This document shows, piece after piece, positions 1-64,000 of a DNA stretch of 64,000 bases. The position numbers were made by a program, and so were the translations under genes. Location: contig JAOAHX010000003.1 of NCBI GenBank assembly GCA_026415035.1, positions 80,759-144,758 of the forward strand. Reading direction: 5' to 3'. The notes beneath the pieces were generated by a model, which saw only the letters and a list, made by a program, of their open reading frames with translations, was not told where the DNA came from and searched no databases. The stretch's first letter is position 1. Each line of letters begins with the position of its first letter. Source of the DNA: Thermodesulfobacteriota bacterium. Lineage in GTDB: Bacteria > Desulfobacterota > BSN033 > UBA1163.

Positions 1-28
1 TGCCCGCGATGAAGGGAAGTCGTCCCAT
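1..28 (-). CDS. tpiA: triosephosphate isomerase, 5' end only (runs off window)
   Basis: The reverse strand reads ATG GGA CGA CTT CCC TTC ATC GCG GGC A.. = MGRLPFIAG, matching the TpiA N-terminal (L/F)IAGN signature. A purine-rich GGGGAGAG lies just upstream. It sits directly downstream of gap-pgk, the classic gap-pgk-tpiA order. Only 9 codons are visible. Confidence 0.55.
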
Positions 29-43
29 CGTCTCTCCCCGGTT

Positions 44-1225
44 TTAACGTCTCAAGGCCTCGAGGCCTGGAAGTTTCTTCCCCTCGATAAATTCGAGGGA
101 GGCCCCTCCTCCCGTTGAAATGTGCCCGATCCGATCGCTAACGCCTGCCTGGTTGACCGCGGCCACCGAATCCCCTCCGCCCACGATGCTGAAGGCCCCG
201 GAATCGGCCACAGCCTTTGCAATAGCAAACGTTCCGTTCCGAAAGGGCTCCAACTCGAAGACGCCCATCGGTCCGTTCCAGAAGATCGTCTTGGCCTGCC
301 GGATCTCTTCCGTAAATCTCCGAACCGTCTCCGGCCCGATATCGAGGCAGAGCCAGTCCTGAGGGATCCGGTCGTTGGTCACGATCTCCCATCGGGTTTG
401 GGCCTCCATCCTTTCGGCGGCCACATGATCGGAAGGGAGAAGGAACCTGATCTTCCCCTCGGCTTTCTGAAGGAGGTCGAGGGAAAGAGCGATCTGATCC
501 GCTTCGACGAGAGACCTTCCGACCTCCACACCCTTCGCCTTGAGAAAGGTGTAGGCCATGCCTCCTCCGATGAGAAGGGCATCGACCCGATTTAAGAGGT
601 TCTGGATGACCCCGATCTTATCGGAGACCTTGGCCCCGCCTAAAAGGGCGACATAAGGCCTCTGGGGATTCACCAGCGCCCTCTCGAGGCCTTCGATCTC
701 TTTCATCATCAGAAACCCAGCAGCCACGGTCTCGACATGTCGGGTCATCCCTTCGGTCGAGGCATGGGCTCGGTGGGCCGTGCCGAAGGCATCGTTGATA
801 TAAACATCGCAGAGCGAAGCCAGCTCTTTCGAGAAGGCCTCGTCGTTCTTCTCCTCTTCGGAATGGAACCGGAGGTTTTCGAGGAGGAGGACTTCTCCTT
901 CTCCCATCTTGCGGACCTCCTCCCGTACCCCTTCTCCAACGCAATCAGGGGCAAGCCTCACGGTCTTCCCCAGCAGCTTCGATAGCCTCTCGGCCACAGG
1001 GGCCAGGCTGTATTTCGGATCAGGCTTCCCCTTGGGCCTCCCGAGATGGGAGGCCAAGATCACCTTTCCTCCCCTTTCGGAGACCCATCGGATCGTGGGG
1101 AGGGAGGATACGATCCGGGTGTCATCGGCGACCTCCCGCCGCTCATCGAGGGGGACATTGAAATCGACCCGGATGAAGACCCTCTTCCCCTTGACCTCGA
1201 TCTGATCGACCCTTCGGATGGCCAT
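44..1225 (-). CDS. pgk: phosphoglycerate kinase
   Basis: 393 aa with the N-terminal [14 protein letters not shown] motif, the C-terminal [10 protein letters not shown] motif, and typical length. It is adjacent to gap. Confidence 0.95.
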
Positions 1226-1235
1226 GGTGCCTCCC

Positions 1236-2264
<1,029 letters not shown>

Positions 2265-2425
2265 CTACCCATTTATACCCTTTTTAACCCTTTTCCGTCA
2301 ATACGACCCGCAAAGCCCCTTCCTGGAGAAGGGGGTGGAAAGGATTGGAAAATTCTGCCGGCGGTCAAGGAGCGTATCTTCACAAGAGGCGAGAAACCTG
2401 CTAAGATTCTTCCGGAGAAAGAGAA

Positions 2426-3391
2426 ATGGAGAGACCGAGAGATATTAAGAAGGAAGGGAATCTGCTCGAACTTGTCCGAGGCCTCCTGAACTGCCAGGCG
2501 ATGTTTCAGGAGATCTTCAAAAAGTACAAACAGGGCCGACTTCGGTTCAAGGATATTCAGGGCTGGGTGGATGACCGGGGTGGGAGTCCCCTTTACACCC
2601 TGAAAGAACAGTCCCATGCCCTATTTCGGAACAGAGAGAAGGACCTCTGGAGGAAGAAGGAGTGGCTCCTCGACCTGGTCATCGGCTCCATCTTCCACGA
2701 GGCGATGAAATTGAGGGAAAATGTCTACCAACTCGAATTCTATCGCCCCAAATATAGGAACTATCAACGCCATATCGGGAAATCGGCCTACGAGAAGGGT
2801 TATTTCCAGGAATTTGAACGGATCATCTCGAAAGCAGGCCATGCCGTGCTTCTCGGCATGGCCGAAATCCGATCGCTCTTCTCAGACGCCATGGACCAGT
2901 TGATCGATCTCTTCAAAGTCAAGCGTCACAACCCCTACCTCGTCCGTTTTTTGGTGGAAAACCAACCCCTCCTTCATAAGGTTTACGGCCCCCGAAAGGG
3001 AAGGAAGCTCTTTGACCTCGTCTTCGAGGGAGGGCCGGCAGAGGCGTACGAAAGGGCTGGCCGAAGCTACCAATTGGGCGAACATCATGACCTCGCCTCG
3101 AACTATTTTGCAAGGGCCTTGAAGCTCAAATCCCACGACCACGAACTCCTCTTTCACTTCTATTTTAGCAAAGGGATGGATGCCTATTTCAGGAATCTCT
3201 ATCCCAAGACGATCTCGATCTGGAAAAAGCTGATGGCCGATCCCTTCCGGCCCTACCTGAAAAAACCCTTTCTCAGGCAGATGGAGGAGGTGTGCCGGAG
3301 GATGGCCTCGGAATGGCAAGAGGACGGAAAGCCCAAACTGGCTCAGGAGGCGCTCTCCCTTGCCGAACAGATCAAAAAGATGTTAGGATGA
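2426..3391 (+). CDS. hypothetical protein, helical, no recognised family
   Basis: 321-aa ORF with balanced composition and a GGAGAAAGAG SD before the ATG. It is divergent from gap. No motif recognised. Confidence 0.6.
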   Translation: MERPRDIKKEGNLLELVRGLLNCQAMFQEIFKKYKQGRLRFKDIQGWVDDRGGSPLYTLKEQSHALFRNREKDLWRKKEWLLDLVIGSIFHEAMKLRENVYQLEFYRPKYRNYQRHIGKSAYEKGYFQEFERIISKAGHAVLLGMAEIRSLFSDAMDQLIDLFKVKRHNPYLVRFLVENQPLLHKVYGPRKGRKLFDLVFEGGPAEAYERAGRSYQLGEHHDLASNYFARALKLKSHDHELLFHFYFSKGMDAYFRNLYPKTISIWKKLMADPFRPYLKKPFLRQMEEVCRRMASEWQEDGKPKLAQEALSLAEQIKKMLG

Positions 3392-3412
3392 AAGAAAAGG
3401 AGAGATCTGGCG

Positions 3413-3631
3413 ATGCCCATCTACGAATACCGATGCGAAAAATGCGAACATGAGTTTGAAAAGTTAGTCTTCAATTCCTCCACCGAGATCGTCTGCCCCA
3501 AGTGCCAGAGCAAGAAGGTGAGCCGGATGATGTCCGCCTTCGCCTTTTCGAGCGGAGGGAAATTCAAGAGCACGGCAAGCTCCTCCTGCTCAGGCTGTTC
3601 CGCCTCAAGCTGCTCCACCTGCGGCTCCTGA
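3413..3631 (+). CDS. FmdB-family zinc-ribbon protein (CxxC...CxxC, Ser/Cys-rich tail)
   Basis: MPIYEYRCEKCEHEFE...CPKCQSKK is the hallmark FmdB/zinc-ribbon N-terminus. The C-terminal tail is SSSCSGCSASSCSTCG. Confidence 0.8.
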   Translation: MPIYEYRCEKCEHEFEKLVFNSSTEIVCPKCQSKKVSRMMSAFAFSSGGKFKSTASSSCSGCSASSCSTCGS

Positions 3632-3876
3632 TCCTTTAATTCTTCCTCTCCGCTTGAATCAATTCTTTGCTCCTTCGCCAAAGGAACGGCGTCAAGGACT
3701 CCTTGAACCCATCGTCGATGAGGGGGTCCTTTAGGCTGGGAGATCCAGGCAAGGCCCTTACCCCTTCTTCCCTGAGGGATGGACCTCCAGATCTCTTGAG
3801 GCGGACCGAAGGTGGGAAAAGGGAGGCCTTTCTTTTCGAGGTGGATGGAAGACGAAGGTAAAGGGTTTCGAACGTT

Positions 3877-4812
3877 TCAGAGGTTGGTGAGGTGGCGTCG
3901 GGCCTCAAGCTCCTCCCTCAGCTCCTCGTCCTCCTGAAGCCCCTTCAGGACCCGATCGATCACCCGGATCATCTCCTCCTTGGCCTCGGGCAATTTCCCG
4001 TGGAGGGGGACGAGGTTGGAGATGTGGTCGCTCAGGAACTGGGAGGTGACCTGAAGCTCCTTCAAGAGAAGCCTCGTCTCCTTCAGGATGGTCTCGGGAG
4101 AGGCGGAACGGAAGCGGCCTTCCATCATGTCCTCGAAAAGTTGGGAGTTGGGTTGGGGGATCAAGGTCCGAACCCGGATGAAGTGAGGGTCGATCTGATT
4201 CAGAACCTCTGCCGTCCCCCTGGCGTGTTGCTCCCATCGCTCCTCTCCGCCGATCCCCAAAAGCACATACAGGGAATATTCGAACCCGGCCTCTTTCGCC
4301 TTTCTCCCCGCCTCGACCATCTCTTCAGGCGTGGCTCCCTTGTCGATCTCCGCCAGAAGCTCCCGATCTCCTGTCTCGAGACCGACGTGGAGGCGATTCA
4401 ATCCTGCCTCGAAGATCTTTTTCAACTCCTCCATGGGTTTCTTGGCGATCGTCTTGGCCCGGGCATAGCTGGTCACCCTCTCGATGTGCGGAAACGAATC
4501 GTATAAGGCCTTTAAAATGTGAACGAGCTCGTCGGCCTTGAGAACGAGGCTATTCGAATCGCCGATGAAGACCGTCCGGACCTGGTCGCTGTACAGCTCC
4601 CTCGCCATGGAGATGTCCTCGAGGACCTCCTCGATGGGCCTCTTTTCGAATTTCATCCCTTTATACATGGAGCAGAAGGTGCAGCGGTTCCAAGGGCATC
4701 CCCGGGTCACCCTGAGCAAGAGGCTATTGGCCTCGCTCGGGGGACGGAAAGGAGGAAAATCATACTGCCGTCTCCTTAAACCGAATCTCCCGATCGTCAT
4801 GCTCTCCCCCAT
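3877..4812 (-). CDS. radical SAM domain protein with non-canonical Cx4Cx2C cluster motif
   Basis: 311 aa. The motif RGCPWNRCTFCSMY was confirmed codon by codon (tgc cct tgg aac cgc tgc acc ttc tgc). Downstream are a GDSN glycine-rich SAM motif and TIM-barrel-like periodicity. The subfamily is unknown. The start could be M5. Confidence 0.8.
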   Translation of the reverse strand: MGESMTIGRFGLRRRQYDFPPFRPPSEANSLLLRVTRGCPWNRCTFCSMYKGMKFEKRPIEEVLEDISMARELYSDQVRTVFIGDSNSLVLKADELVHILKALYDSFPHIERVTSYARAKTIAKKPMEELKKIFEAGLNRLHVGLETGDRELLAEIDKGATPEEMVEAGRKAKEAGFEYSLYVLLGIGGEERWEQHARGTAEVLNQIDPHFIRVRTLIPQPNSQLFEDMMEGRFRSASPETILKETRLLLKELQVTSQFLSDHISNLVPLHGKLPEAKEEMIRVIDRVLKGLQEDEELREELEARRHLTNL

Positions 4813-4823
4813 CCTGTGAATTT

Positions 4824-5579
4824 CTAAAAGAGGACGCTCACCCCGATCCCTCTCTTTTCGAAACCCTCCTTTAAAGCCACCCCCACTAATTTAAAATAAT
4901 CATCCGTCAAGTAGGTGTCCAGCCCGTTCCTCTCGTAAAGCCTTTTCACCTTTTGCATATAATTCATCCGGTCGATCCACACCTCCTCCACCCTCCCCAC
5001 GAGCATCTTAACCACCGCCTCCGGTTTCAAGGGAAGGATCGGGCCGATGAAGGCATAGGTCTTCACCCCATTCTGCCTCAAGACCTCCAAGGCCCTCAAC
5101 CGTTCGGAGATGGGAGGGGATCGAGGTTCGAAGATCTTCCTCATCTGGTCGTCATCCGTGGTGATGGAAAGCCCCACCTCGATATGTTCGAACCCTTTAA
5201 AAAGATCGACATCCCTCAGACAGAGAGGCGATCGGGTCAAGACATGAACGGGAAACCCCCTTTCCAGGAGCGCTTCTAAACATCCGCGGGTCACCCCATA
5301 TCTCCTTTCAAGGGGTTGGTAGGGGTCCGTGACCGTGCCGAGGGCCACGACTCCTCTCCTCGCCCTCTTCAGCTGTTCCTTCAACCGAAAGACCGCATTC
5401 ACCTTCACATCGACGAACTCCCCCCAAGGTTCCCGATGGCCGGTGAATCGCTTCATAAAGCTGGCATAACAATACCGGCACCCATGACCGCAACCCACGT
5501 AAGGGTTCAGGCAGTAATCGAAACCCGAGATGGCCGTCCGGGTGAGAACGGTCTTTACCAGGACCTCTTTAATCTTCAC
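4824..5579 (-). CDS. radical SAM protein, SplB/'DNA repair photolyase' (COG1533)-like
   Basis: 251 aa. LNPYVGCGHGCRYCYA is a canonical Cx3Cx2C motif in the context typical of spore-photoproduct-lyase-family proteins. Confidence 0.75.
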   Translation of the reverse strand: MKIKEVLVKTVLTRTAISGFDYCLNPYVGCGHGCRYCYASFMKRFTGHREPWGEFVDVKVNAVFRLKEQLKRARRGVVALGTVTDPYQPLERRYGVTRGCLEALLERGFPVHVLTRSPLCLRDVDLFKGFEHIEVGLSITTDDDQMRKIFEPRSPPISERLRALEVLRQNGVKTYAFIGPILPLKPEAVVKMLVGRVEEVWIDRMNYMQKVKRLYERNGLDTYLTDDYFKLVGVALKEGFEKRGIGVSVLF

Positions 5580-5630
5580 CCAATCATTATGGATCGTAGG
5601 GGGTCAGGATTCAAGGTGGGGCCGGGGGGG

Positions 5631-6362
5631 TCATTGGGGAAGCAGAGGGGACACCCCCTTCTGAGTATAGAGCCTATTGAAAAACCCGAAGATATCGACC
5701 TCCCCTCTTTTCGACTTTTGCCAGAGGTCATAGAGGTGGTGAGCCGTGAGGAAGCTGACATTATATCGAACCAACAGCTCGACGAGATCTTTCGTGATGT
5801 GGCCCTTCCCCCCTCGCTTCGCCATAGGGAGGTGAACATGGGTGCTCGCAATGATCAGGGATTTTTCGTCCTCCCTCTTCTCCCGTTCGAACTGGAGGAT
5901 TCGACTCATCTTCGGGTGGGACGAATTGGCCTCGCCTTTGAACATCATCACCTGGACCCCGAAGGACTTCTGGGTGTTGGGGATCTTTAGAATCCTATCG
6001 ACGGATTGGTATTGAATGCCGGGGGAGATGGAAAACCCAAGGTCTTTGAAAATCGCATGGACCGCATCCAGCAGGAGGAGTTCATTTTTGGGCCAGAGGA
6101 GGGTTTCGATGGTGAAGAAATTCTGTTCCTTCAGGGCCGGGCCATCCTTCTGGGAGAGCCTCTCGATTTCCGATTTCAAAAAGGCCTTGCGGGCCTTTTC
6201 GCTATCGGTCCTCACCTTCTCGATGCGCCCCACGACGAACATCCCGATGAGGCAGAAGAGGGGCACGAGCAGCCTCACCTCCTCCTCGAAGGTGAGGGCG
6301 GCGTAGATGGCGAATAAGGCGAGTAGGAGTTGAAGGAGGGCCAGCATCGTTTCCACGCTCAA
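5631..6362 (-). CDS. hypothetical membrane-anchored protein (2 N-terminal TM helices, charged helix, globular C-terminal domain)
   Basis: 243-aa ORF. The track start is a TTG overlapping the upstream stop (TTGA), with an alternative ATG at 6347. The hydrophobic N-terminus is LALLQLLLALFAIYAALTF / LLVPLFCLIGMFVVG. No family recognised. Confidence 0.55.
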   Translation of the reverse strand: MSVETMLALLQLLLALFAIYAALTFEEEVRLLVPLFCLIGMFVVGRIEKVRTDSEKARKAFLKSEIERLSQKDGPALKEQNFFTIETLLWPKNELLLLDAVHAIFKDLGFSISPGIQYQSVDRILKIPNTQKSFGVQVMMFKGEANSSHPKMSRILQFEREKREDEKSLIIASTHVHLPMAKRGGKGHITKDLVELLVRYNVSFLTAHHLYDLWQKSKRGEVDIFGFFNRLYTQKGVSPLLPQ

Positions 6363-6856
6363 CCGCTCGAGACCCTCTCTTTTGAGATATGGATCCCGTA
6401 TTCGAACCCATCGACCAGGGCGAGAAAGGAGGCCTTGCAGATATTCTCGGAGAAGGCCTTGACCTTCCAGGCATCCTTTCCGTTGCTGAAGAGGATCTCC
6501 ACCTCCACGCCGGCTGCCGTGCCCGCGCCGGGATCGAAGATCCTCGATGAGAAGTCGATCAACTTCACCTGGTCTACCTCCGGGAAGATCGACTTCAGAG
6601 ATTTTTTGAGCACTTTGGCGAGGGCATCCACCGGCCCCACGCCGGTATCGGCCTCGTGCATCTCCATTCCGTTTGCCCGGAGCATGATGGTCGCCTCCGG
6701 GCAGACCCCATCGTCGATGAGCCTGTAATTCCCGATGATCTCGAAGTGGGGTCGATAATCTGACATCGACCTCAGGAGATTCAAATACTTGGTGGCGTCT
6801 TTGATCCTCTCTTCGACCAAGGTGACCCCCTCCTTCGGAATTGCCTTACATTTCAC
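6359..6856 (-). CDS. stand-alone LeuA allosteric (LeuA_dimer)-like regulatory domain protein
   Basis: 165 aa. TGVGPVDALAKVL matches the G-x-GPVDA signature of the C-terminal regulatory domain of 2-isopropylmalate/citramalate synthases. No catalytic TIM barrel is present. The track start is GTG. An SD-preceded TTG 12 codons downstream is an alternative start. Confidence 0.65.
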   Translation of the reverse strand: MKCKAIPKEGVTLVEERIKDATKYLNLLRSMSDYRPHFEIIGNYRLIDDGVCPEATIMLRANGMEMHEADTGVGPVDALAKVLKKSLKSIFPEVDQVKLIDFSSRIFDPGAGTAAGVEVEILFSNGKDAWKVKAFSENICKASFLALVDGFEYGIHISKERVSSG

Positions 6857-6875
6857 TCACATTTTAAGGAAAATG

Positions 6876-8738
6876 TCAAGAAGTTATTTCATCGGGCCCT
6901 CGGGGATGGAAAAATTGGAAGACGGCCTCCGCGGCCTTCGTCGTCATTTTAGGCACCCTCTTTAGCTCTTCGAGGGGGGCCTCCTTCAGCCTCTCGAGGC
7001 TCCCAAAATATCTCAACAGTTCCCTCTGCCGGGTCCTGCCAATGCCCGAAATCCCTTCGAGGCTCGATCGAAGGGCCTCTTTCTTCCTCACCCGTTTATG
7101 ATGGCCGAGGGCGAACCGGTGCGCCTCGTCCCGGATCTGGTCGAGGAACCGAAGAAGGGGGGAGTGTTTGCCGAGGAGGATCGGCTCCCGGAACCTGGGA
7201 TGGAAGACCTTCTCGCCCGAACCCCTCCCATCGCTCCCCTCCCTCTCCTTGGCCAGGCTGAGAAGGTCGATCCCATCGATTCCCAGTTCTTTAAAGACCT
7301 GCCTGGCCACGTTCAGTTGCCCCCGCCCCCCATCCAGCAGGACCAGATCGGGCAGGTCATGCTCTTCGAGGGCCCGTCTGTATCTCCGGAAGAGAACCTC
7401 ATACATCATTCCATAATCGTCCACTCCTGCCACCGTCTTGATCCTGAAATGGCGGTATCGGCTCCGGTTGGGCTCTCCTTCTTCGAAGGTGACCATGGCC
7501 CCGACGGCCTGGGAACCCTGGAGGTTTGAAAGGTCGAAGGCCTCTATCCTACGGGGGACCCTTTCAAGATGGAGACGTGCCTTGAGGGTCGAAAGCAAGG
7601 TCTCTTTCTCCATCCTCTGAGCCATCTCTCTTCGGAGAAACTTCATGGCATTCTCAGAGGCCATCTCGACGAGCCTTCTCTTCTCACCCCTCTGGGGGAT
7701 GAGGATGGATACGGGATGACCCTTTAACTCTGCCAATCTGCTTTCCAAGAGCCCCTTGTCCGGGATCTCCTTGGAGAGGAGGATCTCCTTCGGAATGAAC
7801 CGATCTTCCCGGTAATACTGCCCGATAAACGAGGAGAGGACCTCCTCTTCCGGAAGGCCCGTGGCGGAAAGGGTGAATCCCTTTCCGCCCAAGAGGGTGC
7901 CCGATCGGATGAAGAGGAGATAAAGGCCGAGCCGATCCTCCTGTCGGAAGAGGCCGATCACGTCCCGGTCGATAAAATCGTGGGAGACGACGACCTGTTT
8001 CTCGATCACCTTCTCGAGATGGGCGATCTGATCGCGAATCTTAGCCGCCTTCTCGAAATTAAGCTTTTCCGCCTCTTCCTCCATCTCGCTTCTCAACCTG
8101 GCCAAAAGCTCTCTGTCCCTTCCCTCTAAAAACATCCTCACCCGGTGAACCAATTCGCCATACGTCTTCCGATCGACCCTCTGGGAACAGGGTCCCAGGC
8201 AATGCTCCATCTCGTATTGGATACAGGGCCGGGTCCGATGGGAGAACTTGGAGTCCCGACAAATCCGGATGGGGAAGAGCCGACGGATCAATTTCAGGGT
8301 CTCCTTGAGGGAGGTGGCGGATGGAAAGGGGCCGAAGTACAGGGCCCCATCCCTTTTCACCCGTCTCACGATGCGAAGGGTGGGATAGTCCTCCTCCAAG
8401 GAGAGCCGAAGGCAGGGGTAACGTTTGTCGTCCCTCAACTTGATGTTGTATCGGGGATGGTGGGTTTTGATGAGGGTGTCTTCGAGGAGGAGGGCTTCTT
8501 TCTCCGTCTCGGTGACGATCGTCTCGACGTCCGCAACCTTCTCCAGGAGGAGGAGCGTTTTGGGGTCCTTCTCTTCGATCCTCTTAAAGTAAGAGGCCAC
8601 CCGGTGCCTCAGGTTCCCAGCCTTTCCCACATAGAGGATCGTCCCCTTCTTGTCCTTGAAAAGATAGACCCCCGGGTTGTCGGGCAATCCCTCGACCTGG
8701 GGTAAAAAGGGGGCCTTCTTTTCCGGTTCTACCCCCAT
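6876..8738 (-). CDS. uvrC: excinuclease ABC subunit C
   Basis: 620 aa with the GIY-YIG N-terminus ([19 protein letters not shown]), a UVR domain ([11 protein letters not shown]), and a C-terminal HhH region. Confidence 0.95.
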
Positions 8739-10723
8739 TTCAACGCCATCTCCTGAAGCCGTTTGATCCTATCCCGGAGCTTGGCCGCATCCTCGAACGC
8801 TAACCGCCGGGCCGCTTCCTTCATCTGTTGGGTCAGGGCCTCGATCGCCTTCGGAATCTCTTTGATGGAAAGGTATTCTTCTTCTGGATCCGAGGTCGCT
8901 GGAACGGTAAAATAGTCCGCTTCATAGATCGAAGCGAGGACATCTTTGACCGATTTCTTCACGCTTTCCGGGGTGATCCCATGGGTGCGGTTGTACTCTT
9001 CCTGGATCCTTCTTCTCCGGTTCGTCTCCAGGATGGCCTGGTCCATGGCGGCGGTGACCTTGTCGGCATAGAGGATGACCTTGCCGTGGATATTTCTCGC
9101 CGCCCGGCCAAAGGTCTGGATCAGGGCCTTCTCGGATCGGAGGAACCCTTCCTTATCGGCATCGAGGATGGCCACCAAGGAGACCTCTGGAAGGTCGAGG
9201 CCTTCCCGTAAGAGATTGATGCCGATGAGGACATCGAACCTGCCCAGCCGGAGATCCCGGATGATCTCGACCCGCTCCAGGGTATCGATGTCGGAGTGGA
9301 GGTACTTCACCCGGATGCCCAAATCGGCATAATATTCAGTCAGGTCCTCGGCCATTCGCTTGGTCAGGGTCGTCACCAACACCCTCTCCTTCTGCTTCAC
9401 CCTTTGCCGGATCTCCTCCAAAAGATCCTCGACCTGATGTCTCGCGGGCTTCACCTCGAGTTGAGGATCGGTCAAGCCAGTGGGCCGGATGATCTGTTCG
9501 ACTATCCTTCCTTCACTTCTCCTGAGCTCGTAATCCCCTGGAGTGGCCGAGACATAAATGACCTGGTGAAGACGGGCTTCAAACTCTTCAAACGTGAGGG
9601 GCCGGTTATCGAGGGCCGAGGGGAGTCGAAATCCATACTCCACCAGGGTCTCCTTCCTTGACCGATCTCCTCTGTACATCCCCACGAGCTGGGGGACGGT
9701 CACGTGGCTCTCATCGATAAACAGGAGGAAATCCCTCGGGAAATAGTCGAGCAACACCGGAGGGGGTTCACCCGGCGCCCTGCCGGTGAGGTGGCGGGAA
9801 TAGTTCTCGATCCCCTGGCAATAGCCCAGTTCTTGAAGCATCTCGAGGTCGAAGTTCGTCCTCTGCTCCAGCCTCTGGGCCTCTACGTGCTTGTTCTGCG
9901 ATCTGAACCAGGCCACCCGCTCCTTCAGCTCCTGACGGATGTTCTGAATGGCAATCTGAAGCTGTTCGGGGGGGGCCACATAGTGGCTTCCCGGATAGAT
10001 GGGGACCTTCTCCAGGGGCTGCAACACCTTCCCCCTCAACGGATCGATCTCCGAGATCCTCTCCACTTCGTCCCCGAAGAGCTCGATCCGGATCGCCCGG
10101 CTCTCTTCATGGGCGGGGAAGACGTCGACCACATCGCCCCGGACCCTGAAGGTCCCCCGATGGAAGTCGAGATCGTTGCGTTCATACTGGATCTCCACCA
10201 ACTTCGAGAGGATCTCCTCTCGGGAGATCCTCATCCCCTTCTCCAGATAGAGGAGCATCCCGTGATAGGCCTCCGGAGACCCCAGGCCGTAGATGCAGGA
10301 GACGCTGGCCACGATGATCACATCGTTCCGCTCCAGGAGGGAGCGGGTGGCCGAATGCCTCAGTTTGTCGATCTCTTCGTTGACCTGGGTATCCTTTTCG
10401 ATGTAGGTATCCGTCGAGGGGATGTAGGCCTCGGGTTGATAGTAGTCGTAGTAGCTGACGAAGAACTCCACCGCGTTCTCGGGGAAGAGCTCCTTGAATT
10501 CGCCGTAGAGCTGGGCCGCCAGGGTCTTGTTGTGAGAGATGACCAGGGTGGGCTTCTGAACCCTCTCGATCACGTTGGCCATCGTAAAGGTCTTCCCGGA
10601 GCCGGTCACCCCGAGCAGGACCTGATGGCGGACCCCCTCGAGAACCGCCCGGCTCAGTGCCTCGATCGCCCGGGGTTGATCCCCCCGGGGTTTAAATTCC
10701 GAGACGAGTTTAAACCGGCCCAT
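8729..10723 (-). CDS. uvrB: excinuclease ABC subunit B
   Basis: 664 aa with Walker A GVTGSGKT, a DESH box (IDESHVT), and a C-terminal UVR motif ([11 protein letters not shown]). It overlaps the uvrC start by 10 nt. Confidence 0.97.
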
Positions 10724-10775
10724 CGAGGTTATTTTAAAACAAAACCAAGGGAGGGAGAAAGCGGAAGGCAGGCTC

Positions 10776-12269
10776 TCAGGAGTTGGCGTTCTCGGGTTTC
10801 AGCTTCTTCTGGAGGCCGGAGGAGTATACCACGATGGCCGATTCTCCATCGACGGGACACTTATTTTCGCAGATCCCGCAGCCCGTGCACCTCTCCTCCT
10901 TCACGATCGGCCGCTTCTTCTCGTCGCCCACGATGGCGTGATAGGAGCACTGCTCGTTGCAGACCAGGCAGATCTTATCCGTATCCCAGGCGATGCATCG
11001 GGTCTTGTCGATGTGGGCCACGCCGACCTGGGTGAGCCTCTTCTCCTCGATCGTCAGGGGTCGGATGGCCTCGGTGGGGCAGACCCTTCCGCAGAAGTTG
11101 CAGAACTCTTCGCAGTACCCTATCCGGGGGACCAGCCTCGGGGTGTAAAGCCCGGCAAGGCCTGCCTCCAAGAAGGTCGATTGGAGGGCATTGTTGGGAC
11201 AGACCTTCAAACACTCGCCACACCCCGTGCAGACAGCGACGAAGGCCTCCTCCGGGAGGGCCCCTGGAGGTCGGATCAGGCGGTTATTCCTTATCCCGCT
11301 CTCCGTCTGGAGGGGATTGGTCTTGATCATCAGGGCGGTGGTCAGGCCAAAGGCGAAGGATCCCAGGACGTAGCGCCTTGAGAGATCGACCCCTTCCACG
11401 CTCTTCCATTTTGGGAGGCGAATATGGAAGGAGACCGCTTTGGGAGGGCAGTCGAGACAGTTAAGACAGGTGATACAATCCGGGTGGCGATAGGTTCTGG
11501 GCGCCTTCGCCGGGATGACCCCTACGGGACATTCCCGGACGCATTTCTGACACTGGGTACAACCCTCCGTCACGGTCCGTTTGAGGATCCGGAGCCTTGA
11601 GGTGATCGAGAAAAGGGTCCCCAAGGGACAGAGATAACGGCACCAGAATCGCTTTCGGATCATGCCGAGGCCGAGGAGGGTGACGAAGAAGAGGAAGATG
11701 AAGAGGTTGACCTTGAAGATGGGCAGGGGAATCGTCGAGGCGAGGAGGGAATTCCTCGGCAGAAGTTGCTGAATCTGAGGGAGGAGTTGATTGTAGAGGT
11801 AGACGGCCGGAGGGTAAAAGGAGATGATCAGGGTCCGGGTGATGAGGCTGATGGGGTCGACGAGGTACATCACCTGAAAGGCCATCCATCCGGCAACGAT
11901 GGAGAAGATGAACACGCCGTATCGCAACCTGCGGAGCATCCCGTCCTCGAAGGGTTGGGTCCGTTTCCTCTCCCTGAAGAGGACCCGATCGAAGAAGTCG
12001 ATCACCGCGCCCATGGGGCAGAACCACCCGCAGAAGAAGTTTCCGACGACCGCCATGAGGAGAAGGACCCCGAAAGCCGGAATCATCCTTTCGATGACCC
12101 CCTTGTGGCTCAGGGTTGAGATGAGGGCGATGAAGGGGTCGAGGCGAAGGTAGAGGTCGACCGGGATCCCAATCTCCAGGGGAAAGGCCGTCTTGAGGAC
12201 AAGATAGAGGAGAAAGAGGAAGGAGAGGGCTTGAACCGACCTCCTCGCCAGGGCGATCCAACGGTTCAT
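10776..12269 (-). CDS. NapH/MauN-like integral-membrane polyferredoxin with a C-terminal multi-[4Fe-4S] domain
   Basis: 497 aa. Membrane-embedded CGWFCPMG and [10 protein letters not shown] motifs are followed by about 6 ferredoxin-type Cys motifs ([36 protein letters not shown] and others). The start overlaps the upstream stop as ATGA. Confidence 0.85.
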
Positions 12270-13216
12270 GTGGCGCTGACCCTTTTCACCCGGACTTTCG
12301 AGAGATCGATCTCGCCCAGTCCCGCTTCGTAGCCCAACTTGATGAACTTGATCTCCCCGGGTGTAAAGGGTTTTCCGGTTTTGGGATTTTTAAAATAGGC
12401 CGCGGCGTAGGCATCGGCCGCCACCATGTCGGTGGCTGCGACCACCTCGTTAGGATCCTCCGTCTTCCCTGGCCCCTTGGGTCCGTTGGTGGTCAAAATC
12501 CGGATGGCATCGACGATGGTCAGGTCGGGCTTCCGAACGGTGCTGATATCGGCAATGCACTGGTGAAGATCGATCTTGTGCATGATCTCCATGTCCCAGG
12601 CGATCCCCATCAAGTTCTTCATGCCGAGGGTGACTTCCGTGGCAAAGTGATGTTTGGGAATGGGGAAGTTGATAAAGACGTCGGCTTCAAGGACGTCGAT
12701 CAAGACCTCGGCCGTCTTCAACTTCTTCGCCTTGGGGATATCCACATTTTTATAGACATTCCGGCCATGGCCTGAGAGGACGTCCGCCCCAGCCCTCTGC
12801 CCGGCCTCCTTCAACCCTGAGCGGGTAAAGGCAAACTGGTAATTATCGCAGGTATGGTCCCAGACCGCGACCCGTTTGGCTCCCGCCTCGTAGCACATCT
12901 TCACCAGCGCATAAAGGAGGTCGGGATTGTTTGTGCAGGCCTGCTCCGGCGTCCTGGCCCAGGCGATGTTGGCCTTGATCACCACCCTCTGCCCCTTCTT
13001 CACGAACCGCCCCATCCCTCCCAAGGGGGCCATGGCCGCCCGTAGGAGCTGGGCCGGCGTCCCGTTCTTCGCGATCACGAGGTCAGCATCGGCCGAGGCA
13101 TGGGCGAGGCTCCCGTAAAAAGGGAGAGACCCCATGACCATGGGGGTGGCGGCGATCGCAGTCGCTCCCTTTAGAAACTCTCTCCTGGTCAACTTTCTTC
13201 CTGAAGAATCGGCCAT
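12266..13216 (-). CDS. Tat-exported DUF362 domain protein
   Basis: 316 aa with the twin-arginine leader RKLTRREFLKGATAIAATPMV...AHA. The DUF362 core pattern (GGMGRFVKKGQRVVIKAN ... EADVFINFPIPKHH ... LTIVDAIR) is colinear with the ORF at 33916-35079. Confidence 0.8.
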   Translation of the reverse strand: MADSSGRKLTRREFLKGATAIAATPMVMGSLPFYGSLAHASADADLVIAKNGTPAQLLRAAMAPLGGMGRFVKKGQRVVIKANIAWARTPEQACTNNPDLLYALVKMCYEAGAKRVAVWDHTCDNYQFAFTRSGLKEAGQRAGADVLSGHGRNVYKNVDIPKAKKLKTAEVLIDVLEADVFINFPIPKHHFATEVTLGMKNLMGIAWDMEIMHKIDLHQCIADISTVRKPDLTIVDAIRILTTNGPKGPGKTEDPNEVVAATDMVAADAYAAAYFKNPKTGKPFTPGEIKFIKLGYEAGLGEIDLSKVRVKRVSAT

Positions 13217-13381
13217 CCTAATCTCCTTTTTTCAAAGCCCGAGGGAAGTGGAGTCCTCTGCCCAATAGGGGGAATGGGTTTCGTCCCCAGGTCATTTCTT
13301 TCAATCCTCGGCCCCTTAGGCCCGGTTCGAAGACCGAGGACGTTGGACCAAGCCCCACCTCAAAAGCGATGGTCCTTGATG

Positions 13382-14449
13382 TCAGGGTTTGAGGCTGAGA
13401 AACGAGGCCCCCCGGTCCGTCCCGAACCAGATGCCCTCTTTATCCTCAGCACTATAAAAAACCGTATTGCTTAGAAGACCATCGCCTGCGGTGATGGCGT
13501 CCCATTGCCGGGTTGGAAGGTCATGGACGCTCACGCCGTTGTCCCGACAGATGATGACCTTCTCTCGGACCCCGGTGATGAAATGGACCGCGCCTTGTCT
13601 CAAGGGGTCGGTTGGATCGATTCGCCTCCAACGATCCGAAGAGGGGTCATATTCATAAAGGCCACCACCCGCCCCTCCGGCCCAGATCCTCGAACCCACC
13701 TTGGCCAAGGCCTTAATCTCGACATCAACCAAGCCCTCTTTCTCTGTATAACTTTTCCAGAACTTCTTCGCCTTCTGAAGCCTGCTGACCCCTCCGTTGG
13801 TGGCGATCCAAAGGAAGTCTTGGTCGACCAAGATCGAGTTGACAAAATTTCCTGAAAGGCCGTCCCGGGTGGAATAGAACTGCTTCCACTCTTCGGTCGA
13901 CTTCTCCAGAAGGGAGAGGCCTTTTTCCGAACCCACCCAGAGGAGATTTCCATCCACCCCCATCGCATTGATCTTCTTTGCCCTTCCGTTATTGGTGTTA
14001 AAGGTCTTCCAGGGTGGGTTCTTCTTCGGGTGGTAGTAGGAGATCCCGCCTCCCCCAAAACCGTAAAAGTACGTGCCGAACCAGATCCGGTCTGTATCGA
14101 TCGCGATGACCGAGACATGATTATAGGCAAGATGATTCTTCCACCGGATGCTCTCCCCATCATCGACCTTCACCACCGGCTCCCCTTTGGTGGTGTAATG
14201 TTTAAAACTCTTCTTCGATTTTTCATAGAGCGTGGCCCCCCCTTCATAAGTTCCGAACCAGACCTCGTCCCCTTGGACCCCGATCGAGAGGACCATATTG
14301 CTTGAAAGGCCCTCCCTCTGCGTCAAGTGTTGAAAAACGAGGGGTCTCTTAAGAACCCCTGCATGGGAAGGGAGGCTACCGAATCCAAGGAGCCCGAGAA
14401 AAGTCAAAAACAGAAGAAAGGCCTGGAGCATAGGAAAACCTCGAACCAT
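13382..14449 (-). CDS. secreted beta-propeller protein (two-component-regulator-propeller/Reg_prop repeats)
   Basis: About 7 repeats of the (G)LSSN.V.SI..D....WFGT type. The signal peptide is MVRGFPMLQAFLLFLTFLGLLGFGSLPSHA. The track start at 14566 is probably over-extended. Start is 14449, or 14431 (the latter has GAGG 8 nt upstream). Confidence 0.7.
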   Translation of the reverse strand: MVRGFPMLQAFLLFLTFLGLLGFGSLPSHAGVLKRPLVFQHLTQREGLSSNMVLSIGVQGDEVWFGTYEGGATLYEKSKKSFKHYTTKGEPVVKVDDGESIRWKNHLAYNHVSVIAIDTDRIWFGTYFYGFGGGGISYYHPKKNPPWKTFNTNNGRAKKINAMGVDGNLLWVGSEKGLSLLEKSTEEWKQFYSTRDGLSGNFVNSILVDQDFLWIATNGGVSRLQKAKKFWKSYTEKEGLVDVEIKALAKVGSRIWAGGAGGGLYEYDPSSDRWRRIDPTDPLRQGAVHFITGVREKVIICRDNGVSVHDLPTRQWDAITAGDGLLSNTVFYSAEDKEGIWFGTDRGASFLSLKP

Positions 14450-14747
14450 TAAAGGCTTAACCCTAATGGATCTATTATGTAGGAATCCCTTCCGATTTTT
14501 CAACCTCAGATCAGCCTCCCTCTCGGAAGGCCGGTTCCTGAAAGTTTGACCTTGACAATAAATCAAAGGATGATTACCTATTGGGCAGTTTTATGGCTGA
14601 TTTTGCCCCCTCGATCCCCTTGGAGGAAATGAGAAGCTTAATTATTGAAAATTTTTAATGTTTTTGAGGAGGTGGTGCTCGGCCCGTCGACCGTTCCTTC
14701 AAAATTTCTGACCCGTTTAATTCTCAATAAGAAAGGAGAACCGAAAG

Positions 14748-16714
<1,967 letters not shown>

Positions 16715-16742
16715 ACGCTTAGCCGCCATGGGAAGAACCGAG

Positions 16743-16778
16743 GACGGCCTGGAACGACTCCAGGCCGTCTCTTTTTGT
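16743..16778 (+). terminator. rho-independent terminator after groEL
   Basis: An 11-bp perfect stem GACGGCCTGGA / TCCAGGCCGTC with a 5-nt loop, followed by TCTTTTTGT. Confidence 0.75.
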
Positions 16779-16825
16779 AAGGGTTATTTGCATTTGTCGG
16801 GAAAGAGAGGTAAGATGTTTCTGGC

Positions 16826-17758
16826 ATGGAAGGGGCCCACCTGCCGATCGATTTCCGGCATCTCGAGACCTTCTGTCGGGTCGCCACCCTGAAGAGCTTC
16901 TCGAAGGCGGCCGAGGCACTCTACCTCACCCAGCCCACGGTGAGCGGCCACATCCTCACCCTTGAAAAATCTCTCTCCCTCCGATTGCTCGACCGGAACC
17001 GGAGAGGGGTTCAATTGACAAAGGCCGGGGAGATCCTTTACCGGTTTGCCACGAAACTCCTCACCACGAAAAAGGAACTGCTCAATGCCCTGAGCGAATT
17101 TTCGGAGGGGCTCCGGGGGGAGCTCAACCTCGGGGCAAGCACCATCCCCGGAGAATATCTCCTGCCGGGGATCTTAAGGGAATTTAAAGAAATCTACCCC
17201 TCCTTAACCGTTTCGGTCAAGATCGCCGATACCCGGGAGATCGTCAAAAACCTCCTCGATGGGGGGGTCGAATTCGGTCTGGTAGGAGCGAAGGCAAAAC
17301 ACCCTTCCCTCCAATTTGAAACCTTCGCCGAGGATGAAATCATCGTCATCGGCCCCCCACACTCTCCCTGGTCTCGCCAAAAAAATATCAAGATGGACGC
17401 CTTGATGAGAGAACCCTGGATCCTCCGGGAAGAAGGGTCAGGAACACGGATGGCGGTGGAAAGCGCGCTCAAGAGGAAGGGAAGGAGCTTGAAACAGTTC
17501 CATGAGGTAATGCAGATGGGGAGCACCTCGGCCATTAAGGAGGGGGTCAAAGCGGGTCTTGGGTTGGCCTTCATCTCGAAGAGGGCAGTGGAAGAGGAAT
17601 TGGCCAGGGGAAACCTTTCCAAGATCGATATGGACGGTATCGACCCCGTTCTTCGGCCCATCTATATCGTCTCAATTCGTGGAAGGACCCTCTCTCCCTT
17701 GGCAACGGCCTTTCTACGCTTTCTCAAGAAAAACCGAAAGGATTTTGCATCGAAATGA
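16826..17758 (+). CDS. LysR-family transcriptional regulator
   Basis: 310 aa with the N-terminal wHTH (LETFCRVATLKSFSKAAEALYLTQPTVSGHILTLEKSL) and a LysR substrate-binding domain. Confidence 0.9.
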   Translation: MEGAHLPIDFRHLETFCRVATLKSFSKAAEALYLTQPTVSGHILTLEKSLSLRLLDRNRRGVQLTKAGEILYRFATKLLTTKKELLNALSEFSEGLRGELNLGASTIPGEYLLPGILREFKEIYPSLTVSVKIADTREIVKNLLDGGVEFGLVGAKAKHPSLQFETFAEDEIIVIGPPHSPWSRQKNIKMDALMREPWILREEGSGTRMAVESALKRKGRSLKQFHEVMQMGSTSAIKEGVKAGLGLAFISKRAVEEELARGNLSKIDMDGIDPVLRPIYIVSIRGRTLSPLATAFLRFLKKNRKDFASK

Positions 17759-18501
17759 GCTGGCTCGTTTCGTTGGGCATCTCCCTGCTCTGCCACTCCC
17801 TTGTGGCGGTGCTCCTCAGCCTGAATCCGTGGCCTTCCTCCCTCCAGCCCCCTCCTACAGCCTACACGGTGATGCTCATGCCTGTGACCCTGGCTGAGCC
17901 TCTCCCCCTGGCTCCTACCTCGACCCCGCTCCCCGACGAGCTCAGAACCCCTTCCCACGAGAGGACCAGACCTGTCTCCAAACCGAGCAAAGGAGAGATC
18001 GTCGAAAAGGTGAAGAAGAGGGAGGAGAACAGGGAAGTCCTTGAGCGACTCGAGAAGGCCATGGAGGAGATCCGAAAACAAGCGGCCCTCGATGCCATCC
18101 AAAAAAGGGTGGAAAAGAGGGAGGCAGCCCCTCCGCCCGTGCCCATCCCTTCTCCCCAGCCATCCGCGACCTCTCCCATAGCGCCTTCTCCCTCTCTCTC
18201 GGGGGTTCCAAGGCAATCGAAATTGAACGAATACTACGGCTGGATATGGGCGAGGATCAAGTCCTCCTGGACCATCCCCGAACCGCTCCTCCGGGAAGGG
18301 ATTGACTTAGAAACGATTATTGTCATAATAATAGACAGAGAGGGCAGGGTTCGAAGGGCATGGTTTGAGAAGAGGTCGGGCAATTCCCTCTATGATCAAA
18401 TGGCGATGAGAGCGATTATCAAAGCGGACCCCCTCCCTCCCATACCGAAAGAACTGGATCTCGAAACCCTGGAGGTCGGCATCCGCTTTATCCCTGATTA
18501 G
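17755..18501 (+). CDS. TonB-C-domain protein (TolA/TonB-like energy transducer)
   Basis: 248 aa with an N-terminal TM helix, a Pro-rich spacer, a charged helix, and a C-terminal TonB-type domain (YYGWIWARIKSSWTIP...DREGRV). It lies directly upstream of tolB. There is an ATGA overlap with the LysR gene. Confidence 0.75.
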   Translation: MSWLVSLGISLLCHSLVAVLLSLNPWPSSLQPPPTAYTVMLMPVTLAEPLPLAPTSTPLPDELRTPSHERTRPVSKPSKGEIVEKVKKREENREVLERLEKAMEEIRKQAALDAIQKRVEKREAAPPPVPIPSPQPSATSPIAPSPSLSGVPRQSKLNEYYGWIWARIKSSWTIPEPLLREGIDLETIIVIIIDREGRVRRAWFEKRSGNSLYDQMAMRAIIKADPLPPIPKELDLETLEVGIRFIPD

Positions 18502-19815
18502 ATGACCAAGATGATCCGAACCCTTGCCCTCTCGTTGTGCCTCCTCCTGGCGATGAACGCCTCGGCCTGGGCGAGGGTCTACCTCGACATCAACGCCCCG
18601 GCCTTTGTCCAGATCCCGATCGTCCTCCCCCAATGGAAATCCCTGGACCGAACCCCCTCTCCCATCACGGCCAAAATCTATGAGGTTCTGGTCGAGAACC
18701 TCAAACTCTCCGGATTCTTCAGGGTGATCGACCACCCCCTCCTCCCTGTTCATCTCAAGGACAGGGAGGGGATCCCCAGCATGCTCTCCCTCAACGAGTG
18801 GGCGGTCACAAGGGGCGAAATCCTCCTCGGAGGCGAGGTCCTCTTCGAGGGAGAAGGCCTCCACCTCCAAATGAAATTCCATTTGATCGACCTGGTCGAG
18901 CGAAAACACCTCGCAGGAAAACATCTTAGCGGACCCCTGCAGCATCTGAGAAATATGGTCCATCGAGTCGTGGATGAAACGATCTTCCATCTGACCGGGG
19001 AGAGAGGGGTCCACCAGACGAAGATCGCCTATGTGATGCGGCATGGGGAGAGCCGGGAGATCTATGTGGCCGATTTTGATGGGGCCAATGTGAGACCGGT
19101 GACTCAAAACCAGTCGATCAACCTCTCCCCGGCCTGGTCTCCCGATGGCCAGAAGATCGCCTTCACCTCCTATCTTAAACGAAACCCGGACCTCTATCTG
19201 TTTGATCTCCAACGAAAACAGATGCAGATCCTCTCTTCGTTTCCAGGGCTCAACGCCTCTCCCTCCTGGTCACCCGATGGCAAACGAATCGCCCTCATGC
19301 TGGGAAAGGAGGGAAAGTCTGACATTTACCTCATCGATGCCAACGGGACGAATCCGAAGAGGCTCACCAGTGGCCACGGGAATGAATCCACTCCGAGGTG
19401 GTCTCCCGATGGCCGGGAGATCGTCTTCTCGTCGGATCGTTCGGGCTCCCCCCAGATCTACATCATGTCAGCAGACGGGTCGAACGTCCGGCGCCTCACC
19501 TTCGAAGGGAATTACAATGTGAGCCCATCCTGGTCGCCCAAAGGAGAGCAGATCGCCTATTGCGGAAGGGTCGGTGGACATTTCCACATCTTCACGATCG
19601 GCGTGGACGGGTCCGGACTAAAAAAATTGACCCCAGATGGAACGAACAACGAAAGCCCTTGCTGGTCGCCGGACGGACGATACATCGCCTTCGCCTCCAA
19701 CCGCCTTGGAGGGTCAAAGATCTTCATCATGAATGCCAATGGGTCGAATCAGAGGCCCCTGACGCCTTCCAAGGGCGGGGAATCAAGCCCGGCCTGGTCC
19801 AGCCGGCCGGAATAG
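18502..19815 (+). CDS. tolB: Tol-Pal system beta-propeller protein TolB
   Basis: 437 aa with a signal peptide and repeated SP.WSPDG..I(A/V)F propeller blades. Confidence 0.92.
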   Translation: MTKMIRTLALSLCLLLAMNASAWARVYLDINAPAFVQIPIVLPQWKSLDRTPSPITAKIYEVLVENLKLSGFFRVIDHPLLPVHLKDREGIPSMLSLNEWAVTRGEILLGGEVLFEGEGLHLQMKFHLIDLVERKHLAGKHLSGPLQHLRNMVHRVVDETIFHLTGERGVHQTKIAYVMRHGESREIYVADFDGANVRPVTQNQSINLSPAWSPDGQKIAFTSYLKRNPDLYLFDLQRKQMQILSSFPGLNASPSWSPDGKRIALMLGKEGKSDIYLIDANGTNPKRLTSGHGNESTPRWSPDGREIVFSSDRSGSPQIYIMSADGSNVRRLTFEGNYNVSPSWSPKGEQIAYCGRVGGHFHIFTIGVDGSGLKKLTPDGTNNESPCWSPDGRYIAFASNRLGGSKIFIMNANGSNQRPLTPSKGGESSPAWSSRPE

Positions 19816-19857
19816 AAAGGGGCCCTCGTAGGAAATTGATTCAGAAGGAGGTCGACT

Positions 19858-20508
19858 ATGAAGCCCAAACCCTACGCAATCCCCACGCTCTTCGTCCTCT
19901 TCCTTGGATTACTCCTCTTCGGCTGTCCCAAAAAAACGGTGATGAAGGATGAGCCCTCGGTGGCTCAGCGCGAGGCCGCCAAGGTGGAAGCCGAACGTGC
20001 CGCCAAGGAGAGAGAGGCGAAGGAGGCCAAAGAGAGGGAACTGAAAGAGAAAGAGCGGAGAGAGATGGAGGCGGCCAAGGCCAAGGAGAGGGAGGAGCAG
20101 GCCCGCAGGGAATTCGAAAAGAGCCTGGTCCCCAGGAAGACTCCCGGCATCGAAGGGGTGGTCTTCGAAAGCAGCATGCTCAAAATGATTCACTTCGACT
20201 TTGACAAATACGATATCCGGCCCCAGGATGCGGAGATCCTGAAGCAGAACGCCGAGGTCTTAAAAAGGTTCCCTTCGGTAAAAATCCAGATCGAGGGCCA
20301 TTGCGATGAGAGGGGCACGGAAGAATACAATCTCGCCCTCGGGGAGAGGCGAGCCAACAGCACAAAGAAGTACCTCATCTCTCTTGGCATCGCGGCAGAC
20401 CGCATGACGACGATCAGTTATGGCGAGGAAAGGCCCCTCGACCCAGGACACAATGAAGAGGCCTGGTCCAAAAATCGCAGAGCCCAGTTCGTCATCATCG
20501 CCAAATAG
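19858..20508 (+). CDS. pal: peptidoglycan-associated lipoprotein Pal (OmpA-C domain) with a long Lys/Glu-rich linker
   Basis: Lipobox LLLFGC and the OmpA-like core [10 protein letters not shown]...[20 protein letters not shown]. Confidence 0.9.
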
Positions 20509-20532
20509 GAACAGGACGCTGAGGAGGGAGCG

Positions 20533-21531
20533 ATGGGCAGGCTGGAGGGAAAGATAGGGATCGGGATCCTTGGACTCTACGTCCTTCTGTCCGGGTGTGC
20601 CACCCCAGGGGATATTCGGATGCTGGACCGAGAGATCCAGAGGCTCGATGGGCAACTGGTGCAACTCCAGAAGGAGAATGAGGCGGTCAAAAGAGAGATG
20701 AAGCGGGAACTCGAGGCTCTCCGGGCCGACCTGTCGACCCTCAAGAGAGAGACCGAAACGAATCAAATGGCCCAACAGGCCGAACACCAGAAGACCCGGG
20801 CCGACCTCCTGTTGCGCCTCGAAACCCTCCAAACGGAACTTCGGACCCTCTCCACAGGCGTGGACGAGTACAAACAGTATCTCAGGACGCCGTCGAAGGA
20901 GATCGCCCGGATGAGGGAGGATACCGAAGTCCGCCTGAGGATCTTGGAAGAGAAGGGGAAGGCCTTCGAGGAGCGGACCCGGTCCCTCGAGGAGAGGAAT
21001 CGGGCTTTGGAGGAGAGAAATCGAATTTACGAGGAGCGGTTGAAAGGGGTGGAGAGGGCGACCGAGGACCGGCTCAAGGGGGTGGAGGCGAAGTTGACCG
21101 AACTGGAAAGCGCAATCCCCTCCAGAGAGTCTATGGCCGAACCCAGGGCCATTTCCACCACCCCTGCCGCATTATATAAAGAGGCCTACGAAACCTTTCA
21201 GAAAGGAGACCTCGAAGGGGCCAGGAGGAAGTTCGAGGCCTTTCTCAAGACCTATCCCAACACGGATCTTTCGGACAACGCCCAGTTCTGGATCGGTGAG
21301 ACCTACTACCTTAAGAAGGATTATGAGAAGGCGATTCTCGAATATGAGAAGGTGATCGCCCGGTATCCGGAAGGCGACAAGGTCCCCTCCGCCCTGCTTA
21401 AACAGGGGCTCGCCTTTCTCGAATTGGGCGACAAGGGCAATGCCCGAAGCCTCCTCCGAAGGGTGATCGAGCGATACCCCCAGACCGAACAGGCGGAAAC
21501 CGCCAGAAAGAGAATCGATCTGATCAAGTGA
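20533..21531 (+). CDS. cpoB: cell-division coordinator CpoB/YbgF (coiled coil plus TPR)
   Basis: 332 aa with a lipoprotein-like leader (LLSGC), a long coiled coil, and the C-terminal YbgF-type TPR (AQFWIGETYYLKKDYEKAILEYEKVIARYP). Confidence 0.85.
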   Translation: MGRLEGKIGIGILGLYVLLSGCATPGDIRMLDREIQRLDGQLVQLQKENEAVKREMKRELEALRADLSTLKRETETNQMAQQAEHQKTRADLLLRLETLQTELRTLSTGVDEYKQYLRTPSKEIARMREDTEVRLRILEEKGKAFEERTRSLEERNRALEERNRIYEERLKGVERATEDRLKGVEAKLTELESAIPSRESMAEPRAISTTPAALYKEAYETFQKGDLEGARRKFEAFLKTYPNTDLSDNAQFWIGETYYLKKDYEKAILEYEKVIARYPEGDKVPSALLKQGLAFLELGDKGNARSLLRRVIERYPQTEQAETARKRIDLIK

Positions 21532-21543
21532 GGGAAAACCGGA

Positions 21544-21765
21544 TCACTTCCGGAAGAGGGTGAAGAGGAGCGTCAACAGGAGACTGATGAGGATGGAGGT
21601 CGTTAAGGGGAAGTAGAAGGTGAATCGCTCCTTCTTGATCAGGATGTCTCCCGGAAGTCTCCCGATCCAGGGGATCTTATCCCCCACCATGAGGAGTAGG
21701 CCCGTGAGGGCGATCAAGACGCCGACCAGAAGAAGGATCTTCCCCAAGGCATCGGATCCGAACAT
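21544..21765 (-). CDS. DUF2905 family small membrane protein
   Basis: 73 aa with GRLPGDILIKKERFTFYFPLTTSILIS, as in DUF2905. It abuts the queH stop. Confidence 0.6.
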   Translation of the reverse strand: MFGSDALGKILLLVGVLIALTGLLLMVGDKIPWIGRLPGDILIKKERFTFYFPLTTSILISLLLTLLFTLFRK

Positions 21766-22347
21766 TCAACTCACCTCCTTTCGGTCTTTTTGGCCTCCTG
21801 GGGATTCTTTCAGGGGAACCCTCCCCATAAACCGTTCCTTCTCGCTGTAGATGCACCCGCAATAGGACTGGCGATACAATCCGAGGGCCCGCGACATTTC
21901 AAGCCCCCTCTTCCATCCCCGCCGATAATCCTCATAATGGAAGGGGATCCCAACCCCCCTGCCGACCCTCTCCCCGATCTCCCTGATCTGCTGGTGATCT
22001 TGATGAATGCTCTGAAGCAGGGTCGTAGAAAAACGGTCGTATCCCCCCTTAAGCGCCTCTCGGGCTGTGGCCTCGAGGCGGAAGGTATAGCAGAAATGGC
22101 ATCGCTCCTTGAAACGGTGGGCCACCCCCTTTAAAAACTCTTCAAGGAGATATTCGTCCCGATAGATCACCTCGATCCGGCCGCGTTCCGAATATGCTTT
22201 GAGGGCCTCCAGACGTCTCCGGTATTCCTGATAGGGGTGGATGTTGGGATTGAAGAAGTAACCGGTGACCTCATCCCCCCTATCCCGGATCGCCTCGATC
22301 GGGAAGATGGCGCAGTTGGCACAGCAGATATGGAGAAGAATTCTCAT
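21766..22347 (-). CDS. queH: epoxyqueuosine reductase QueH (DUF208)
   Basis: 193 aa with the LLHICCANCA N-terminus, downstream Cys (CHFCY, CGCIYS), and the length typical of QueH. Confidence 0.85.
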   Translation of the reverse strand: MRILLHICCANCAIFPIEAIRDRGDEVTGYFFNPNIHPYQEYRRRLEALKAYSERGRIEVIYRDEYLLEEFLKGVAHRFKERCHFCYTFRLEATAREALKGGYDRFSTTLLQSIHQDHQQIREIGERVGRGVGIPFHYEDYRRGWKRGLEMSRALGLYRQSYCGCIYSEKERFMGRVPLKESPGGQKDRKEVS

Positions 22348-22418
22348 CCCCTCTCCGGTTCCTTTCGAAGTCCACCCTCCCAGTCCGACTTCCGACCTCC
22401 TCTCCCTTCGGCCTGGGT

Positions 22419-24893
22419 TCAGGCCTCCGGAACCTCCCTTCTTCTCGGGATCCCGAGCTCCTTTTCGACCTGGAGGATCCGTTCGGTCGTCTTGATCACC
22501 GTATCGGGGTTGAGGGAGATGCTATCGATCCCGCATCGGACCAAAAATTCGGCGAACTCCGGATAGTCGCTCGGGGCCTGCCCACAGATGCCGATCTTTT
22601 TCCCATGCTTCTTCGCCTTTTCGATCATGAGCTGCACCATCCTTTTGACCGCCGGGTCCCTCTCGTCGAAGAGCCTGGCCACCTTTTCCGAATCCCGGTC
22701 CAGACCCAGGACGAGCTGGGTGAGGTCGTTCGATCCGATGGAGAAGCCGTCGAAGATCTCGCTGAATTCGTCGGCGAGGATCACGTTGCTCGGCACCTCG
22801 GCCATCATATAGATCTCCAGTTGGTTTCGCCCCTGGATGAGCCCGTATTTCCGCATTTCGGCGACCACCAGCCTCCCCTCGTCCACGGTCCTGCAGAAGG
22901 GGATCATCAGCTTTACATTGGTCAGCCCCATCTCGTCTCGGACCTTCTTCATGGCCAGACATTCGAGGCCGAACCCCTCCTGATAATCCTCGTCGTAATA
23001 CCGAGACGCCCCTCGAAAGCCGATCATGGGGTTGTCCTCCACGGGCTCGAACTGGCTGCCTCCGATGAGATTGGCATATTCGTTCGTCTTGAAATCGCTC
23101 ATCCGAACGATCACGTCCTTGGGATAGAAAGCCGCGGCGATCTTGGCCACGCCCTGAGCCAGCTTATCGATGAAGAAGGCCTTTTTGTCCTCGTATCCCA
23201 CGGTCAACTGCTCGATCTCCCGTTTGAGATGCTCATCGGTGAGGGAGTCGAAGCGGACCAAGGCCATCGGATGAATCCGGATGAAGTTGTTGATGATAAA
23301 TTCGAGCCTGGCCAGTCCGACCCCGTCATTCGGGATGAAGGAGAGATGGAAGGCATTGTCCGGATCGCCCACGTTCATCATGATCCGGGTCTGGGGCCTC
23401 TCCATCTGCTCCATGTCGAAGCGTTTTATTTCATAGTCGAGAATCCCTTCGAAGACCAGGCCCGTCTCTCCTTCGGAGCAGCAGACCGTGGCGGTCCGGT
23501 ATTCTTTGAGGACTTCGCTTCCGTTCCCCGTCCCCACCACACAGGGAATGCCAAGCTCCCGGCTGATGATGGCCGCATGGCAGGTTCGGCCCCCCCGGTC
23601 GGTGACGATCCCCGCGGCGATCTTCATGATCGGCTCCCAATCCGGGTCGGTCATCTGGGTGACCAGGATCTCGCCTTTTTTAAACTGATCGATCTCCTTC
23701 ACGTTCGTCAGCACATGGATGGGACCCGCCCCGATCTTCTCTCCCACACTGCGGCCCTGCACGAGGACCCGCCCCCTCTCCTTCAGGATATAGGTCTCCA
23801 GGACATTCCGATTTCGCTGAGATTTGACCGTCTCCGGCCGCGCCTGGAGGATGAAGAGCTCTTCCGTGAGGCCGTCCTTCGCCCATTCGATGTCCATCGG
23901 GGTGTATTGGCCTGCCTTCTTCGAATAGTGCTCCTCGATGAGGACCCCCCACCGGGCGAGTTGAATGATCTCGTCGTCTTCGAGGATGAATCTCGCCCTT
24001 TCCAGAAGGGAGACCGGGACGTTCTTCGTGGAGCCTTCCCCCTCCATCGCGTAGACCATCTTGATCTCCTTCGTCCCCAACGTCTTCTGGATGATGGGCT
24101 TGTAGGGCTTGGTCAGGCAAGGTTTGAAGACATAGAATTCGTCAGGGTTGATCACGCCCTGGACGATGTTCTCTCCCAGTCCATAGGAGCCGGTGATGTA
24201 GACCACGTGGGGAAACCCCGATTCGGTGTCCATGGTGAACATCACTCCTGAACAGGCCTTGTCCGAACGGACCATCTTCTGGACCCCGATCGAGAGGCCC
24301 ACCTGGAAGTGATCGAACCCCCGATGGGCCCGGTAGGAGATGGCCCGGTTGGTGAAAAGGGAGGCAAAACATCGTTTGCAGGCCTGAATCAGGGCGTATT
24401 CTCCCCGGATATTCAGGTAGGTCTCCTGCTGTCCGGCAAAACTGGCCGTGGGCAGGTCTTCGGCCGTGGCGCTGCTCCGGACCGCCACATCCGTGTCCTC
24501 CCCATATTCCTTGCACAACTTCCGGTAGGCCTTGACGATCTCCTCCACGATCCTTCGTGGGAATTCGAGGCTGTAGATGAGCCTGCGGACCTTGCTTCCC
24601 CTCTCGGCGAGGTTCTCCATGTCCTCCACATTGAGGTCGGAGAGGATATCCTGGATGTTTTCCCTCACCCCGGGCTTCTTCATCACATACTGCCATTCTT
24701 GAACCGTCCCCTCGGTCAGAAAGTCGTGATAGGCATGGACCGTCACGGCAAACCCATTGGGGATATTGACCCCGAGTTTGCTCAACTCCCGCCTCATCTC
24801 GCCCAGGGAGGCGTTCTTACCGCCCACCAGGGGAAGGTCCTCCATTCCGATCTCGTCGAACCAGACGACATAGGGTCGGTCTCCCATGGTCAA
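22419..24893 (-). CDS. ppsA: phosphoenolpyruvate synthase (pyruvate, water dikinase)
   Basis: 824 aa with the N-terminal ATP-grasp domain, the phosphohistidine motif GGRTCHAAIISRELGIPCVVG, and a C-terminal PEP-utilising TIM barrel. Confidence 0.95.
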   Translation of the reverse strand: MTMGDRPYVVWFDEIGMEDLPLVGGKNASLGEMRRELSKLGVNIPNGFAVTVHAYHDFLTEGTVQEWQYVMKKPGVRENIQDILSDLNVEDMENLAERGSKVRRLIYSLEFPRRIVEEIVKAYRKLCKEYGEDTDVAVRSSATAEDLPTASFAGQQETYLNIRGEYALIQACKRCFASLFTNRAISYRAHRGFDHFQVGLSIGVQKMVRSDKACSGVMFTMDTESGFPHVVYITGSYGLGENIVQGVINPDEFYVFKPCLTKPYKPIIQKTLGTKEIKMVYAMEGEGSTKNVPVSLLERARFILEDDEIIQLARWGVLIEEHYSKKAGQYTPMDIEWAKDGLTEELFILQARPETVKSQRNRNVLETYILKERGRVLVQGRSVGEKIGAGPIHVLTNVKEIDQFKKGEILVTQMTDPDWEPIMKIAAGIVTDRGGRTCHAAIISRELGIPCVVGTGNGSEVLKEYRTATVCCSEGETGLVFEGILDYEIKRFDMEQMERPQTRIMMNVGDPDNAFHLSFIPNDGVGLARLEFIINNFIRIHPMALVRFDSLTDEHLKREIEQLTVGYEDKKAFFIDKLAQGVAKIAAAFYPKDVIVRMSDFKTNEYANLIGGSQFEPVEDNPMIGFRGASRYYDEDYQEGFGLECLAMKKVRDEMGLTNVKLMIPFCRTVDEGRLVVAEMRKYGLIQGRNQLEIYMMAEVPSNVILADEFSEIFDGFSIGSNDLTQLVLGLDRDSEKVARLFDERDPAVKRMVQLMIEKAKKHGKKIGICGQAPSDYPEFAEFLVRCGIDSISLNPDTVIKTTERILQVEKELGIPRRREVPEA

Positions 24894-24993
24894 CTCCTTC
24901 CGGTCTGATGTGATTCTCTATTGATCTTATTCTCTGCTGACCAGGTGTGGCCTTCTTCATTGGCCAGCCGAGGCAGGATATGGTTCAATCTAT

Positions 24994-25476
24994 CTAACCC
25001 CCCCTCCCTTTGTCAAGATGTTTGGAGGACGCCCTTGGGTCGGCATGGAGGCCCCCTTCCGATCCTCCGGGGGAGGTCGGAAGGGAGAGAAGGTAGATCG
25101 TGACACCCAAGGCGATGGCCAGTAAAAGGACCTTGACCAGAAGCGGATGGGGGAGGACCAGGAGGGAGACGAGGACCGTCGTCCAGAGCATGCCGATGGA
25201 TAACCCCTTGGCCCTCCTCGGGATTCCCCTCCCTTCTCGGTAATCACGGATATACTTCCCAAACCACCGATGGTTCAGAAGCCAATGGTAAGTCCGGTCT
25301 GAACTCCTCGCATAACAGGCGGCTGCCAGGAGAAAGAAAGGGGTGGTGGGCAGAACAGGGATAAAAATCCCGACGATTCCGAGGCCGACGAAGAACGTAC
25401 CCAACCCCACCAAGAATGGCCTGACCCACGGAAGGCGTCGGGGCCGGTCTTGTCCGATTGGTTCCATGTCGGTCAC
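24994..25476 (-). CDS. DUF454 (YbaN-like) inner-membrane protein
   Basis: 160 aa with GIVGIFIPVLPTTPFFLLAAACYARSS...WLLNHRWFG, the typical DUF454 signature. Confidence 0.75.
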   Translation of the reverse strand: MTDMEPIGQDRPRRLPWVRPFLVGLGTFFVGLGIVGIFIPVLPTTPFFLLAAACYARSSDRTYHWLLNHRWFGKYIRDYREGRGIPRRAKGLSIGMLWTTVLVSLLVLPHPLLVKVLLLAIALGVTIYLLSLPTSPGGSEGGLHADPRASSKHLDKGRGG

Positions 25477-25572
25477 CCTTTTTAAAAAAGGCTAATCAAT
25501 TTTTTGGCAAAAGGCAACAGGAAGGGTCGGGCGGATTGAAAATATCTCGAAGAGGTCATAGAATGAGGATCG

Positions 25573-26448
25573 ATGCATCTGCCCATCGCCCTCCTCGAGC
25601 GGAAGAAGATCCAGCGAATCATCTTTTCGGTTCGGTCCTCAGAGCCCCAGAAGATCTCCCTTCTCATGGAAAAGGCCTATGAGAGAGGAGGCTGGTGTTT
25701 CCATCTCCCCACCCCCCTCCATCTCCGATCCTTCGTCGCCCTGAGGGAATCCACCGGCGACGATTTTTTGATGGGCTTCGGTCAGATCGGGGCCGAATCG
25801 GGCGTCTCGCTGACGGGGAAACCTCTCACCCACTTTGCCTCGCGGATGGTTGCCACCATCGCCAAAAGCCTGGCCCCCCCTTCTTTGGTCAGAAAGTTTC
25901 CCCTCGAAAAGAACGGCGCCGAGGTCTTAACCCCGAAGGAGGTCGACCGGATGAGGTTCGATCCCTCCCTTTTCGACCAAGCCCTCCACCCCTTTCTCAG
26001 GCAAGAGATCCCGTTTCTCCTGATCGGAGGCCCATACGGAGATTGGCTTTTGGGCTTGGGAAGGATCGATCTTTTGAGATCGATGGTCTCGGCGATTCGA
26101 GAAAAAGGGAAGACCCCGATTTACCAGGGAGAATGGGCCCCCTTTGCCCTCCCAAAGGCCAAACCCCTCGACGTGGCCGCCTTTGCGATCCCGATTCACA
26201 AGGACGAGGGGAGGCTCCCTTTCGAGGAGACCTGCAAATTGATCAAAAAGTTCGAAAGGCCTGTCCTCGGCCTCCGTCCCTTTTCCAGCCCTCCGATAGG
26301 AAGAAGGGCAGAGGGCCCCTTCAGCCTTCTCCTCAAGGAGTTGAAAGTCTATTCGCTGATGGTGGAGGTCGCTTCGGAGCGAGATCTCGATCTTCTCTTC
26401 CGTTGGGCAGAAAAGGTCCCCTCCCTCATCCCGTTCCGAAGGACATGA
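25573..26448 (+). CDS. hypothetical protein, no recognised family
   Basis: 291-aa ORF with balanced composition. The overlapping +1-frame ORF (25695-26564) is Arg/Pro/Gly-rich and judged spurious. Its 3' end overlaps the convergent 26426-26998 gene by 23 nt. Confidence 0.5.
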   Translation: MHLPIALLERKKIQRIIFSVRSSEPQKISLLMEKAYERGGWCFHLPTPLHLRSFVALRESTGDDFLMGFGQIGAESGVSLTGKPLTHFASRMVATIAKSLAPPSLVRKFPLEKNGAEVLTPKEVDRMRFDPSLFDQALHPFLRQEIPFLLIGGPYGDWLLGLGRIDLLRSMVSAIREKGKTPIYQGEWAPFALPKAKPLDVAAFAIPIHKDEGRLPFEETCKLIKKFERPVLGLRPFSSPPIGRRAEGPFSLLLKELKVYSLMVEVASERDLDLLFRWAEKVPSLIPFRRT

Positions 26449-26998
26449 TGGCACCGGCCACCAGAGGGATGGTGAGATTGTCATCGAAGGGAAGGGGAAG
26501 CATCTCGACCAGGGTCGATCCGAGGGCGGCCAGGCTCCCCGAGAGCCGGTCGAGTCCGGGATAGAGCCAGACGATCAGGAGGGAGGAGAGCAAAAAAGCA
26601 ATGCTTCCTTCCAGGGTCTTCCCCCAAAGGAAGACCCGGCCGAATCCTTTTCCCACGAAGGCGGCGGCCGTATCCGAAAGGATGAGGATCAACAGACTGG
26701 CGATGGCAACCGGTTTGGAAAAGAGGAGGATCGTCAGGAGGGAGGCAAAGAGGAAATAGGTCGAACCCATGAGCGTGAATTCCTCCTTCTCCCGCAGCAC
26801 CCTCCGCACAAAGTATCTTCGAAACAGGCCGGCCAGACCCGGATGGATCAGGCGTAGGAGATCGACGAGGAGATAGAGGAGAAAGAACGGGACGAGAACG
26901 GAGAGAACCAACTTTTCGGAGGTGAAGGCATAACCCACGGGGATGACCAGTGTCCCCAGATGGACCATCTTTCGCTTAAACTCCAGGGCGGGTACCAT
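26426..26998 (-). CDS. CdsA/dolichol-kinase-superfamily membrane protein (CTP-dependent polyprenol/diacylglycerol kinase-like)
   Basis: 190 aa, polytopic, with the SDTAAAFVGKGFGR motif characteristic of the CTP-transferase/polyprenol kinase family. Confidence 0.65.
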   Translation of the reverse strand: MVPALEFKRKMVHLGTLVIPVGYAFTSEKLVLSVLVPFFLLYLLVDLLRLIHPGLAGLFRRYFVRRVLREKEEFTLMGSTYFLFASLLTILLFSKPVAIASLLILILSDTAAAFVGKGFGRVFLWGKTLEGSIAFLLSSLLIVWLYPGLDRLSGSLAALGSTLVEMLPLPFDDNLTIPLVAGAIMSFGTG

Positions 26999-27004
26999 TT
27001 CGTA

Positions 27005-27751
27005 TCATCCTCCCGCTCGTCGCTTCCCCTCCCCAATCGCCCTCCTCAACCTCCCCAGCTCCTCGGAGGTCAGCAACCGATACTGACCGGGGGAGAGATC
27101 TCCGAGTTGGATCGGGCCGAAGGCCACCCGCTTAAGCTTCAGGACGGGGTGTCCGATCGCCAAAAACATCCTTTTGATGAGGTGATTCCTTCCTTCCGTG
27201 ACCACCGATTCGATCCAGCAGTGCTTCTCGGTCTTTCGAAGGACCCGGACGGAGAGGGCCTTTGCCGGGCCATCCTCGAGGTGGAGGCCACGCCGAAGAC
27301 GGATCAAGTCCCTCTCCTTGGGTATGCCCTCCACCTTGGCCCAATAAGTCCTCGGGATCGAAAAACGAGGGTGCGAAAGGCGGTAAAAGAGTTCTCCGTC
27401 GTTGGTCATCAAGAGAACCCCCTCGGCATCGAAATCGAGCCGGCCCAGGGGATAGACCCTCCACCTCACCCCCTTCATCAGATCCATGACCGTGGGTCTC
27501 CCCACGGGGTCTCTCACCGTGGAGAGGTAACCCTTCGGTTTGTAGAGGAGAAAGGTCACTTTGGGCTCCGGGGCAGGTAACCGCTTTCCATCGACCTTGA
27601 TATGGTCCTTGAGGGGATCGACCTTGAATCCCAATTGTTCGACGACCTTTCCGTTGACGGTGACCCTCCCTTCGAGGATCATCTGTTCGGCTTCCCGTCT
27701 CGAAGCCACTCCCGCGCGGGCGATCACCTTCTGGATCCTCTCCAATCCCAT
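27005..27751 (-). CDS. rluB: 23S rRNA pseudouridine synthase, RsuA/RluB family
   Basis: 248 aa with an S4 domain (RIQKVIARAGVASRREAEQMILEGRVTVNG) and the catalytic RLDFDAEGVLLMTNDG motif. Confidence 0.88.
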   Translation of the reverse strand: MGLERIQKVIARAGVASRREAEQMILEGRVTVNGKVVEQLGFKVDPLKDHIKVDGKRLPAPEPKVTFLLYKPKGYLSTVRDPVGRPTVMDLMKGVRWRVYPLGRLDFDAEGVLLMTNDGELFYRLSHPRFSIPRTYWAKVEGIPKERDLIRLRRGLHLEDGPAKALSVRVLRKTEKHCWIESVVTEGRNHLIKRMFLAIGHPVLKLKRVAFGPIQLGDLSPGQYRLLTSEELGRLRRAIGEGKRRAGG

Positions 27752-27759
27752 AGGACCTC

Positions 27760-28338
27760 TTAATCCTGTGCTGGAAAAGGGGGACCTCCCCCCTCCTCCA
27801 ATGGGGCCTCAGGCTCAGGGGGCGGTTCGATCTCCTTCAGGGTGGGCAGGTCCGAAAGGCTGTTGAGGCCGAAGAGTTCGAGAAAGGTCTTGGTGGTGCC
27901 GTAGAGAAGGGGCCGGCCGGGGATATCCTTCCTCCCGACAATCCGGATTAATCCTTTCTCCAACAAGGAGCGGATCACCCAGCCCGAGTCCACCCCCCGG
28001 ATCTTCTCGATCGTGGGTCGGATGATGGGTTGTCGATAGGCAATAATGGCCAGGGTCTCCAGGGCGGACTGGCTCAGTTTTACGGGCTTCGCCTTCTTCA
28101 TCCGGCTGACATACTGGGCCCACTGGGGCTTGGTCCTCAATTGATAGCCCCCTGCCACCTCGACCAACTCCAGGCCCCGATCCTCTGCCTCGCACCCCTT
28201 CTTGATCTCCATCAGGCCTTGGAGGATCGCCTCCTCGTTCCACTCCGGAAGAAGTTTGGAGAGGGTATCGAGGGCGATGGGGGAATCGGAAACGAAGAGG
28301 AAGGCTTCGAGAATCGGTCGGATATCGGTTCCGTTCAT
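27760..28338 (-). CDS. scpB: segregation and condensation protein B
   Basis: 192 aa with ILEAFLFVSDSPI... and tandem wHTH (AALETLAIIAYRQPI, IRGVDSG). It is upstream of rluB, as in many genomes. Confidence 0.9.
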   Translation of the reverse strand: MNGTDIRPILEAFLFVSDSPIALDTLSKLLPEWNEEAILQGLMEIKKGCEAEDRGLELVEVAGGYQLRTKPQWAQYVSRMKKAKPVKLSQSALETLAIIAYRQPIIRPTIEKIRGVDSGWVIRSLLEKGLIRIVGRKDIPGRPLLYGTTKTFLELFGLNSLSDLPTLKEIEPPPEPEAPLEEGGGPPFPAQD

Positions 28339-28347
28339 CTCCGGATC

Positions 28348-28578
28348 TCACCTCGGTTCATGAAGCTCGACCCTCTCGCCCGTGGTGATGGAAGAGATGG
28401 CGTGTTTATAAATCAACTCGTCCCCTTTCCCCCGGAGGATGAGGCAGAAGTTGTCGAATCCGTAGATGATTCCCTCCAGCTTCCTCCCTGTGGTCAGCTC
28501 GATGACCACCTGCGTTCGGTCCCGACGTATTTTGTTGAGAAACTGATCCTGGACATTGATCTGGTTTTTCGTCGTCAC
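28348..28578 (-). CDS. hfq: RNA chaperone Hfq
   Basis: Sm1/Sm2 core: NVQDQFLNKIRRDRTQVVIELTTGRKLEGIIYGFDNFCLILRG..LIYKHAISSI. The start was reassigned to GTG 28578 (SD GGAGGGGG), which overlaps the miaA stop as GTGA. The 131-aa track ORF is over-extended into miaA. Confidence 0.88.
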   Translation of the reverse strand: MTTKNQINVQDQFLNKIRRDRTQVVIELTTGRKLEGIIYGFDNFCLILRGKGDELIYKHAISSITTGERVELHEPR

Positions 28579-29528
28579 GGTCGTTCCCCCTCCCTCAAAA
28601 AAGCTTTCACCTCTTCGAAAATTCGCTTCCCCTCGGCAGAAGCATCCCGCCAGACCATCTCGGGATCGTGTCCGAACCAGGTCCACTGCCTCCTGGCATA
28701 GTGGCGGGTCTCCCGTTTCATCTGGTCGACGGCCTCCTCCCACGTCAGCTCTTTTAAAAGGAACTGGACCATCTGTTTATAACCCAGACCCTTCATGGGC
28801 TTCAATTCAGGCCCGTAGCCCCTCTTCAATAGCCCCTCGACCTCCTCGAGCAGTCCCAGTGCGATCATCCGGTCCACGCGCTGCTCGATCCGTCGGTAGA
28901 GTTCCTTCCGTTCCATCCATAGGCCGATCTTCAAGGTCTTATAGGGTCGGTCACCGAAACGGTGTTGCTTCCAATACCATGAGATCGGGATGCCGGTCGT
29001 CTCATAAACCTCCAGGGCCCTCACGGTTCGGATAAGGTCGTTGGGATGGATTTGAGAGGCCGCCTCCGGGTCCACGACTTGTAATCTTTGATAGAGGGTG
29101 GCCCTCCCCTTCTCCATCGCCTCCTGCCTCAACCTCTCCCTGAGAAGGGGATCGGTCTTGGGACTGGCAAAGAGCCCCTGTGTGAGGGCCCGCAAGTAGA
29201 GACCTGTTCCACCGACGACAAAGATCGGGGTCCCCTTCCTGTGGAGATCGTCGATGACCTTCCTTCCGAGCCTCCGATAGAGCTCCGCATGAAAGGGCTG
29301 ATCCGGAGTCACCAGATCGAGCAGGTGGTGGGGGATCCCCCGCCTCTCCTCCAGCGTCGGTTTGGCCGTGCCAATATCCATATACCGGTAGACCTGCATG
29401 GAATCGGCATTGAGGATCTCTCCGCCGAAGGTCTCAGCCAGCTCGATCGCCAGCTTTGACTTTCCGACTCCCGTGGGCCCGGCGAGGATGACTACCCGAG
29501 GTCTCGTTTCGACCTGATCGTCGGCCAT
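28575..29528 (-). CDS. miaA: tRNA dimethylallyltransferase
   Basis: P-loop VVILAGPTGVGKSKLA 10 aa after ATG 29528, and family-typical length (317 aa). The 55-aa N-terminal extension in the track ORF has no homology logic. Confidence 0.92.
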   Translation of the reverse strand: MADDQVETRPRVVILAGPTGVGKSKLAIELAETFGGEILNADSMQVYRYMDIGTAKPTLEERRGIPHHLLDLVTPDQPFHAELYRRLGRKVIDDLHRKGTPIFVVGGTGLYLRALTQGLFASPKTDPLLRERLRQEAMEKGRATLYQRLQVVDPEAASQIHPNDLIRTVRALEVYETTGIPISWYWKQHRFGDRPYKTLKIGLWMERKELYRRIEQRVDRMIALGLLEEVEGLLKRGYGPELKPMKGLGYKQMVQFLLKELTWEEAVDQMKRETRHYARRQWTWFGHDPEMVWRDASAEGKRIFEEVKAFLREGERP

Positions 29529-29683
29529 ACGGAGTCGATTGTAATGAATTCTACGGGCCACTGCAACCGGCCGGGGTCCTTGAAATGGGGCCTCGATTTC
29601 ATTACATTGGTGGGGGTATCTTGAACCACAATTTTTCTTGACCATGAGGGACGTCCGCGATCCATGGTCGGGAGGAGGCGACC

Positions 29684-30499
29684 ATGTCATCCCAGCCGGT
29701 GACCCCTTCGAAAAACCACCCCGAACTCAGAAGCCTCTACCAGGTCTCCCAGCTCTCTCCCACCCTGCCGCCGAAGGACTATTTCCATCGGACGATGTCC
29801 ATCCTCACCCAATTCTTTCCGGTGGGATATGCAGCCCTCATCCTCAGGGACGAGAAGAGAGGCGATCTTGAGGTGGAGGCCCTTTACGGAACGGCCATGG
29901 CGGATCATCCCCTTCAAGGGTCTGGGGGGAGGGGGATCGTTGGCGAGGTCATCGAGTCCCGGTCCCCCAGGGTCATTCAGGGGGACCTTCATGGGAGAGA
30001 GTGGGAAAATGCCGCCCCTGTTCGGGCCAGGCCTCCTTTGCTCTGTATCCCCCTTCTCGAAGGACATGGGGCGTTGGGCGCCTTCCTGATCAACCCCCTC
30101 ATGGGCAACCGGGAGGACTTCGAAGAGGATCTTCAGTTCCTCACCGTCCTTTCAGCCCTCCTCTCTTCAGCGATCAAATACCACCGGTCGAAGAGCCAGG
30201 ACGACCCTCCGGAATCAAAAAGATCGGCACCCTCCGCCCCCCTTCTCGAAGAGATCCTCAAGGAGAGGCTGACCGAATTTTTGAAAAAGGTCGATCCCTA
30301 CGTGGAATCGAAGAGCCGGAGTGGACTGCTTCGGGATGTGGTCTCCTTGGTCGAAAAAATCATGATCAAATTGGCCATGGAACGGGTCAACCATGTGCAG
30401 ACCTCCGCGGCCCTGCTCCTCGGGATCAATCGCAACACCCTGCGGGCGAAGCTGAAAGAGTTCAAGATCAAACCCCGCAAGACCGGAGGACCTCCTTAA
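29684..30499 (+). CDS. GAF-domain / Fis-type HTH regulator lacking the AAA+ sigma-54 module
   Basis: 271 aa with an N-terminal GAF-like region and a C-terminal HTH_8 (NHVQTSAALLLGINRNTLRAKLKEFKI). No Walker A or GAFTGA is present between them. Confidence 0.7.
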   Translation: MSSQPVTPSKNHPELRSLYQVSQLSPTLPPKDYFHRTMSILTQFFPVGYAALILRDEKRGDLEVEALYGTAMADHPLQGSGGRGIVGEVIESRSPRVIQGDLHGREWENAAPVRARPPLLCIPLLEGHGALGAFLINPLMGNREDFEEDLQFLTVLSALLSSAIKYHRSKSQDDPPESKRSAPSAPLLEEILKERLTEFLKKVDPYVESKSRSGLLRDVVSLVEKIMIKLAMERVNHVQTSAALLLGINRNTLRAKLKEFKIKPRKTGGPP

Positions 30500-30518
30500 A
30501 GAAGCCTCCGGTCTTCCC

Positions 30519-31265
30519 TTGAAATCGGTCGGACAAAAGGTCAAAATTTTTTCGATGGACGATCCCCAAAAGAATCGCGAGGAACTCGAGGGTCTTTCCA
30601 GGCGGTGGGGGGGATCGATCTTCGGCGTGGCGCCTTCGGCCCGTTTGACCCGGCAGAAGGCCCTGCTCCCGCCGGAGGTCTTTGACCGCTTACCCTTCGC
30701 CATCTCCATCGGTTATCATCTTTCGGATGCCGTTCTCGAAGGGATCGAAGAGGGCCCCACGCCCCACTATTTTCACCATTATCAGAGGGTCAACATCCTC
30801 CTCGATACGATCGCCCTCCAGATCAGCAGCGCCATCCAGGAGAAAGAGTTCCAGGCCATGCCCATAGCCGCTTCGCAGATCATCGACTGGAAAGGTCAGA
30901 GGGGCCACCTCTCTCACAAAGAGGTCGCTTGGGCCGCTGGTCTGGGCTGGATCGGAAGAAATAACCTTCTCGTCCACGAGAGGTTCGGTTCGAGAATCCG
31001 TCTCGTCACCATCCTGACAGACCTCCCCCTCCGATCCGATCCGCCTCTGGCCCGGGACTGCGGGCCCTGCCGTGCCTGCCTCAGGGTCTGCCCGGCCGGG
31101 GCGATCCGGGAGCGGCCCGAGGACTTCGACCACCTCGGGTGTTATGAACAGTTAAAACTCTTTTCCAAGACCCTCCACCTCAGCCAGCACATCTGCGGCC
31201 TCTGCGTGAAAGCCTGCCGAGGGAAGAGGCCCTCCCGATCCCAGGGGTTCGCCCCCTTACCGTAA
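30519..31265 (+). CDS. short QueG-like (epoxyqueuosine reductase-related) Fe-S protein
   Basis: 248 aa. [39 protein letters not shown]...[16 protein letters not shown] matches the QueG core. It is about 130 aa shorter than canonical QueG. Confidence 0.65.
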
Positions 31266-33151
31266 TGGAAATGGACGGAAGACCTATCCCCAACCAATTC
31301 GACATCATCGTGGTGGGAGGGGGTCATGCGGGAATCGAGGCCTCCCTGGCCTGCGCAAGGATTGGCCATCCCACCTTGCTGATCACCCAGAGGCTCGAGC
31401 AGATCGGTTATATGTCCTGCAATCCCGCCGTAGGGGGGCTTGCCAAAGGCCATTTGGTCAAGGAGATCGACGCCCTCGGCGGTGAGATGGCCCTGGCCAC
31501 CGATGAGACGGGAATCCAGTTCAAGAGACTCAACACCGCAAAAGGCCCTGCCGTCCGCTCCTCCAGGGCCCAGGTGGATCGCCAATCCTACCGGCTGAGG
31601 ATGAGGAAGGTGGTCGAGCAACAGAGGCATCTCTTTTTAAAAGAGGCCTCGGTCGAGGAGATCCTGACGGAGGGCCCAAGGGTGGTGGGGGTTCGAACCG
31701 ATCGTAACGAGACCTTTTACGCCAAGGCCGTCATCCTCGCACCGGGGACGTTCTTGAACGGCCTCGTCCATATCGGCCTCGACCATTTCCCCGCCGGCCG
31801 GATGGGCGATCCGCCCTCCATCGGCCTTTCCCTCTCCCTTCGGAGGTTGGGATTTCGAATGGGAAGGCTCAAGACCGGGACCACGCCGAGGTTGGACGGA
31901 AAGACCATTGACTTTACCAGGCTGACCCCCCAGTACGGGGATGAGCCGCCCCTTCCCTTCTCCTTCTCAACGGAGAAGATCGAAAGGCCGCAGGTCCCCT
32001 GCTACATCACCTATACCAATCCCACCACTCACGAGATCATCCGTTCGGGCTTGGACCGGTCTCCCCTCTACTGCGGGATCATCAAGGGGATCGGACCGCG
32101 ATACTGCCCTTCCATCGAAGACAAGGTCGTTCGGTTCTCGGAGAAACCGAGGCACCAGATCTTCCTCGAACCGGACGGAAGGGCGACAGACGAGATCTAC
32201 CCCAACGGGATTTCGACCAGCCTCCCTCTCGACATCCAGCTCCGGATGCTCCGGTCGATTCAGGGACTGGAGGAGGTCGAAATCCTCCGGCCGGGCTATG
32301 CCATCGAGTATGACTTTGTCGACCCAACCGAGTTGAAACCCACCCTCGAAACGAAGAAGATCGAGGGGCTCTTCCATGCCGGACAGATCAACGGAACCTC
32401 CGGTTATGAGGAGGCGGCGGCCCAGGGCCTGCTTGCGGGCATCAACGCCTCCCTCGCCCTCCGGGGCGAGAGACCCCTCGTGTTGAAACGTTCCGAGGCC
32501 TACATCGGCGTCCTGATTGACGACCTGGTCACCAAAGGGACCTCCGAACCCTACCGGATGTTCACCTCCCGGGCAGAATACCGCCTCCATCTCCGGGAGG
32601 ACAATGCCGACTTAAGGCTTCGGGAGATCGGCTACCGTGTCGGCCTGGTCAAGGAGGAAGCTTACCGGGCCTTCTTGGAGAAGAGAGGGGCCATCGAAAA
32701 GACCCTGGTGAGGCTCGGCCACATCAAGGTGAGACCCACGAGGGAGACGAACGAAACCTTTCACCAGAGGGGTTGGCCACCTTTGAGAAAGGAGACCCCC
32801 CTCCTCGAATTGTTGAAGAGACCAGAGGTCCGCTTCGACCACCTTTGTGCCTTCGATCCAGACCTCGAGGATCTTCCGAAGCCCGTCAAGGAGCAGGTGG
32901 AGATCCAGATCAAATATGATGGCTACATGAAGAGGGAGATGGAGATGATCGAACGGTTCAAGAGGTTGGAAGAGGTGATCTTTCCTGAGGGGTTCGACTT
33001 CGGATCCATCCTCGGCCTCTCCTCAGAGGTGAGGGAGAAACTGCTGCGGATCAGGCCGATCTCCTTGGGTCAGGCCTCGAGGATCTCCGGGGTCACCCCC
33101 GCGGCCCTCTCCATCCTGATGATCCATCTGAAAAAACAGGGCCATCTGTAG
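31265..33151 (+). CDS. mnmG: tRNA uridine 5-carboxymethylaminomethyl modification enzyme MnmG (GidA)
   Basis: 628 aa with [15 protein letters not shown] and [16 protein letters not shown]. There is a TAATG overlap with the upstream gene. Confidence 0.96.
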
Positions 33152-33178
33152 CGGGACCCGATGAAGGGCCTCTTCCCT

Positions 33179-33919
33179 TTAATACTTCACCTCCTTTAAA
33201 AAGAGGCCGTGGGCTGGGGCCGTGGGCCCGGCCATCCTCCGGTCTTTTGAATCGATCACCCTCTGGAATCCTTCCGCATCGATCTTGCCCTTCCCGACCT
33301 CGATGAGCGTCCCCACGATGGCCCGCACCATCTGCTTCAAAAAACCATTGGCCTCGATCTGAAACCGCATCAGGCCCTCCCCTCCCTCCCTCCACTCTGC
33401 TCGAAAGACCTCACGGATGGCGCTCTTCGCCGGAGACCCTGTGGAACGAAAGGCGGAGAAGTCATGTCTCCCCACGAGCCTCTGGGTCGCCCTTTTCACC
33501 TCCTCCCAGTCCAGGGGATAGGGAATATGCCAGGCATAGAAGCGATCGAAAACGGGCCTGAGGGGGCGATTCAAGATCCGGTACTCATAGATTTTGCTCT
33601 TGACCCCCCTGCGCGCATGGAAGGCCTCATCCACCTCCTCCACCTTCAGGACGAGAATATCTTCGGGAAGGAGGCTATTCAAGGCCCGATGGAGGGAGGA
33701 GAGATCAAGACCCTTTCGGGTCGTGAAATGGGCGACCTGACCGCAGGCATGGGCTCCGGCATCGGTCCTTCCCGATCCCACGAGGCGAACCGGTTCCCCC
33801 AGAATTCTGGCCAGTCGTTCTTCAATCACCCCTTGGATGGTCTCGCCCTGGGCCTGGACCTGCCAGCCCCGGTAATTCGTCCCGTCGTATTCGATCAAGA
33901 GCTTGATCTTCCGAATCAT
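33179..33919 (-). CDS. truA: tRNA pseudouridine(38-40) synthase TruA
   Basis: IKLLIEYDGTNYRGWQVQ and GSGRTDAGAHA motifs. Start reassigned to ATG 33919, which forms an ATGA overlap with the upstream stop. Confidence 0.9.
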   Translation of the reverse strand: MIRKIKLLIEYDGTNYRGWQVQAQGETIQGVIEERLARILGEPVRLVGSGRTDAGAHACGQVAHFTTRKGLDLSSLHRALNSLLPEDILVLKVEEVDEAFHARRGVKSKIYEYRILNRPLRPVFDRFYAWHIPYPLDWEEVKRATQRLVGRHDFSAFRSTGSPAKSAIREVFRAEWREGGEGLMRFQIEANGFLKQMVRAIVGTLIEVGKGKIDAEGFQRVIDSKDRRMAGPTAPAHGLFLKEVKY

Positions 33920-35079
33920 CGCCGAAGTGGGTGCCCCTCTCCGGCGGGCCACCGAGGAGATCTTCCATCGAGCCATCTCGTGGCCCATCCGGGCCGGATC
34001 TTGATCGCTCCTTGCGGACAGACCTCTTGACAGCAGAAACAATGGATGCAACGGCCCTCATCGATCGAAAGCCCCTTGACCCCGTCCCTGAGGGCCCCTG
34101 GAGGGCAGACTTCCACACACTGAAGACATCGGACACAGGAGGTCGAATCGAGCACCGGCCTGGCCTGGAGCGCATTCTTGAGGCCTTTCTTCAGAAAGGA
34201 GGGCAGCGACCAATCCGTCCGGCCCACGCTCGGCAATTTGAAACGGTCGATCTTCGATCTCCCGATCCCCTCGCCCACGACCCGGATCTCCCCTGCCTCG
34301 ATCCCCTGTTCGAGGCCGACACGATTGGTCAGGAGGGCCCTTCTTGGAAGTCCGAGGAGATCGCAGACCACCTGATCGAGGCTGAGGGAGGAGGGACTTG
34401 CCAGGAGGAGTCCGAGGGAGATCGGATCGCCGCTGTTCGGTCCGCTGCCCTCCATCCCGAGGATCCCATCGAGGATGGTCAATCGAGGTTGGACGATCTG
34501 GTAGAGATCGATGAGGACCTGGGCGAACCGGTAAGGATCCTCCCCGGCCTTGAGATGCCACATGGCCTTTCTCGTGCCCGGGATGCAACCGAAGAGGTTT
34601 TTGACCCCCAAGGTGAGAAGCATCTGGCCATGGGTCTTCCATTTCGGAAGGTTGATCACGACGTCCGCCTCGAAGACGGCCTGGTCGATCTCGATCTTCT
34701 TGAAGATCCTTCCGATCCTTTTCGAAGGGGGAACAGGCCGGTTGAATTCGATGATGGGACACCCCATCTCTTCTGCAACCCTTTGGATCCCTGCCTTCTC
34801 GGCCACGCTTTTGGCACTGCCGATGGCCGGGCTGTCCCCGAGGAAGGGGAGTCCTCCTGCCTCCTGGACCAGTTGGATGACGGCCTTGATGATCGAGGGG
34901 TGGGTCGTCACGGCACATTCGGGCCGCTTCCCGTAGAGGAGATTGGGTTTGAGGAGGACCCGGTCTCCCCTATGGACGAACGTCCCCATCCCTCCCAGAA
35001 GGTCGATGGATCGCCTGAGAGCCTTTAGGACCTCGGCCTCCTCATAACGATGACATCGAACGATCGATACCCTGGCCAT
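33916..35079 (-). CDS. cytoplasmic DUF362 domain protein fused to a 2x[4Fe-4S] ferredoxin domain
   Basis: 387 aa. The DUF362 core (LGGMGTFVHRGDRVLLKPN, EADVVINLPKWKTH, LTILDGI) is followed by CVRCLQCVEVCP and CIHCFCCQEVCP. Confidence 0.8.
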   Translation of the reverse strand: MARVSIVRCHRYEEAEVLKALRRSIDLLGGMGTFVHRGDRVLLKPNLLYGKRPECAVTTHPSIIKAVIQLVQEAGGLPFLGDSPAIGSAKSVAEKAGIQRVAEEMGCPIIEFNRPVPPSKRIGRIFKKIEIDQAVFEADVVINLPKWKTHGQMLLTLGVKNLFGCIPGTRKAMWHLKAGEDPYRFAQVLIDLYQIVQPRLTILDGILGMEGSGPNSGDPISLGLLLASPSSLSLDQVVCDLLGLPRRALLTNRVGLEQGIEAGEIRVVGEGIGRSKIDRFKLPSVGRTDWSLPSFLKKGLKNALQARPVLDSTSCVRCLQCVEVCPPGALRDGVKGLSIDEGRCIHCFCCQEVCPQGAIKIRPGWATRWLDGRSPRWPAGEGHPLRR

Positions 35080-35082
35080 GGC

Positions 35083-35583
35083 CTAATCGAGCTTCTCTTT
35101 TCCCGTCATCTCCTCGATCGATATTTCGACGATCGCCGTCTTTTTCAACTCCGCCGGTGGGATGGGACCATATCCGCCCTCCGGTTGATACTTTTCCATC
35201 AACCGTTGAAGGACCCTCTGCTTCTGGGCAGGGTCCTTCAAGAGTTTGGCCTTCCCCTTGACGAAGACGCTTCGATAAAAATATCCTGCCCAACAGGCAT
35301 GGCCTGAGGCGGGGGCGTAGGCGATCGGTTCGTCCAGTTCGAAACAGACAGGACTCCCCCTCCGGAGGTCTGCTATCTTCTCCCCCCGGGGAGAGGAGTG
35401 GAGATAGAGCTTCCCCTCCATATAAATGAAGTTCACCGGTTTGATGACCGGATAGCCCGCCCGGTTGATCGTGGCCAGCCTTCCGACCGAGGATCGTCTT
35501 AAAAGGGATTGGAGGACCTTCTGGTCCATCCTTCTCTCCGGTCTTCGCATCGGCTTCTCCTGTTCCCTTCGTCCCTCACCCAA
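35083..35583 (-). CDS. pyridoxamine 5'-phosphate oxidase-family (FMN-binding split-barrel) protein
   Basis: 166 aa with SVGRLATINRAGYPVIKPVNFIYMEGKLYLHSS, typical of the Pyridox_ox_2 family. The start is ambiguous (M1, M12 or M19). Confidence 0.7.
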   Translation of the reverse strand: MGEGRREQEKPMRRPERRMDQKVLQSLLRRSSVGRLATINRAGYPVIKPVNFIYMEGKLYLHSSPRGEKIADLRRGSPVCFELDEPIAYAPASGHACWAGYFYRSVFVKGKAKLLKDPAQKQRVLQRLMEKYQPEGGYGPIPPAELKKTAIVEISIEEMTGKEKLD

Positions 35584-36316
35584 GGGGCCGTATCGCCCCT
35601 TCTCGAAAGACGGGGACGACTTCGGTCACGTCGATCCGGGCGCAAAAGGGAAGGTCCTCTTCGAAACCCCGGCCGATCAGATCCCGACCATGGATGGAAA
35701 GGCGGAAGGCCTCGGTCAAGTCGGCCTCGAACCTCCGGTAGAGGATGAGGGCCGCTTGACCGGCATCCGTGAGCTCGGCCTTCTCCCCGAGGGAGAGGAT
35801 TCGGTGGATCAACATCCCCCCACAGACGACATCCTCGAGGGAGAACCGTCCTGTGTCGCCGGAGGGATAGATCAGGAGATCGTCTCCGGTGGCGACACAG
35901 CGTCTGGCCACCGCCCCGATATTGAAGAAGGCGCCGGCCAAGACCTCCTTCGCTGACATGACCGAATAAAAGGCCCGCGTCCCGTTGGTGGTCGTGAGGA
36001 CAATCCTCTTGCCCCGGACCTTCTCCGGAAGATACTCCTTGGGCGAGTTTCCCAAGTCGAACCCATCGATCTTCCGGCTCCCCCGTTCCCCTCCCAAGAG
36101 GACGGTCCCTTCGGGAAACGTGCTCCCGCGCCGAAAGGCCTCCTCCACGGTGATCACAGGGAGGATCTCAAGGGCCCCCTGGGAGATCGCCTGGACGATC
36201 ACGGAGGTGGCCCGGAGGACGTCGATGACGACCACGGTCTTTCGGCTCAGGGAGGAGGCAGGAACCGGGATGGGGAGGAGCTGGACATCGATCTGCATAG
36301 GACAAAAGGGGCTCAA
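35576..36316 (-). CDS. comB: 2-phosphosulfolactate phosphatase (ComB) family protein
   Basis: 246 aa with VVVIDVLRATSVIV, a GGER..KIDGFDLGNSP-type motif, and family length. Confidence 0.75.
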   Translation of the reverse strand: MSPFCPMQIDVQLLPIPVPASSLSRKTVVVIDVLRATSVIVQAISQGALEILPVITVEEAFRRGSTFPEGTVLLGGERGSRKIDGFDLGNSPKEYLPEKVRGKRIVLTTTNGTRAFYSVMSAKEVLAGAFFNIGAVARRCVATGDDLLIYPSGDTGRFSLEDVVCGGMLIHRILSLGEKAELTDAGQAALILYRRFEADLTEAFRLSIHGRDLIGRGFEEDLPFCARIDVTEVVPVFREGAIRPLG

Positions 36317-36353
36317 AGGGCGAAGATCGATGGGCCGGAGGGTCCGATCAAAA

Positions 36354-37361
36354 TCATCCCTGAAGAGACCAAAGCCTGAAGATCTGATCCAGGATCTCCT
36401 TCTTCCTCTTCAGCATCTCCTGTTTCGACCTGCACCGGACCTGACCGGCTGCGGCCCCGGGGTGACCATCCCCGATGTTGAGGGTCCGCATGATCTCGCC
36501 GATGTTCTTCTTCCCGTCTCGATTGCCGTGGATGGAGAGGGACATCGAAAACCCCAAGTGGTTCGTCTTCACCCTCTGTTCGATCAGGTTGTAAACCTCC
36601 AGGATCCCCTTGGCCTCTGGATAGAGCAGGAGGGCGAGGTTCTTGATCAAATGGGGCCTCCGTTGATAGGGCGTGAGATCGATGACCACGATCTCCTTCT
36701 TTGCATCCTGATCGAGGAACGAGGAGGAGTCTCGAATGATCTTGAGCATCCTCTCCTCCTCCTCCCGATACTGGACGAGCCTCTTTTGGACCACCTCGAG
36801 CCGGGAGACCGCTTCGATGGGACGGTCTCGGAGTTCCCGCACCAAGAGTCTCAGATAACCATTCTGATCTTCAACGGAAGGGAATTGGGCCTTCAAGCTC
36901 CAATCGATCCTTTTGCCAGGGGTCTCCCTCCTCCAGTCTTCGACGGAGGCATAGGTGAACCCATCGATGACATCGGCCTCCTCCACCGCCTGGAGAAAGT
37001 AAGAGGGAAGCTCCATCCTCTCGGAGAAGTACTCGAAGACGACCCGGCTGCAGCTCAAGGCCGGGGCGAACCGGCCCGGGATGGAGCGTGGATCGATCTT
37101 TCGGTATTCCAGCTCTTGGAGGTTTCCCTCATGGTGGTCGAACCAGAGCCCGCATTCGAGGGGGTAAGGGAGGTCGCAGACCACGTCCCTATCGGTGATG
37201 GTGATCTGGGAGCGTTGGATCGCCAGGGGCCCAGCGAAAAGGACCTTGCCCACGCCGAGGGCTCGGGCGCAGAGGGCCGCGCTCACGATGCCGTCAAAAT
37301 CGTTGTGGGTGACGATCTTTTCAAAGGACTTCGTCCCGTCCCGATCCGGTCCGTTTCCCAT
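36354..37361 (-). CDS. DHH-family phosphoesterase-like protein
   Basis: DHH motifs: THNDFDGIVSAAL (motif I), WFDHHEGN (motif III), and a C-terminal GDGHPGAAAG (DHHA1-like GGH). Start set to ATG 37361 because the longer track ORF would run over the fur promoter and operator. Confidence 0.65.
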   Translation of the reverse strand: MGNGPDRDGTKSFEKIVTHNDFDGIVSAALCARALGVGKVLFAGPLAIQRSQITITDRDVVCDLPYPLECGLWFDHHEGNLQELEYRKIDPRSIPGRFAPALSCSRVVFEYFSERMELPSYFLQAVEEADVIDGFTYASVEDWRRETPGKRIDWSLKAQFPSVEDQNGYLRLLVRELRDRPIEAVSRLEVVQKRLVQYREEEERMLKIIRDSSSFLDQDAKKEIVVIDLTPYQRRPHLIKNLALLLYPEAKGILEVYNLIEQRVKTNHLGFSMSLSIHGNRDGKKNIGEIMRTLNIGDGHPGAAAGQVRCRSKQEMLKRKKEILDQIFRLWSLQG

Positions 37362-37409
37362 AGATCCAAATCTAACAGAGTTGACAGGAGGGGTCAATGG
37401 CCTGCGGTC

Positions 37410-37438
37410 TTGACAACCCCCCGGGGGGGCCTTAAAAT
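37410..37438 (+). promoter_or_regulatory. sigma-70-type promoter of the fur-feoB operon
   Basis: TTGACA (37410-15), a 17-nt spacer (ACCCCCCGGGGGGGCCT), then TAAAAT (37433-38). It lies about 65 nt upstream of the fur ATG. Confidence 0.6.
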
Positions 37439-37440
37439 GA

Positions 37441-37461
37441 AATTGAAATTCAATTTCAATT
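37441..37461 (+). promoter_or_regulatory. candidate Fur box: perfect 21-bp palindrome overlapping the predicted transcription start
   Basis: AATTGAAATT-C-AATTTCAATT is a perfect 10-1-10 inverted repeat. It is AT-rich, starts 3 nt after the -10 hexamer, and lies directly upstream of fur. Confidence 0.6.
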
Positions 37462-37503
37462 GGGAAGCCGGCCAAGCCGTTCCCTTAGGAAGCGAAGGTG
37501 GGG

Positions 37504-37962
37504 ATGAAGTCCAACCGATGGAGGGCCCTGATTTCGGGAGAGGGGTTGAAGTCCACCCATCAACGGGCGGAGATCTTCGAGGTCTTCCTAAACTCGGAAG
37601 GGCATAAAAACCTGGCCGAGATCCATGCCCTGGTGGTGAAACGCAATCCGAAGATCGGCTACACCACGGTCTACCGCACCCTCAAACTCCTCACCCGACT
37701 CGGATTGGCCGCAGAGCGAAAATTCGAGGGAGGGGAGACCCGATACGAGCCCATCCAACGAGGGGGACACCACGACCACCTGATCTGTCTCCGGTGCGGA
37801 AAGATCGTCGAATTCAGAGACGAGGGCCTTGAGGCGATCCAGAACCGGATCGCCAAAGGCCATGGATTCAAGATCTTCCACCATCGGATGGAACTCTACG
37901 GGTATTGCAAGCCCTGTCTGGCCCATCGAAGTTCTCTCAAACACCCCGGAGAAGCGCCCTGA
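37504..37962 (+). CDS. fur: ferric uptake regulator family protein
   Basis: STHQRAEIFEVF...GYTTVYRTLKLL wHTH, HHDHLICLRCGKIVEF, and a C-terminal CKPC. ATG 37504; the track uses GTG 37498. Confidence 0.88.
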   Translation: MKSNRWRALISGEGLKSTHQRAEIFEVFLNSEGHKNLAEIHALVVKRNPKIGYTTVYRTLKLLTRLGLAAERKFEGGETRYEPIQRGGHHDHLICLRCGKIVEFRDEGLEAIQNRIAKGHGFKIFHHRMELYGYCKPCLAHRSSLKHPGEAP

Positions 37963-37964
37963 TT

Positions 37965-39935
37965 ATGAAGAAGAACCCAGCTCCCAACCCCTTGGAAGGC
38001 CGGATCATCCTGATCGGCAATCCCAATGTGGGGAAATCGGTCATCTTCAACTACCTCACCGGGAAATATGTCACCGTCTCCAACTACCCCGGGACGACCG
38101 TAGAGGTGGCCACGGGAACGCTCTCGCTCAGGGGGAAGAAATTCCAGGTCATCGACACCCCCGGGATCAATTCCCTCATCCCGACCTCCGAGGACGAGAA
38201 GGTGACGCGGGACATCCTCCTCCAGGACGTCCAGGAAGGGCCCTGCCATCTCGTTCAGGTCATCGACACCAAAAACCTTCGAAGGGGGCTTCTCATCTCC
38301 CTCCAGTTGCTCGAGATGGGGCTCCCCTTTACGGTCGTCCTCAATATGTGGGATGAGGCCAAAAGCAGGGGGATCGAGATCGACCTGAAGACGCTCTCCA
38401 GAGAGTTAGGCCTGCCGGTCCTGAGGGCCGTGGCCACCCGGAAAAAAGGGCTGGAGAAGATCAAGGAGCATGTCCAACAACCTGGGCCGGTCAACACCCC
38501 CTCCCTGAGTTACACGGATCTTATCGAAGAGGGCATCTGCCGGATCCTTCCCCTTCTGCCCGAAACCCCGATCGCGAAAAGGTCGTTGGCCTTGATGCTC
38601 CTCTCCGGAGATGAGAGCCTTGTGCAATGGCTCCATCGCCACCTCTCCCCGGAGGAGATCGCCAAGATCGAGAGGATCCGACAGGAAGTTCAGGCCTCAT
38701 ATCAGGACCCCATCGGATACCTCGTCAACCAGGTTCGCCTCAAAAAGGTGGACGAGATGCTTTCCCGGGTCCAGACCTCCTCCGAGGTCGTTCCGAAAAC
38801 CCTCTCCCTCTTCCTCGGAAGGTTGACCATCCACCCCCTCTGGGGCATCCCCGTCCTCCTCGTCGTCCTCTTCCTCCTCTATCAATTCGTGGGGGTATTT
38901 GGGGCAAAGATCAGCGTCGACTTCCTGGAGGAGACGCTCTTTGGGGAGTGGTTGCTCCCGCCCTTGATCGAGTTCGTCCGACGAACCCTGCCCATCCAGT
39001 GGGTCCAGGACCTGCTGGTGGGGCCCTATGGTATCTTCACCATGGCCCTCACCTATGCGATCGCCATCGTCCTTCCGATCGTGGGCTGTTTCTTCCTCTT
39101 CTTCGGCCTGATGGAGGACTCCGGTTATCTGCCGAGGCTGGCGGTCATGACAAACCGCCTCTTCAAGAAGATGGGGCTCAACGGCAAGGCTGTCCTTCCC
39201 ATGGTCCTGGGCCTCGGTTGCGATACGATGGCGACCATGACCACCCGGATCCTCGATACCGAAAAGGATCGGACGATCGTCACCCTTTTGCTGGCCCTCG
39301 GGGTCCCCTGTTCCGCCCAGCTGGGCGTCATCCTCGGAATGTTCACGGGCCTTCCGGCCTTTTATGTCCTCCTCTGGGGGGGGCTGATCGCCACGGTCAT
39401 AATCGTGGTGGGATATTTAGCGGCCAAGGTTCTCCCTGGAGAGGGCTCCGATTTTATCTTGGAGCTCCCTCCCCTTCGTCTTCCCACCCTCTCCAACATC
39501 CTCGTCAAGACCCTCGCCCGGATCGAATGGTATCTGAAAGAGGCTGTCCCTCTCTTCGTCTTGGGGACGCTCCTCCTCTTTCTCCTCCATCAAACCGGTG
39601 GGCTGACCTTTCTCGAAAAGGTCTCCACCCCCCTGGTCGTCCACCTGCTGGGCCTCCCAGCCAAGGCGACCGAGGCCTTCATCGTCGGCTTCCTCCGGAG
39701 AGACTATGGCGCGGCCGGCCTCTACATGCTGGCCCGAGAGGGACTTCTCAATCCCCGCCAAATCCTCGTCAGCCTGGTGACGATCACCCTCTTCATCCCC
39801 TGCGTCGCCCAGTTCTTCATGATGATCAAAGAGAGGGGGCTGAAAACGTCTCTCTTCATCACGGGCTTCATCCTCCCCGTTGCCTTCGGGGTGGGTGCCC
39901 TGCTAAACTTCGTGATGGCCCTGGTGGGGCGATGA
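37965..39935 (+). CDS. feoB: ferrous iron transporter FeoB
   Basis: G-domain IILIGNPNVGKSVIFN, YPGTTVE and DTPG, followed by a polytopic membrane domain. ATG 37965 lies 2 nt after the fur stop. The TTG-extended track ORF overlaps fur and was rejected. Confidence 0.93.
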   Translation: MKKNPAPNPLEGRIILIGNPNVGKSVIFNYLTGKYVTVSNYPGTTVEVATGTLSLRGKKFQVIDTPGINSLIPTSEDEKVTRDILLQDVQEGPCHLVQVIDTKNLRRGLLISLQLLEMGLPFTVVLNMWDEAKSRGIEIDLKTLSRELGLPVLRAVATRKKGLEKIKEHVQQPGPVNTPSLSYTDLIEEGICRILPLLPETPIAKRSLALMLLSGDESLVQWLHRHLSPEEIAKIERIRQEVQASYQDPIGYLVNQVRLKKVDEMLSRVQTSSEVVPKTLSLFLGRLTIHPLWGIPVLLVVLFLLYQFVGVFGAKISVDFLEETLFGEWLLPPLIEFVRRTLPIQWVQDLLVGPYGIFTMALTYAIAIVLPIVGCFFLFFGLMEDSGYLPRLAVMTNRLFKKMGLNGKAVLPMVLGLGCDTMATMTTRILDTEKDRTIVTLLLALGVPCSAQLGVILGMFTGLPAFYVLLWGGLIATVIIVVGYLAAKVLPGEGSDFILELPPLRLPTLSNILVKTLARIEWYLKEAVPLFVLGTLLLFLLHQTGGLTFLEKVSTPLVVHLLGLPAKATEAFIVGFLRRDYGAAGLYMLAREGLLNPRQILVSLVTITLFIPCVAQFFMMIKERGLKTSLFITGFILPVAFGVGALLNFVMALVGR

Positions 39936-40129
39936 AAATGAAAGGTACCCCCTCCACACGCTGTCCCCTTTGCGCTCAGCCCTTCACCCCGGGAGAAGGC
40001 CCCTGTAGAGGGTGCCTCTTCTCGAAGGGCTGTGACCTTCTCTGCTGCCCCCACTGCGGCTACTCCTATCGAGAACGCTCCGCTCTGTTGGAGCTGTTCA
40101 AATCTCTGTGGAGGAAGGTGAAGCAATGA
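39932..40129 (+). CDS. small Cys-rich protein (65 aa, 8 Cys), candidate zinc-ribbon/Fe-S partner of FeoB
   Basis: MKMKGTPSTRCPLCAQPFTPGEGPCRGCLFSKGCDLLCCPHCGYSYRERSALLELFKSLWRKVKQ. The ATG overlaps the feoB stop (ATGA), and its own stop overlaps the next ATG (ATGA). It appears only as the tail of a spurious 500-aa track ORF. Confidence 0.5.
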   Translation: MKMKGTPSTRCPLCAQPFTPGEGPCRGCLFSKGCDLLCCPHCGYSYRERSALLELFKSLWRKVKQ

Positions 40130-40854
40130 AGCACGACGAATCCCATCGAAGCAAAGGGCCCCATCGAAGGGGACAGGGAGATCCGCAGGCCTTCCATCCT
40201 GACCGGATCGATGAGGTCCTCGAACTCATCTGGACGTTGAGGGAGAAAGGGATCTCCGGCCTCGATCAGCTTCTGGCAGAGGTCAACGACCTCGAAGCCC
40301 GATCGATCCTCCGACAGATGGTCAAAGATGACCTCTTTGAACTCAAAGACAACCGGGTCCTCTTAAAGGACCGGGGAGAGGAAAAGGCGAGGGAGATCAT
40401 CCGCCGCCATCGTCTGACCGAACGACTCCTCTCGGAGATCTTCGAGATGTCGGAGGAAGAGGTGGAGATGGAGGCCTGCAAATTGGAGCATATCCTCAGT
40501 CCCGGGGTGACCGACAGCGTCTGTACCTTTCTCGGCCACCCTCCCACCTGTATCCATGGCAAGCCAATTCCGAGGGGGGAGTGTTGTGCCAAATTTAAGA
40601 AGGAGGTGCCTCCCCTGGTCATCCCCCTCTTAGACCTGGGGTTGGGCGAGGAGGGGCGGATCGTCTTCATCGCACCCAGGTCCCACCCGCGGCTCCACCG
40701 ATTGAGCGCCCTGGGCATCGTTCCGGGAAGCGTGGTGCGGATGCATCAGAAGAACCCTTCTTATGTGCTCCAGATTGGAGAGACGACCCTGGCCCTCGAT
40801 GAGGAGGTGATTAAGGACATCTATGTGAAGAGGGGTTCTAAAGGGGTGGGTTAA
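40126..40854 (+). CDS. DtxR/MntR-family metalloregulator with a C-terminal FeoA (SH3-like) domain
   Basis: RRHRLTERLLSEIF...EACKLEHILS...GHPPTCIHGKPIP forms the DtxR dimerisation/metal-binding core. The C-terminal GEEGRIVFI...LSALGIVPGSVVRMHQ is the FeoA domain. SD is GGAGGAAGG. Confidence 0.85.
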   Translation: MKHDESHRSKGPHRRGQGDPQAFHPDRIDEVLELIWTLREKGISGLDQLLAEVNDLEARSILRQMVKDDLFELKDNRVLLKDRGEEKAREIIRRHRLTERLLSEIFEMSEEEVEMEACKLEHILSPGVTDSVCTFLGHPPTCIHGKPIPRGECCAKFKKEVPPLVIPLLDLGLGEEGRIVFIAPRSHPRLHRLSALGIVPGSVVRMHQKNPSYVLQIGETTLALDEEVIKDIYVKRGSKGVG

Positions 40855-40863
40855 AATGGGGGG

Positions 40864-42672
40864 TCAGCTTTGGGATCCCCCTTCTTTTTTGCCCTCGCCC
40901 TCCAGGCGGCGGCGTTCCATCTCTTCCTGGATGAGCGCGCCGAGGCTGTTCAAGCTCCCACTCTGATTCGATAGGTACCGTTCGACCTCCGACTTCTCCA
41001 TCCTCTCCTTCAGGCCCTTCAGGCTCAGCCCGATCCTCCGCTCTTGGGGATCGACGTGGAGGACGAGGGCGGTGACCGAATCGCCCGATTTGAGGACATC
41101 GGAAGGCCTCTCCACCTTCTCTCGACTGATCTCGGAGACATGGATCAGCCCCTCGATCCCTTCTTCGAGTTCGACAAAGGCGCCGAAATCGGTTACGTTC
41201 GTCACCCTTCCATGGACGATCTCGCCCTTCCGATAACGCCGGCTCACCTCTTTCCATGGATCTGGGGCCAACTGTTTGATGCTCAGGGAGAGGCGCTCGT
41301 TTTTCGGATCGACGCTCAGGATGACGGCCTCGACTTCCTGTCCCTTCTTAAAGAGTTCGGAGGGGTGTTTGACCTTCTTTGTCCAAGACATTTCCGAGAC
41401 GTGGACCAAACCATCCACTCCCTCTTCCACGCCGACGAAGATCCCGAAGTCGGTGATCGTCTTCACCTTGCCTGAGATGCGCATGCCCGGGGGGTATTTC
41501 TCTGCGATCACCTCCCAGGGATTGGGGGTGACCTGCTTCATCCCGAGAGAGATCCGGCGCTTCACCGGATCGCAGTCGAGCACCATCACCTCCACCCGAT
41601 CGCCTTGGCGGACGACCTTGGAGGGATGCTTCATCTTCTTCCCCCAGCTCATCTCCGAGATATGGACCAGGCCCTCGAGGCCTTCCTCGAGTTCGACGAA
41701 GACCCCGTAATCCGTGATATTGACGACCTTCCCCTGGACCCGTGTGCCCGGAGGATACTTCTCCAGGGCCGTATTCCAAGGATCCGGAAGGGTCTGTTTC
41801 AGACCCAACGAAACCTTCCCTTTCTCCCGATCGAAGTGGAGGACCTTCAAGGTCAGCCGGTCTCCAACCGAAAGTTTCTCTGAGGGATGTCCCACCCTTC
41901 CCCAGCTGATGTCGGTGATATGGAGGAGGCCATCCAATCCGCCCAGATCGACGAAGGCGCCGTAATCGGTCAGGTTTTTAACGACCCCCTCCACAAGCTC
42001 TCCCTCCTGGAGTCGATTCAGGGTCTCCTCTCTCAGGATCCTCCGCTCCTCCTCCAAGAGGACCCGCCGGGAGAGGACGATGTTATTTCGCTTCCGGTTG
42101 AACTTGATCACCTTGAAGGGGAACCTCTGGCCGATCAGTTCGTCCAAGTTTGGGACCGGTTTCAGGTCGATCTGGGACCCGGGCAGAAAGGCGTGGATCC
42201 CGCCGATGTCGACCGAGAGCCCTCCTTTGACCTTGGAGACCACCTCGCCCTCGATCACCTCGCCCTCTCGGAAGGACCGCGTCACATCCTTCCAGATGTT
42301 GATCCGGTCCGCCTTCTCCTTAGAGAGGATGAGAAATCCTCCCTCTTCATCCTTCTTCTCTAAATAGACATCCACGGAATCGCCCACCTTGAGGTCCACC
42401 TTTTTGTTCCTCTTTCGAAACTCCTCCATCGGGATCTGGCCTTCGCATTTGTACCCCACGTCCACGGTCACATGGTCGGGCGTGATCTCGATCACCGTCC
42501 CTCTCAAGATCTGGCCTTCCGTGATCTCCTTGAAGCTCTCCTCATAAAGGGTTTTAAAGTTTTCCGTCTCCTCCCTGCGATGGTATGGGGTCGCTCCTTC
42601 CTCTGGTCCCTTCTCCTCCTGAGGACCCTCTTTCAAAGCTTCCATTGCAGGTGCCGATCCATTCTTCTCCAT
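40864..42672 (-). CDS. rpsA: 30S ribosomal protein S1
   Basis: 602 aa with six S1 repeats (e.g. G.VV.I..FGAFVEL..G.EGL.H.SE). Confidence 0.95.
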   Translation of the reverse strand: MEKNGSAPAMEALKEGPQEEKGPEEGATPYHRREETENFKTLYEESFKEITEGQILRGTVIEITPDHVTVDVGYKCEGQIPMEEFRKRNKKVDLKVGDSVDVYLEKKDEEGGFLILSKEKADRINIWKDVTRSFREGEVIEGEVVSKVKGGLSVDIGGIHAFLPGSQIDLKPVPNLDELIGQRFPFKVIKFNRKRNNIVLSRRVLLEEERRILREETLNRLQEGELVEGVVKNLTDYGAFVDLGGLDGLLHITDISWGRVGHPSEKLSVGDRLTLKVLHFDREKGKVSLGLKQTLPDPWNTALEKYPPGTRVQGKVVNITDYGVFVELEEGLEGLVHISEMSWGKKMKHPSKVVRQGDRVEVMVLDCDPVKRRISLGMKQVTPNPWEVIAEKYPPGMRISGKVKTITDFGIFVGVEEGVDGLVHVSEMSWTKKVKHPSELFKKGQEVEAVILSVDPKNERLSLSIKQLAPDPWKEVSRRYRKGEIVHGRVTNVTDFGAFVELEEGIEGLIHVSEISREKVERPSDVLKSGDSVTALVLHVDPQERRIGLSLKGLKERMEKSEVERYLSNQSGSLNSLGALIQEEMERRRLEGEGKKEGGSQS

Positions 42673-42706
42673 TCAAAAAAACCCCCTTCTCGCCAAAGTT
42701 CAGTTG

Positions 42707-42735
42707 TTTATACCACACCTATAAAAAAAAGACAA
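42707..42735 (-). promoter_or_regulatory. sigma-70-type promoter for rpsA
   Basis: The minus strand reads TTGTCT, a 17-nt spacer, then TG-G-TATAAA (extended -10). It is about 35 nt upstream of the rpsA ATG, in the ispH-rpsA gap. Confidence 0.55.
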
Positions 42736-42740
42736 ATCGT

Positions 42741-43592
42741 CTATCTCCCTTTCCGATGGAGATTCCTTAAGGCCCTCACCACCTCCTCGATCACCCAGGA
42801 GGGGGTGGAGGCCCCTGCCGTCACCCCGATCTTCTCTTTTTTATAGAGCCATTCGGGGCGGATCTCGTCCGCGGTCTCGATGGCGTAGGTGGCGGGTTGA
42901 ACTTCGCGGCAGATCTCTCCCAGCCTTCGGGTGTTGGCGCTGTTGTATCCCCCGATGACGATCATACAGTCGGCCTTTCGGGCGATCTCCACCGCCTCCT
43001 TCTGCCGGAGGGTTGTGGCATGACAGATCGTATTGAAGACCCTGACCTCCTTGGCCCTCGATAGGCTTGCCCGGACGACGTCTCGAAATCGGTCGAAGGA
43101 CTGGGTGGTCTGGGCGATGACGCCCAGCTTCTTCCAGGGCCCCATCCGGCTCACTTCTTCGGAGCCCCTGACGACGACGACCTCCCCATCGAGGTAGCTC
43201 TGGATGGCCTCGACCTCCGGATGGTCGGGGTCCCCAACGATCATGAGGGCATAACGATTCCTGCAGAGAAATTTCGCATGGAGGTGGGCCTCCTTCACGA
43301 TAGGGCAGGTGGCATCGACGATCCGGATCTTCCTTTTGGCCTTCAGGCGTTGAAGATCGGTCAAGGAAACCCCATGGGATCGGAGGATGACGGTCCCCTG
43401 GGCGATCTCTTCGACTCGATCCCTGACCTCGATTCCGAAGGTCTCCAGATAGGAGACGGCTTGTGGATTGTGGATCAAAGGCCCGAGGGTATAAAGGGGA
43501 GGGCGATGTCTCCGGGTGGCCTCCAGGGCCATCTCCATCGCCCGCTTGACACCGAAACAGAACCCCGCCGACTTAGCGATGAGCAGCTTCAC
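42741..43592 (-). CDS. ispH: 4-hydroxy-3-methylbut-2-enyl diphosphate reductase
   Basis: 283 aa with SAGFCFGVKRA, CPIV and NTIC cluster-ligand contexts. Confidence 0.93.
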   Translation of the reverse strand: MKLLIAKSAGFCFGVKRAMEMALEATRRHRPPLYTLGPLIHNPQAVSYLETFGIEVRDRVEEIAQGTVILRSHGVSLTDLQRLKAKRKIRIVDATCPIVKEAHLHAKFLCRNRYALMIVGDPDHPEVEAIQSYLDGEVVVVRGSEEVSRMGPWKKLGVIAQTTQSFDRFRDVVRASLSRAKEVRVFNTICHATTLRQKEAVEIARKADCMIVIGGYNSANTRRLGEICREVQPATYAIETADEIRPEWLYKKEKIGVTAGASTPSWVIEEVVRALRNLHRKGR

Positions 43593-44274
43593 CCGACCCT
43601 CGCTTTTCGTGAATCACGCGGACCATCACCTCCACAACCTCCTCTACCGAACGGTCGGTGGAGTCGATCAGGTAGGCATCATCGGCTTTTCGAAGGGGTG
43701 AATGGGATCGGCTCATATCGCTCCGGTCCCTCTCGGTCACTTCCCGCAGGGTCTCCTCGAAACCGACCGAGAGGCCTTTCCCGACAAGCTCCTGGTGTCG
43801 CCTCCTCGCCCTCTCCTCCGGGAGGGCGTCGAGGTAGAATTTCACATCCGCATCGGGAAAGACGACCGTCCCGATGTCCCTGCCCTCCAAGACCACGCCC
43901 CCCATCTGCCCCATCTCCCTCTGAATTCGGACCAGGGCCTCCCTCACCATTGGGCTTCGAGAGATCTCCGAGGCAAACCGGCTGATCTCCGGGGTGCGGA
44001 TGGCCTCGGTGACATCCTCCCCGTTACAGAGGAGACGATTCCCCTTCCCGTCGTTCAGAAAGGAGAGACGGATCGAAGCGAGCAGCTGGGAGAGGCCTCT
44101 TGTGTCCTCCGTCCCGATGGCCCTTTTTCTCATCTCGAGGGCGACGGCCCGGTACATGGCACCCGTATCGATGTAGAGGTAGCCCAACCGTTCTGCCAGC
44201 GCTTTGGCGGCCGTGCTCTTGCCCGCTCCGGAAGGCCCGTCGATGGCGATGATCATTCGCTTCTCCGCACACAT
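43573..44274 (-). CDS. cmk: cytidylate kinase
   Basis: IAIDGPSGAGKST P-loop, YIDTGAMYRA, and a 20-nt overlap with ispH. The start may be M7 (44256). Confidence 0.93.
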   Translation of the reverse strand: MCAEKRMIIAIDGPSGAGKSTAAKALAERLGYLYIDTGAMYRAVALEMRKRAIGTEDTRGLSQLLASIRLSFLNDGKGNRLLCNGEDVTEAIRTPEISRFASEISRSPMVREALVRIQREMGQMGGVVLEGRDIGTVVFPDADVKFYLDALPEERARRRHQELVGKGLSVGFEETLREVTERDRSDMSRSHSPLRKADDAYLIDSTDRSVEEVVEVMVRVIHEKRGSGEAAHR

Positions 44275-44605
44275 GTCCAGCCAAACCTGAGGAGGGAAGA
44301 AGGGATGTCAGGTGCTCTCAAAACAAATCGGGTTTACCACATCGCGGAACAATTTTCAAGGATGGGGCGCCAAGGGATCGGACCCGCAGGTCCGCCCGAA
44401 ACCCTGGGCGAAGGCCTCTCAGAGGCTCTCTCCCTGAATCCGGTTGAGGCCCTTGCTCAAGGCCTCGTCCGTCTCAAGGGCCAGCTCGCAACCAAGATCC
44501 GCGATCTGCAGGAGGTAGGGGAAAGGGGCATTGGGGTCCACTAACGTTGACGTCCTGGGCAACCCCCCTGGAATATCGGCCGTACGGTAGTAGATCACCC
44601 CTCTT

Positions 44606-45817
44606 TCAACCCATGAGGGAGGAGCCTTCTCTGCTCAGGAGGCGCCTTCCCACCCATTCGACCATCTCTTCGGTGGCCTTGGAGAATTCCCTCGCCGTGG
44701 CGATCATGGCCGGATGGGAGATAAATTGGTCCGGCGTGTAACCCTCTTCGTCATATGCCCTCTCGAAATACGGGATCCTACGGAGTTTATCGAGGACCGC
44801 CCGAGGCACCTCCGCATCGATCTGGGGGGTGAAGGTCACGCCCTCGAGGTTATCGAAGACGGCCTCGATGAAAGGAGGCGGACAGGTGAAGACGATGTCC
44901 CCGCCGGCCAGCTTCTCGAGGTGCCAGCAGTGCTTTCTTCCGTCGACCACCGGACCGATCCTCATCGAACAGATCAGCATTTTGCTCGGGTAACCCCTCT
45001 CTTTGAGGAGCCAGTAGGCCTTCTTGAAGATGGCGATCTCTGCCCACCGGACATCGGCCTCGGTGAGATCGATCTTCAAGGCCTCCGCCTCCCTGCGAAG
45101 GTCTCCGAGATCTCCGTAACGAGCCGTCATGTGGGTGATGACGGATCGCCACCGGGACAGATCGACGCCGTTTTTTTTAGCTATCTCCAGGCCCTCCTGG
45201 ACCGCCTTCGCACAGGCCATCAACTGGGGAAGCACGAAGGTGAGGGTATTGTTGGTGGGGATGCCCAGGGATGTGAGAAAACGGATCACCTCATAGCCTT
45301 CCTTGGTCCCCGGCACCTTGATCATCACATTGGGCCCGAGGCTTGCCAAGTCGAGGGCCTCCTCGATCATCCTCTTCGCATCGGTGAGATGCCTCGGATC
45401 GACCTGGCCGGAGAGGTAACCGTATCGAAAGCCCGAGCGTCTGAACACCTCTAAAAACATCTCGGCCCCTCTCCGGATGATCTCCTTGTAGGTCATCCAG
45501 AAGAGCGACTCCCGATCAAGGGTCCCGTAGGTTTCCAGGAGGCGATCCACGATCTCGTCGACGTAGGGGCCCCTCGCCTTCATCACGTTTAACGAAAGGG
45601 GCGGATTCGTGGTCACCCCACGAAAAAGGGTATCGCCTGGACGATCGGAATCGAAAAGCCGCTTCAGGCTCTTTTGCAGGGCTTCAGCCCTCTCCGGGCC
45701 GACCCGCTGCAGAAATCCCTCGGCCCAGCGGTCATAAATCAGCGGCGAGGAATCCCACCAGATCTCCGCCCCGGGGTGGGTCTCCATCAATCTTTCAAAA
45801 GGCGTTGGCTGGGTCAT
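44606..45817 (-). CDS. transaldolase-family protein (long form, about 403 aa)
   Basis: GVTTNPPLS and MIKVPGTKEG (Schiff-base Lys context) motifs. Start reassigned to ATG 45817, which forms an ATGA overlap with the aminotransferase stop. The 89-aa track extension is Arg/Gly/Pro-rich. Confidence 0.8.
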   Translation of the reverse strand: MTQPTPFERLMETHPGAEIWWDSSPLIYDRWAEGFLQRVGPERAEALQKSLKRLFDSDRPGDTLFRGVTTNPPLSLNVMKARGPYVDEIVDRLLETYGTLDRESLFWMTYKEIIRRGAEMFLEVFRRSGFRYGYLSGQVDPRHLTDAKRMIEEALDLASLGPNVMIKVPGTKEGYEVIRFLTSLGIPTNNTLTFVLPQLMACAKAVQEGLEIAKKNGVDLSRWRSVITHMTARYGDLGDLRREAEALKIDLTEADVRWAEIAIFKKAYWLLKERGYPSKMLICSMRIGPVVDGRKHCWHLEKLAGGDIVFTCPPPFIEAVFDNLEGVTFTPQIDAEVPRAVLDKLRRIPYFERAYDEEGYTPDQFISHPAMIATAREFSKATEEMVEWVGRRLLSREGSSLMG

Positions 45818-46926
45818 GCCTCCTTCTCCCCACGCCTCTGCTGGATGAAACGCCGGAGGGCCTGGACACAGAGGGCGTTCTCTTCCTGCGTCCCGACACT
45901 GATGCGGAAAAGCCCCCCCCTGCCGCGGAAGGGCCCAAAGGGTTTGAGGAGGATTCCTGCCTCTTCCAGCAGGTGCTCCACCACTTCTTTCCCCGTGACC
46001 CCAGCCTCCGTCGCATCGACGAGGACATAATTGCCGTGAGAGAAATAGGGCCTCACCCCCGGGATTTTTGAAAGCTCCTCGCAAAGGTATTGGACACCGG
46101 CATTATTATAGGCGGCCTTCCGCCTCATCTCCTCCATATCATCCAGGACGGCTTCGGCCGCGGCCAAGGCGAGGAGGCTCGTGTTCCAGGGGAGCTGCAT
46201 CTTCCGAAAATACCCGATCAGGGCCTCGTCGGCTAAGGCATAGCCCAACCGGATTCCCGCGATGCCGTAGGCCTTCGAAAGGGTATGGGAGACAACGAGA
46301 TGGGCATATTCCCGGACCAGGGGGGCCTTCGATTCATGCTCTGGATGATATTCGAGGTAGGCCTCATCGATCAGGAGGGGAATCCCGAGTTCCACGAGCT
46401 TCATGAGGTCCTCGTCCGGGATGAAATGGCCGGTCGGGTTATTGGGCCTGCAGACCACCATCAATTTGGTCTTGGGGGTCACCGCTCGGAGCATCGCCTC
46501 CACATCGTATTGAAAATCCGGGGTCAGGTCGACGGAGACGACCTGACCTCCCACCGCCCGGGTCCGGAGGGCATAGAGGGAGAAAGTGGGAGAGGGAAGG
46601 ACCACTTCATCCCCCGGGGCGACGAAGAGGCGAACCACCATGTCGATGATCTCGGATGACCCGGAACCGAGATAGACATTTTCCGGACCGAGGTCATAAA
46701 GTTTCGCGATCTTTGCCCGGAGGCGGGGTCCGTTATCGGGATAACGATTTCCCATCTTGGCTGCCTCAAGAATCGCCTGAAGAACCCTCTCGGAGGGGGG
46801 GATCGGGTTCTCGTTGACCATCATCCGTTTGAGTTCAGGTCTCGACCAGGCGAGCGTCAGGTCCTCGGTATCGTAGGGGTTCACCTGGTCCATCCAAGGA
46901 ACGAGATAGCGCTTGAAGTCACCCAT
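45814..46926 (-). CDS. class I/II PLP aminotransferase, HisC-like
   Basis: 370 aa with NENP, RYPD, PNNPTG and the PLP-Lys motif SHTLSKAYGIAGIRLGY. Confidence 0.85.
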   Translation of the reverse strand: MGDFKRYLVPWMDQVNPYDTEDLTLAWSRPELKRMMVNENPIPPSERVLQAILEAAKMGNRYPDNGPRLRAKIAKLYDLGPENVYLGSGSSEIIDMVVRLFVAPGDEVVLPSPTFSLYALRTRAVGGQVVSVDLTPDFQYDVEAMLRAVTPKTKLMVVCRPNNPTGHFIPDEDLMKLVELGIPLLIDEAYLEYHPEHESKAPLVREYAHLVVSHTLSKAYGIAGIRLGYALADEALIGYFRKMQLPWNTSLLALAAAEAVLDDMEEMRRKAAYNNAGVQYLCEELSKIPGVRPYFSHGNYVLVDATEAGVTGKEVVEHLLEEAGILLKPFGPFRGRGGLFRISVGTQEENALCVQALRRFIQQRRGEKEA

Positions 46927-47020
46927 GCGTCCTCCTGTCCGTTCGGTCCGTTTCCATAGAAACAGAAACTCGCCCTTCCGATTTGAGGCCGGCAGGCCTC
47001 CTCGCGGGGGTCAACCCTTC

Positions 47021-47038
47021 TACCTGTCTACACAGGTA
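47021..47038. promoter_or_regulatory. candidate GntR/HutC-type operator (7-4-7 palindrome)
   Basis: TACCTGT-CTAC-ACAGGTA contains the GT-N-AC core (TGTCTACACA) typical of GntR/HutC operators. It lies 21 nt after the GntR stop and about 95 nt upstream of the aminotransferase ATG. Confidence 0.45.
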
Positions 47039-47058
47039 ACCAGAGGAAAAGCTCTTTG

Positions 47059-47829
47059 TCAAGAGGGCCTGTCCTCGAGATCGCACCGGTACCTCCCCGA
47101 TTCCACCTCGAAGACATATTTGTCCCCCCGGTGATAGGCGTGGAGGACCTCCACCGGTATGTTCTTCGAATCATAGATCACGCTTTCGAGGAAAATGGCG
47201 GGCGAGTGGGGCGGGACCTCGAGCCATCGGGCATCCTCCGGGGAGAGGAGGACCGCCCGGAAGGTCTGGATCGAACGGTGGAGGTCGACGCCGAACCTTT
47301 TGGTCAGGAGATGGTAGAGGGAACCCGTTAAGCGCATTTTGAGTAGGGGCCGGTACTCCTGATAGGGCAGGTAACTCCGTTCGATCACCAGGGGGAGCCG
47401 ATTGCCCAACCGGAGCCTCTCGGTGAGGATCACCCGCCTCTCCCGACCCAGCATCAATTTTTCGGCCACGTTGGGAGGCGCCTCGATCACGGCCTTGTGA
47501 ATCAACCTCGTCTTTGGGGTGATCCCCATGCGGATCATATCGTCGGTAAAGCTGGAGATGTTCTGGAGGGAATATTTGACCGGTTGGACCGCCCGGCCGA
47601 GGACGAAGGTTCCCACGCCGTTCTTTTTCTTGACGATCCCCTTGGCCACCAAATCCGCGATCGCCTGCCGGACGGTATTCCGGTTCACCTGGAACCACTC
47701 CGCCAGTTTCGATTCCGAGGGTAATTTGTCGCCGGGCTTAAAACGGCTCTTCTGGATCATCTCCATCAACCAGTGGCTGATCTGGAGATATTTGGGAACG
47801 CCCGATTCGAGCGAAAAGGTCTCGGCCAT
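47059..47829 (-). CDS. GntR-family (HutC/PhnF subfamily, UTRA effector domain) transcriptional regulator
   Basis: PSESKLAEWFQVNRNTVRQAIADLVAKGIV wHTH plus a C-terminal UTRA-like domain. ATG 47829 is preceded by AAGGAGGGG. The alternative ATG 47847 overlaps the permease stop as ATGA. Confidence 0.85.
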   Translation of the reverse strand: MAETFSLESGVPKYLQISHWLMEMIQKSRFKPGDKLPSESKLAEWFQVNRNTVRQAIADLVAKGIVKKKNGVGTFVLGRAVQPVKYSLQNISSFTDDMIRMGITPKTRLIHKAVIEAPPNVAEKLMLGRERRVILTERLRLGNRLPLVIERSYLPYQEYRPLLKMRLTGSLYHLLTKRFGVDLHRSIQTFRAVLLSPEDARWLEVPPHSPAIFLESVIYDSKNIPVEVLHAYHRGDKYVFEVESGRYRCDLEDRPS

Positions 47830-47843
47830 CCCCCCTCCTTTTT

Positions 47844-49610
47844 TCATTTCGGGGAAACCATCCCTCCCAAGGAAGACCGCCCGGTCACCAGCCGAATCGT
47901 GAGCAGGGCGAGGACCACGATCCCCACGACCACCGTGCACATGGCGTTGGCACTGGCCGTTCGGCCGTCCACATCGAGAAAGATGATCTCAATGGCCGCC
48001 AGCTTGATGGTGGCGGAGACTAGGAAGATGACCGCACTGATGGTGGTCATCGCCCTCATGAAGAAGAAGGTGGCGGTGGAGAGAAAGGCCACCTTCGACA
48101 GGGGAAACACCACCCGGGTGAACGTGGAGATAGGGCCAGCCCCCAGGCTGACGGCCGCCTCCTCCACCGATCGATCGATCTGTTTCAGGTTGGCGATGCT
48201 GGTGAGCACGCCCAGTGTGAAATTGCAGACGATGATATTGATGATGATGAGCCAGATCGTCCCGTAGAGGAAGAAGTAGGGTTTGTTGAAGGCCAGGACA
48301 TACCCCAGTCCCATCACCACCCCGGGGATGGCGGCGGGCAAGACGCAGAGGGTATACAACATCTGCTCCCCTCGGGGTCGTTTCTTTTCGAGGAGGTAGC
48401 CTGCCAGGAGCGTCAGAAACCCGCCTGCGATGGCCACGACGATTGCCACCAGGAAGCTCGTCCAGATCGGAGCATATTTATAACTGATCATGGTCCGGAG
48501 GGTTCCCTCCGGCAGGATCGAGGCCCAGAAGTCCGTCCAGAGAGGGGCATGGGCGCCGAGGGAGGGAAAATCGAAATGTTTCAGGGTAAGGGAAAAATCG
48601 TAGGGCCACGTCCGAACGAAGGAGCCGAGAAAGACCGTGGCGAAGACGAGCAGGATGCAGAGACTGATCAGGCTGCAATAGAGGGTAAACCCCCATTTCT
48701 TCAAAGGCCTGGAGGGGGGCAGAAAAGGACGGGCCTGTCCGCTGATGAGGGCATAACTCTTTCTCGACAGGTAGTAATTGAGGGCGAAGGCCGTGATGGA
48801 GGGAACGAGGAGGATGACGCTGATGGTCGCCCCCAAGTCGAAACGCTGAAGCCCAAAGACCTGAGAGACGATCTCGGTCGCCAGGACGGAGTAATTCCCT
48901 CCGATGACGACCGGGATACCAAAATCCGTGATCGTGAGATTGAAGGTCAAGGCCGCCGCACTGGCGATCCCGTACTTGGCCGAAGGAAGCGTCACTTTAT
49001 AGAAGGTCTTCCATGCCGATGCCCCCAGGCTTTGAGCCGCCTCGTCCAGCCGGGTATCGACCGCGGACAGGGTCGTGTAAAGGATGAAAAGGGCATTGGG
49101 AAAACAGTAGAGGCACTCCCCAACCACAATCCCCGTGGCCCCATAGATATTCCAGCCGGTGTCGAGGAGGTGACGGGTGATCAGACCATTTCGGCCGAAA
49201 AGGAGGATCAGGGCGAGGGCCTGAATGATCGTGGGGGCGATGAGCGGGAAGGTGGAGATCGTATAGAAGATGCCCTTACAGGGGATGGTCGTCCGGGTCA
49301 AACCATAGGCGAAGCCGAAGGCGGCGACGGTCGTGATGGCCATGGTCAGGAGGGAGACGTAGAGGCTATTGGTCAACGATCGGAAGATCCTCGGGTTTGA
49401 GAAATAGGTGACGTAGTGTTCGAGGGTCAGTCTCCCCTCTTTGAAGAAGCTGAGCCGGCAGATATCCACAAGGGGGTAGAGCAGAAAGAGGATGAGGAAG
49501 CCCGTGAAGAAGGCAAAGGCGATTCCGGTAAAGGCCCGATCGGCCGTGATCCGACCCGGAGACAGGGACGCCACCAGGGAAACGGGACGGAGGGGTCCAG
49601 CCCGATTCAC
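47844..49610 (-). CDS. ABC transporter permease, fused double MetI-like domain (FbpB/PhnU-like)
   Basis: 588 aa with two tandem 6-TM halves. It overlaps the ATPase gene by 4 nt. Confidence 0.88.
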   Translation of the reverse strand: MNRAGPLRPVSLVASLSPGRITADRAFTGIAFAFFTGFLILFLLYPLVDICRLSFFKEGRLTLEHYVTYFSNPRIFRSLTNSLYVSLLTMAITTVAAFGFAYGLTRTTIPCKGIFYTISTFPLIAPTIIQALALILLFGRNGLITRHLLDTGWNIYGATGIVVGECLYCFPNALFILYTTLSAVDTRLDEAAQSLGASAWKTFYKVTLPSAKYGIASAAALTFNLTITDFGIPVVIGGNYSVLATEIVSQVFGLQRFDLGATISVILLVPSITAFALNYYLSRKSYALISGQARPFLPPSRPLKKWGFTLYCSLISLCILLVFATVFLGSFVRTWPYDFSLTLKHFDFPSLGAHAPLWTDFWASILPEGTLRTMISYKYAPIWTSFLVAIVVAIAGGFLTLLAGYLLEKKRPRGEQMLYTLCVLPAAIPGVVMGLGYVLAFNKPYFFLYGTIWLIIINIIVCNFTLGVLTSIANLKQIDRSVEEAAVSLGAGPISTFTRVVFPLSKVAFLSTATFFFMRAMTTISAVIFLVSATIKLAAIEIIFLDVDGRTASANAMCTVVVGIVVLALLTIRLVTGRSSLGGMVSPK

Positions 49611-50686
49611 CGCTCTTCCTCTGGATAGATCAGAAAGGACTCGGGAGGGAAATGGAGAAGCACCTCCTCCCCCTGCCTCAATCCTTTCTGCTCGAAGACC
49701 TTCTCGATCACGTCGGCGATCACTTCCTCTCCTCCCGTCTCGATCACGAGTCGAACCGCTGCCCCCAGGAAGGTGATCACGTCGATCTTTCCGGGGAGGA
49801 GATTAAAGGGGATCGCAGAAAGCATCGGGTCGCCGGGCCTGAAGATCTCGATCTTCTCCGGACGGATGGCCAGGATCACCTCTCCCTGGGCTGGCCCCCC
49901 TGTCGGACTGACCTTCAAGCTCCATCTTCCGGTATCGACCACATCACCGATGCGACGCCCTTTGAAAAAGTTGGAGGTCCCGATGAAATCGGCCACGAAA
50001 TTGGAATTTGGAAATTTATAAATCTCGATGGGCCTTCCCACCTGCCGGACCTGGCCGCCTTCCATCACGACCACGCGATCGGCAATCGAAAGGGCCTCCT
50101 CCTGATCGTGGGTGACATAGATCATCGTCTTCCGGAGCTCCTGTTGGAGCCGTTTGATCTCGGCTCGCAGCTTGACCCGGATCTTGGCGTCGAGGGCGCT
50201 CAGGGGTTCGTCCAGGAGGAGAACCTGCGGATTGGGTGCCAAGGCCCGGACCAGGGCCACCCGTTGCTGCTGACCCCCGCTGAGCTGGGCAGGGTAGAGG
50301 TTTTTCCAGTCCCGGAGGCCTACAAGGTCCAGCATCTCGTCGACCCGCTGGGCGATGGCCTGCCGGCTCATCTTTCTCATCTTCAGTCCGAAGGCGATGT
50401 TCTCCTCCACCGTCATGTTGGGAAAGAGGGCATACGACTGGAAGACGATGCCGAACTCCCGCTTCTGGGGGACGAGGTGGTTGATCACTTTTCCCTCGAA
50501 CAAGATCCTTCCTTCGGTTACGGTTTCGAACCCCGTGATCATCCTCAGGATCGTCGTCTTCCCACACCCACTCGGACCGACGAGGCAAACCAACTCTCCT
50601 TCCTCGATCTCCAAGTTGACCCGATCCACCGCGGTCAGGGCGCCAAACCGCTTGGTCAGGTCTTCCAGCTTGAGGTTTCTTCCCAT
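49607..50686 (-). CDS. ABC transporter ATP-binding protein (PotA/FbpC-like with a C-terminal TOBE-type domain)
   Basis: Walker A GPSGCGKTT, signature LSGGQQQR, Walker B LLLDEP. Confidence 0.92.
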   Translation of the reverse strand: MGRNLKLEDLTKRFGALTAVDRVNLEIEEGELVCLVGPSGCGKTTILRMITGFETVTEGRILFEGKVINHLVPQKREFGIVFQSYALFPNMTVEENIAFGLKMRKMSRQAIAQRVDEMLDLVGLRDWKNLYPAQLSGGQQQRVALVRALAPNPQVLLLDEPLSALDAKIRVKLRAEIKRLQQELRKTMIYVTHDQEEALSIADRVVVMEGGQVRQVGRPIEIYKFPNSNFVADFIGTSNFFKGRRIGDVVDTGRWSLKVSPTGGPAQGEVILAIRPEKIEIFRPGDPMLSAIPFNLLPGKIDVITFLGAAVRLVIETGGEEVIADVIEKVFEQKGLRQGEEVLLHFPPESFLIYPEEER

Positions 50687-50739
50687 GCCTCCAGGTCACC
50701 TTTCCCCAATGCGATTTAATGAATTTTTCGACCGATGTC

Positions 50740-50778
50740 AATAAAAAAGGGCATCCCACCCTAAAGCAGGATGCCCTT
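50740..50778 (-). terminator. intrinsic terminator/attenuator between the binding-protein and ATPase genes
   Basis: The minus strand reads AAGGGCATCC, a 12-nt loop, GGATGCCCTT, then TTTTATT. The stem is 10 bp and perfect. Confidence 0.65.
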
Positions 50779-50795
50779 TCAAACCCTCTTCCCTT

Positions 50796-51806
50796 TCATC
50801 GCAAGAAGAGGCTCTCCCATTTCTTCAAAATCTCATCCCGGTGTTTGGCCTGCCAGGCAAAGTCCATCGGATAGAGTCTGATCTCGGACAATTTGGGAAG
50901 ATCGGGTCGGGTGGGAATTCCCGGAAGGGTGACGCCATACTTATATTTTGCATACTCCCTCATGGCGCTTTCGCTGATCGCCCAATCCAAGAACTTCTTG
51001 GCGGCGGCTACGTTTTTGGCCCCTTTGAGCAGGGCGTTGGCCTCCACTTCGTAGCCAGCCCCTTCGATCGGGAAGACGAACTCGACCGGAAAGCCCTGCT
51101 TCTTCTGTTCGGCCACCACATAATCGAAGGAAGCGCCCACCGCGAATTCACCCTGGGCCGCCATTTTGGCCGGTCTCGAACCGCTCTTGATATACTGGCC
51201 GATATTCTTATCGAGTTTTTTCAAAAATTCCCAGCCGTCTTCCTTCCCTTCCTTGGCCCCGTACATCTGGAGGATGCTCGAGACCTGAAGGAATCCCGTT
51301 CCGGAGGCCACCGGATTGGGCATGGCGATCAGTCCCTTGAACCTCGGATCGAGCAGGTCGTTCCAGCCTCGCGGCATGGGCAACCCCTTCTCCTTCAAGA
51401 CCTTCGTATTGACGCAGAAGGCCGCGATGTACATATCGATGCCGACATATTGAAATTCAGGATGGACAAATCGCTTCTCCAGCTTCTCGACCCCCCTGGG
51501 TTTATAGGGTTCCAGCATCCCTTTGAGGATAAAATCCTCCATATTGGTTACGGCCCATCCCCAGATGAGGTCGGCCTGGGGGTTGGCCCTTTCGGCCAGC
51601 ATCCTGGCCCCTAACTCCCCTGTGGAGAGTCGAATGATGTGGATGTCCAAGCCGGGGAGTTCCTTTCGGGCCAGTTTCAGGTACTCGGCCACCTCATCGG
51701 TCTCAAGGGAGGTGTAGACCACCACCCTCTCCTGCGCCAGGCCGGCACCGATGAAAAAGGTCAGGACGATCCATACCGCTCCTCCAATCCACCCGATTCG
51801 TTTCAT
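50796..51806 (-). CDS. periplasmic substrate-binding protein, Fe(3+)/2-aminoethylphosphonate-type (SBP family 1)
   Basis: 336 aa with a signal peptide (WIVLTFFIGAGLA) and the VVVYTS...LIWG pattern of the FbpA/PhnS-like family. SD is AAGGAGGAG. Confidence 0.85.
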   Translation of the reverse strand: MKRIGWIGGAVWIVLTFFIGAGLAQERVVVYTSLETDEVAEYLKLARKELPGLDIHIIRLSTGELGARMLAERANPQADLIWGWAVTNMEDFILKGMLEPYKPRGVEKLEKRFVHPEFQYVGIDMYIAAFCVNTKVLKEKGLPMPRGWNDLLDPRFKGLIAMPNPVASGTGFLQVSSILQMYGAKEGKEDGWEFLKKLDKNIGQYIKSGSRPAKMAAQGEFAVGASFDYVVAEQKKQGFPVEFVFPIEGAGYEVEANALLKGAKNVAAAKKFLDWAISESAMREYAKYKYGVTLPGIPTRPDLPKLSEIRLYPMDFAWQAKHRDEILKKWESLFLR

Positions 51807-51983
51807 AAGCTTCTCCTCCTTGCTCCCCCTTGAATTTCAGGTGACCTTGATATGTCCCGAAGGGGACCTTTTCTCCTTCTTCCTTCGCGTCGCCTCCCGT
51901 CTTCTTCTATATCTATCGAAACCCACCCCTTTTGTCAATTCCCCTTTTTCGGGGTTCTCCTCAAATCCCGAAGCTTCTCGGAT

Positions 51984-53117
51984 TCAGGCATGAGGGAGGA
52001 AGGCTCTTCCGAAAAGGCCTTGGCCGATCTCGATCTTCAAGGTTGCACTGGCGATCTGCATCGCTTTTACATCCCGGAGGTAGCGCTCGAGGGGGAGTTC
52101 CCTTGAGTATCCCATCCCCCCGAAGACATCCATCGCATGATCCACAACCCTATAGGCCACCTCCCCGCCCAGCAAATTGGCCATCGCCGCCCACACCGAG
52201 GCCTCCTCAGTCCCCCTCTCGATCATTGAGAGGGCTTGAAAACATAAGAGCCGTGCCGCTTCGAGGGAGGTTCGATCCTCGGCCAACCTGAATTGAATCC
52301 CCTCAAACTTGCCCAGAGGTTTCCCGAAGACCTTCCGGACCTTGGCGTAGTTGACCGCATCCTCCAGGGCTTGTCTTGCTGTCCCAAGGGCGATTAATCC
52401 TGTAAGAGACCTCTGCTCCTGGACGGTTCTCTTCAACATCAGGAGGGCACTCCCTTCCTCCCCGATGAGATTCCCGTGAGGGATCTCTACCTGCTGGAAG
52501 GCCACATTGCCCCACTGGGTTCCCCTCCATCCAAAACCCTCAAGCCTCTGAATATCGATCCGGTTCCGGTCCCTTTCAATAAAAAAGCAACTGATGCCCT
52601 CTTTCGCCTCCGTTTTGGCCAACACGATGAATCCCTGGGCGACTCCGGCAAAAGTGACCATCGACTTTTCGCCCTCGATCACCCAAAGACCCTGGTGCCT
52701 CCTCGCCTCTGTCCGGAGGGCACCGAGATCGGACCCCGCCTCCGGTTCCGTAGCCCCGAAGGCCAAGACATATTTCCCTTTCACCAATTCCGGGAGAATC
52801 GTCTTTCGGATCGATTCTGAGGCATTAAGGAGGACCCGGCCGGTGATGTTCGAACTGCAGAGGACGATGGCGCAATTGTGGTCGAACCGGGCAACCTCCT
52901 CAAAGGCGAGGCCACAAGTGACCAGATCCACCTCCGAGCCTCCGTAAATTTTAGGCAACCGCAATCCGGTCAACCCGATTCCGGCCATCTTCTCCAGGCT
53001 CTCCCAAGGAAACGCCTCGGAAGCATCCCAGTGAGCGGCCAGGGGGGCAAGCTCCTTGCTTGCAAATTGATGGATACTCTGCTGGATGAGCTTCTGCTCC
53101 TCATTCAACTCGAACAT
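51984..53117 (-). CDS. acyl-CoA dehydrogenase
   Basis: MFELNEEQKLIQ start (SD GGGAGAGGAGA), ATEPEAGSD, and the C-terminal YEGT-like region (LRDVKAMQIASAT). Start reassigned from 53186. Confidence 0.88.
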   Translation of the reverse strand: MFELNEEQKLIQQSIHQFASKELAPLAAHWDASEAFPWESLEKMAGIGLTGLRLPKIYGGSEVDLVTCGLAFEEVARFDHNCAIVLCSSNITGRVLLNASESIRKTILPELVKGKYVLAFGATEPEAGSDLGALRTEARRHQGLWVIEGEKSMVTFAGVAQGFIVLAKTEAKEGISCFFIERDRNRIDIQRLEGFGWRGTQWGNVAFQQVEIPHGNLIGEEGSALLMLKRTVQEQRSLTGLIALGTARQALEDAVNYAKVRKVFGKPLGKFEGIQFRLAEDRTSLEAARLLCFQALSMIERGTEEASVWAAMANLLGGEVAYRVVDHAMDVFGGMGYSRELPLERYLRDVKAMQIASATLKIEIGQGLFGRAFLPHA

Positions 53118-53423
53118 CCGTCTCCTCTCCCGACGCCTTTCTGCAAAAAGATGTGGAAGGGATCCCAATCGGGCTGGAACGGGCAAAGCCGACCCATGGC
53201 GGCTTCATTGGATGAGGCCATGTTACGTGGAATCGCTCCCCTTGTCAAGCAACCCGCAAGGGGAGGAAGCGGACCCTAAAGTAATACAACCAAAAAAGCG
53301 ATAGACCTCCTGTTGAAAACCTTGCTATTTTTCTGACATAATTCGTCCATAAAAGTGCCTTTTTTTGGTAGGGGAGGGTTGCTTTTTTCAGATATTTTAT
53401 GAAATTAGGAGTCAAAGTTTTTT

Positions 53424-53439
53424 TGGCATTTTAATTGCT
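53424..53439 (+). promoter_or_regulatory. candidate sigma-54 (-24/-12) promoter
   Basis: TGGCATTTTAATTGCT fits TGGCAC-N5-TTGCW with exact GG/GC spacing. It lies in a roughly 400-nt AT-rich intergenic region, about 76 nt upstream of ATG 53515. Confidence 0.5.
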
Positions 53440-53514
53440 AAAATCACAAAAAGGGACCAATCTCTTGATCCAAAGGGCAACCCTTGGTGAGGGGAAGGTC
53501 TGAGTTTAGGTCTT

Positions 53515-55266
53515 ATGAAATATAGCAAAGGGCTATCTCCGCAGGCTAAGAAGGTAGAGAACTTCGCGATTACCCTTTTGCAACTGATTCGGGGCGTCCG
53601 CGTCTACCCGGCAAAGCATCCGACCATCATCGAGGCAGCCCAGAGGGTCCTTCGGTCCATACCCTGGGAGGCTACCGGTACGCTCACGATCGGGGTCACC
53701 CCAAAAGAGTTGATCGTTTCGGGAGAATTTATCGGCCATAAGGCCAGCGAGCTCGCTTCCTTCCTCCATGAGAAGAAGATCCTTCAGGTGAGCTGGACGC
53801 ATGGAGTGACCCTCGACGATCTCTGGGCCTTTGCCCGGGTCGTTTCCACTCCAAAGCTTGAAGGCGAGTTGTTACGAGAAAAACTCCGAAACGAAGTCCC
53901 TACGATCGACATCCTCCCCCTAAACCTCCGCGAGATTCATCGGGAGACGATGGACACACCGCAGGATCCCCAGGCCACCTCAGAGGAGAGAAGGCGCCGG
54001 GCCTGGCTCGTCCTGATGAGTCAGGATTCGTCGGCGGACCAGTTGGCGTCGGTGATCACCACGGAAGAATTCTGGAATGCCGCAAAGGAGGAGTGGACCC
54101 GAACAGGCCTCGGAGACTCCGAGGGGTTTACGGAGTTTCTTCTGAGGCTGGGCGAACGCCTTGAAGAGGCCCTGGCCCTTCTGCCTCCCTCTCAACGCGA
54201 GGTGATCCTCAATTACCTGGCCCAAATGGGCAGGTGCCTCGCCATCCGGGACCTCGTTCGGATCGTCGGAAGGGAGGGCGAAGAGTCGAAAAGGCTCGGC
54301 CTCGTGAGATCGTCTTTGTTGAGGGATCTCGATCTGGAGCGTTTCGTCGACCTCCTCGCAGGCCTGGCCGCGATGGGAGAACGGGGAACCCAGCGATTCG
54401 TCGAGATCTATCGCCGTTTCCTCCCGGTGACGGACCCCCAAGAAGTCCTTGCCCTTGTGCGTTCCAAGATGGCCCAATCCGAGGCGAGCGGGATCTCCCC
54501 AGAGGTCTGGAAGACCGTTGAAACCTTGATCCTGAATCTGACCGAAAACCCCTTCATGGACTCGGAATATTCCGATTCTCTCAGATCCTTTATGGAGGCC
54601 TCCAAATCGTCTTCGATGGACGAAAAAACAGACCTCCCCTTAGAATCTCCGGATTATTTTTTGGATTTTCTCTATCTGGCGTTGGGCCTCGAGGAGGAGC
54701 AACTGTTCCAGACCAAGCTGATCGAAAGGATCAAAGCCAGGACCGAGCAGCTCGGTCCCTTCGGCGTCTTAAGCTTTGTGGCGGCTGTCGATCGCACCTT
54801 TCCGAGGCTTCTTGACTCCCACGCCTACCTCGTTCGGTCCCTCTTCGAGAAAGGGCTCTCGGCCATCGGAAAGGCCACCTTCAAGGAAAGACAGAGTTTC
54901 ATTCGCTTCGCCCTCACCCACGAAAAATGCCTCCTCGACACCGCCCTCAAGGCCTTGGCGGAGGAGAGGAAGATCTCCACCCGTTTCTTCCTCGTCAATC
55001 TCCTCTCCTGCTTCTCCTTTTCCTCGACCCCCGTATTCATCTCCAAATCGAGGACCGGGCCTTGGTATCTCGCTCGGAATCTCGCGATCGTCCTCGGCCA
55101 GCAGGGCTTTCCCCAGGTGCTTCCTCACCTGCGCGCCTTGACCCACCATCCCCATCCCAAGGTGAAAAAAGAGGCGGTCCACGTCCTGAAGAGGTTTGAA
55201 TCTACGGGTGAGGAGACCCTCGCCCTCGAAATGGATCCGCTCCCCCGGTCTCCGATGAGATCCTGA
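53515..55266 (+). CDS. hypothetical protein; N-terminal domain related to that of the downstream HD-GYP protein, HEAT-like C-terminus
   Basis: 583-aa ORF with the C-terminal HEAT-like motif LPHLRALTHHPHPKVKKEAVHVLKRF. The N-terminal R..RVYP...II.A / L.I.V...ELIV pattern recurs in the ORF at 55282. Confidence 0.65.
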   Translation: MKYSKGLSPQAKKVENFAITLLQLIRGVRVYPAKHPTIIEAAQRVLRSIPWEATGTLTIGVTPKELIVSGEFIGHKASELASFLHEKKILQVSWTHGVTLDDLWAFARVVSTPKLEGELLREKLRNEVPTIDILPLNLREIHRETMDTPQDPQATSEERRRRAWLVLMSQDSSADQLASVITTEEFWNAAKEEWTRTGLGDSEGFTEFLLRLGERLEEALALLPPSQREVILNYLAQMGRCLAIRDLVRIVGREGEESKRLGLVRSSLLRDLDLERFVDLLAGLAAMGERGTQRFVEIYRRFLPVTDPQEVLALVRSKMAQSEASGISPEVWKTVETLILNLTENPFMDSEYSDSLRSFMEASKSSSMDEKTDLPLESPDYFLDFLYLALGLEEEQLFQTKLIERIKARTEQLGPFGVLSFVAAVDRTFPRLLDSHAYLVRSLFEKGLSAIGKATFKERQSFIRFALTHEKCLLDTALKALAEERKISTRFFLVNLLSCFSFSSTPVFISKSRTGPWYLARNLAIVLGQQGFPQVLPHLRALTHHPHPKVKKEAVHVLKRFESTGEETLALEMDPLPRSPMRS

Positions 55267-55281
55267 AAGGGCTCCCGAAAG

Positions 55282-56574
55282 ATGTTTCAGGACGTGCTCA
55301 CATATTTCCTCAACAATCTCGGCAGCCTCTATCGAATGCGCCGCATCTATCCTCAGGGCAGCAAACAGGTCTTGCAGACAGCCAAGCAGGCCCACCAGAG
55401 GCTCTCCGAATGGGGAAAACCGGTAAGGATCACCCTTCTCGGACAGGATCTGATCCTCGAGGACCGGAGGATCGATCCCATCCCCGCCACCTTCCAAGCG
55501 CTCTTTCAGGCCCTTCAGCAACTGGGATTCGAGAGAATCCAGATCGATGCCGAGGCCCAGGTGGAGGATCTTCTGGATTGGATCGAGCATATCTTCTCGA
55601 AACAACGGACCCCCTACCAGAGTTCCAAGATCTTAACGGGATGGATGAATCTTCAACACCGGACGTCCCCGCAATCCCTCTTCACCCGTTCCATCATGGG
55701 CTATCTGGGATTCCTCGCTGAAACCCAGGGAATCCTCACGGATCTCGAGGCCAGAAAACCCGAAGGGATCGTCCGAGCCCGGGAGGTCGTCTGCACGATC
55801 GTCTCCCGATTGACCATTGTGCGGGAGTTGTTTGAACCGATTCGGGAGCTCAAAAATTTTGATGACTATACCTACACCCACGCCCTCAACGTCTGCATCC
55901 TCTCCTCGGCCCTGGCCAGGGCCCTCCGCTTCAACGAGGAGGTGGTCAACACCGTGGCCATGGCGGGTCTCTGCCACGACCTCGGGAAGAAGGAGGTTCC
56001 CAAAGAGATTCTGAATCAGAAAGGGACCCTTCGGTCAGAGGATTGGAAGCTGATGGAAAAACATCCCTACTGGGGGGCGAAACTCCTTCTCGAGATTCCG
56101 AATGTGGAAGCGAACCATCCCCTTCTTCCCGTGGTGGCCTTTCAGCACCATATGGGGTATGACCAGTCCGGATACCCGAAGGTTCAGCCGAGGATGCCCT
56201 TTTATCCCCTCCACATCGCGAGCCAGCTGGTCGCCATCTCGGATGTCTACGATGCCCTGAGGACCGTCCGGCCCTACCGGCCCGCCCTTTCGGTCGAGAA
56301 GGCGGCAACCTTCCTCATCCGGGATGCCTGGTCCGGAAAACTGAACCGGGAATTCGTCTCCGCTTTTCTCCTCCTTCTGAACGTCCTTTCGGCGGGGAGG
56401 AGAGTCGTCCTCTCCGATGGGACGCGAGGAAGGATCGTCGAAGCCCACTCGGACCGCCCCCTCTGTCCCATGATAGGGGATGAGCAAGGCCGGATCTTCG
56501 ATCTTTCGGATCCCGCAGCCCCCCGGATCTGGGAGATCGAAGAGGAGGTGGCCGAAGGCGATCAGCCAAATTAG
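55282..56574 (+). CDS. HD-GYP domain protein (putative c-di-GMP phosphodiesterase)
   Basis: 430 aa with H..N (HALNV), HDLGK and HHMGYDQSGYP motifs. Confidence 0.88.
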   Translation: MFQDVLTYFLNNLGSLYRMRRIYPQGSKQVLQTAKQAHQRLSEWGKPVRITLLGQDLILEDRRIDPIPATFQALFQALQQLGFERIQIDAEAQVEDLLDWIEHIFSKQRTPYQSSKILTGWMNLQHRTSPQSLFTRSIMGYLGFLAETQGILTDLEARKPEGIVRAREVVCTIVSRLTIVRELFEPIRELKNFDDYTYTHALNVCILSSALARALRFNEEVVNTVAMAGLCHDLGKKEVPKEILNQKGTLRSEDWKLMEKHPYWGAKLLLEIPNVEANHPLLPVVAFQHHMGYDQSGYPKVQPRMPFYPLHIASQLVAISDVYDALRTVRPYRPALSVEKAATFLIRDAWSGKLNREFVSAFLLLLNVLSAGRRVVLSDGTRGRIVEAHSDRPLCPMIGDEQGRIFDLSDPAAPRIWEIEEEVAEGDQPN

Positions 56575-56605
56575 ATTGAGGGAGTTGATCTGAAAAATAA
56601 ATGAC

Positions 56606-56648
56606 GAGGCCCGGAAGAGCAACGCCCCGGGCCTCATTCTTTATCTTT
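56606..56648. terminator. bidirectional terminator between convergent genes
   Basis: GAGGCCCGG, a 12-nt loop, then CCGGGCCTC. The hairpin is flanked by an A-rich run upstream (GAAAAATAAA) and a T-rich run downstream (ATTCTTTATCTTT). Confidence 0.6.
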
Positions 56649-56678
56649 GGGTCGAGGGTTTCCGCGCGTAGAGGTGCC

Positions 56679-58256
56679 TCACCTCACGTCGGACCATTTC
56701 CCGTACCTTTCTCTGAGGATGCGGTGGAGGATCTTTCCGGTGGGGGTCATGGGCATCTCCTCATCCTTGATGAAATCGACCGACTTCGGGATCTTGTAGC
56801 CTGCGATCTTTCCCCGGCAATAGTCGATCAGTTCCTTCTCCGATACCGTCTGCCCCTGATGGAGGGTTACCACGGCCTTCACCGCCTCTCCCCATTTGGG
56901 GTCGGGAACGCCGATGACCGCCACATACTTCACGGCAGGGTGGGAACCGATCACGTTCTCGACTTCCGACGGGAAGACGTTCTCGCCACCCGTGATGATC
57001 ATATTGGCCTTCCGATCGACGAGGACGTAATAACCATCCTCATCCTGATAGGCCATATCGCCCGCGGAGAACCACTCTCCCCGGAAGACCGATTTCGTCT
57101 TCTCCGGGTCCTTCCAGTATTCCTTGAAGATGTGGGGTGTTCGGGAGTAGAGCTCTCCCACCTGACCTCGCGGCACCTCATTTCCGTTCTCATCAAGGAT
57201 CTTGATGCGGTCGGTCCCCCAGATCTCTCTTCCGATCGAACCTAACTTTTTGAACTGTTCCTCCGGACGGAGCAAGGTCACCAGGCCCGCCTCCGTCGAC
57301 CCATAGGCTTCCCAGAGCTCGGCATTTTTGAAGTATTCCATGATGGCCAGTTTGGTGTCCCTTCGGGCCGGGGCCGAAGAGATGAGGAGCTGGCGGATGG
57401 AGCTGACATCGATGCTCTTCTTCACCTCGTCTGGCAGCGAGAGCATCATGATGTAGTGGGTGGGAACGAGGGAGGTGAAGGTGATCCTCTCTTTTTCGAT
57501 CGTCTTGAGAAGATCGAGGGGATCGAAGCTGATCATATTATAGACGAAGACCCTGGCGCTCACATAGGTATAGGTGAAGGAATAATAAATGGAATTGATA
57601 TGGCACATGGGCATGACCAGCATCACGCAATCATCCGGCCTAAGCCCCATGTTGATGGCATTCAAAATGTATTGAGAGACGTTCCCCTCATGGGTCCTGA
57701 CCACCCCCTTCGGCTTTCCTGTGGTGCCGGAGGTGTACATGATGTTCCACATATCCTCCGCATCCACGATCACATCGGGCTCCTCGGGGGAGGCCTTCGC
57801 CAGGAGTTCTTCATAGGATTGGTAGCCTTCCGGGGTCTTATCGTCCCCGAAGTAGATATAATTTTCAGGGGGAATATTGGGGAGCTTGCTCCGAATCGAG
57901 TTGACCAAGGGGACGAATTCTTTGGCCACGATGAAGGCCTTTGAGTCGGAGTGGTTCACCACGTATTCGATCTCAGGAGGAGCGAGCCTGAACATGACGG
58001 GGACCGTCACTTGGCCCCCTTTGGCGGACCCCGCATAAAATTCCATCCATTCCACACAGTTATAGGCGAGAATGGCGAACCGGTCTCCTTTCCGAATGCC
58101 CAATTGATTCAGGGCGTTGGCAAAGCGACAACTCCGTTCATTCCACTCCTTAAAGGTCATTTTCCGGAATTTGTCCCCCGCTCCTGGTTTGTCGGGGTAA
58201 TGCATGGCCATCATCTTGAGGACGGTTCCCGCGGTCATCCATTTACTGATCGTCAT
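56679..58256 (-). CDS. AMP-dependent acyl-CoA synthetase/ligase
   Basis: 525 aa with the AMP-binding motif YTSGTTGKPKGV, plus GWFSAGD-type and C-terminal PKTPTGKI-type (PMTPTGKIL) motifs. Confidence 0.9.
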   Translation of the reverse strand: MTISKWMTAGTVLKMMAMHYPDKPGAGDKFRKMTFKEWNERSCRFANALNQLGIRKGDRFAILAYNCVEWMEFYAGSAKGGQVTVPVMFRLAPPEIEYVVNHSDSKAFIVAKEFVPLVNSIRSKLPNIPPENYIYFGDDKTPEGYQSYEELLAKASPEEPDVIVDAEDMWNIMYTSGTTGKPKGVVRTHEGNVSQYILNAINMGLRPDDCVMLVMPMCHINSIYYSFTYTYVSARVFVYNMISFDPLDLLKTIEKERITFTSLVPTHYIMMLSLPDEVKKSIDVSSIRQLLISSAPARRDTKLAIMEYFKNAELWEAYGSTEAGLVTLLRPEEQFKKLGSIGREIWGTDRIKILDENGNEVPRGQVGELYSRTPHIFKEYWKDPEKTKSVFRGEWFSAGDMAYQDEDGYYVLVDRKANMIITGGENVFPSEVENVIGSHPAVKYVAVIGVPDPKWGEAVKAVVTLHQGQTVSEKELIDYCRGKIAGYKIPKSVDFIKDEEMPMTPTGKILHRILRERYGKWSDVR

Positions 58257-58525
58257 AGGTACTCCTCCTTTTCCCTTTGATTCACCCCTTGAGGCAACAC
58301 ATGAAGCTTGTGATTTTTTTTACATCCTTTATCATCCTTGGAAGGTTTTGTCAAGCATTTGTTTTTCTGTTAAATATTTCAAAAGGTTAGGTGACGTTCC
58401 TGTGCCAAGGGTAAACGCGTCCCCAGCTCCAGGTCCGTCTCAGGACCCCTCTTCTAACTCTCGTAAACAAGGGTGAGTCGGAACGTATTCGCCTGAAATC
58501 CTGTTCCAAGCGATCGGCCTTCTTC

Positions 58526-59374
58526 TTATCCGGCCTGGTGTTGTTTGACCCTATCGGCGATGACGGTGATCGATGAGGTGAAGATATGGAGAAATTTCGA
58601 ATGGGGGATATAGACAAACCATACGAGGCAAGGGATGACGTGGGCATACCATAAGAAGTGGGGATTGATCGTGATGTCTCTCAGAAAAAAGGACAAAAAA
58701 TATCCGAAGAAGGAGATCCAGTTGTTGGCGCTCGGCGGAGTAAAATCGGCCATGTAGACCCGTTCGGCCACCACCTCTGGGTGAGCGATCCGGTATCCCT
58801 CGATGAAAAATCCCGAGGCCACCATATAAAAGATGAAGACGAGGGTGACAATATCCTCCTCTTCCGTCTTCAATTGATCGGGCTTGAGGAAGAATCTCCG
58901 GATCATAGCTAGCACACAGCCGACGAGGATCAAAAAACTGAAGAATTCGAGAAAAAAGTCGAGAAACGGCCGGATGGGTCCGGTCTTAAAGGCATGGGCA
59001 AAGGAGAGGATGGGAAAGGAAGGGCTCCATGCGGCGAGGTAACCGGTGGTGAATCCCTTGATCATATCCACGACGAAGGTCGCGACAAAACCGAACACGA
59101 GAAGGGTGTGGGCGAGCCATCGGTAGAAAGATTGAGCGTAAAGCTTCTTATGGAAGATCACATCGGTCAGGACCGTCTTGATATACCAGCGAGGTCTCTT
59201 CCGGAAGCCCTTCCAGCCTCTTTTGGCCAGGGTGACGAATTTCTCCCAGGAGGTCGCCTGTTCCATTCCCTTCAAGGTCCCCTGAAGATAGAAACCCGCC
59301 CGAAACCACATCCCCCAGAGGAAGAGGATCATCGTGGGAATGAACATCAGATAGAAGATGAGGTGCTTCTCCAT
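58526..59374 (-). CDS. NarI/DsrM/HdrE-like membrane cytochrome b subunit
   Basis: 282 aa with about 6 TM helices and conserved His in TM helices (WLAHTLLVF, YAHVIP...IPHSKFLHIF). It is immediately downstream of the HdrD-like gene. Confidence 0.7.
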   Translation of the reverse strand: MEKHLIFYLMFIPTMILFLWGMWFRAGFYLQGTLKGMEQATSWEKFVTLAKRGWKGFRKRPRWYIKTVLTDVIFHKKLYAQSFYRWLAHTLLVFGFVATFVVDMIKGFTTGYLAAWSPSFPILSFAHAFKTGPIRPFLDFFLEFFSFLILVGCVLAMIRRFFLKPDQLKTEEEDIVTLVFIFYMVASGFFIEGYRIAHPEVVAERVYMADFTPPSANNWISFFGYFLSFFLRDITINPHFLWYAHVIPCLVWFVYIPHSKFLHIFTSSITVIADRVKQHQAG

Positions 59375-59410
59375 TCCGATATCCTCCCCGTCGCCGAGGA
59401 CCGGGGATCC

Positions 59411-60742
59411 TTAGGCCAAATATTTCAGGACGAACTCAGAGATATACATCACCTTTAACGGAACCTTCATCCTCCTGGCGGTGGACTGAATCGTCCGGAC
59501 ACACTGCTGGCAGGCCGAGACAACGACGTCCGCGCCGGTCGCCTGAATCGACTTGATCTTCTCCTTGGCCAGGGCGATGGAGAGCTCTGGATCCACCATC
59601 TCCAAAAGTCCCCCTCCCCCACAACATTTGCTCTGTTCCCTGTGGGTGGCCAACTCCACCAACTCCACCCCTGGGATCGATCGCAGAACCTCTCTCGGTT
59701 CCTCGTATATGCCGCTATGGCGGCCGAGGTCGCAGGGGTCGTGATAGGTCACCCTCACCTTCTCTCCCTTAAATCTGAGCTTCCCCTCTCGGAGGAGGTG
59801 GAGAAGAAACTGGGTGGAATCGTAGAGGTGGAAATCGGTGTGGTACTCCTCGTGCCAGGTATGGTAACAGGAGGGACAGGAGAAGACGACGCTGTGCGCC
59901 CCTCTCTCTTTCACCCCTTCGATATGGTGACGGATGAAACCCTCGACCTCTTTTCTAAACCCAGCCCCGATGAGCGGAAATCCGCAACACCACTCCTCTC
60001 CGCCCAAGAGGGTGAAATCCACCCCTGCCCTGTCCAGGATTTGGGTGAAGCTCTGGGGCACTTTATAAGCCATCGGAAAATAGGCTGAGACGCAGCCCAC
60101 GAAATAGACCACCTCTGCCCGCTCCTTTTGATATCGGTGTGCGGGGAGCCCCTCCAAGCCGTCAAGCCAGTTCGTCCTCGAGCTGTTGGCCTCCCCCGAT
60201 ATGTTATACTTCCCGAGGACGTTCTTCCTCATCATCCCAACATTCTTGGGAAAATGGCCAAGATCGACCAGCACCTCTTTTAAGGCCAGCCAAAGGGTTC
60301 GGGAATCGATGGAGACCGGACATTGAACCGCACACTCTCCGCAGAGGGTGCAGCGATAGACCATCTCCGAAAAGCGCTCCAGTTCCGCCTCGTCCAATTT
60401 GGGTTTGCCAAAGATCCTCGCCCAGAGACCGTACTGTTTCTGGAGGAACTTCTTCAGGGCCTGGATCTTGCCACGGGGGGTGATCCCCTCCTCGGCCCTC
60501 TGACCATAAACCGGGCAGAACCGGAGGCAGTCTCCACACCGGGTGCAGGCATCGATTTCAAGGAGTTGTTTGGGAGAGAATCGTGAAAGGTCCACCTTCC
60601 TCAGGATCGCTTTGCCCTGGAGGCCCCCAAGGGTCTTTCGGCCCCCGTTTGGCTCACCTTTTGAGATTTTTATAACCGAAGTTTCCTGGGTTGTCAACAA
60701 ATTTATATTGGTCTGACCATTTAACTTTAAAATTTCACCCAT
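59411..60742 (-). CDS. HdrD/DsrK-like Fe-S oxidoreductase (2x[4Fe-4S] plus two CCG domains)
   Basis: 443 aa with CTRCGDCLRFCP and CTLCGECAVQCP, followed by the CCG motifs EEWCCGFP and QSKCCGGGG. Confidence 0.85.
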   Translation of the reverse strand: MGEILKLNGQTNINLLTTQETSVIKISKGEPNGGRKTLGGLQGKAILRKVDLSRFSPKQLLEIDACTRCGDCLRFCPVYGQRAEEGITPRGKIQALKKFLQKQYGLWARIFGKPKLDEAELERFSEMVYRCTLCGECAVQCPVSIDSRTLWLALKEVLVDLGHFPKNVGMMRKNVLGKYNISGEANSSRTNWLDGLEGLPAHRYQKERAEVVYFVGCVSAYFPMAYKVPQSFTQILDRAGVDFTLLGGEEWCCGFPLIGAGFRKEVEGFIRHHIEGVKERGAHSVVFSCPSCYHTWHEEYHTDFHLYDSTQFLLHLLREGKLRFKGEKVRVTYHDPCDLGRHSGIYEEPREVLRSIPGVELVELATHREQSKCCGGGGLLEMVDPELSIALAKEKIKSIQATGADVVVSACQQCVRTIQSTARRMKVPLKVMYISEFVLKYLA

Positions 60743-60749
60743 TTTTCGA

Positions 60750-60787
60750 TAATAAAAAGAGAGGGCGTTTTTCCCAACGCCCTCTCT
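60750..60787 (-). terminator. rho-independent terminator after the gcvH-like gene
   Basis: The minus strand reads AGAGAGGGCGTT, a 6-nt loop, AACGCCCTCTCT, then TTTTATTATCG. The stem is 12 bp and perfect. Confidence 0.7.
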
Positions 60788-60809
60788 TCACATTGGTCAT
60801 GCCTTTAGA

Positions 60810-61238
60810 CTATTCCTTCGTCTTCTTCACCCGCTCGATCTCCGACTGGATGAACTCCCCTAACGTGTCGACCCTCATCAGGTTCTTCAGCTCCGCCTCT
60901 AAATTGGAAGGGCTCACCTTGAAGATCCATCCCTTGTCGTAAGGGCTTGCATTGATCAACTCAGGCGAGTCCTCAAGCTCCTCATTTGCCGAGACGACTT
61001 TTCCTGAGACGGGCGCATAGATCCTCCCGACCCATTTCCCCGATTCAAGGGAACCGCAGGGTTTCCCTTGTTCGACCGCTTTACCTGGGGAGGGAAGCTC
61101 GACATAGACGATGTCGCCCGCCAGTTTCTGGGCAAAGTCAGTTGTTCCGACCGTCACAATCTCTCCCTCCACCCTGGCCCAGAAATGTTCTTTGTGATAG
61201 TAGAGATCGTCCGGAAATTGGTACCCTTCGATTTCCAT
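60810..61238 (-). CDS. GcvH-fold lipoyl-carrier protein (GcvH/LbpA-like)
   Basis: 142 aa with YYHKEHFWARVEG...VTVGTTDFAQ and the lipoyl-Lys context GSLESGKWVGRIYAPVSGKVV. No gcvT or gcvP is nearby. Confidence 0.85.
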   Translation of the reverse strand: MEIEGYQFPDDLYYHKEHFWARVEGEIVTVGTTDFAQKLAGDIVYVELPSPGKAVEQGKPCGSLESGKWVGRIYAPVSGKVVSANEELEDSPELINASPYDKGWIFKVSPSNLEAELKNLMRVDTLGEFIQSEIERVKKTKE

Positions 61239-61473
61239 GAAAATGGCCTCCTTTCTTTTTTTCCAGGCTTTATACTACAAAATTCGTTCCTTCACAAGTC
61301 ACCCAGCCCTTCTACCCCTTGACCGCCCAGAGGAAATCTTTTATATTTCTGCCATATTTAAGAAAAATTTCACAAAACGGCTCAGAAGCAGGGGCCAATT
61401 ATACACTAACTTATTGATTCCAAAAGCATAATTGGTTTTTGACTTTTTAGCTTTTCTATTGCATCTTTAAAGT

Positions 61474-61974
61474 ATGATCCACGCGAAAGATCTCGACCCC
61501 GGGTTTAAAGACCTCATAGCAAGAGAACCGGGGGGGCAGCACATCAAGAAATGCTTTGCCTGCGGGACCTGCACGGCAGGTTGTCCGGTCAGGCAGATTA
61601 CGGAACGTTATAACCCGAGGAAGATCATCCGGATGGCCCTCCTGGGGATGAAGAAGGACGTCCTCTCCAGCCCGTTCATCTGGCTCTGCTCTTCCTGCTA
61701 CACCTGCTACGAACGATGCCCCCAAGACGTGAGAATCCCCGAGCTCATGAACGCCATCAAGAACATTGCGGTGCGAGAAGGGCATATCCCTCCTCCGATT
61801 AAAACCCAATTGGAACTCCTCTCCACCTTCGGTCGCCTCCTGGAGATCTCCGATTTTGAAAATGAGAAGCGAAGGGAATTCGGCCTCCCCCTGGTTCAAG
61901 GCCGGACCGAAGAGATCCAAAAGATTTTGAAAGGACTCGGGCTCTGTCATGAAGAAGAAAGAGGACCGGTCTAA
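61474..61974 (+). CDS. hdrC: heterodisulfide reductase subunit C-like protein
   Basis: 166 aa with CFACGTCTAGCP and CSSCYTCYERCP, and NPRKIIR between them, as in HdrC. Confidence 0.8.
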   Translation: MIHAKDLDPGFKDLIAREPGGQHIKKCFACGTCTAGCPVRQITERYNPRKIIRMALLGMKKDVLSSPFIWLCSSCYTCYERCPQDVRIPELMNAIKNIAVREGHIPPPIKTQLELLSTFGRLLEISDFENEKRREFGLPLVQGRTEEIQKILKGLGLCHEEERGPV

Positions 61975-62863
61975 GGAAAGCTCCTATACCCTATTTCTTG
62001 GTTGTACGGTTCCGGTCAGGGCCTTAAATTACGAATTGGCCTCGAGGAAGGTTGCCGGTGCCCTCGGTCTAACCCTTCATGACATCCCTGAGTTTACATG
62101 TTGCGGCTATCCCGTCAAATCGATCAGCCACCATGCCTATCTCCTGATGGCGGCCAGGAATCTGGCCCTCGCTGAGGCCAAAGGGCATCCCATTTGCACC
62201 CTCTGCAGTTCCTGCTGTGGCTCTCTGGCGGAGGCCAACCGAGAACTTCTCGAGGATCCGAGCCTCCGGAAAAGGATCAACGAAGAGCTCTACCGCTGGG
62301 TGGGATTCCGTTACGAGGGCGAGGTGAAAGTCAGCCACCTGACCAGAATCCTTCACCGGGAGGTCGGAACGAAGAAGATCGAAAAGGAAGTCCGCGCCGA
62401 CCTCTCCTCCCTTAGGGTTGCGGCCCATTATGGCTGCCACTTTACCAAACCCTCGGACCTCTACCGAAGGGCCGATGATCCCGAAAATCCCAAAAGTCTC
62501 GATGAGCTGATCGAAGCGACAGGGGCCCAATCCCTTGCTTACGAAGAGAAACTCTCCTGTTGCGGTGGCGGGGTGCTGGCGATCGACGAACAGGTCGCCT
62601 TGGGGATGGCCCAGAGGAAGCTCGATCATATCCACGCCCAAAAAGCGGATGCCATCGTCCTGATCTGTCCTTTTTGCAGCGTGATGTACGAATCGAACCA
62701 GAAGAAGATCGAAAAGGCCTTCGAGAAGGATTATAAACTTCCCGTCCTTTATTATCCCCAACTCCTCGGCCTGGCCCTTGGGATCGATCCGGACGAGCTG
62801 GGCCTGAAGATGAACCGCATCAGGACCTCAGACCTCTTGAAGAAGATAAGGAGGCCGGCCTGA
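61949..62863 (+). CDS. hdrB: heterodisulfide reductase subunit B-like protein (two CCG domains)
   Basis: 304 aa with FTCCGYP and LSCCGGG CCG motifs, plus CSSCC and CPFC contexts. It overlaps hdrC by 26 nt. Confidence 0.85.
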   Translation: MKKKEDRSKESSYTLFLGCTVPVRALNYELASRKVAGALGLTLHDIPEFTCCGYPVKSISHHAYLLMAARNLALAEAKGHPICTLCSSCCGSLAEANRELLEDPSLRKRINEELYRWVGFRYEGEVKVSHLTRILHREVGTKKIEKEVRADLSSLRVAAHYGCHFTKPSDLYRRADDPENPKSLDELIEATGAQSLAYEEKLSCCGGGVLAIDEQVALGMAQRKLDHIHAQKADAIVLICPFCSVMYESNQKKIEKAFEKDYKLPVLYYPQLLGLALGIDPDELGLKMNRIRTSDLLKKIRRPA

Positions 62864-62864
62864 G

Positions 62865-64000
62865 ATGACGACTTCCGACAAACCGACCGGTGCAGTCCTC
62901 GTGGTGGGAGGCGGGATCGGAGGCATCCAGACCTCCCTCGACCTGGCGGAATCCGGGTTGAAGGTCTACCTCCTCGAAAAGAGGATGAGCATCGGCGGGA
63001 CGATGGCCCAGCTCGACAAGACCTTTCCCACCAACGACTGCTCCATGTGCATCATGTCTCCCAAGCTGGTGGATGCTGGCCGCCACCGGAACATCGAAAT
63101 CCTGACCAATGCACGCGTGGAGAGGGTGGAGGGGGGCCCCGGCCATTTCAGGGTTCACATCCATAAAAAGGCTCGCTATGTCACCCTTGAAGATTGCAAG
63201 GCCTGTGGGGAGTGTGCCAAGGTCTGCCCGATCAAGATCCCGAACGACTATGAACAGGGCCTGGTCACCCGTGCGGCCATCTACCAGCTCTTTGCCCAGG
63301 CCATGCCCAGTGCGTACGGGATCGAGAAGAGGGGCGAACCGCCCTGCAGGGCCGCCTGTCCGATCCACGTCAATGCCCAAGGTTACATCGCCCTGATCTC
63401 CGCAGGGAAGTTCGAGGAGGCCCTCGCTTTGGTGAGGGCGAAGAATCCCTTTCCCGGGATCACCGGCCGGATCTGCACCCACCCCTGTGAAACGGCCTGC
63501 CGAAGAGGAGAGGTTGAACAGCCGATCGCCATCGATGGCTTGAAACGGTTCGTCGCCGACCTCGAAATCGAGGACAAAACCGATCTCTCCGTGCCGCCCG
63601 AAAACGGAAAGAAGGTGGCGATCGTCGGCTCTGGCCCTGCAGGCCTTCTGGCCGCATGGGATTTGAGAAAGAAGGGTTATGGGGTCACCATCTTCGAGGC
63701 CCTTCCTGTGGCCGGGGGTATGCTCGCTGTGGGGATCCCGGAGTACCGTCTGCCCCGGGCGGTGTTGAACAAAGAGATCGATTACCTCAGGCGGATGGGC
63801 GTCGAAATCAGGCTCAACACACCCGTTGGGAAAAATCTCACCCTCCGAGGCCTTAAGGAACAGGGCTACGAGGCCATCTTCATCGCCACAGGCGCCCATG
63901 TGAGCCGGAAACTGGGGCTCCCGGGAGAGGAGGCCTCGGGCGTCCTCCATGCCGTGGACTTTTTGAGAAAAGTGGCCCTTGGCCAACCCGTCCAGGTGGG
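62865..64000 (+). CDS. hdrA: HdrA-like flavoprotein fused to a GltD/NfnB-type NAD(P)H module (5' part; open to window end)
   Basis: This frame is open from ATG 62865 to the window edge, so it is absent from the ORF track. It reads MTTSDKPTGAVLVVGGGIGGIQTSLDLAESG...LDKTFPTNDCSMCIMSPK (HdrA signature), CKACGECAKVCP, then NPFPGITGRICTHPCETACRRG and KKVAIVGSGPAGLLAAWDL...AGGMLAVGIPEYRLP (GltD/NfnB-like). The antisense 388-aa track ORF is spurious. Confidence 0.85.
   Translation, partial: MTTSDKPTGAVLVVGGGIGGIQTSLDLAESGLKVYLLEKRMSIGGTMAQLDKTFPTNDCSMCIMSPKLVDAGRHRNIEILTNARVERVEGGPGHFRVHIHKKARYVTLEDCKACGECAKVCPIKIPNDYEQGLVTRAAIYQLFAQAMPSAYGIEKRGEPPCRAACPIHVNAQGYIALISAGKFEEALALVRAKNPFPGITGRICTHPCETACRRGEVEQPIAIDGLKRFVADLEIEDKTDLSVPPENGKKVAIVGSGPAGLLAAWDLRKKGYGVTIFEALPVAGGMLAVGIPEYRLPRAVLNKEIDYLRRMGVEIRLNTPVGKNLTLRGLKEQGYEAIFIATGAHVSRKLGLPGEEASGVLHAVDFLRKVALGQPVQV

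Follow-up and report, generated by a model that had tools for sequence, protein, structure and literature searches.

What is the substrate of the Hdr-like enzymes encoded at the end of this window (the whole stretch of 64,000 nucleotides that was analysed), and why is a GcvH-like protein encoded between them? The Flox-Hdr of syntrophs is an "uncharacterized redox complex" in the literature, with no substrate identified (PMC7382037). Here a gcvH-like gene faces hdrC, hdrB and hdrA on one side and is followed by genes for an HdrD-like protein and a cytochrome b on the other, and this layout, which an earlier note had read from the DNA, was confirmed at the same coordinates. The GcvH-like protein is the new element of the locus, while the Hdr hardware itself belongs to described types.

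The predicted lipoyl carrier and the KW subfamily

The gcvH-like gene (60810-61238, minus strand) encodes a 142-aa protein that matches Pfam GCV_H (E=1.4e-43), and its AlphaFold model (pLDDT 94.3) aligns in Foldseek with solved H-proteins at TM-scores of 0.84-0.89. Its predicted lipoyl-lysine is K66, within …SLESGKWVGRIYAPVSG…, and KEHFW and ESGKWVGR are invariant among the 89 members of its clade. In comparison with the E. coli H-protein, Glu14→Phe, Val63→Gly, Ala65→Trp, Ser67→Gly and Asp68→Arg are likewise found in 89 of 89 members. In the E. coli protein, Glu12/His13/Glu14, Ser67, Asp68 and Tyr70 lock and release the aminomethyl-lipoyl arm (PMC7733448). As judged from sequence and model, the protein retains the lipoyl-lysine and the H-protein fold, and the residues that hold the arm in glycine cleavage are gone; the protein is presumably lipoylated. 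The only universal cysteine of the clade is Cys61, a position at which E. coli GcvH has a cysteine too.

These features place the protein, on sequence grounds, in a large "KW" subfamily (…ESGKWVGR…) that has been unremarked until now. Among the 136 nearest representatives, non-redundant at 50%, 50 were of the KW type, in which position 14 was never Glu, Gly67 occurred in 49/50 and Arg/Lys68 in 30/50, whereas 59 were canonical, with Glu14 in 51/59, Ser67 in 59/59 and Asp/Glu68 in 57/59. In a neighbor-joining (NJ) tree calculated after removal of the motif columns, the window protein and 39 of 49 KW sequences formed one clade without canonical GcvH.

The 235-nt divergent spacer between gcvH and hdrC (61239-61473) is AT-rich as the earlier note had stated, with 36.6% GC vs 57.1% in the whole window. 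Predicted expression signals of gcvH, which are consensus matches only, lie at 61247-61297 on the minus strand: a -35-like TTGTGA (61297-61292), a 17-nt spacer, a -10-like TATAAA (61274-61269) and a Shine-Dalgarno AAGGAGG (61253-61247); the ACAAGT and TATAC blocks are invariant in a six-locus alignment. On the plus strand, the best promoter-like site of the region, TTGACC-N17-TATATT (61319-61347, 10/12 matches), faces hdrC, and TTGACC and TTTATA do not vary among six related loci. The strong hairpin with a T-run that the note had seen is also present (14-bp stem, 60756-60789, minus strand), directly 3' of gcvH and before the hdrD-like gene; comparable hairpins with different stem sequences stand behind gcvH in 30 of 87 loci, and in 14 of 28 loci of the gcvH→hdrD type. 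An abundant carrier protein might well be expressed in this way, from a gene with its own promoter-like element, terminator and strong Shine-Dalgarno sequence.

The soluble and membrane modules

The plus-strand gene hdrC (61474-61974; 166 aa) has two [4Fe-4S] motifs, CxxCxxCxxxC at residues 27 and 72, and scores 118.8 bits with TIGR03290 CoB_CoM_SS_C, under the cutoff of 160. It overlaps by 26 nt with hdrB (61949-62863, plus; 304 aa), whose product carries two complete CCG motifs, scores 285 bits with TIGR03288 (cutoff 345) and aligns with 5ODC_B over its full length at 227 bits, with ten of ten cluster cysteines in register, including the equivalents of C78/C81 and C231/C234. The ATG of hdrA, at 62865, is 1 nt past the hdrB stop; the 5' part of the gene (62865-64000, plus; 378 codons) runs past the window end and shows the start of the HdrA FAD domain, one [4Fe-4S] motif and then the GltD/NfnB-type NAD(P)H module that the note had proposed, seen in Pfam as Fer4_20 and Pyr_redox_2. 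Such an HdrA-GltD fusion has been described as "HdrL" (PMC2702500, PMC5947623). The full orthologue in a related locus (L001), 90% identical across the visible part, has 1478 aa, contains the HdrA module a second time and ends in a ferredoxin domain, and is followed by mvhD/flxD, flxC, flxB and flxA. HdrA scores 679 bits to 5ODC_A vs 176 to sHdrA (6TJR), and on such comparisons HdrB and HdrA are of the methanogen type.

The soluble module is assigned to Flx/Flox-Hdr because relatives continue hdrA into mvhD-flxC-flxB-flxA. Of the genes to be sought beyond the contig piece, the Flx set was thus recovered through relatives, and hdrC2B2 was not seen. The earlier view that the locus mixes the logics of sHdr and of methanogen or sulfate-reducer Hdr is not supported, given the methanogen-type HdrA and HdrB and the absence at the locus of the LbpA cysteine pair, hdrC2B2 and coding space for sulfurtransferases (TusA, DsrE, rhodanese); nor is the view that it matches no described Hdr type, the hardware being Flx/Flox-Hdr plus HdrL. 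Identity with the sHdr/LbpA system was rejected on the missing cysteine pair and on the HdrA scores.

The HdrD-like iron-sulfur protein (59411-60742, minus strand; up to 443 aa, the start codon being uncertain; Pfam CCG twice and Fer4) has two cubane CxxCxxCxxxC motifs, at C66 and C131, and complete CCG/non-cubane motifs, C217…C251C252G…C289PSC292 and C337…C372C373G…C411QQC414. It reaches 98.7 bits with the DsrK model, whose cutoff is 400, and its best solved relative is M. smegmatis EtfD, 9OJN (141 bits), in which Thr539 aligns with Cys252 and His583 with Ser291. The CCG proteins encoded next to gcvH in Desulfobacteraceae and Syntrophomonas share 42-48% identity with the HdrD-like protein, EMO-like and GlcF-like CCG proteins 31%. 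By alignment, none of the ten catalytic cysteines is missing from HdrB or from the HdrD-like protein, and the "closed" signature of the non-catalytic EMO/EtfD sites (PMC13083937; bioRxiv 10.64898/2026.08.18.745454) is absent, which suggests that both need a disulfide-type substrate. The adjoining gene (58526-59374, minus) encodes a NarI/HdrE/DsrM-type membrane cytochrome b of 282 aa with five hydrophobic segments; its matches to Pfam Nitrate_red_gam (26.2 bits, cutoff 22.9) and to the QmoC C-terminus are weak, and each of His 75/89/245/258/263 is kept in 97-100% of 35 orthologues with identity down to 26%.

Recurrence of the association and a possible carrier role

The gcvH/hdr arrangement is syntenic in two genome MAGs and dozens of metagenome contigs and is therefore not due to chance. 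No more than 600 nt separate gcvH from a redox partner gene (CCG protein, hdrC, cytochrome b or etfA) in 42 of 47 informative clade loci, in at least five arrangements, and in many of them gcvH is co-directional with hdrCBA, just 55-90 nt upstream. Since this synteny is mostly inherited, the independent association events number perhaps six to eight, not 88. The constant neighbour in the clade is an AMP-binding (ANL-family) acyl-CoA-ligase-like gene (56679-58256, minus strand; 525 aa; Pfam AMP-binding and AMP-binding_C; 466 bits with NCBIfam PRK06187, cutoff 476), which is found within 6 kb of gcvH in 29 of 29 loci with enough flank; its conservation exceeds that of every other gene in the neighbourhood (97.5% identity to L001, median 86%), and it may have a role there.

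Outside the clade, the KW-GcvH/CCG association recurs in Syntrophomonas erecta and Syntrophomonadaceae, and in Desulfobacteraceae, where a CCG protein is encoded on either side of gcvH and LplA-B/DUF116, GGR-like and two radical-SAM genes come next; in both the Desulfobacteraceae and the Syntrophomonas loci LbpA-type lipoate-maturation genes accompany it. In Baldrarchaeota, KW-GcvH adjoins hdrCB-hdrA/mvhD. One locus (L096) has three CCG proteins and three GCV_H genes, and a natural fusion (P0121) combines GcvH-like, FAD-oxidase, Fer4 and CCG domains. As a point against, the Heimdallarchaeota member lacks a CCG neighbour.

A non-canonical KW-GcvH between two Hdr modules, with similar company in distant anaerobes, may thus be the unknown disulfide substrate. 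The adjacency, its distant recurrence and the non-canonical cavity residues lend support to two earlier suggestions, that the GcvH-like protein is a dedicated Hdr partner and that the "heterodisulfide" could be the disulfide of its lipoyl group; in relatives, the gcvH-hdr adjacency proved conserved. We propose, at about even chances for the two statements taken together, that the KW subfamily consists of lipoyl carriers dedicated to CCG-domain (non-cubane [4Fe-4S]) enzymes rather than of glycine-cleavage H-proteins, and that the window member is a protein-bound dithiol/disulfide carrier shuttling between HdrB and HdrD. Its lipoyl arm, attached at K66, would alternate between the disulfide and the dithiol form as it visits two catalytic sites. 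One would be HdrB in a cytoplasmic HdrC-HdrB-HdrL/MvhD-FlxCBA complex, in which the GltD insert and FlxA would make the connection with NAD(P)H and the HdrA flavin probably that with ferredoxin; the other would be the HdrD-like protein in a membrane pair with cytochrome b, coupled to the menaquinone pool. With such two-site cycling the carrier would play the part of CoM-S-S-CoB in methanogens or DsrC in sulfate reducers, and, in a syntrophic organism of the Desulfobacterota type, would tie the quinone pool to the pools of pyridine nucleotides and ferredoxin. We favour reduction at HdrB and electron flow from dihydrolipoyl through HdrD/cytochrome b to menaquinone, because transfer from quinol to lipoyl would be strongly uphill. 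The energetics of every simple scheme are awkward, however, as free lipoamide (E0' ~ -290 mV, cited in PMC6067878) is too low in potential for the high-potential acceptor of NADH-driven Flx-type bifurcation and lies far below menaquinone.

Several observations count against such a carrier and can be explained by an ordinary housekeeping H-protein of glycine cleavage or the reductive glycine pathway, or by a lipoyl-relay donor, that stands beside an energy island through inherited gene order. The protein passes the NCBIfam gcvH equivalog cutoff (138 bits vs 115.85) and that of PRK01202 and has the H-protein fold; its gene is split in the window from the hdrD-like gene by the terminator and from hdrC by the divergent promoter region; in most loci it is anchored by a conserved run of housekeeping genes, mutS-asd-rpsI-rplM-secFD, at whose edge it lies; and varied modules, formate-dehydrogenase-like ones among them, are inserted alongside, so the site may be a hot spot. 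A relay role is also compatible with Syntrophomonas, where KW genes sit with 2-oxoacid dehydrogenase E1/E2, LplA-like and radical-SAM genes, but it leaves the consistent CPSC/CQQC-type HdrD neighbour unexplained. We consider the housekeeping explanation unlikely, since the cavity residues for the aminomethyl intermediate are replaced clade-wide, with charge reversal at Asp68, since gcvH and CCG genes are neighbours again in gene orders that are unrelated and among phyla as distant as Firmicutes and Archaea, and since a GcvH-like/CCG fusion exists. In addition, no GCV_T, GDC-P, dihydrolipoyl dehydrogenase, LplA/LipB/LipA or Dsr domain was detected by Pfam in 30 further ORFs of the 64 kb (all of at least 283 aa and three of 248-251 aa, five of 243-280 aa being left out), which agrees with the reported absence of gcvT, gcvP and lpd.

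A sulfur carrier like LbpA, whose lipoyl arm would present sulfane sulfur to the CCG sites in sulfur oxidation, disproportionation or persulfide handling, has in its favour that LbpA-sHdr is the only experimentally established GcvH-like/Hdr-like partnership (PMC6067878), that the maturation-like genes of the sister KW clades resemble the sLpl(AB)/LipT/LipS1/LipS2 set (PMC10332631), and that sHdr group III pairs lipoate-binding proteins with EtfBA, as do loci L005 and L039. It appears more doubtful still, because only C61 is universal, the "hyp" gene is missing together with hdrC2B2 and sulfurtransferase genes, the HdrA is an HdrL much nearer to that of methanogens, and the nearest relative with a name is a MAG of Syntrophorhabdus, a genus treated in the literature as aromatic-degrading syntrophs rather than sulfur oxidisers. 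The membrane pair could also be a split EMO/EtfD-type ETF:menaquinone oxidoreductase serving beta-oxidation with the nearby acyl-CoA ligase and dehydrogenase and EtfAB encoded elsewhere, GcvH being uninvolved; the 9OJN match and the ACAD-EtfB-EtfA genes directly upstream of gcvH and cytochrome b in L005 and L039 agree with this. It is nevertheless the least probable of these explanations: the sites closed by MsEtfD Thr539/His583 and SaEMO His534/Gly535 are Cys252/Ser291 here, and true EMO-like CPHC fusions occur separately in L044 and L088, at just 31% identity to the window protein.

Comparison with known systems

The sulfur oxidisers' sHdr-LbpA system (Hyphomicrobium denitrificans, Thioalkalivibrio, Aquificae, Sulfolobaceae; Cao et al. 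2018, Tanabe et al. 2023) shares with the present locus the order hdrC-hdrB-hdrA and the pairing of Hdr-like CCG enzymes with a single-domain lipoate-binding protein of the GcvH fold; sister KW clades have genes resembling those of its maturation pathway (LplA-type ligase, GGR-like flavoprotein, two radical-SAM genes), and some loci add EtfBA as in group III. LbpA did not complement a gcvH mutant in B. subtilis. Apart from the LbpA-system features missing here, the window has no maturation genes, sHdrA has ~350 aa vs 1478 for the HdrL with its NfnB-like module, a Flx module and quinone-linked HdrD/cytochrome b are added, and the KW hosts are strict anaerobes (syntrophs, sulfate reducers, archaea). 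Closer are FlxABCD-HdrABC/Flox-Hdr and HdrL of Desulfovibrio vulgaris, Syntrophobacter fumaroxidans and Desulfobacterium autotrophicum (Ramos 2015, Strittmatter 2009): orthologous loci run hdrC, hdrB, hdrA, mvhD/flxD, two Fe-S proteins and a FlxA-like NAD(P)H/FAD/[2Fe-2S] protein, and an HdrA-GltD fusion followed by mvhD fits the definition of HdrL. In the described systems, however, DsrC is the presumed substrate, no lipoyl protein is reported and HdrL accompanies a normal HdrA, whereas here KW-GcvH heads or diverges from the operon and HdrL takes the place of HdrA.

The membrane pair resembles HdrDE of Methanosarcina and DsrMK of sulfate reducers in combining a NarI-type cytochrome b with a cytoplasmic two-cubane, two-CCG protein whose cysteines are in the catalytic state, but the protein stays below the cutoff of the DsrK equivalog model and DsrJOP are absent, and CoM/CoB are not expected in a bacterium, the adjoining candidate substrate being the lipoyl protein. 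With EMO/EtfD (Syntrophus aciditrophicus, Mycobacterium), the closest solved structure, it shares cytochrome b, two cubane clusters, two CCG domains and a beta-oxidation context; EMO/EtfD, however, is a fusion and a non-catalytic electron wire through a His "plug" and a missing cysteine, whereas the window has two separate genes and neither feature. Canonical H-proteins (E. coli, T. thermophilus, pea) agree in fold (rmsd ~1 Å), lipoyl-lysine hairpin and the YAPVSG and GW motifs, but KW-GcvH has a C-terminal helix extension and CCG-enzyme neighbours, with no gcvT/gcvP/lpd nearby. Finally, in Culexarchaeia a GcvH gene lies among genes for Ehe hydrogenase, HdrBC and HdrA2B2C2 with CoM/CoB absent, and its authors remarked in passing that GcvH might coordinate a disulfide for HdrB (Kohtz et al. 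2022, PMC9723716). That case is archaeal and hydrogenase-linked, unlike the window locus, and is likened to it by gene context, not by sequence class; the Baldrarchaeota KW-GcvH next to hdrCB-hdrA/mvhD suggests that the same subfamily may be involved.

Gene order and Hdr-type enzymes

The minus strand of the locus carries genes for an AMP-binding ligase (56679-58256), a NarI-like cytochrome b (58526-59374, a weak Pfam call), an HdrD-like Fer4/CCG protein (59411-60742), CCG proteins being enzymes with non-cubane [4Fe-4S] cluster motifs, and a GCV_H protein of 142 aa (60810-61238), hereafter KW-GcvH. On the plus strand are hdrC (61474-61974), hdrB (61949-62863, overlapping hdrC by 26 nt) and hdrA, which starts 1 nt past the hdrB stop and is cut by the window end. 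The divergent spacer of 235 nt has a GC content of 36.6% as compared with 57.1% in the entire window, and a 14-bp hairpin with a T-run is located directly 3' of gcvH; the genes, spacer and hairpin described in the earlier note are all present where it placed them. The cytochrome b has five hydrophobic segments and histidines at 75/89 and 245/258/263, each kept in 97-100% of 35 orthologues. Thirty further ORFs of the window, scanned with Pfam, were housekeeping genes and one acyl-CoA dehydrogenase, and genes of the gcvT, gcvP, lpd, lipoate-attachment or dsr kind were absent from the ORFs scanned; tblastn, run with other queries, gave no gcvT, gcvP or lpd within ±10 kb of 88 related loci. Elsewhere in the window there are a 497-aa polyferredoxin adjoining a DUF362 protein (10776-13216, minus) and a second DUF362-Fer4 protein (33916-35079, minus).

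Several details of the reading frames and signals are added here. A 388-aa ORF antisense to hdrA (62820-63986, minus) has a third-position GC of 0.61 against about 0.7 and was rejected as a shadow ORF. In the region 60640-60760 (minus), the ATG annotated for the hdrD-like gene (60742) stands about 4 nt past the terminator T-run, leaving no room for a ribosome-binding site, and the orthologue in the syntenic relative locus L001 (427 aa) has a TTG start and aligns from residue 8. A near-perfect TTGACA-N17-TATAAA (about 60698-60670) lies within the annotated 5' end of the hdrD-like gene, and it is uncertain where the hdrD-cytochrome b unit truly begins and which promoter it has. Directly 5' of the hdrC start codon (61440-61473, plus), an element TTGAC…TATTGCAT is invariant in the alignment with six related loci, and no obvious Shine-Dalgarno sequence is found beside it; it matches sigma-70 and sigma-54 promoters poorly and may have a regulatory function. 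The divergent spacer was also searched for a sigma-54 promoter, which was rejected, with zero matches at ≤2 mismatches.

The window has hdrC and hdrB complete and hdrA in its 5' part only. An exact-sequence look-up of the window HdrB gave no match, and the contig was extended solely through relatives with 83-90% identity; the Flx genes are described from L001. The same gene order is found, at 83-90% protein identity, in two MAGs, an uncultured Syntrophorhabdus sp. and a "Deltaproteobacteria bacterium". In the window HdrA, the start of the FAD domain is followed from about residue 150 by a GltD/NfnB-type module. This HdrA insert (Fer4_20 and Pyr_redox_2, at residues ~150-650) resembles NfnB, Stn and GltD structures, and the full L001 product (1478 aa) consists of the HdrA N-terminus, the insert, the remaining HdrA, a further FAD domain of HdrA type and, at the C-terminus, a di-cluster ferredoxin. 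Past hdrA, L001 encodes MvhD/FlxD (FlpD, 141 aa), an Fe-S protein (314 aa), a HydB/AsrA-like Fe-S protein (349 aa) and, last, an NAD_binding_1 and DHODB_Fe-S_bind protein (279 aa) of the NAD(P)H/FAD/[2Fe-2S] HydG/AsrB/PyrK type. These genes are an FlxDCBA module, with flxD, flxC/flxB and flxA all represented, and the order hdr-mvhD-flxCBA recurs in 15 to 20 further loci. A large HdrA with a GltD/NAD(P)H domain followed by mvhD is HdrL, an HdrA-GltD fusion described from Desulfobacterium autotrophicum and Syntrophobacter fumaroxidans, and Hdr with Flx/Flox is the described FlxABCD-HdrABC type, for which DsrC is the presumed substrate (PMC2702500, PMC5947623). Therefore, the view in the earlier note that the locus is a hybrid Hdr matching no described type is not supported, the mvhD and flx genes having been found past hdrA in relatives, whereas its idea of a lipoyl carrier was strengthened by the results below. 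The window HdrB matches methanogen HdrB from end to end (227 bits), and HdrA scores 679 bits to methanogen HdrA but 176 bits to the sHdrA 6TJR.

HdrB can be aligned to HdrB of M. thermolithotrophicus cysteine for cysteine, and HdrB and the HdrD-like protein each have ten cysteines in two CX(n)CCX(n)CXXC motifs and a substrate site free of His, as expected from the sequences of catalytic CCG enzymes. This set is conserved in 30 HdrB and 28 HdrD-like orthologues. Therefore, both seem to be genuine disulfide reductases in need of a substrate. The HdrD-like protein was rejected as DsrK, and the pair as DsrMK, because it scores 98.7 bits with the DsrK equivalog NF045796 against a cutoff of 400.

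The KW-GcvH protein

KW-GcvH, named from its …ESGKWVGR… sequence, has the H-protein fold: Pfam GCV_H is matched with E=1.4e-43, and the AlphaFold model (pLDDT 94.3) superimposes with TM 0.84-0.89 and an rmsd of about 1 Å on 1ONL, 3AB9 and 1HTP, the H-proteins of T. thermophilus, E. coli and pea. K66, the predicted lipoyl-lysine, aligns with Lys64 of E. coli (mature-protein numbering). The NCBIfam equivalogs TIGR00527 (138 bits, cutoff 115.85) and NF002270 (157 bits, cutoff 117) are both passed, and the NCBIfam gcvH models do not tell this class and canonical GcvH apart.

The difference lies in the cavity. In the E. coli H-protein, Glu12 and Glu14 lock the aminomethyl-lipoyl arm, and Ser67, Asp68 and Tyr70 pass it on (PMC7733448). 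The window protein, with the motifs KEH-F-W and ES-G-K-W-V-G-R-IY, retains Glu12 and Tyr70 and has the changes Glu14→Phe, Val63→Gly, Ala65→Trp, Ser67→Gly and Asp68→Arg, which are invariant in 89/89 sequences of its clade; thus three residues of the glycine-cleavage cavity, Glu14, Ser67 and Asp68, are replaced. HMMER was run exhaustively on 1.8 billion cluster representatives, and classes were scored among the 136 nearest, the KW class being defined by Trp immediately after the lipoyl-lysine; 50 are KW and 59 canonical. Position 14 is Glu in none of the 50 KW sequences and in 51/59 canonical ones, position 63 is Gly in 37/50 KW against Val in 51/59, position 67 is Gly in 49/50 against Ser in 59/59, and position 68 is Arg/Lys in 30/50 against Asp/Glu in 57/59. 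By these residues, KW and canonical GcvH are split at the level of the family. In a neighbor-joining tree with the motif columns removed, 39 of 49 KW sequences and the window protein form one clade with no canonical GcvH inside and E. coli GcvH outside; the tree has no support values, and therefore this clade is indicative only.

Two further GcvH-fold proteins from the search lack the lipoyl-lysine: P0139 (K→D) ends in …RRPCC, and P0167 has an N-terminal Cys and ends in …AGCG, the terminal cysteines gained being reminiscent of the cysteine arms of DsrC and LbpA. A role of KW-GcvH in [FeFe]-hydrogenase maturation through the aminomethyl-lipoyl-H-protein (PMC12752695) was also considered and is unlikely, because the aminomethyl intermediate is required and the cavity of KW-GcvH is altered; hyd genes are absent nearby.

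Gene neighbourhoods of KW-GcvH

In the window's own clade, 88 loci were compared, with GcvH sequences sharing 75-91% identity with that of the window. The gene is placed at the edge of a conserved mutS-asd-rpsI-rplM-secF-secD block, and a redox partner gene (CCG protein, hdrC, cytochrome b or etfA) lies within 600 nt in 42 of the 47 loci having at least 1.5 kb on each side; the conservation for which the earlier note had asked is thus present, although this synteny is largely inherited in one lineage and represents a handful of events, not 88. The arrangements are various: gcvH points away from a divergent hdrCB-hdrL-mvhD-flxCBA and has hdrD-cytochrome b downstream, which is the window arrangement; lies 55-90 nt upstream of hdrCBA in the same direction; adjoins a gene for an 860-aa FAD-oxidase/Fer4/CCG fusion; follows ACAD-etfB-etfA; or is 22-26 nt upstream of cytochrome b. 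In some loci, the flanking ~5 kb holds a Mo-oxidoreductase/FeS/NrfD complex or a NuoE/NuoF/FdhA-type formate-dehydrogenase-like complex (L078 10465-14707; L067 9640-14572; L015 5159-9742; L032 10553-15619), and thus the flank behaves as a variable energy-conservation island. The former complex is of the 4Fe-4S/NrfD/ferredoxin membrane type and the latter is soluble.

The best-conserved neighbour is the AMP-ligase, which shows 97.5% identity to L001 (median 86%) and is within 6 kb of gcvH in all of the 29 loci whose flanks are long enough. Candidate functions are CoA ligation of fatty or aromatic acids and activation of lipoate or octanoate, and that the latter would serve KW-GcvH is a matter of speculation. 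gcvH itself has its own promoter-like element and a strong Shine-Dalgarno sequence, with a terminator in about a third of loci, and this fits a carrier made in excess of its enzymes.

Other KW clades give independent support for the association of KW-GcvH with CCG proteins. In Desulfobacteraceae-type MAGs (51% identity), a KW gene stands between two Fer4/CCG proteins, adjoining FAD-oxidase and LarA genes. Behind it come LplA-B/DUF116, a GGR-like flavoprotein and a pair of radical-SAM genes, the set called sLpl(AB)/LipT/LipS1/LipS2 in LbpA maturation (PMC10332631). Syntrophomonas erecta and Syntrophomonadaceae MAGs have two KW genes with an FAD-oxidase/CCG pair and similar maturation genes. The KW-adjacent CCG proteins of the Desulfobacteraceae and Syntrophomonas share the CPSC (CSTC in Syntrophomonas)/CQQC signature with the window's HdrD-like protein and are 42-48% identical to it, as compared with 31% for EMO-like and GlcF-like proteins. 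In addition, a KW gene abuts hdrC-hdrB-hdrA/mvhD in a Baldrarchaeota contig, three GCV_H genes are clustered with three CCG proteins in the locus L096, and P0121 (1391 aa) is a natural fusion of three Lys-less GcvH-like domains with FAD-oxidase (GlcD-like), Fer4 and CCG domains. No CCG neighbour was found for a Heimdallarchaeota KW member.

The composition of some of these clusters is as follows. In L093 (Syntrophomonas erecta) and L098/L099 (Syntrophomonadaceae), a single cluster includes 2-oxoacid dehydrogenase E1α/E1β/E2, LplA-cat (~230 aa), radical-SAM, KW-GcvH, FAD-oxidase, CCG protein, DUF6506, LplA-cat, a second KW-GcvH, LplA-cat, a LipT-like protein and two radical-SAM genes, so lipoyl-relay-like and LbpA-maturation-like genes occur together. 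L096/L097 (8001-16423, GCA_002011075.2) combines the three GCV_H genes with a 407-aa CCG protein, a 626-aa NarI-Fer4-CCG fusion, OsmC and an hdrC/hdrB-like pair. The enzyme type of P0121 is the gcvH neighbour in L003, L016 and L035 as well.

Proposed role, alternatives and known systems

The best-supported reading is that KW-GcvH would be a dedicated lipoyl carrier, serving as the dithiolane/dithiol substrate of HdrB and the HdrD-like protein. At a soluble site, HdrB of the HdrCB-HdrL/MvhD-FlxCBA complex would act on the lipoyl group, and at a membrane site the HdrD-like subunit of the HdrD-cytochrome b pair would act on the same carrier; as a net result, KW-GcvH would link the quinone pool with NAD(P)H and ferredoxin. 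Free lipoamide has an E0' of about -290 mV (PMC6067878) and is a poor high-potential acceptor for NADH-driven bifurcation, and electron transfer from quinol to lipoyl is strongly uphill; these values would favour reduction of KW-GcvH at HdrB and its re-oxidation through HdrD/cytochrome b to menaquinone. The protein environment, with Trp67 and Arg71, could shift the lipoyl potential. In a wider form, which we propose tentatively, the KW-type GcvH proteins may be a third physiological Hdr substrate after CoM-S-S-CoB and DsrC, that is, a protein-bound lipoyl dithiol/disulfide (or persulfide) for the catalytic CCG enzymes of many anaerobic Bacteria and Archaea without CoM/CoB, among them the HdrB of Flox/HdrL complexes, HdrD-cytochrome b and those HdrD-like proteins that partner FAD-dependent 2-hydroxyacid dehydrogenases.

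Among the alternatives, an ordinary GcvH, or one of a lipoyl relay, that owes its neighbours to inheritance of the gene order would agree with the fold, the NCBIfam assignments and the single-lineage synteny; the replaced cavity residues and the independent neighbourhoods of other KW clades speak against it, and it is considered unlikely. A second alternative is an LbpA-like sulfur carrier; like LbpA (PMC6067878), KW-GcvH has a single GcvH-like lipoyl domain with a strictly conserved Lys and is encoded beside an hdr-like cluster. The hallmark of LbpA, however, is two strictly conserved cysteines, near the N-terminus and near the C-terminus, without counterpart in GcvH, some archaeal LbpAs being exceptions (PMC6067878), and the window's KW clade has no Cys near either terminus: its sole universal Cys, C61, occupies a position where E. 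coli GcvH also has Cys, and a second, at position 106, occurs in 36/89 members. Maturation genes accompany the sister KW clades, but tblastn with the sLpl(AB)/LipS1/LipS2/LipT set of the locus L091 gave no match in the whole window or the clade loci; therefore, the idea of a complete LbpA-type module at the window locus was dropped. A sulfur carrier of this kind seems quite improbable here. Two neighbouring radical-SAM genes of the window (3877-5579, minus; 311 and 251 aa) also have no tblastn match to the LipS-like genes of L091.

It is more doubtful still that the HdrD-cytochrome b pair is an EMO-type ETF:quinone oxidoreductase and gcvH unrelated to it. EMO/EtfD is indeed HdrDE-like, but its clusters are closed and non-catalytic according to two 2026 structural papers (PMC13083937; bioRxiv 10.64898/2026.08.18.745454): in M. 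smegmatis EtfD, Thr539 replaces the second CCG cysteine and His583 plugs the substrate site, and S. aciditrophicus EMO has His534/Gly535 at the closed site. On alignment with 9OJN, the HdrD-like protein has Cys252 and Ser291 at the EtfD Thr539/His583 positions and keeps ten of ten cysteines. An EMO/EtfD identity was rejected on these residues; moreover, the CCG part of EMO/EtfD is usually fused to the cytochrome b domain, whereas the window has two genes. Genuine EMO-like proteins, with CPHC, are encoded separately in the loci L044 and L088.

Bacterial and non-methanogen archaeal genomes abound in enzymes of the HdrABC, Flox-Hdr and HdrD-like kinds, for whose disulfide substrate DsrC is no more than a candidate, and in sulfate reducers only; the Flox-Hdr is called an "uncharacterized redox complex" in papers on syntrophs (PMC7382037). 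With a conserved and recognizable putative lipoyl carrier beside Hdr enzymes, the bacterial "heterodisulfide" question becomes directly testable. If the proposed carrier role is true, the KW family would explain the target of the uncharacterized syntroph-associated Flox-Hdr and of many orphan HdrD-like proteins, and the sHdr-LbpA principle would widen from sulfur oxidation to general anaerobic energy conservation. An annotation rule also follows, that is, a protein with …(S/T)GKW.G… and without Glu14, Ser67 and Asp68 is KW and not a true glycine-cleavage H-protein; the lumping of both by NCBIfam gcvH models affects reconstructions in which gcvH is taken as a sign of glycine cleavage or of the reductive glycine pathway.

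As for known systems, sHdr loci have the order hdrC1-hdrB1-hdrA-hyp-hdrC2-hdrB2 with an sHdrA of ~350 aa and DsrE/TusA/rhodanese, and this set is not found in the window locus. An sHdr identity was rejected, since the locus has a single hdrC-hdrB pair, an HdrA of 1478 aa (L001) and mvhD-flxCBA downstream; the locus has no unassigned coding space to hold small sulfurtransferase genes. A disulfide-carrier role was previously suggested for the GcvH inside an Hdr/hydrogenase cluster of Culexarchaeia (PMC9723716), and the literature search gave no description of a GcvH-Hdr association in Desulfobacterota or syntrophs. The principle of a lipoate-binding protein working with Hdr-like enzymes is known, and what is new is the biological setting together with a recognizable sequence signature.
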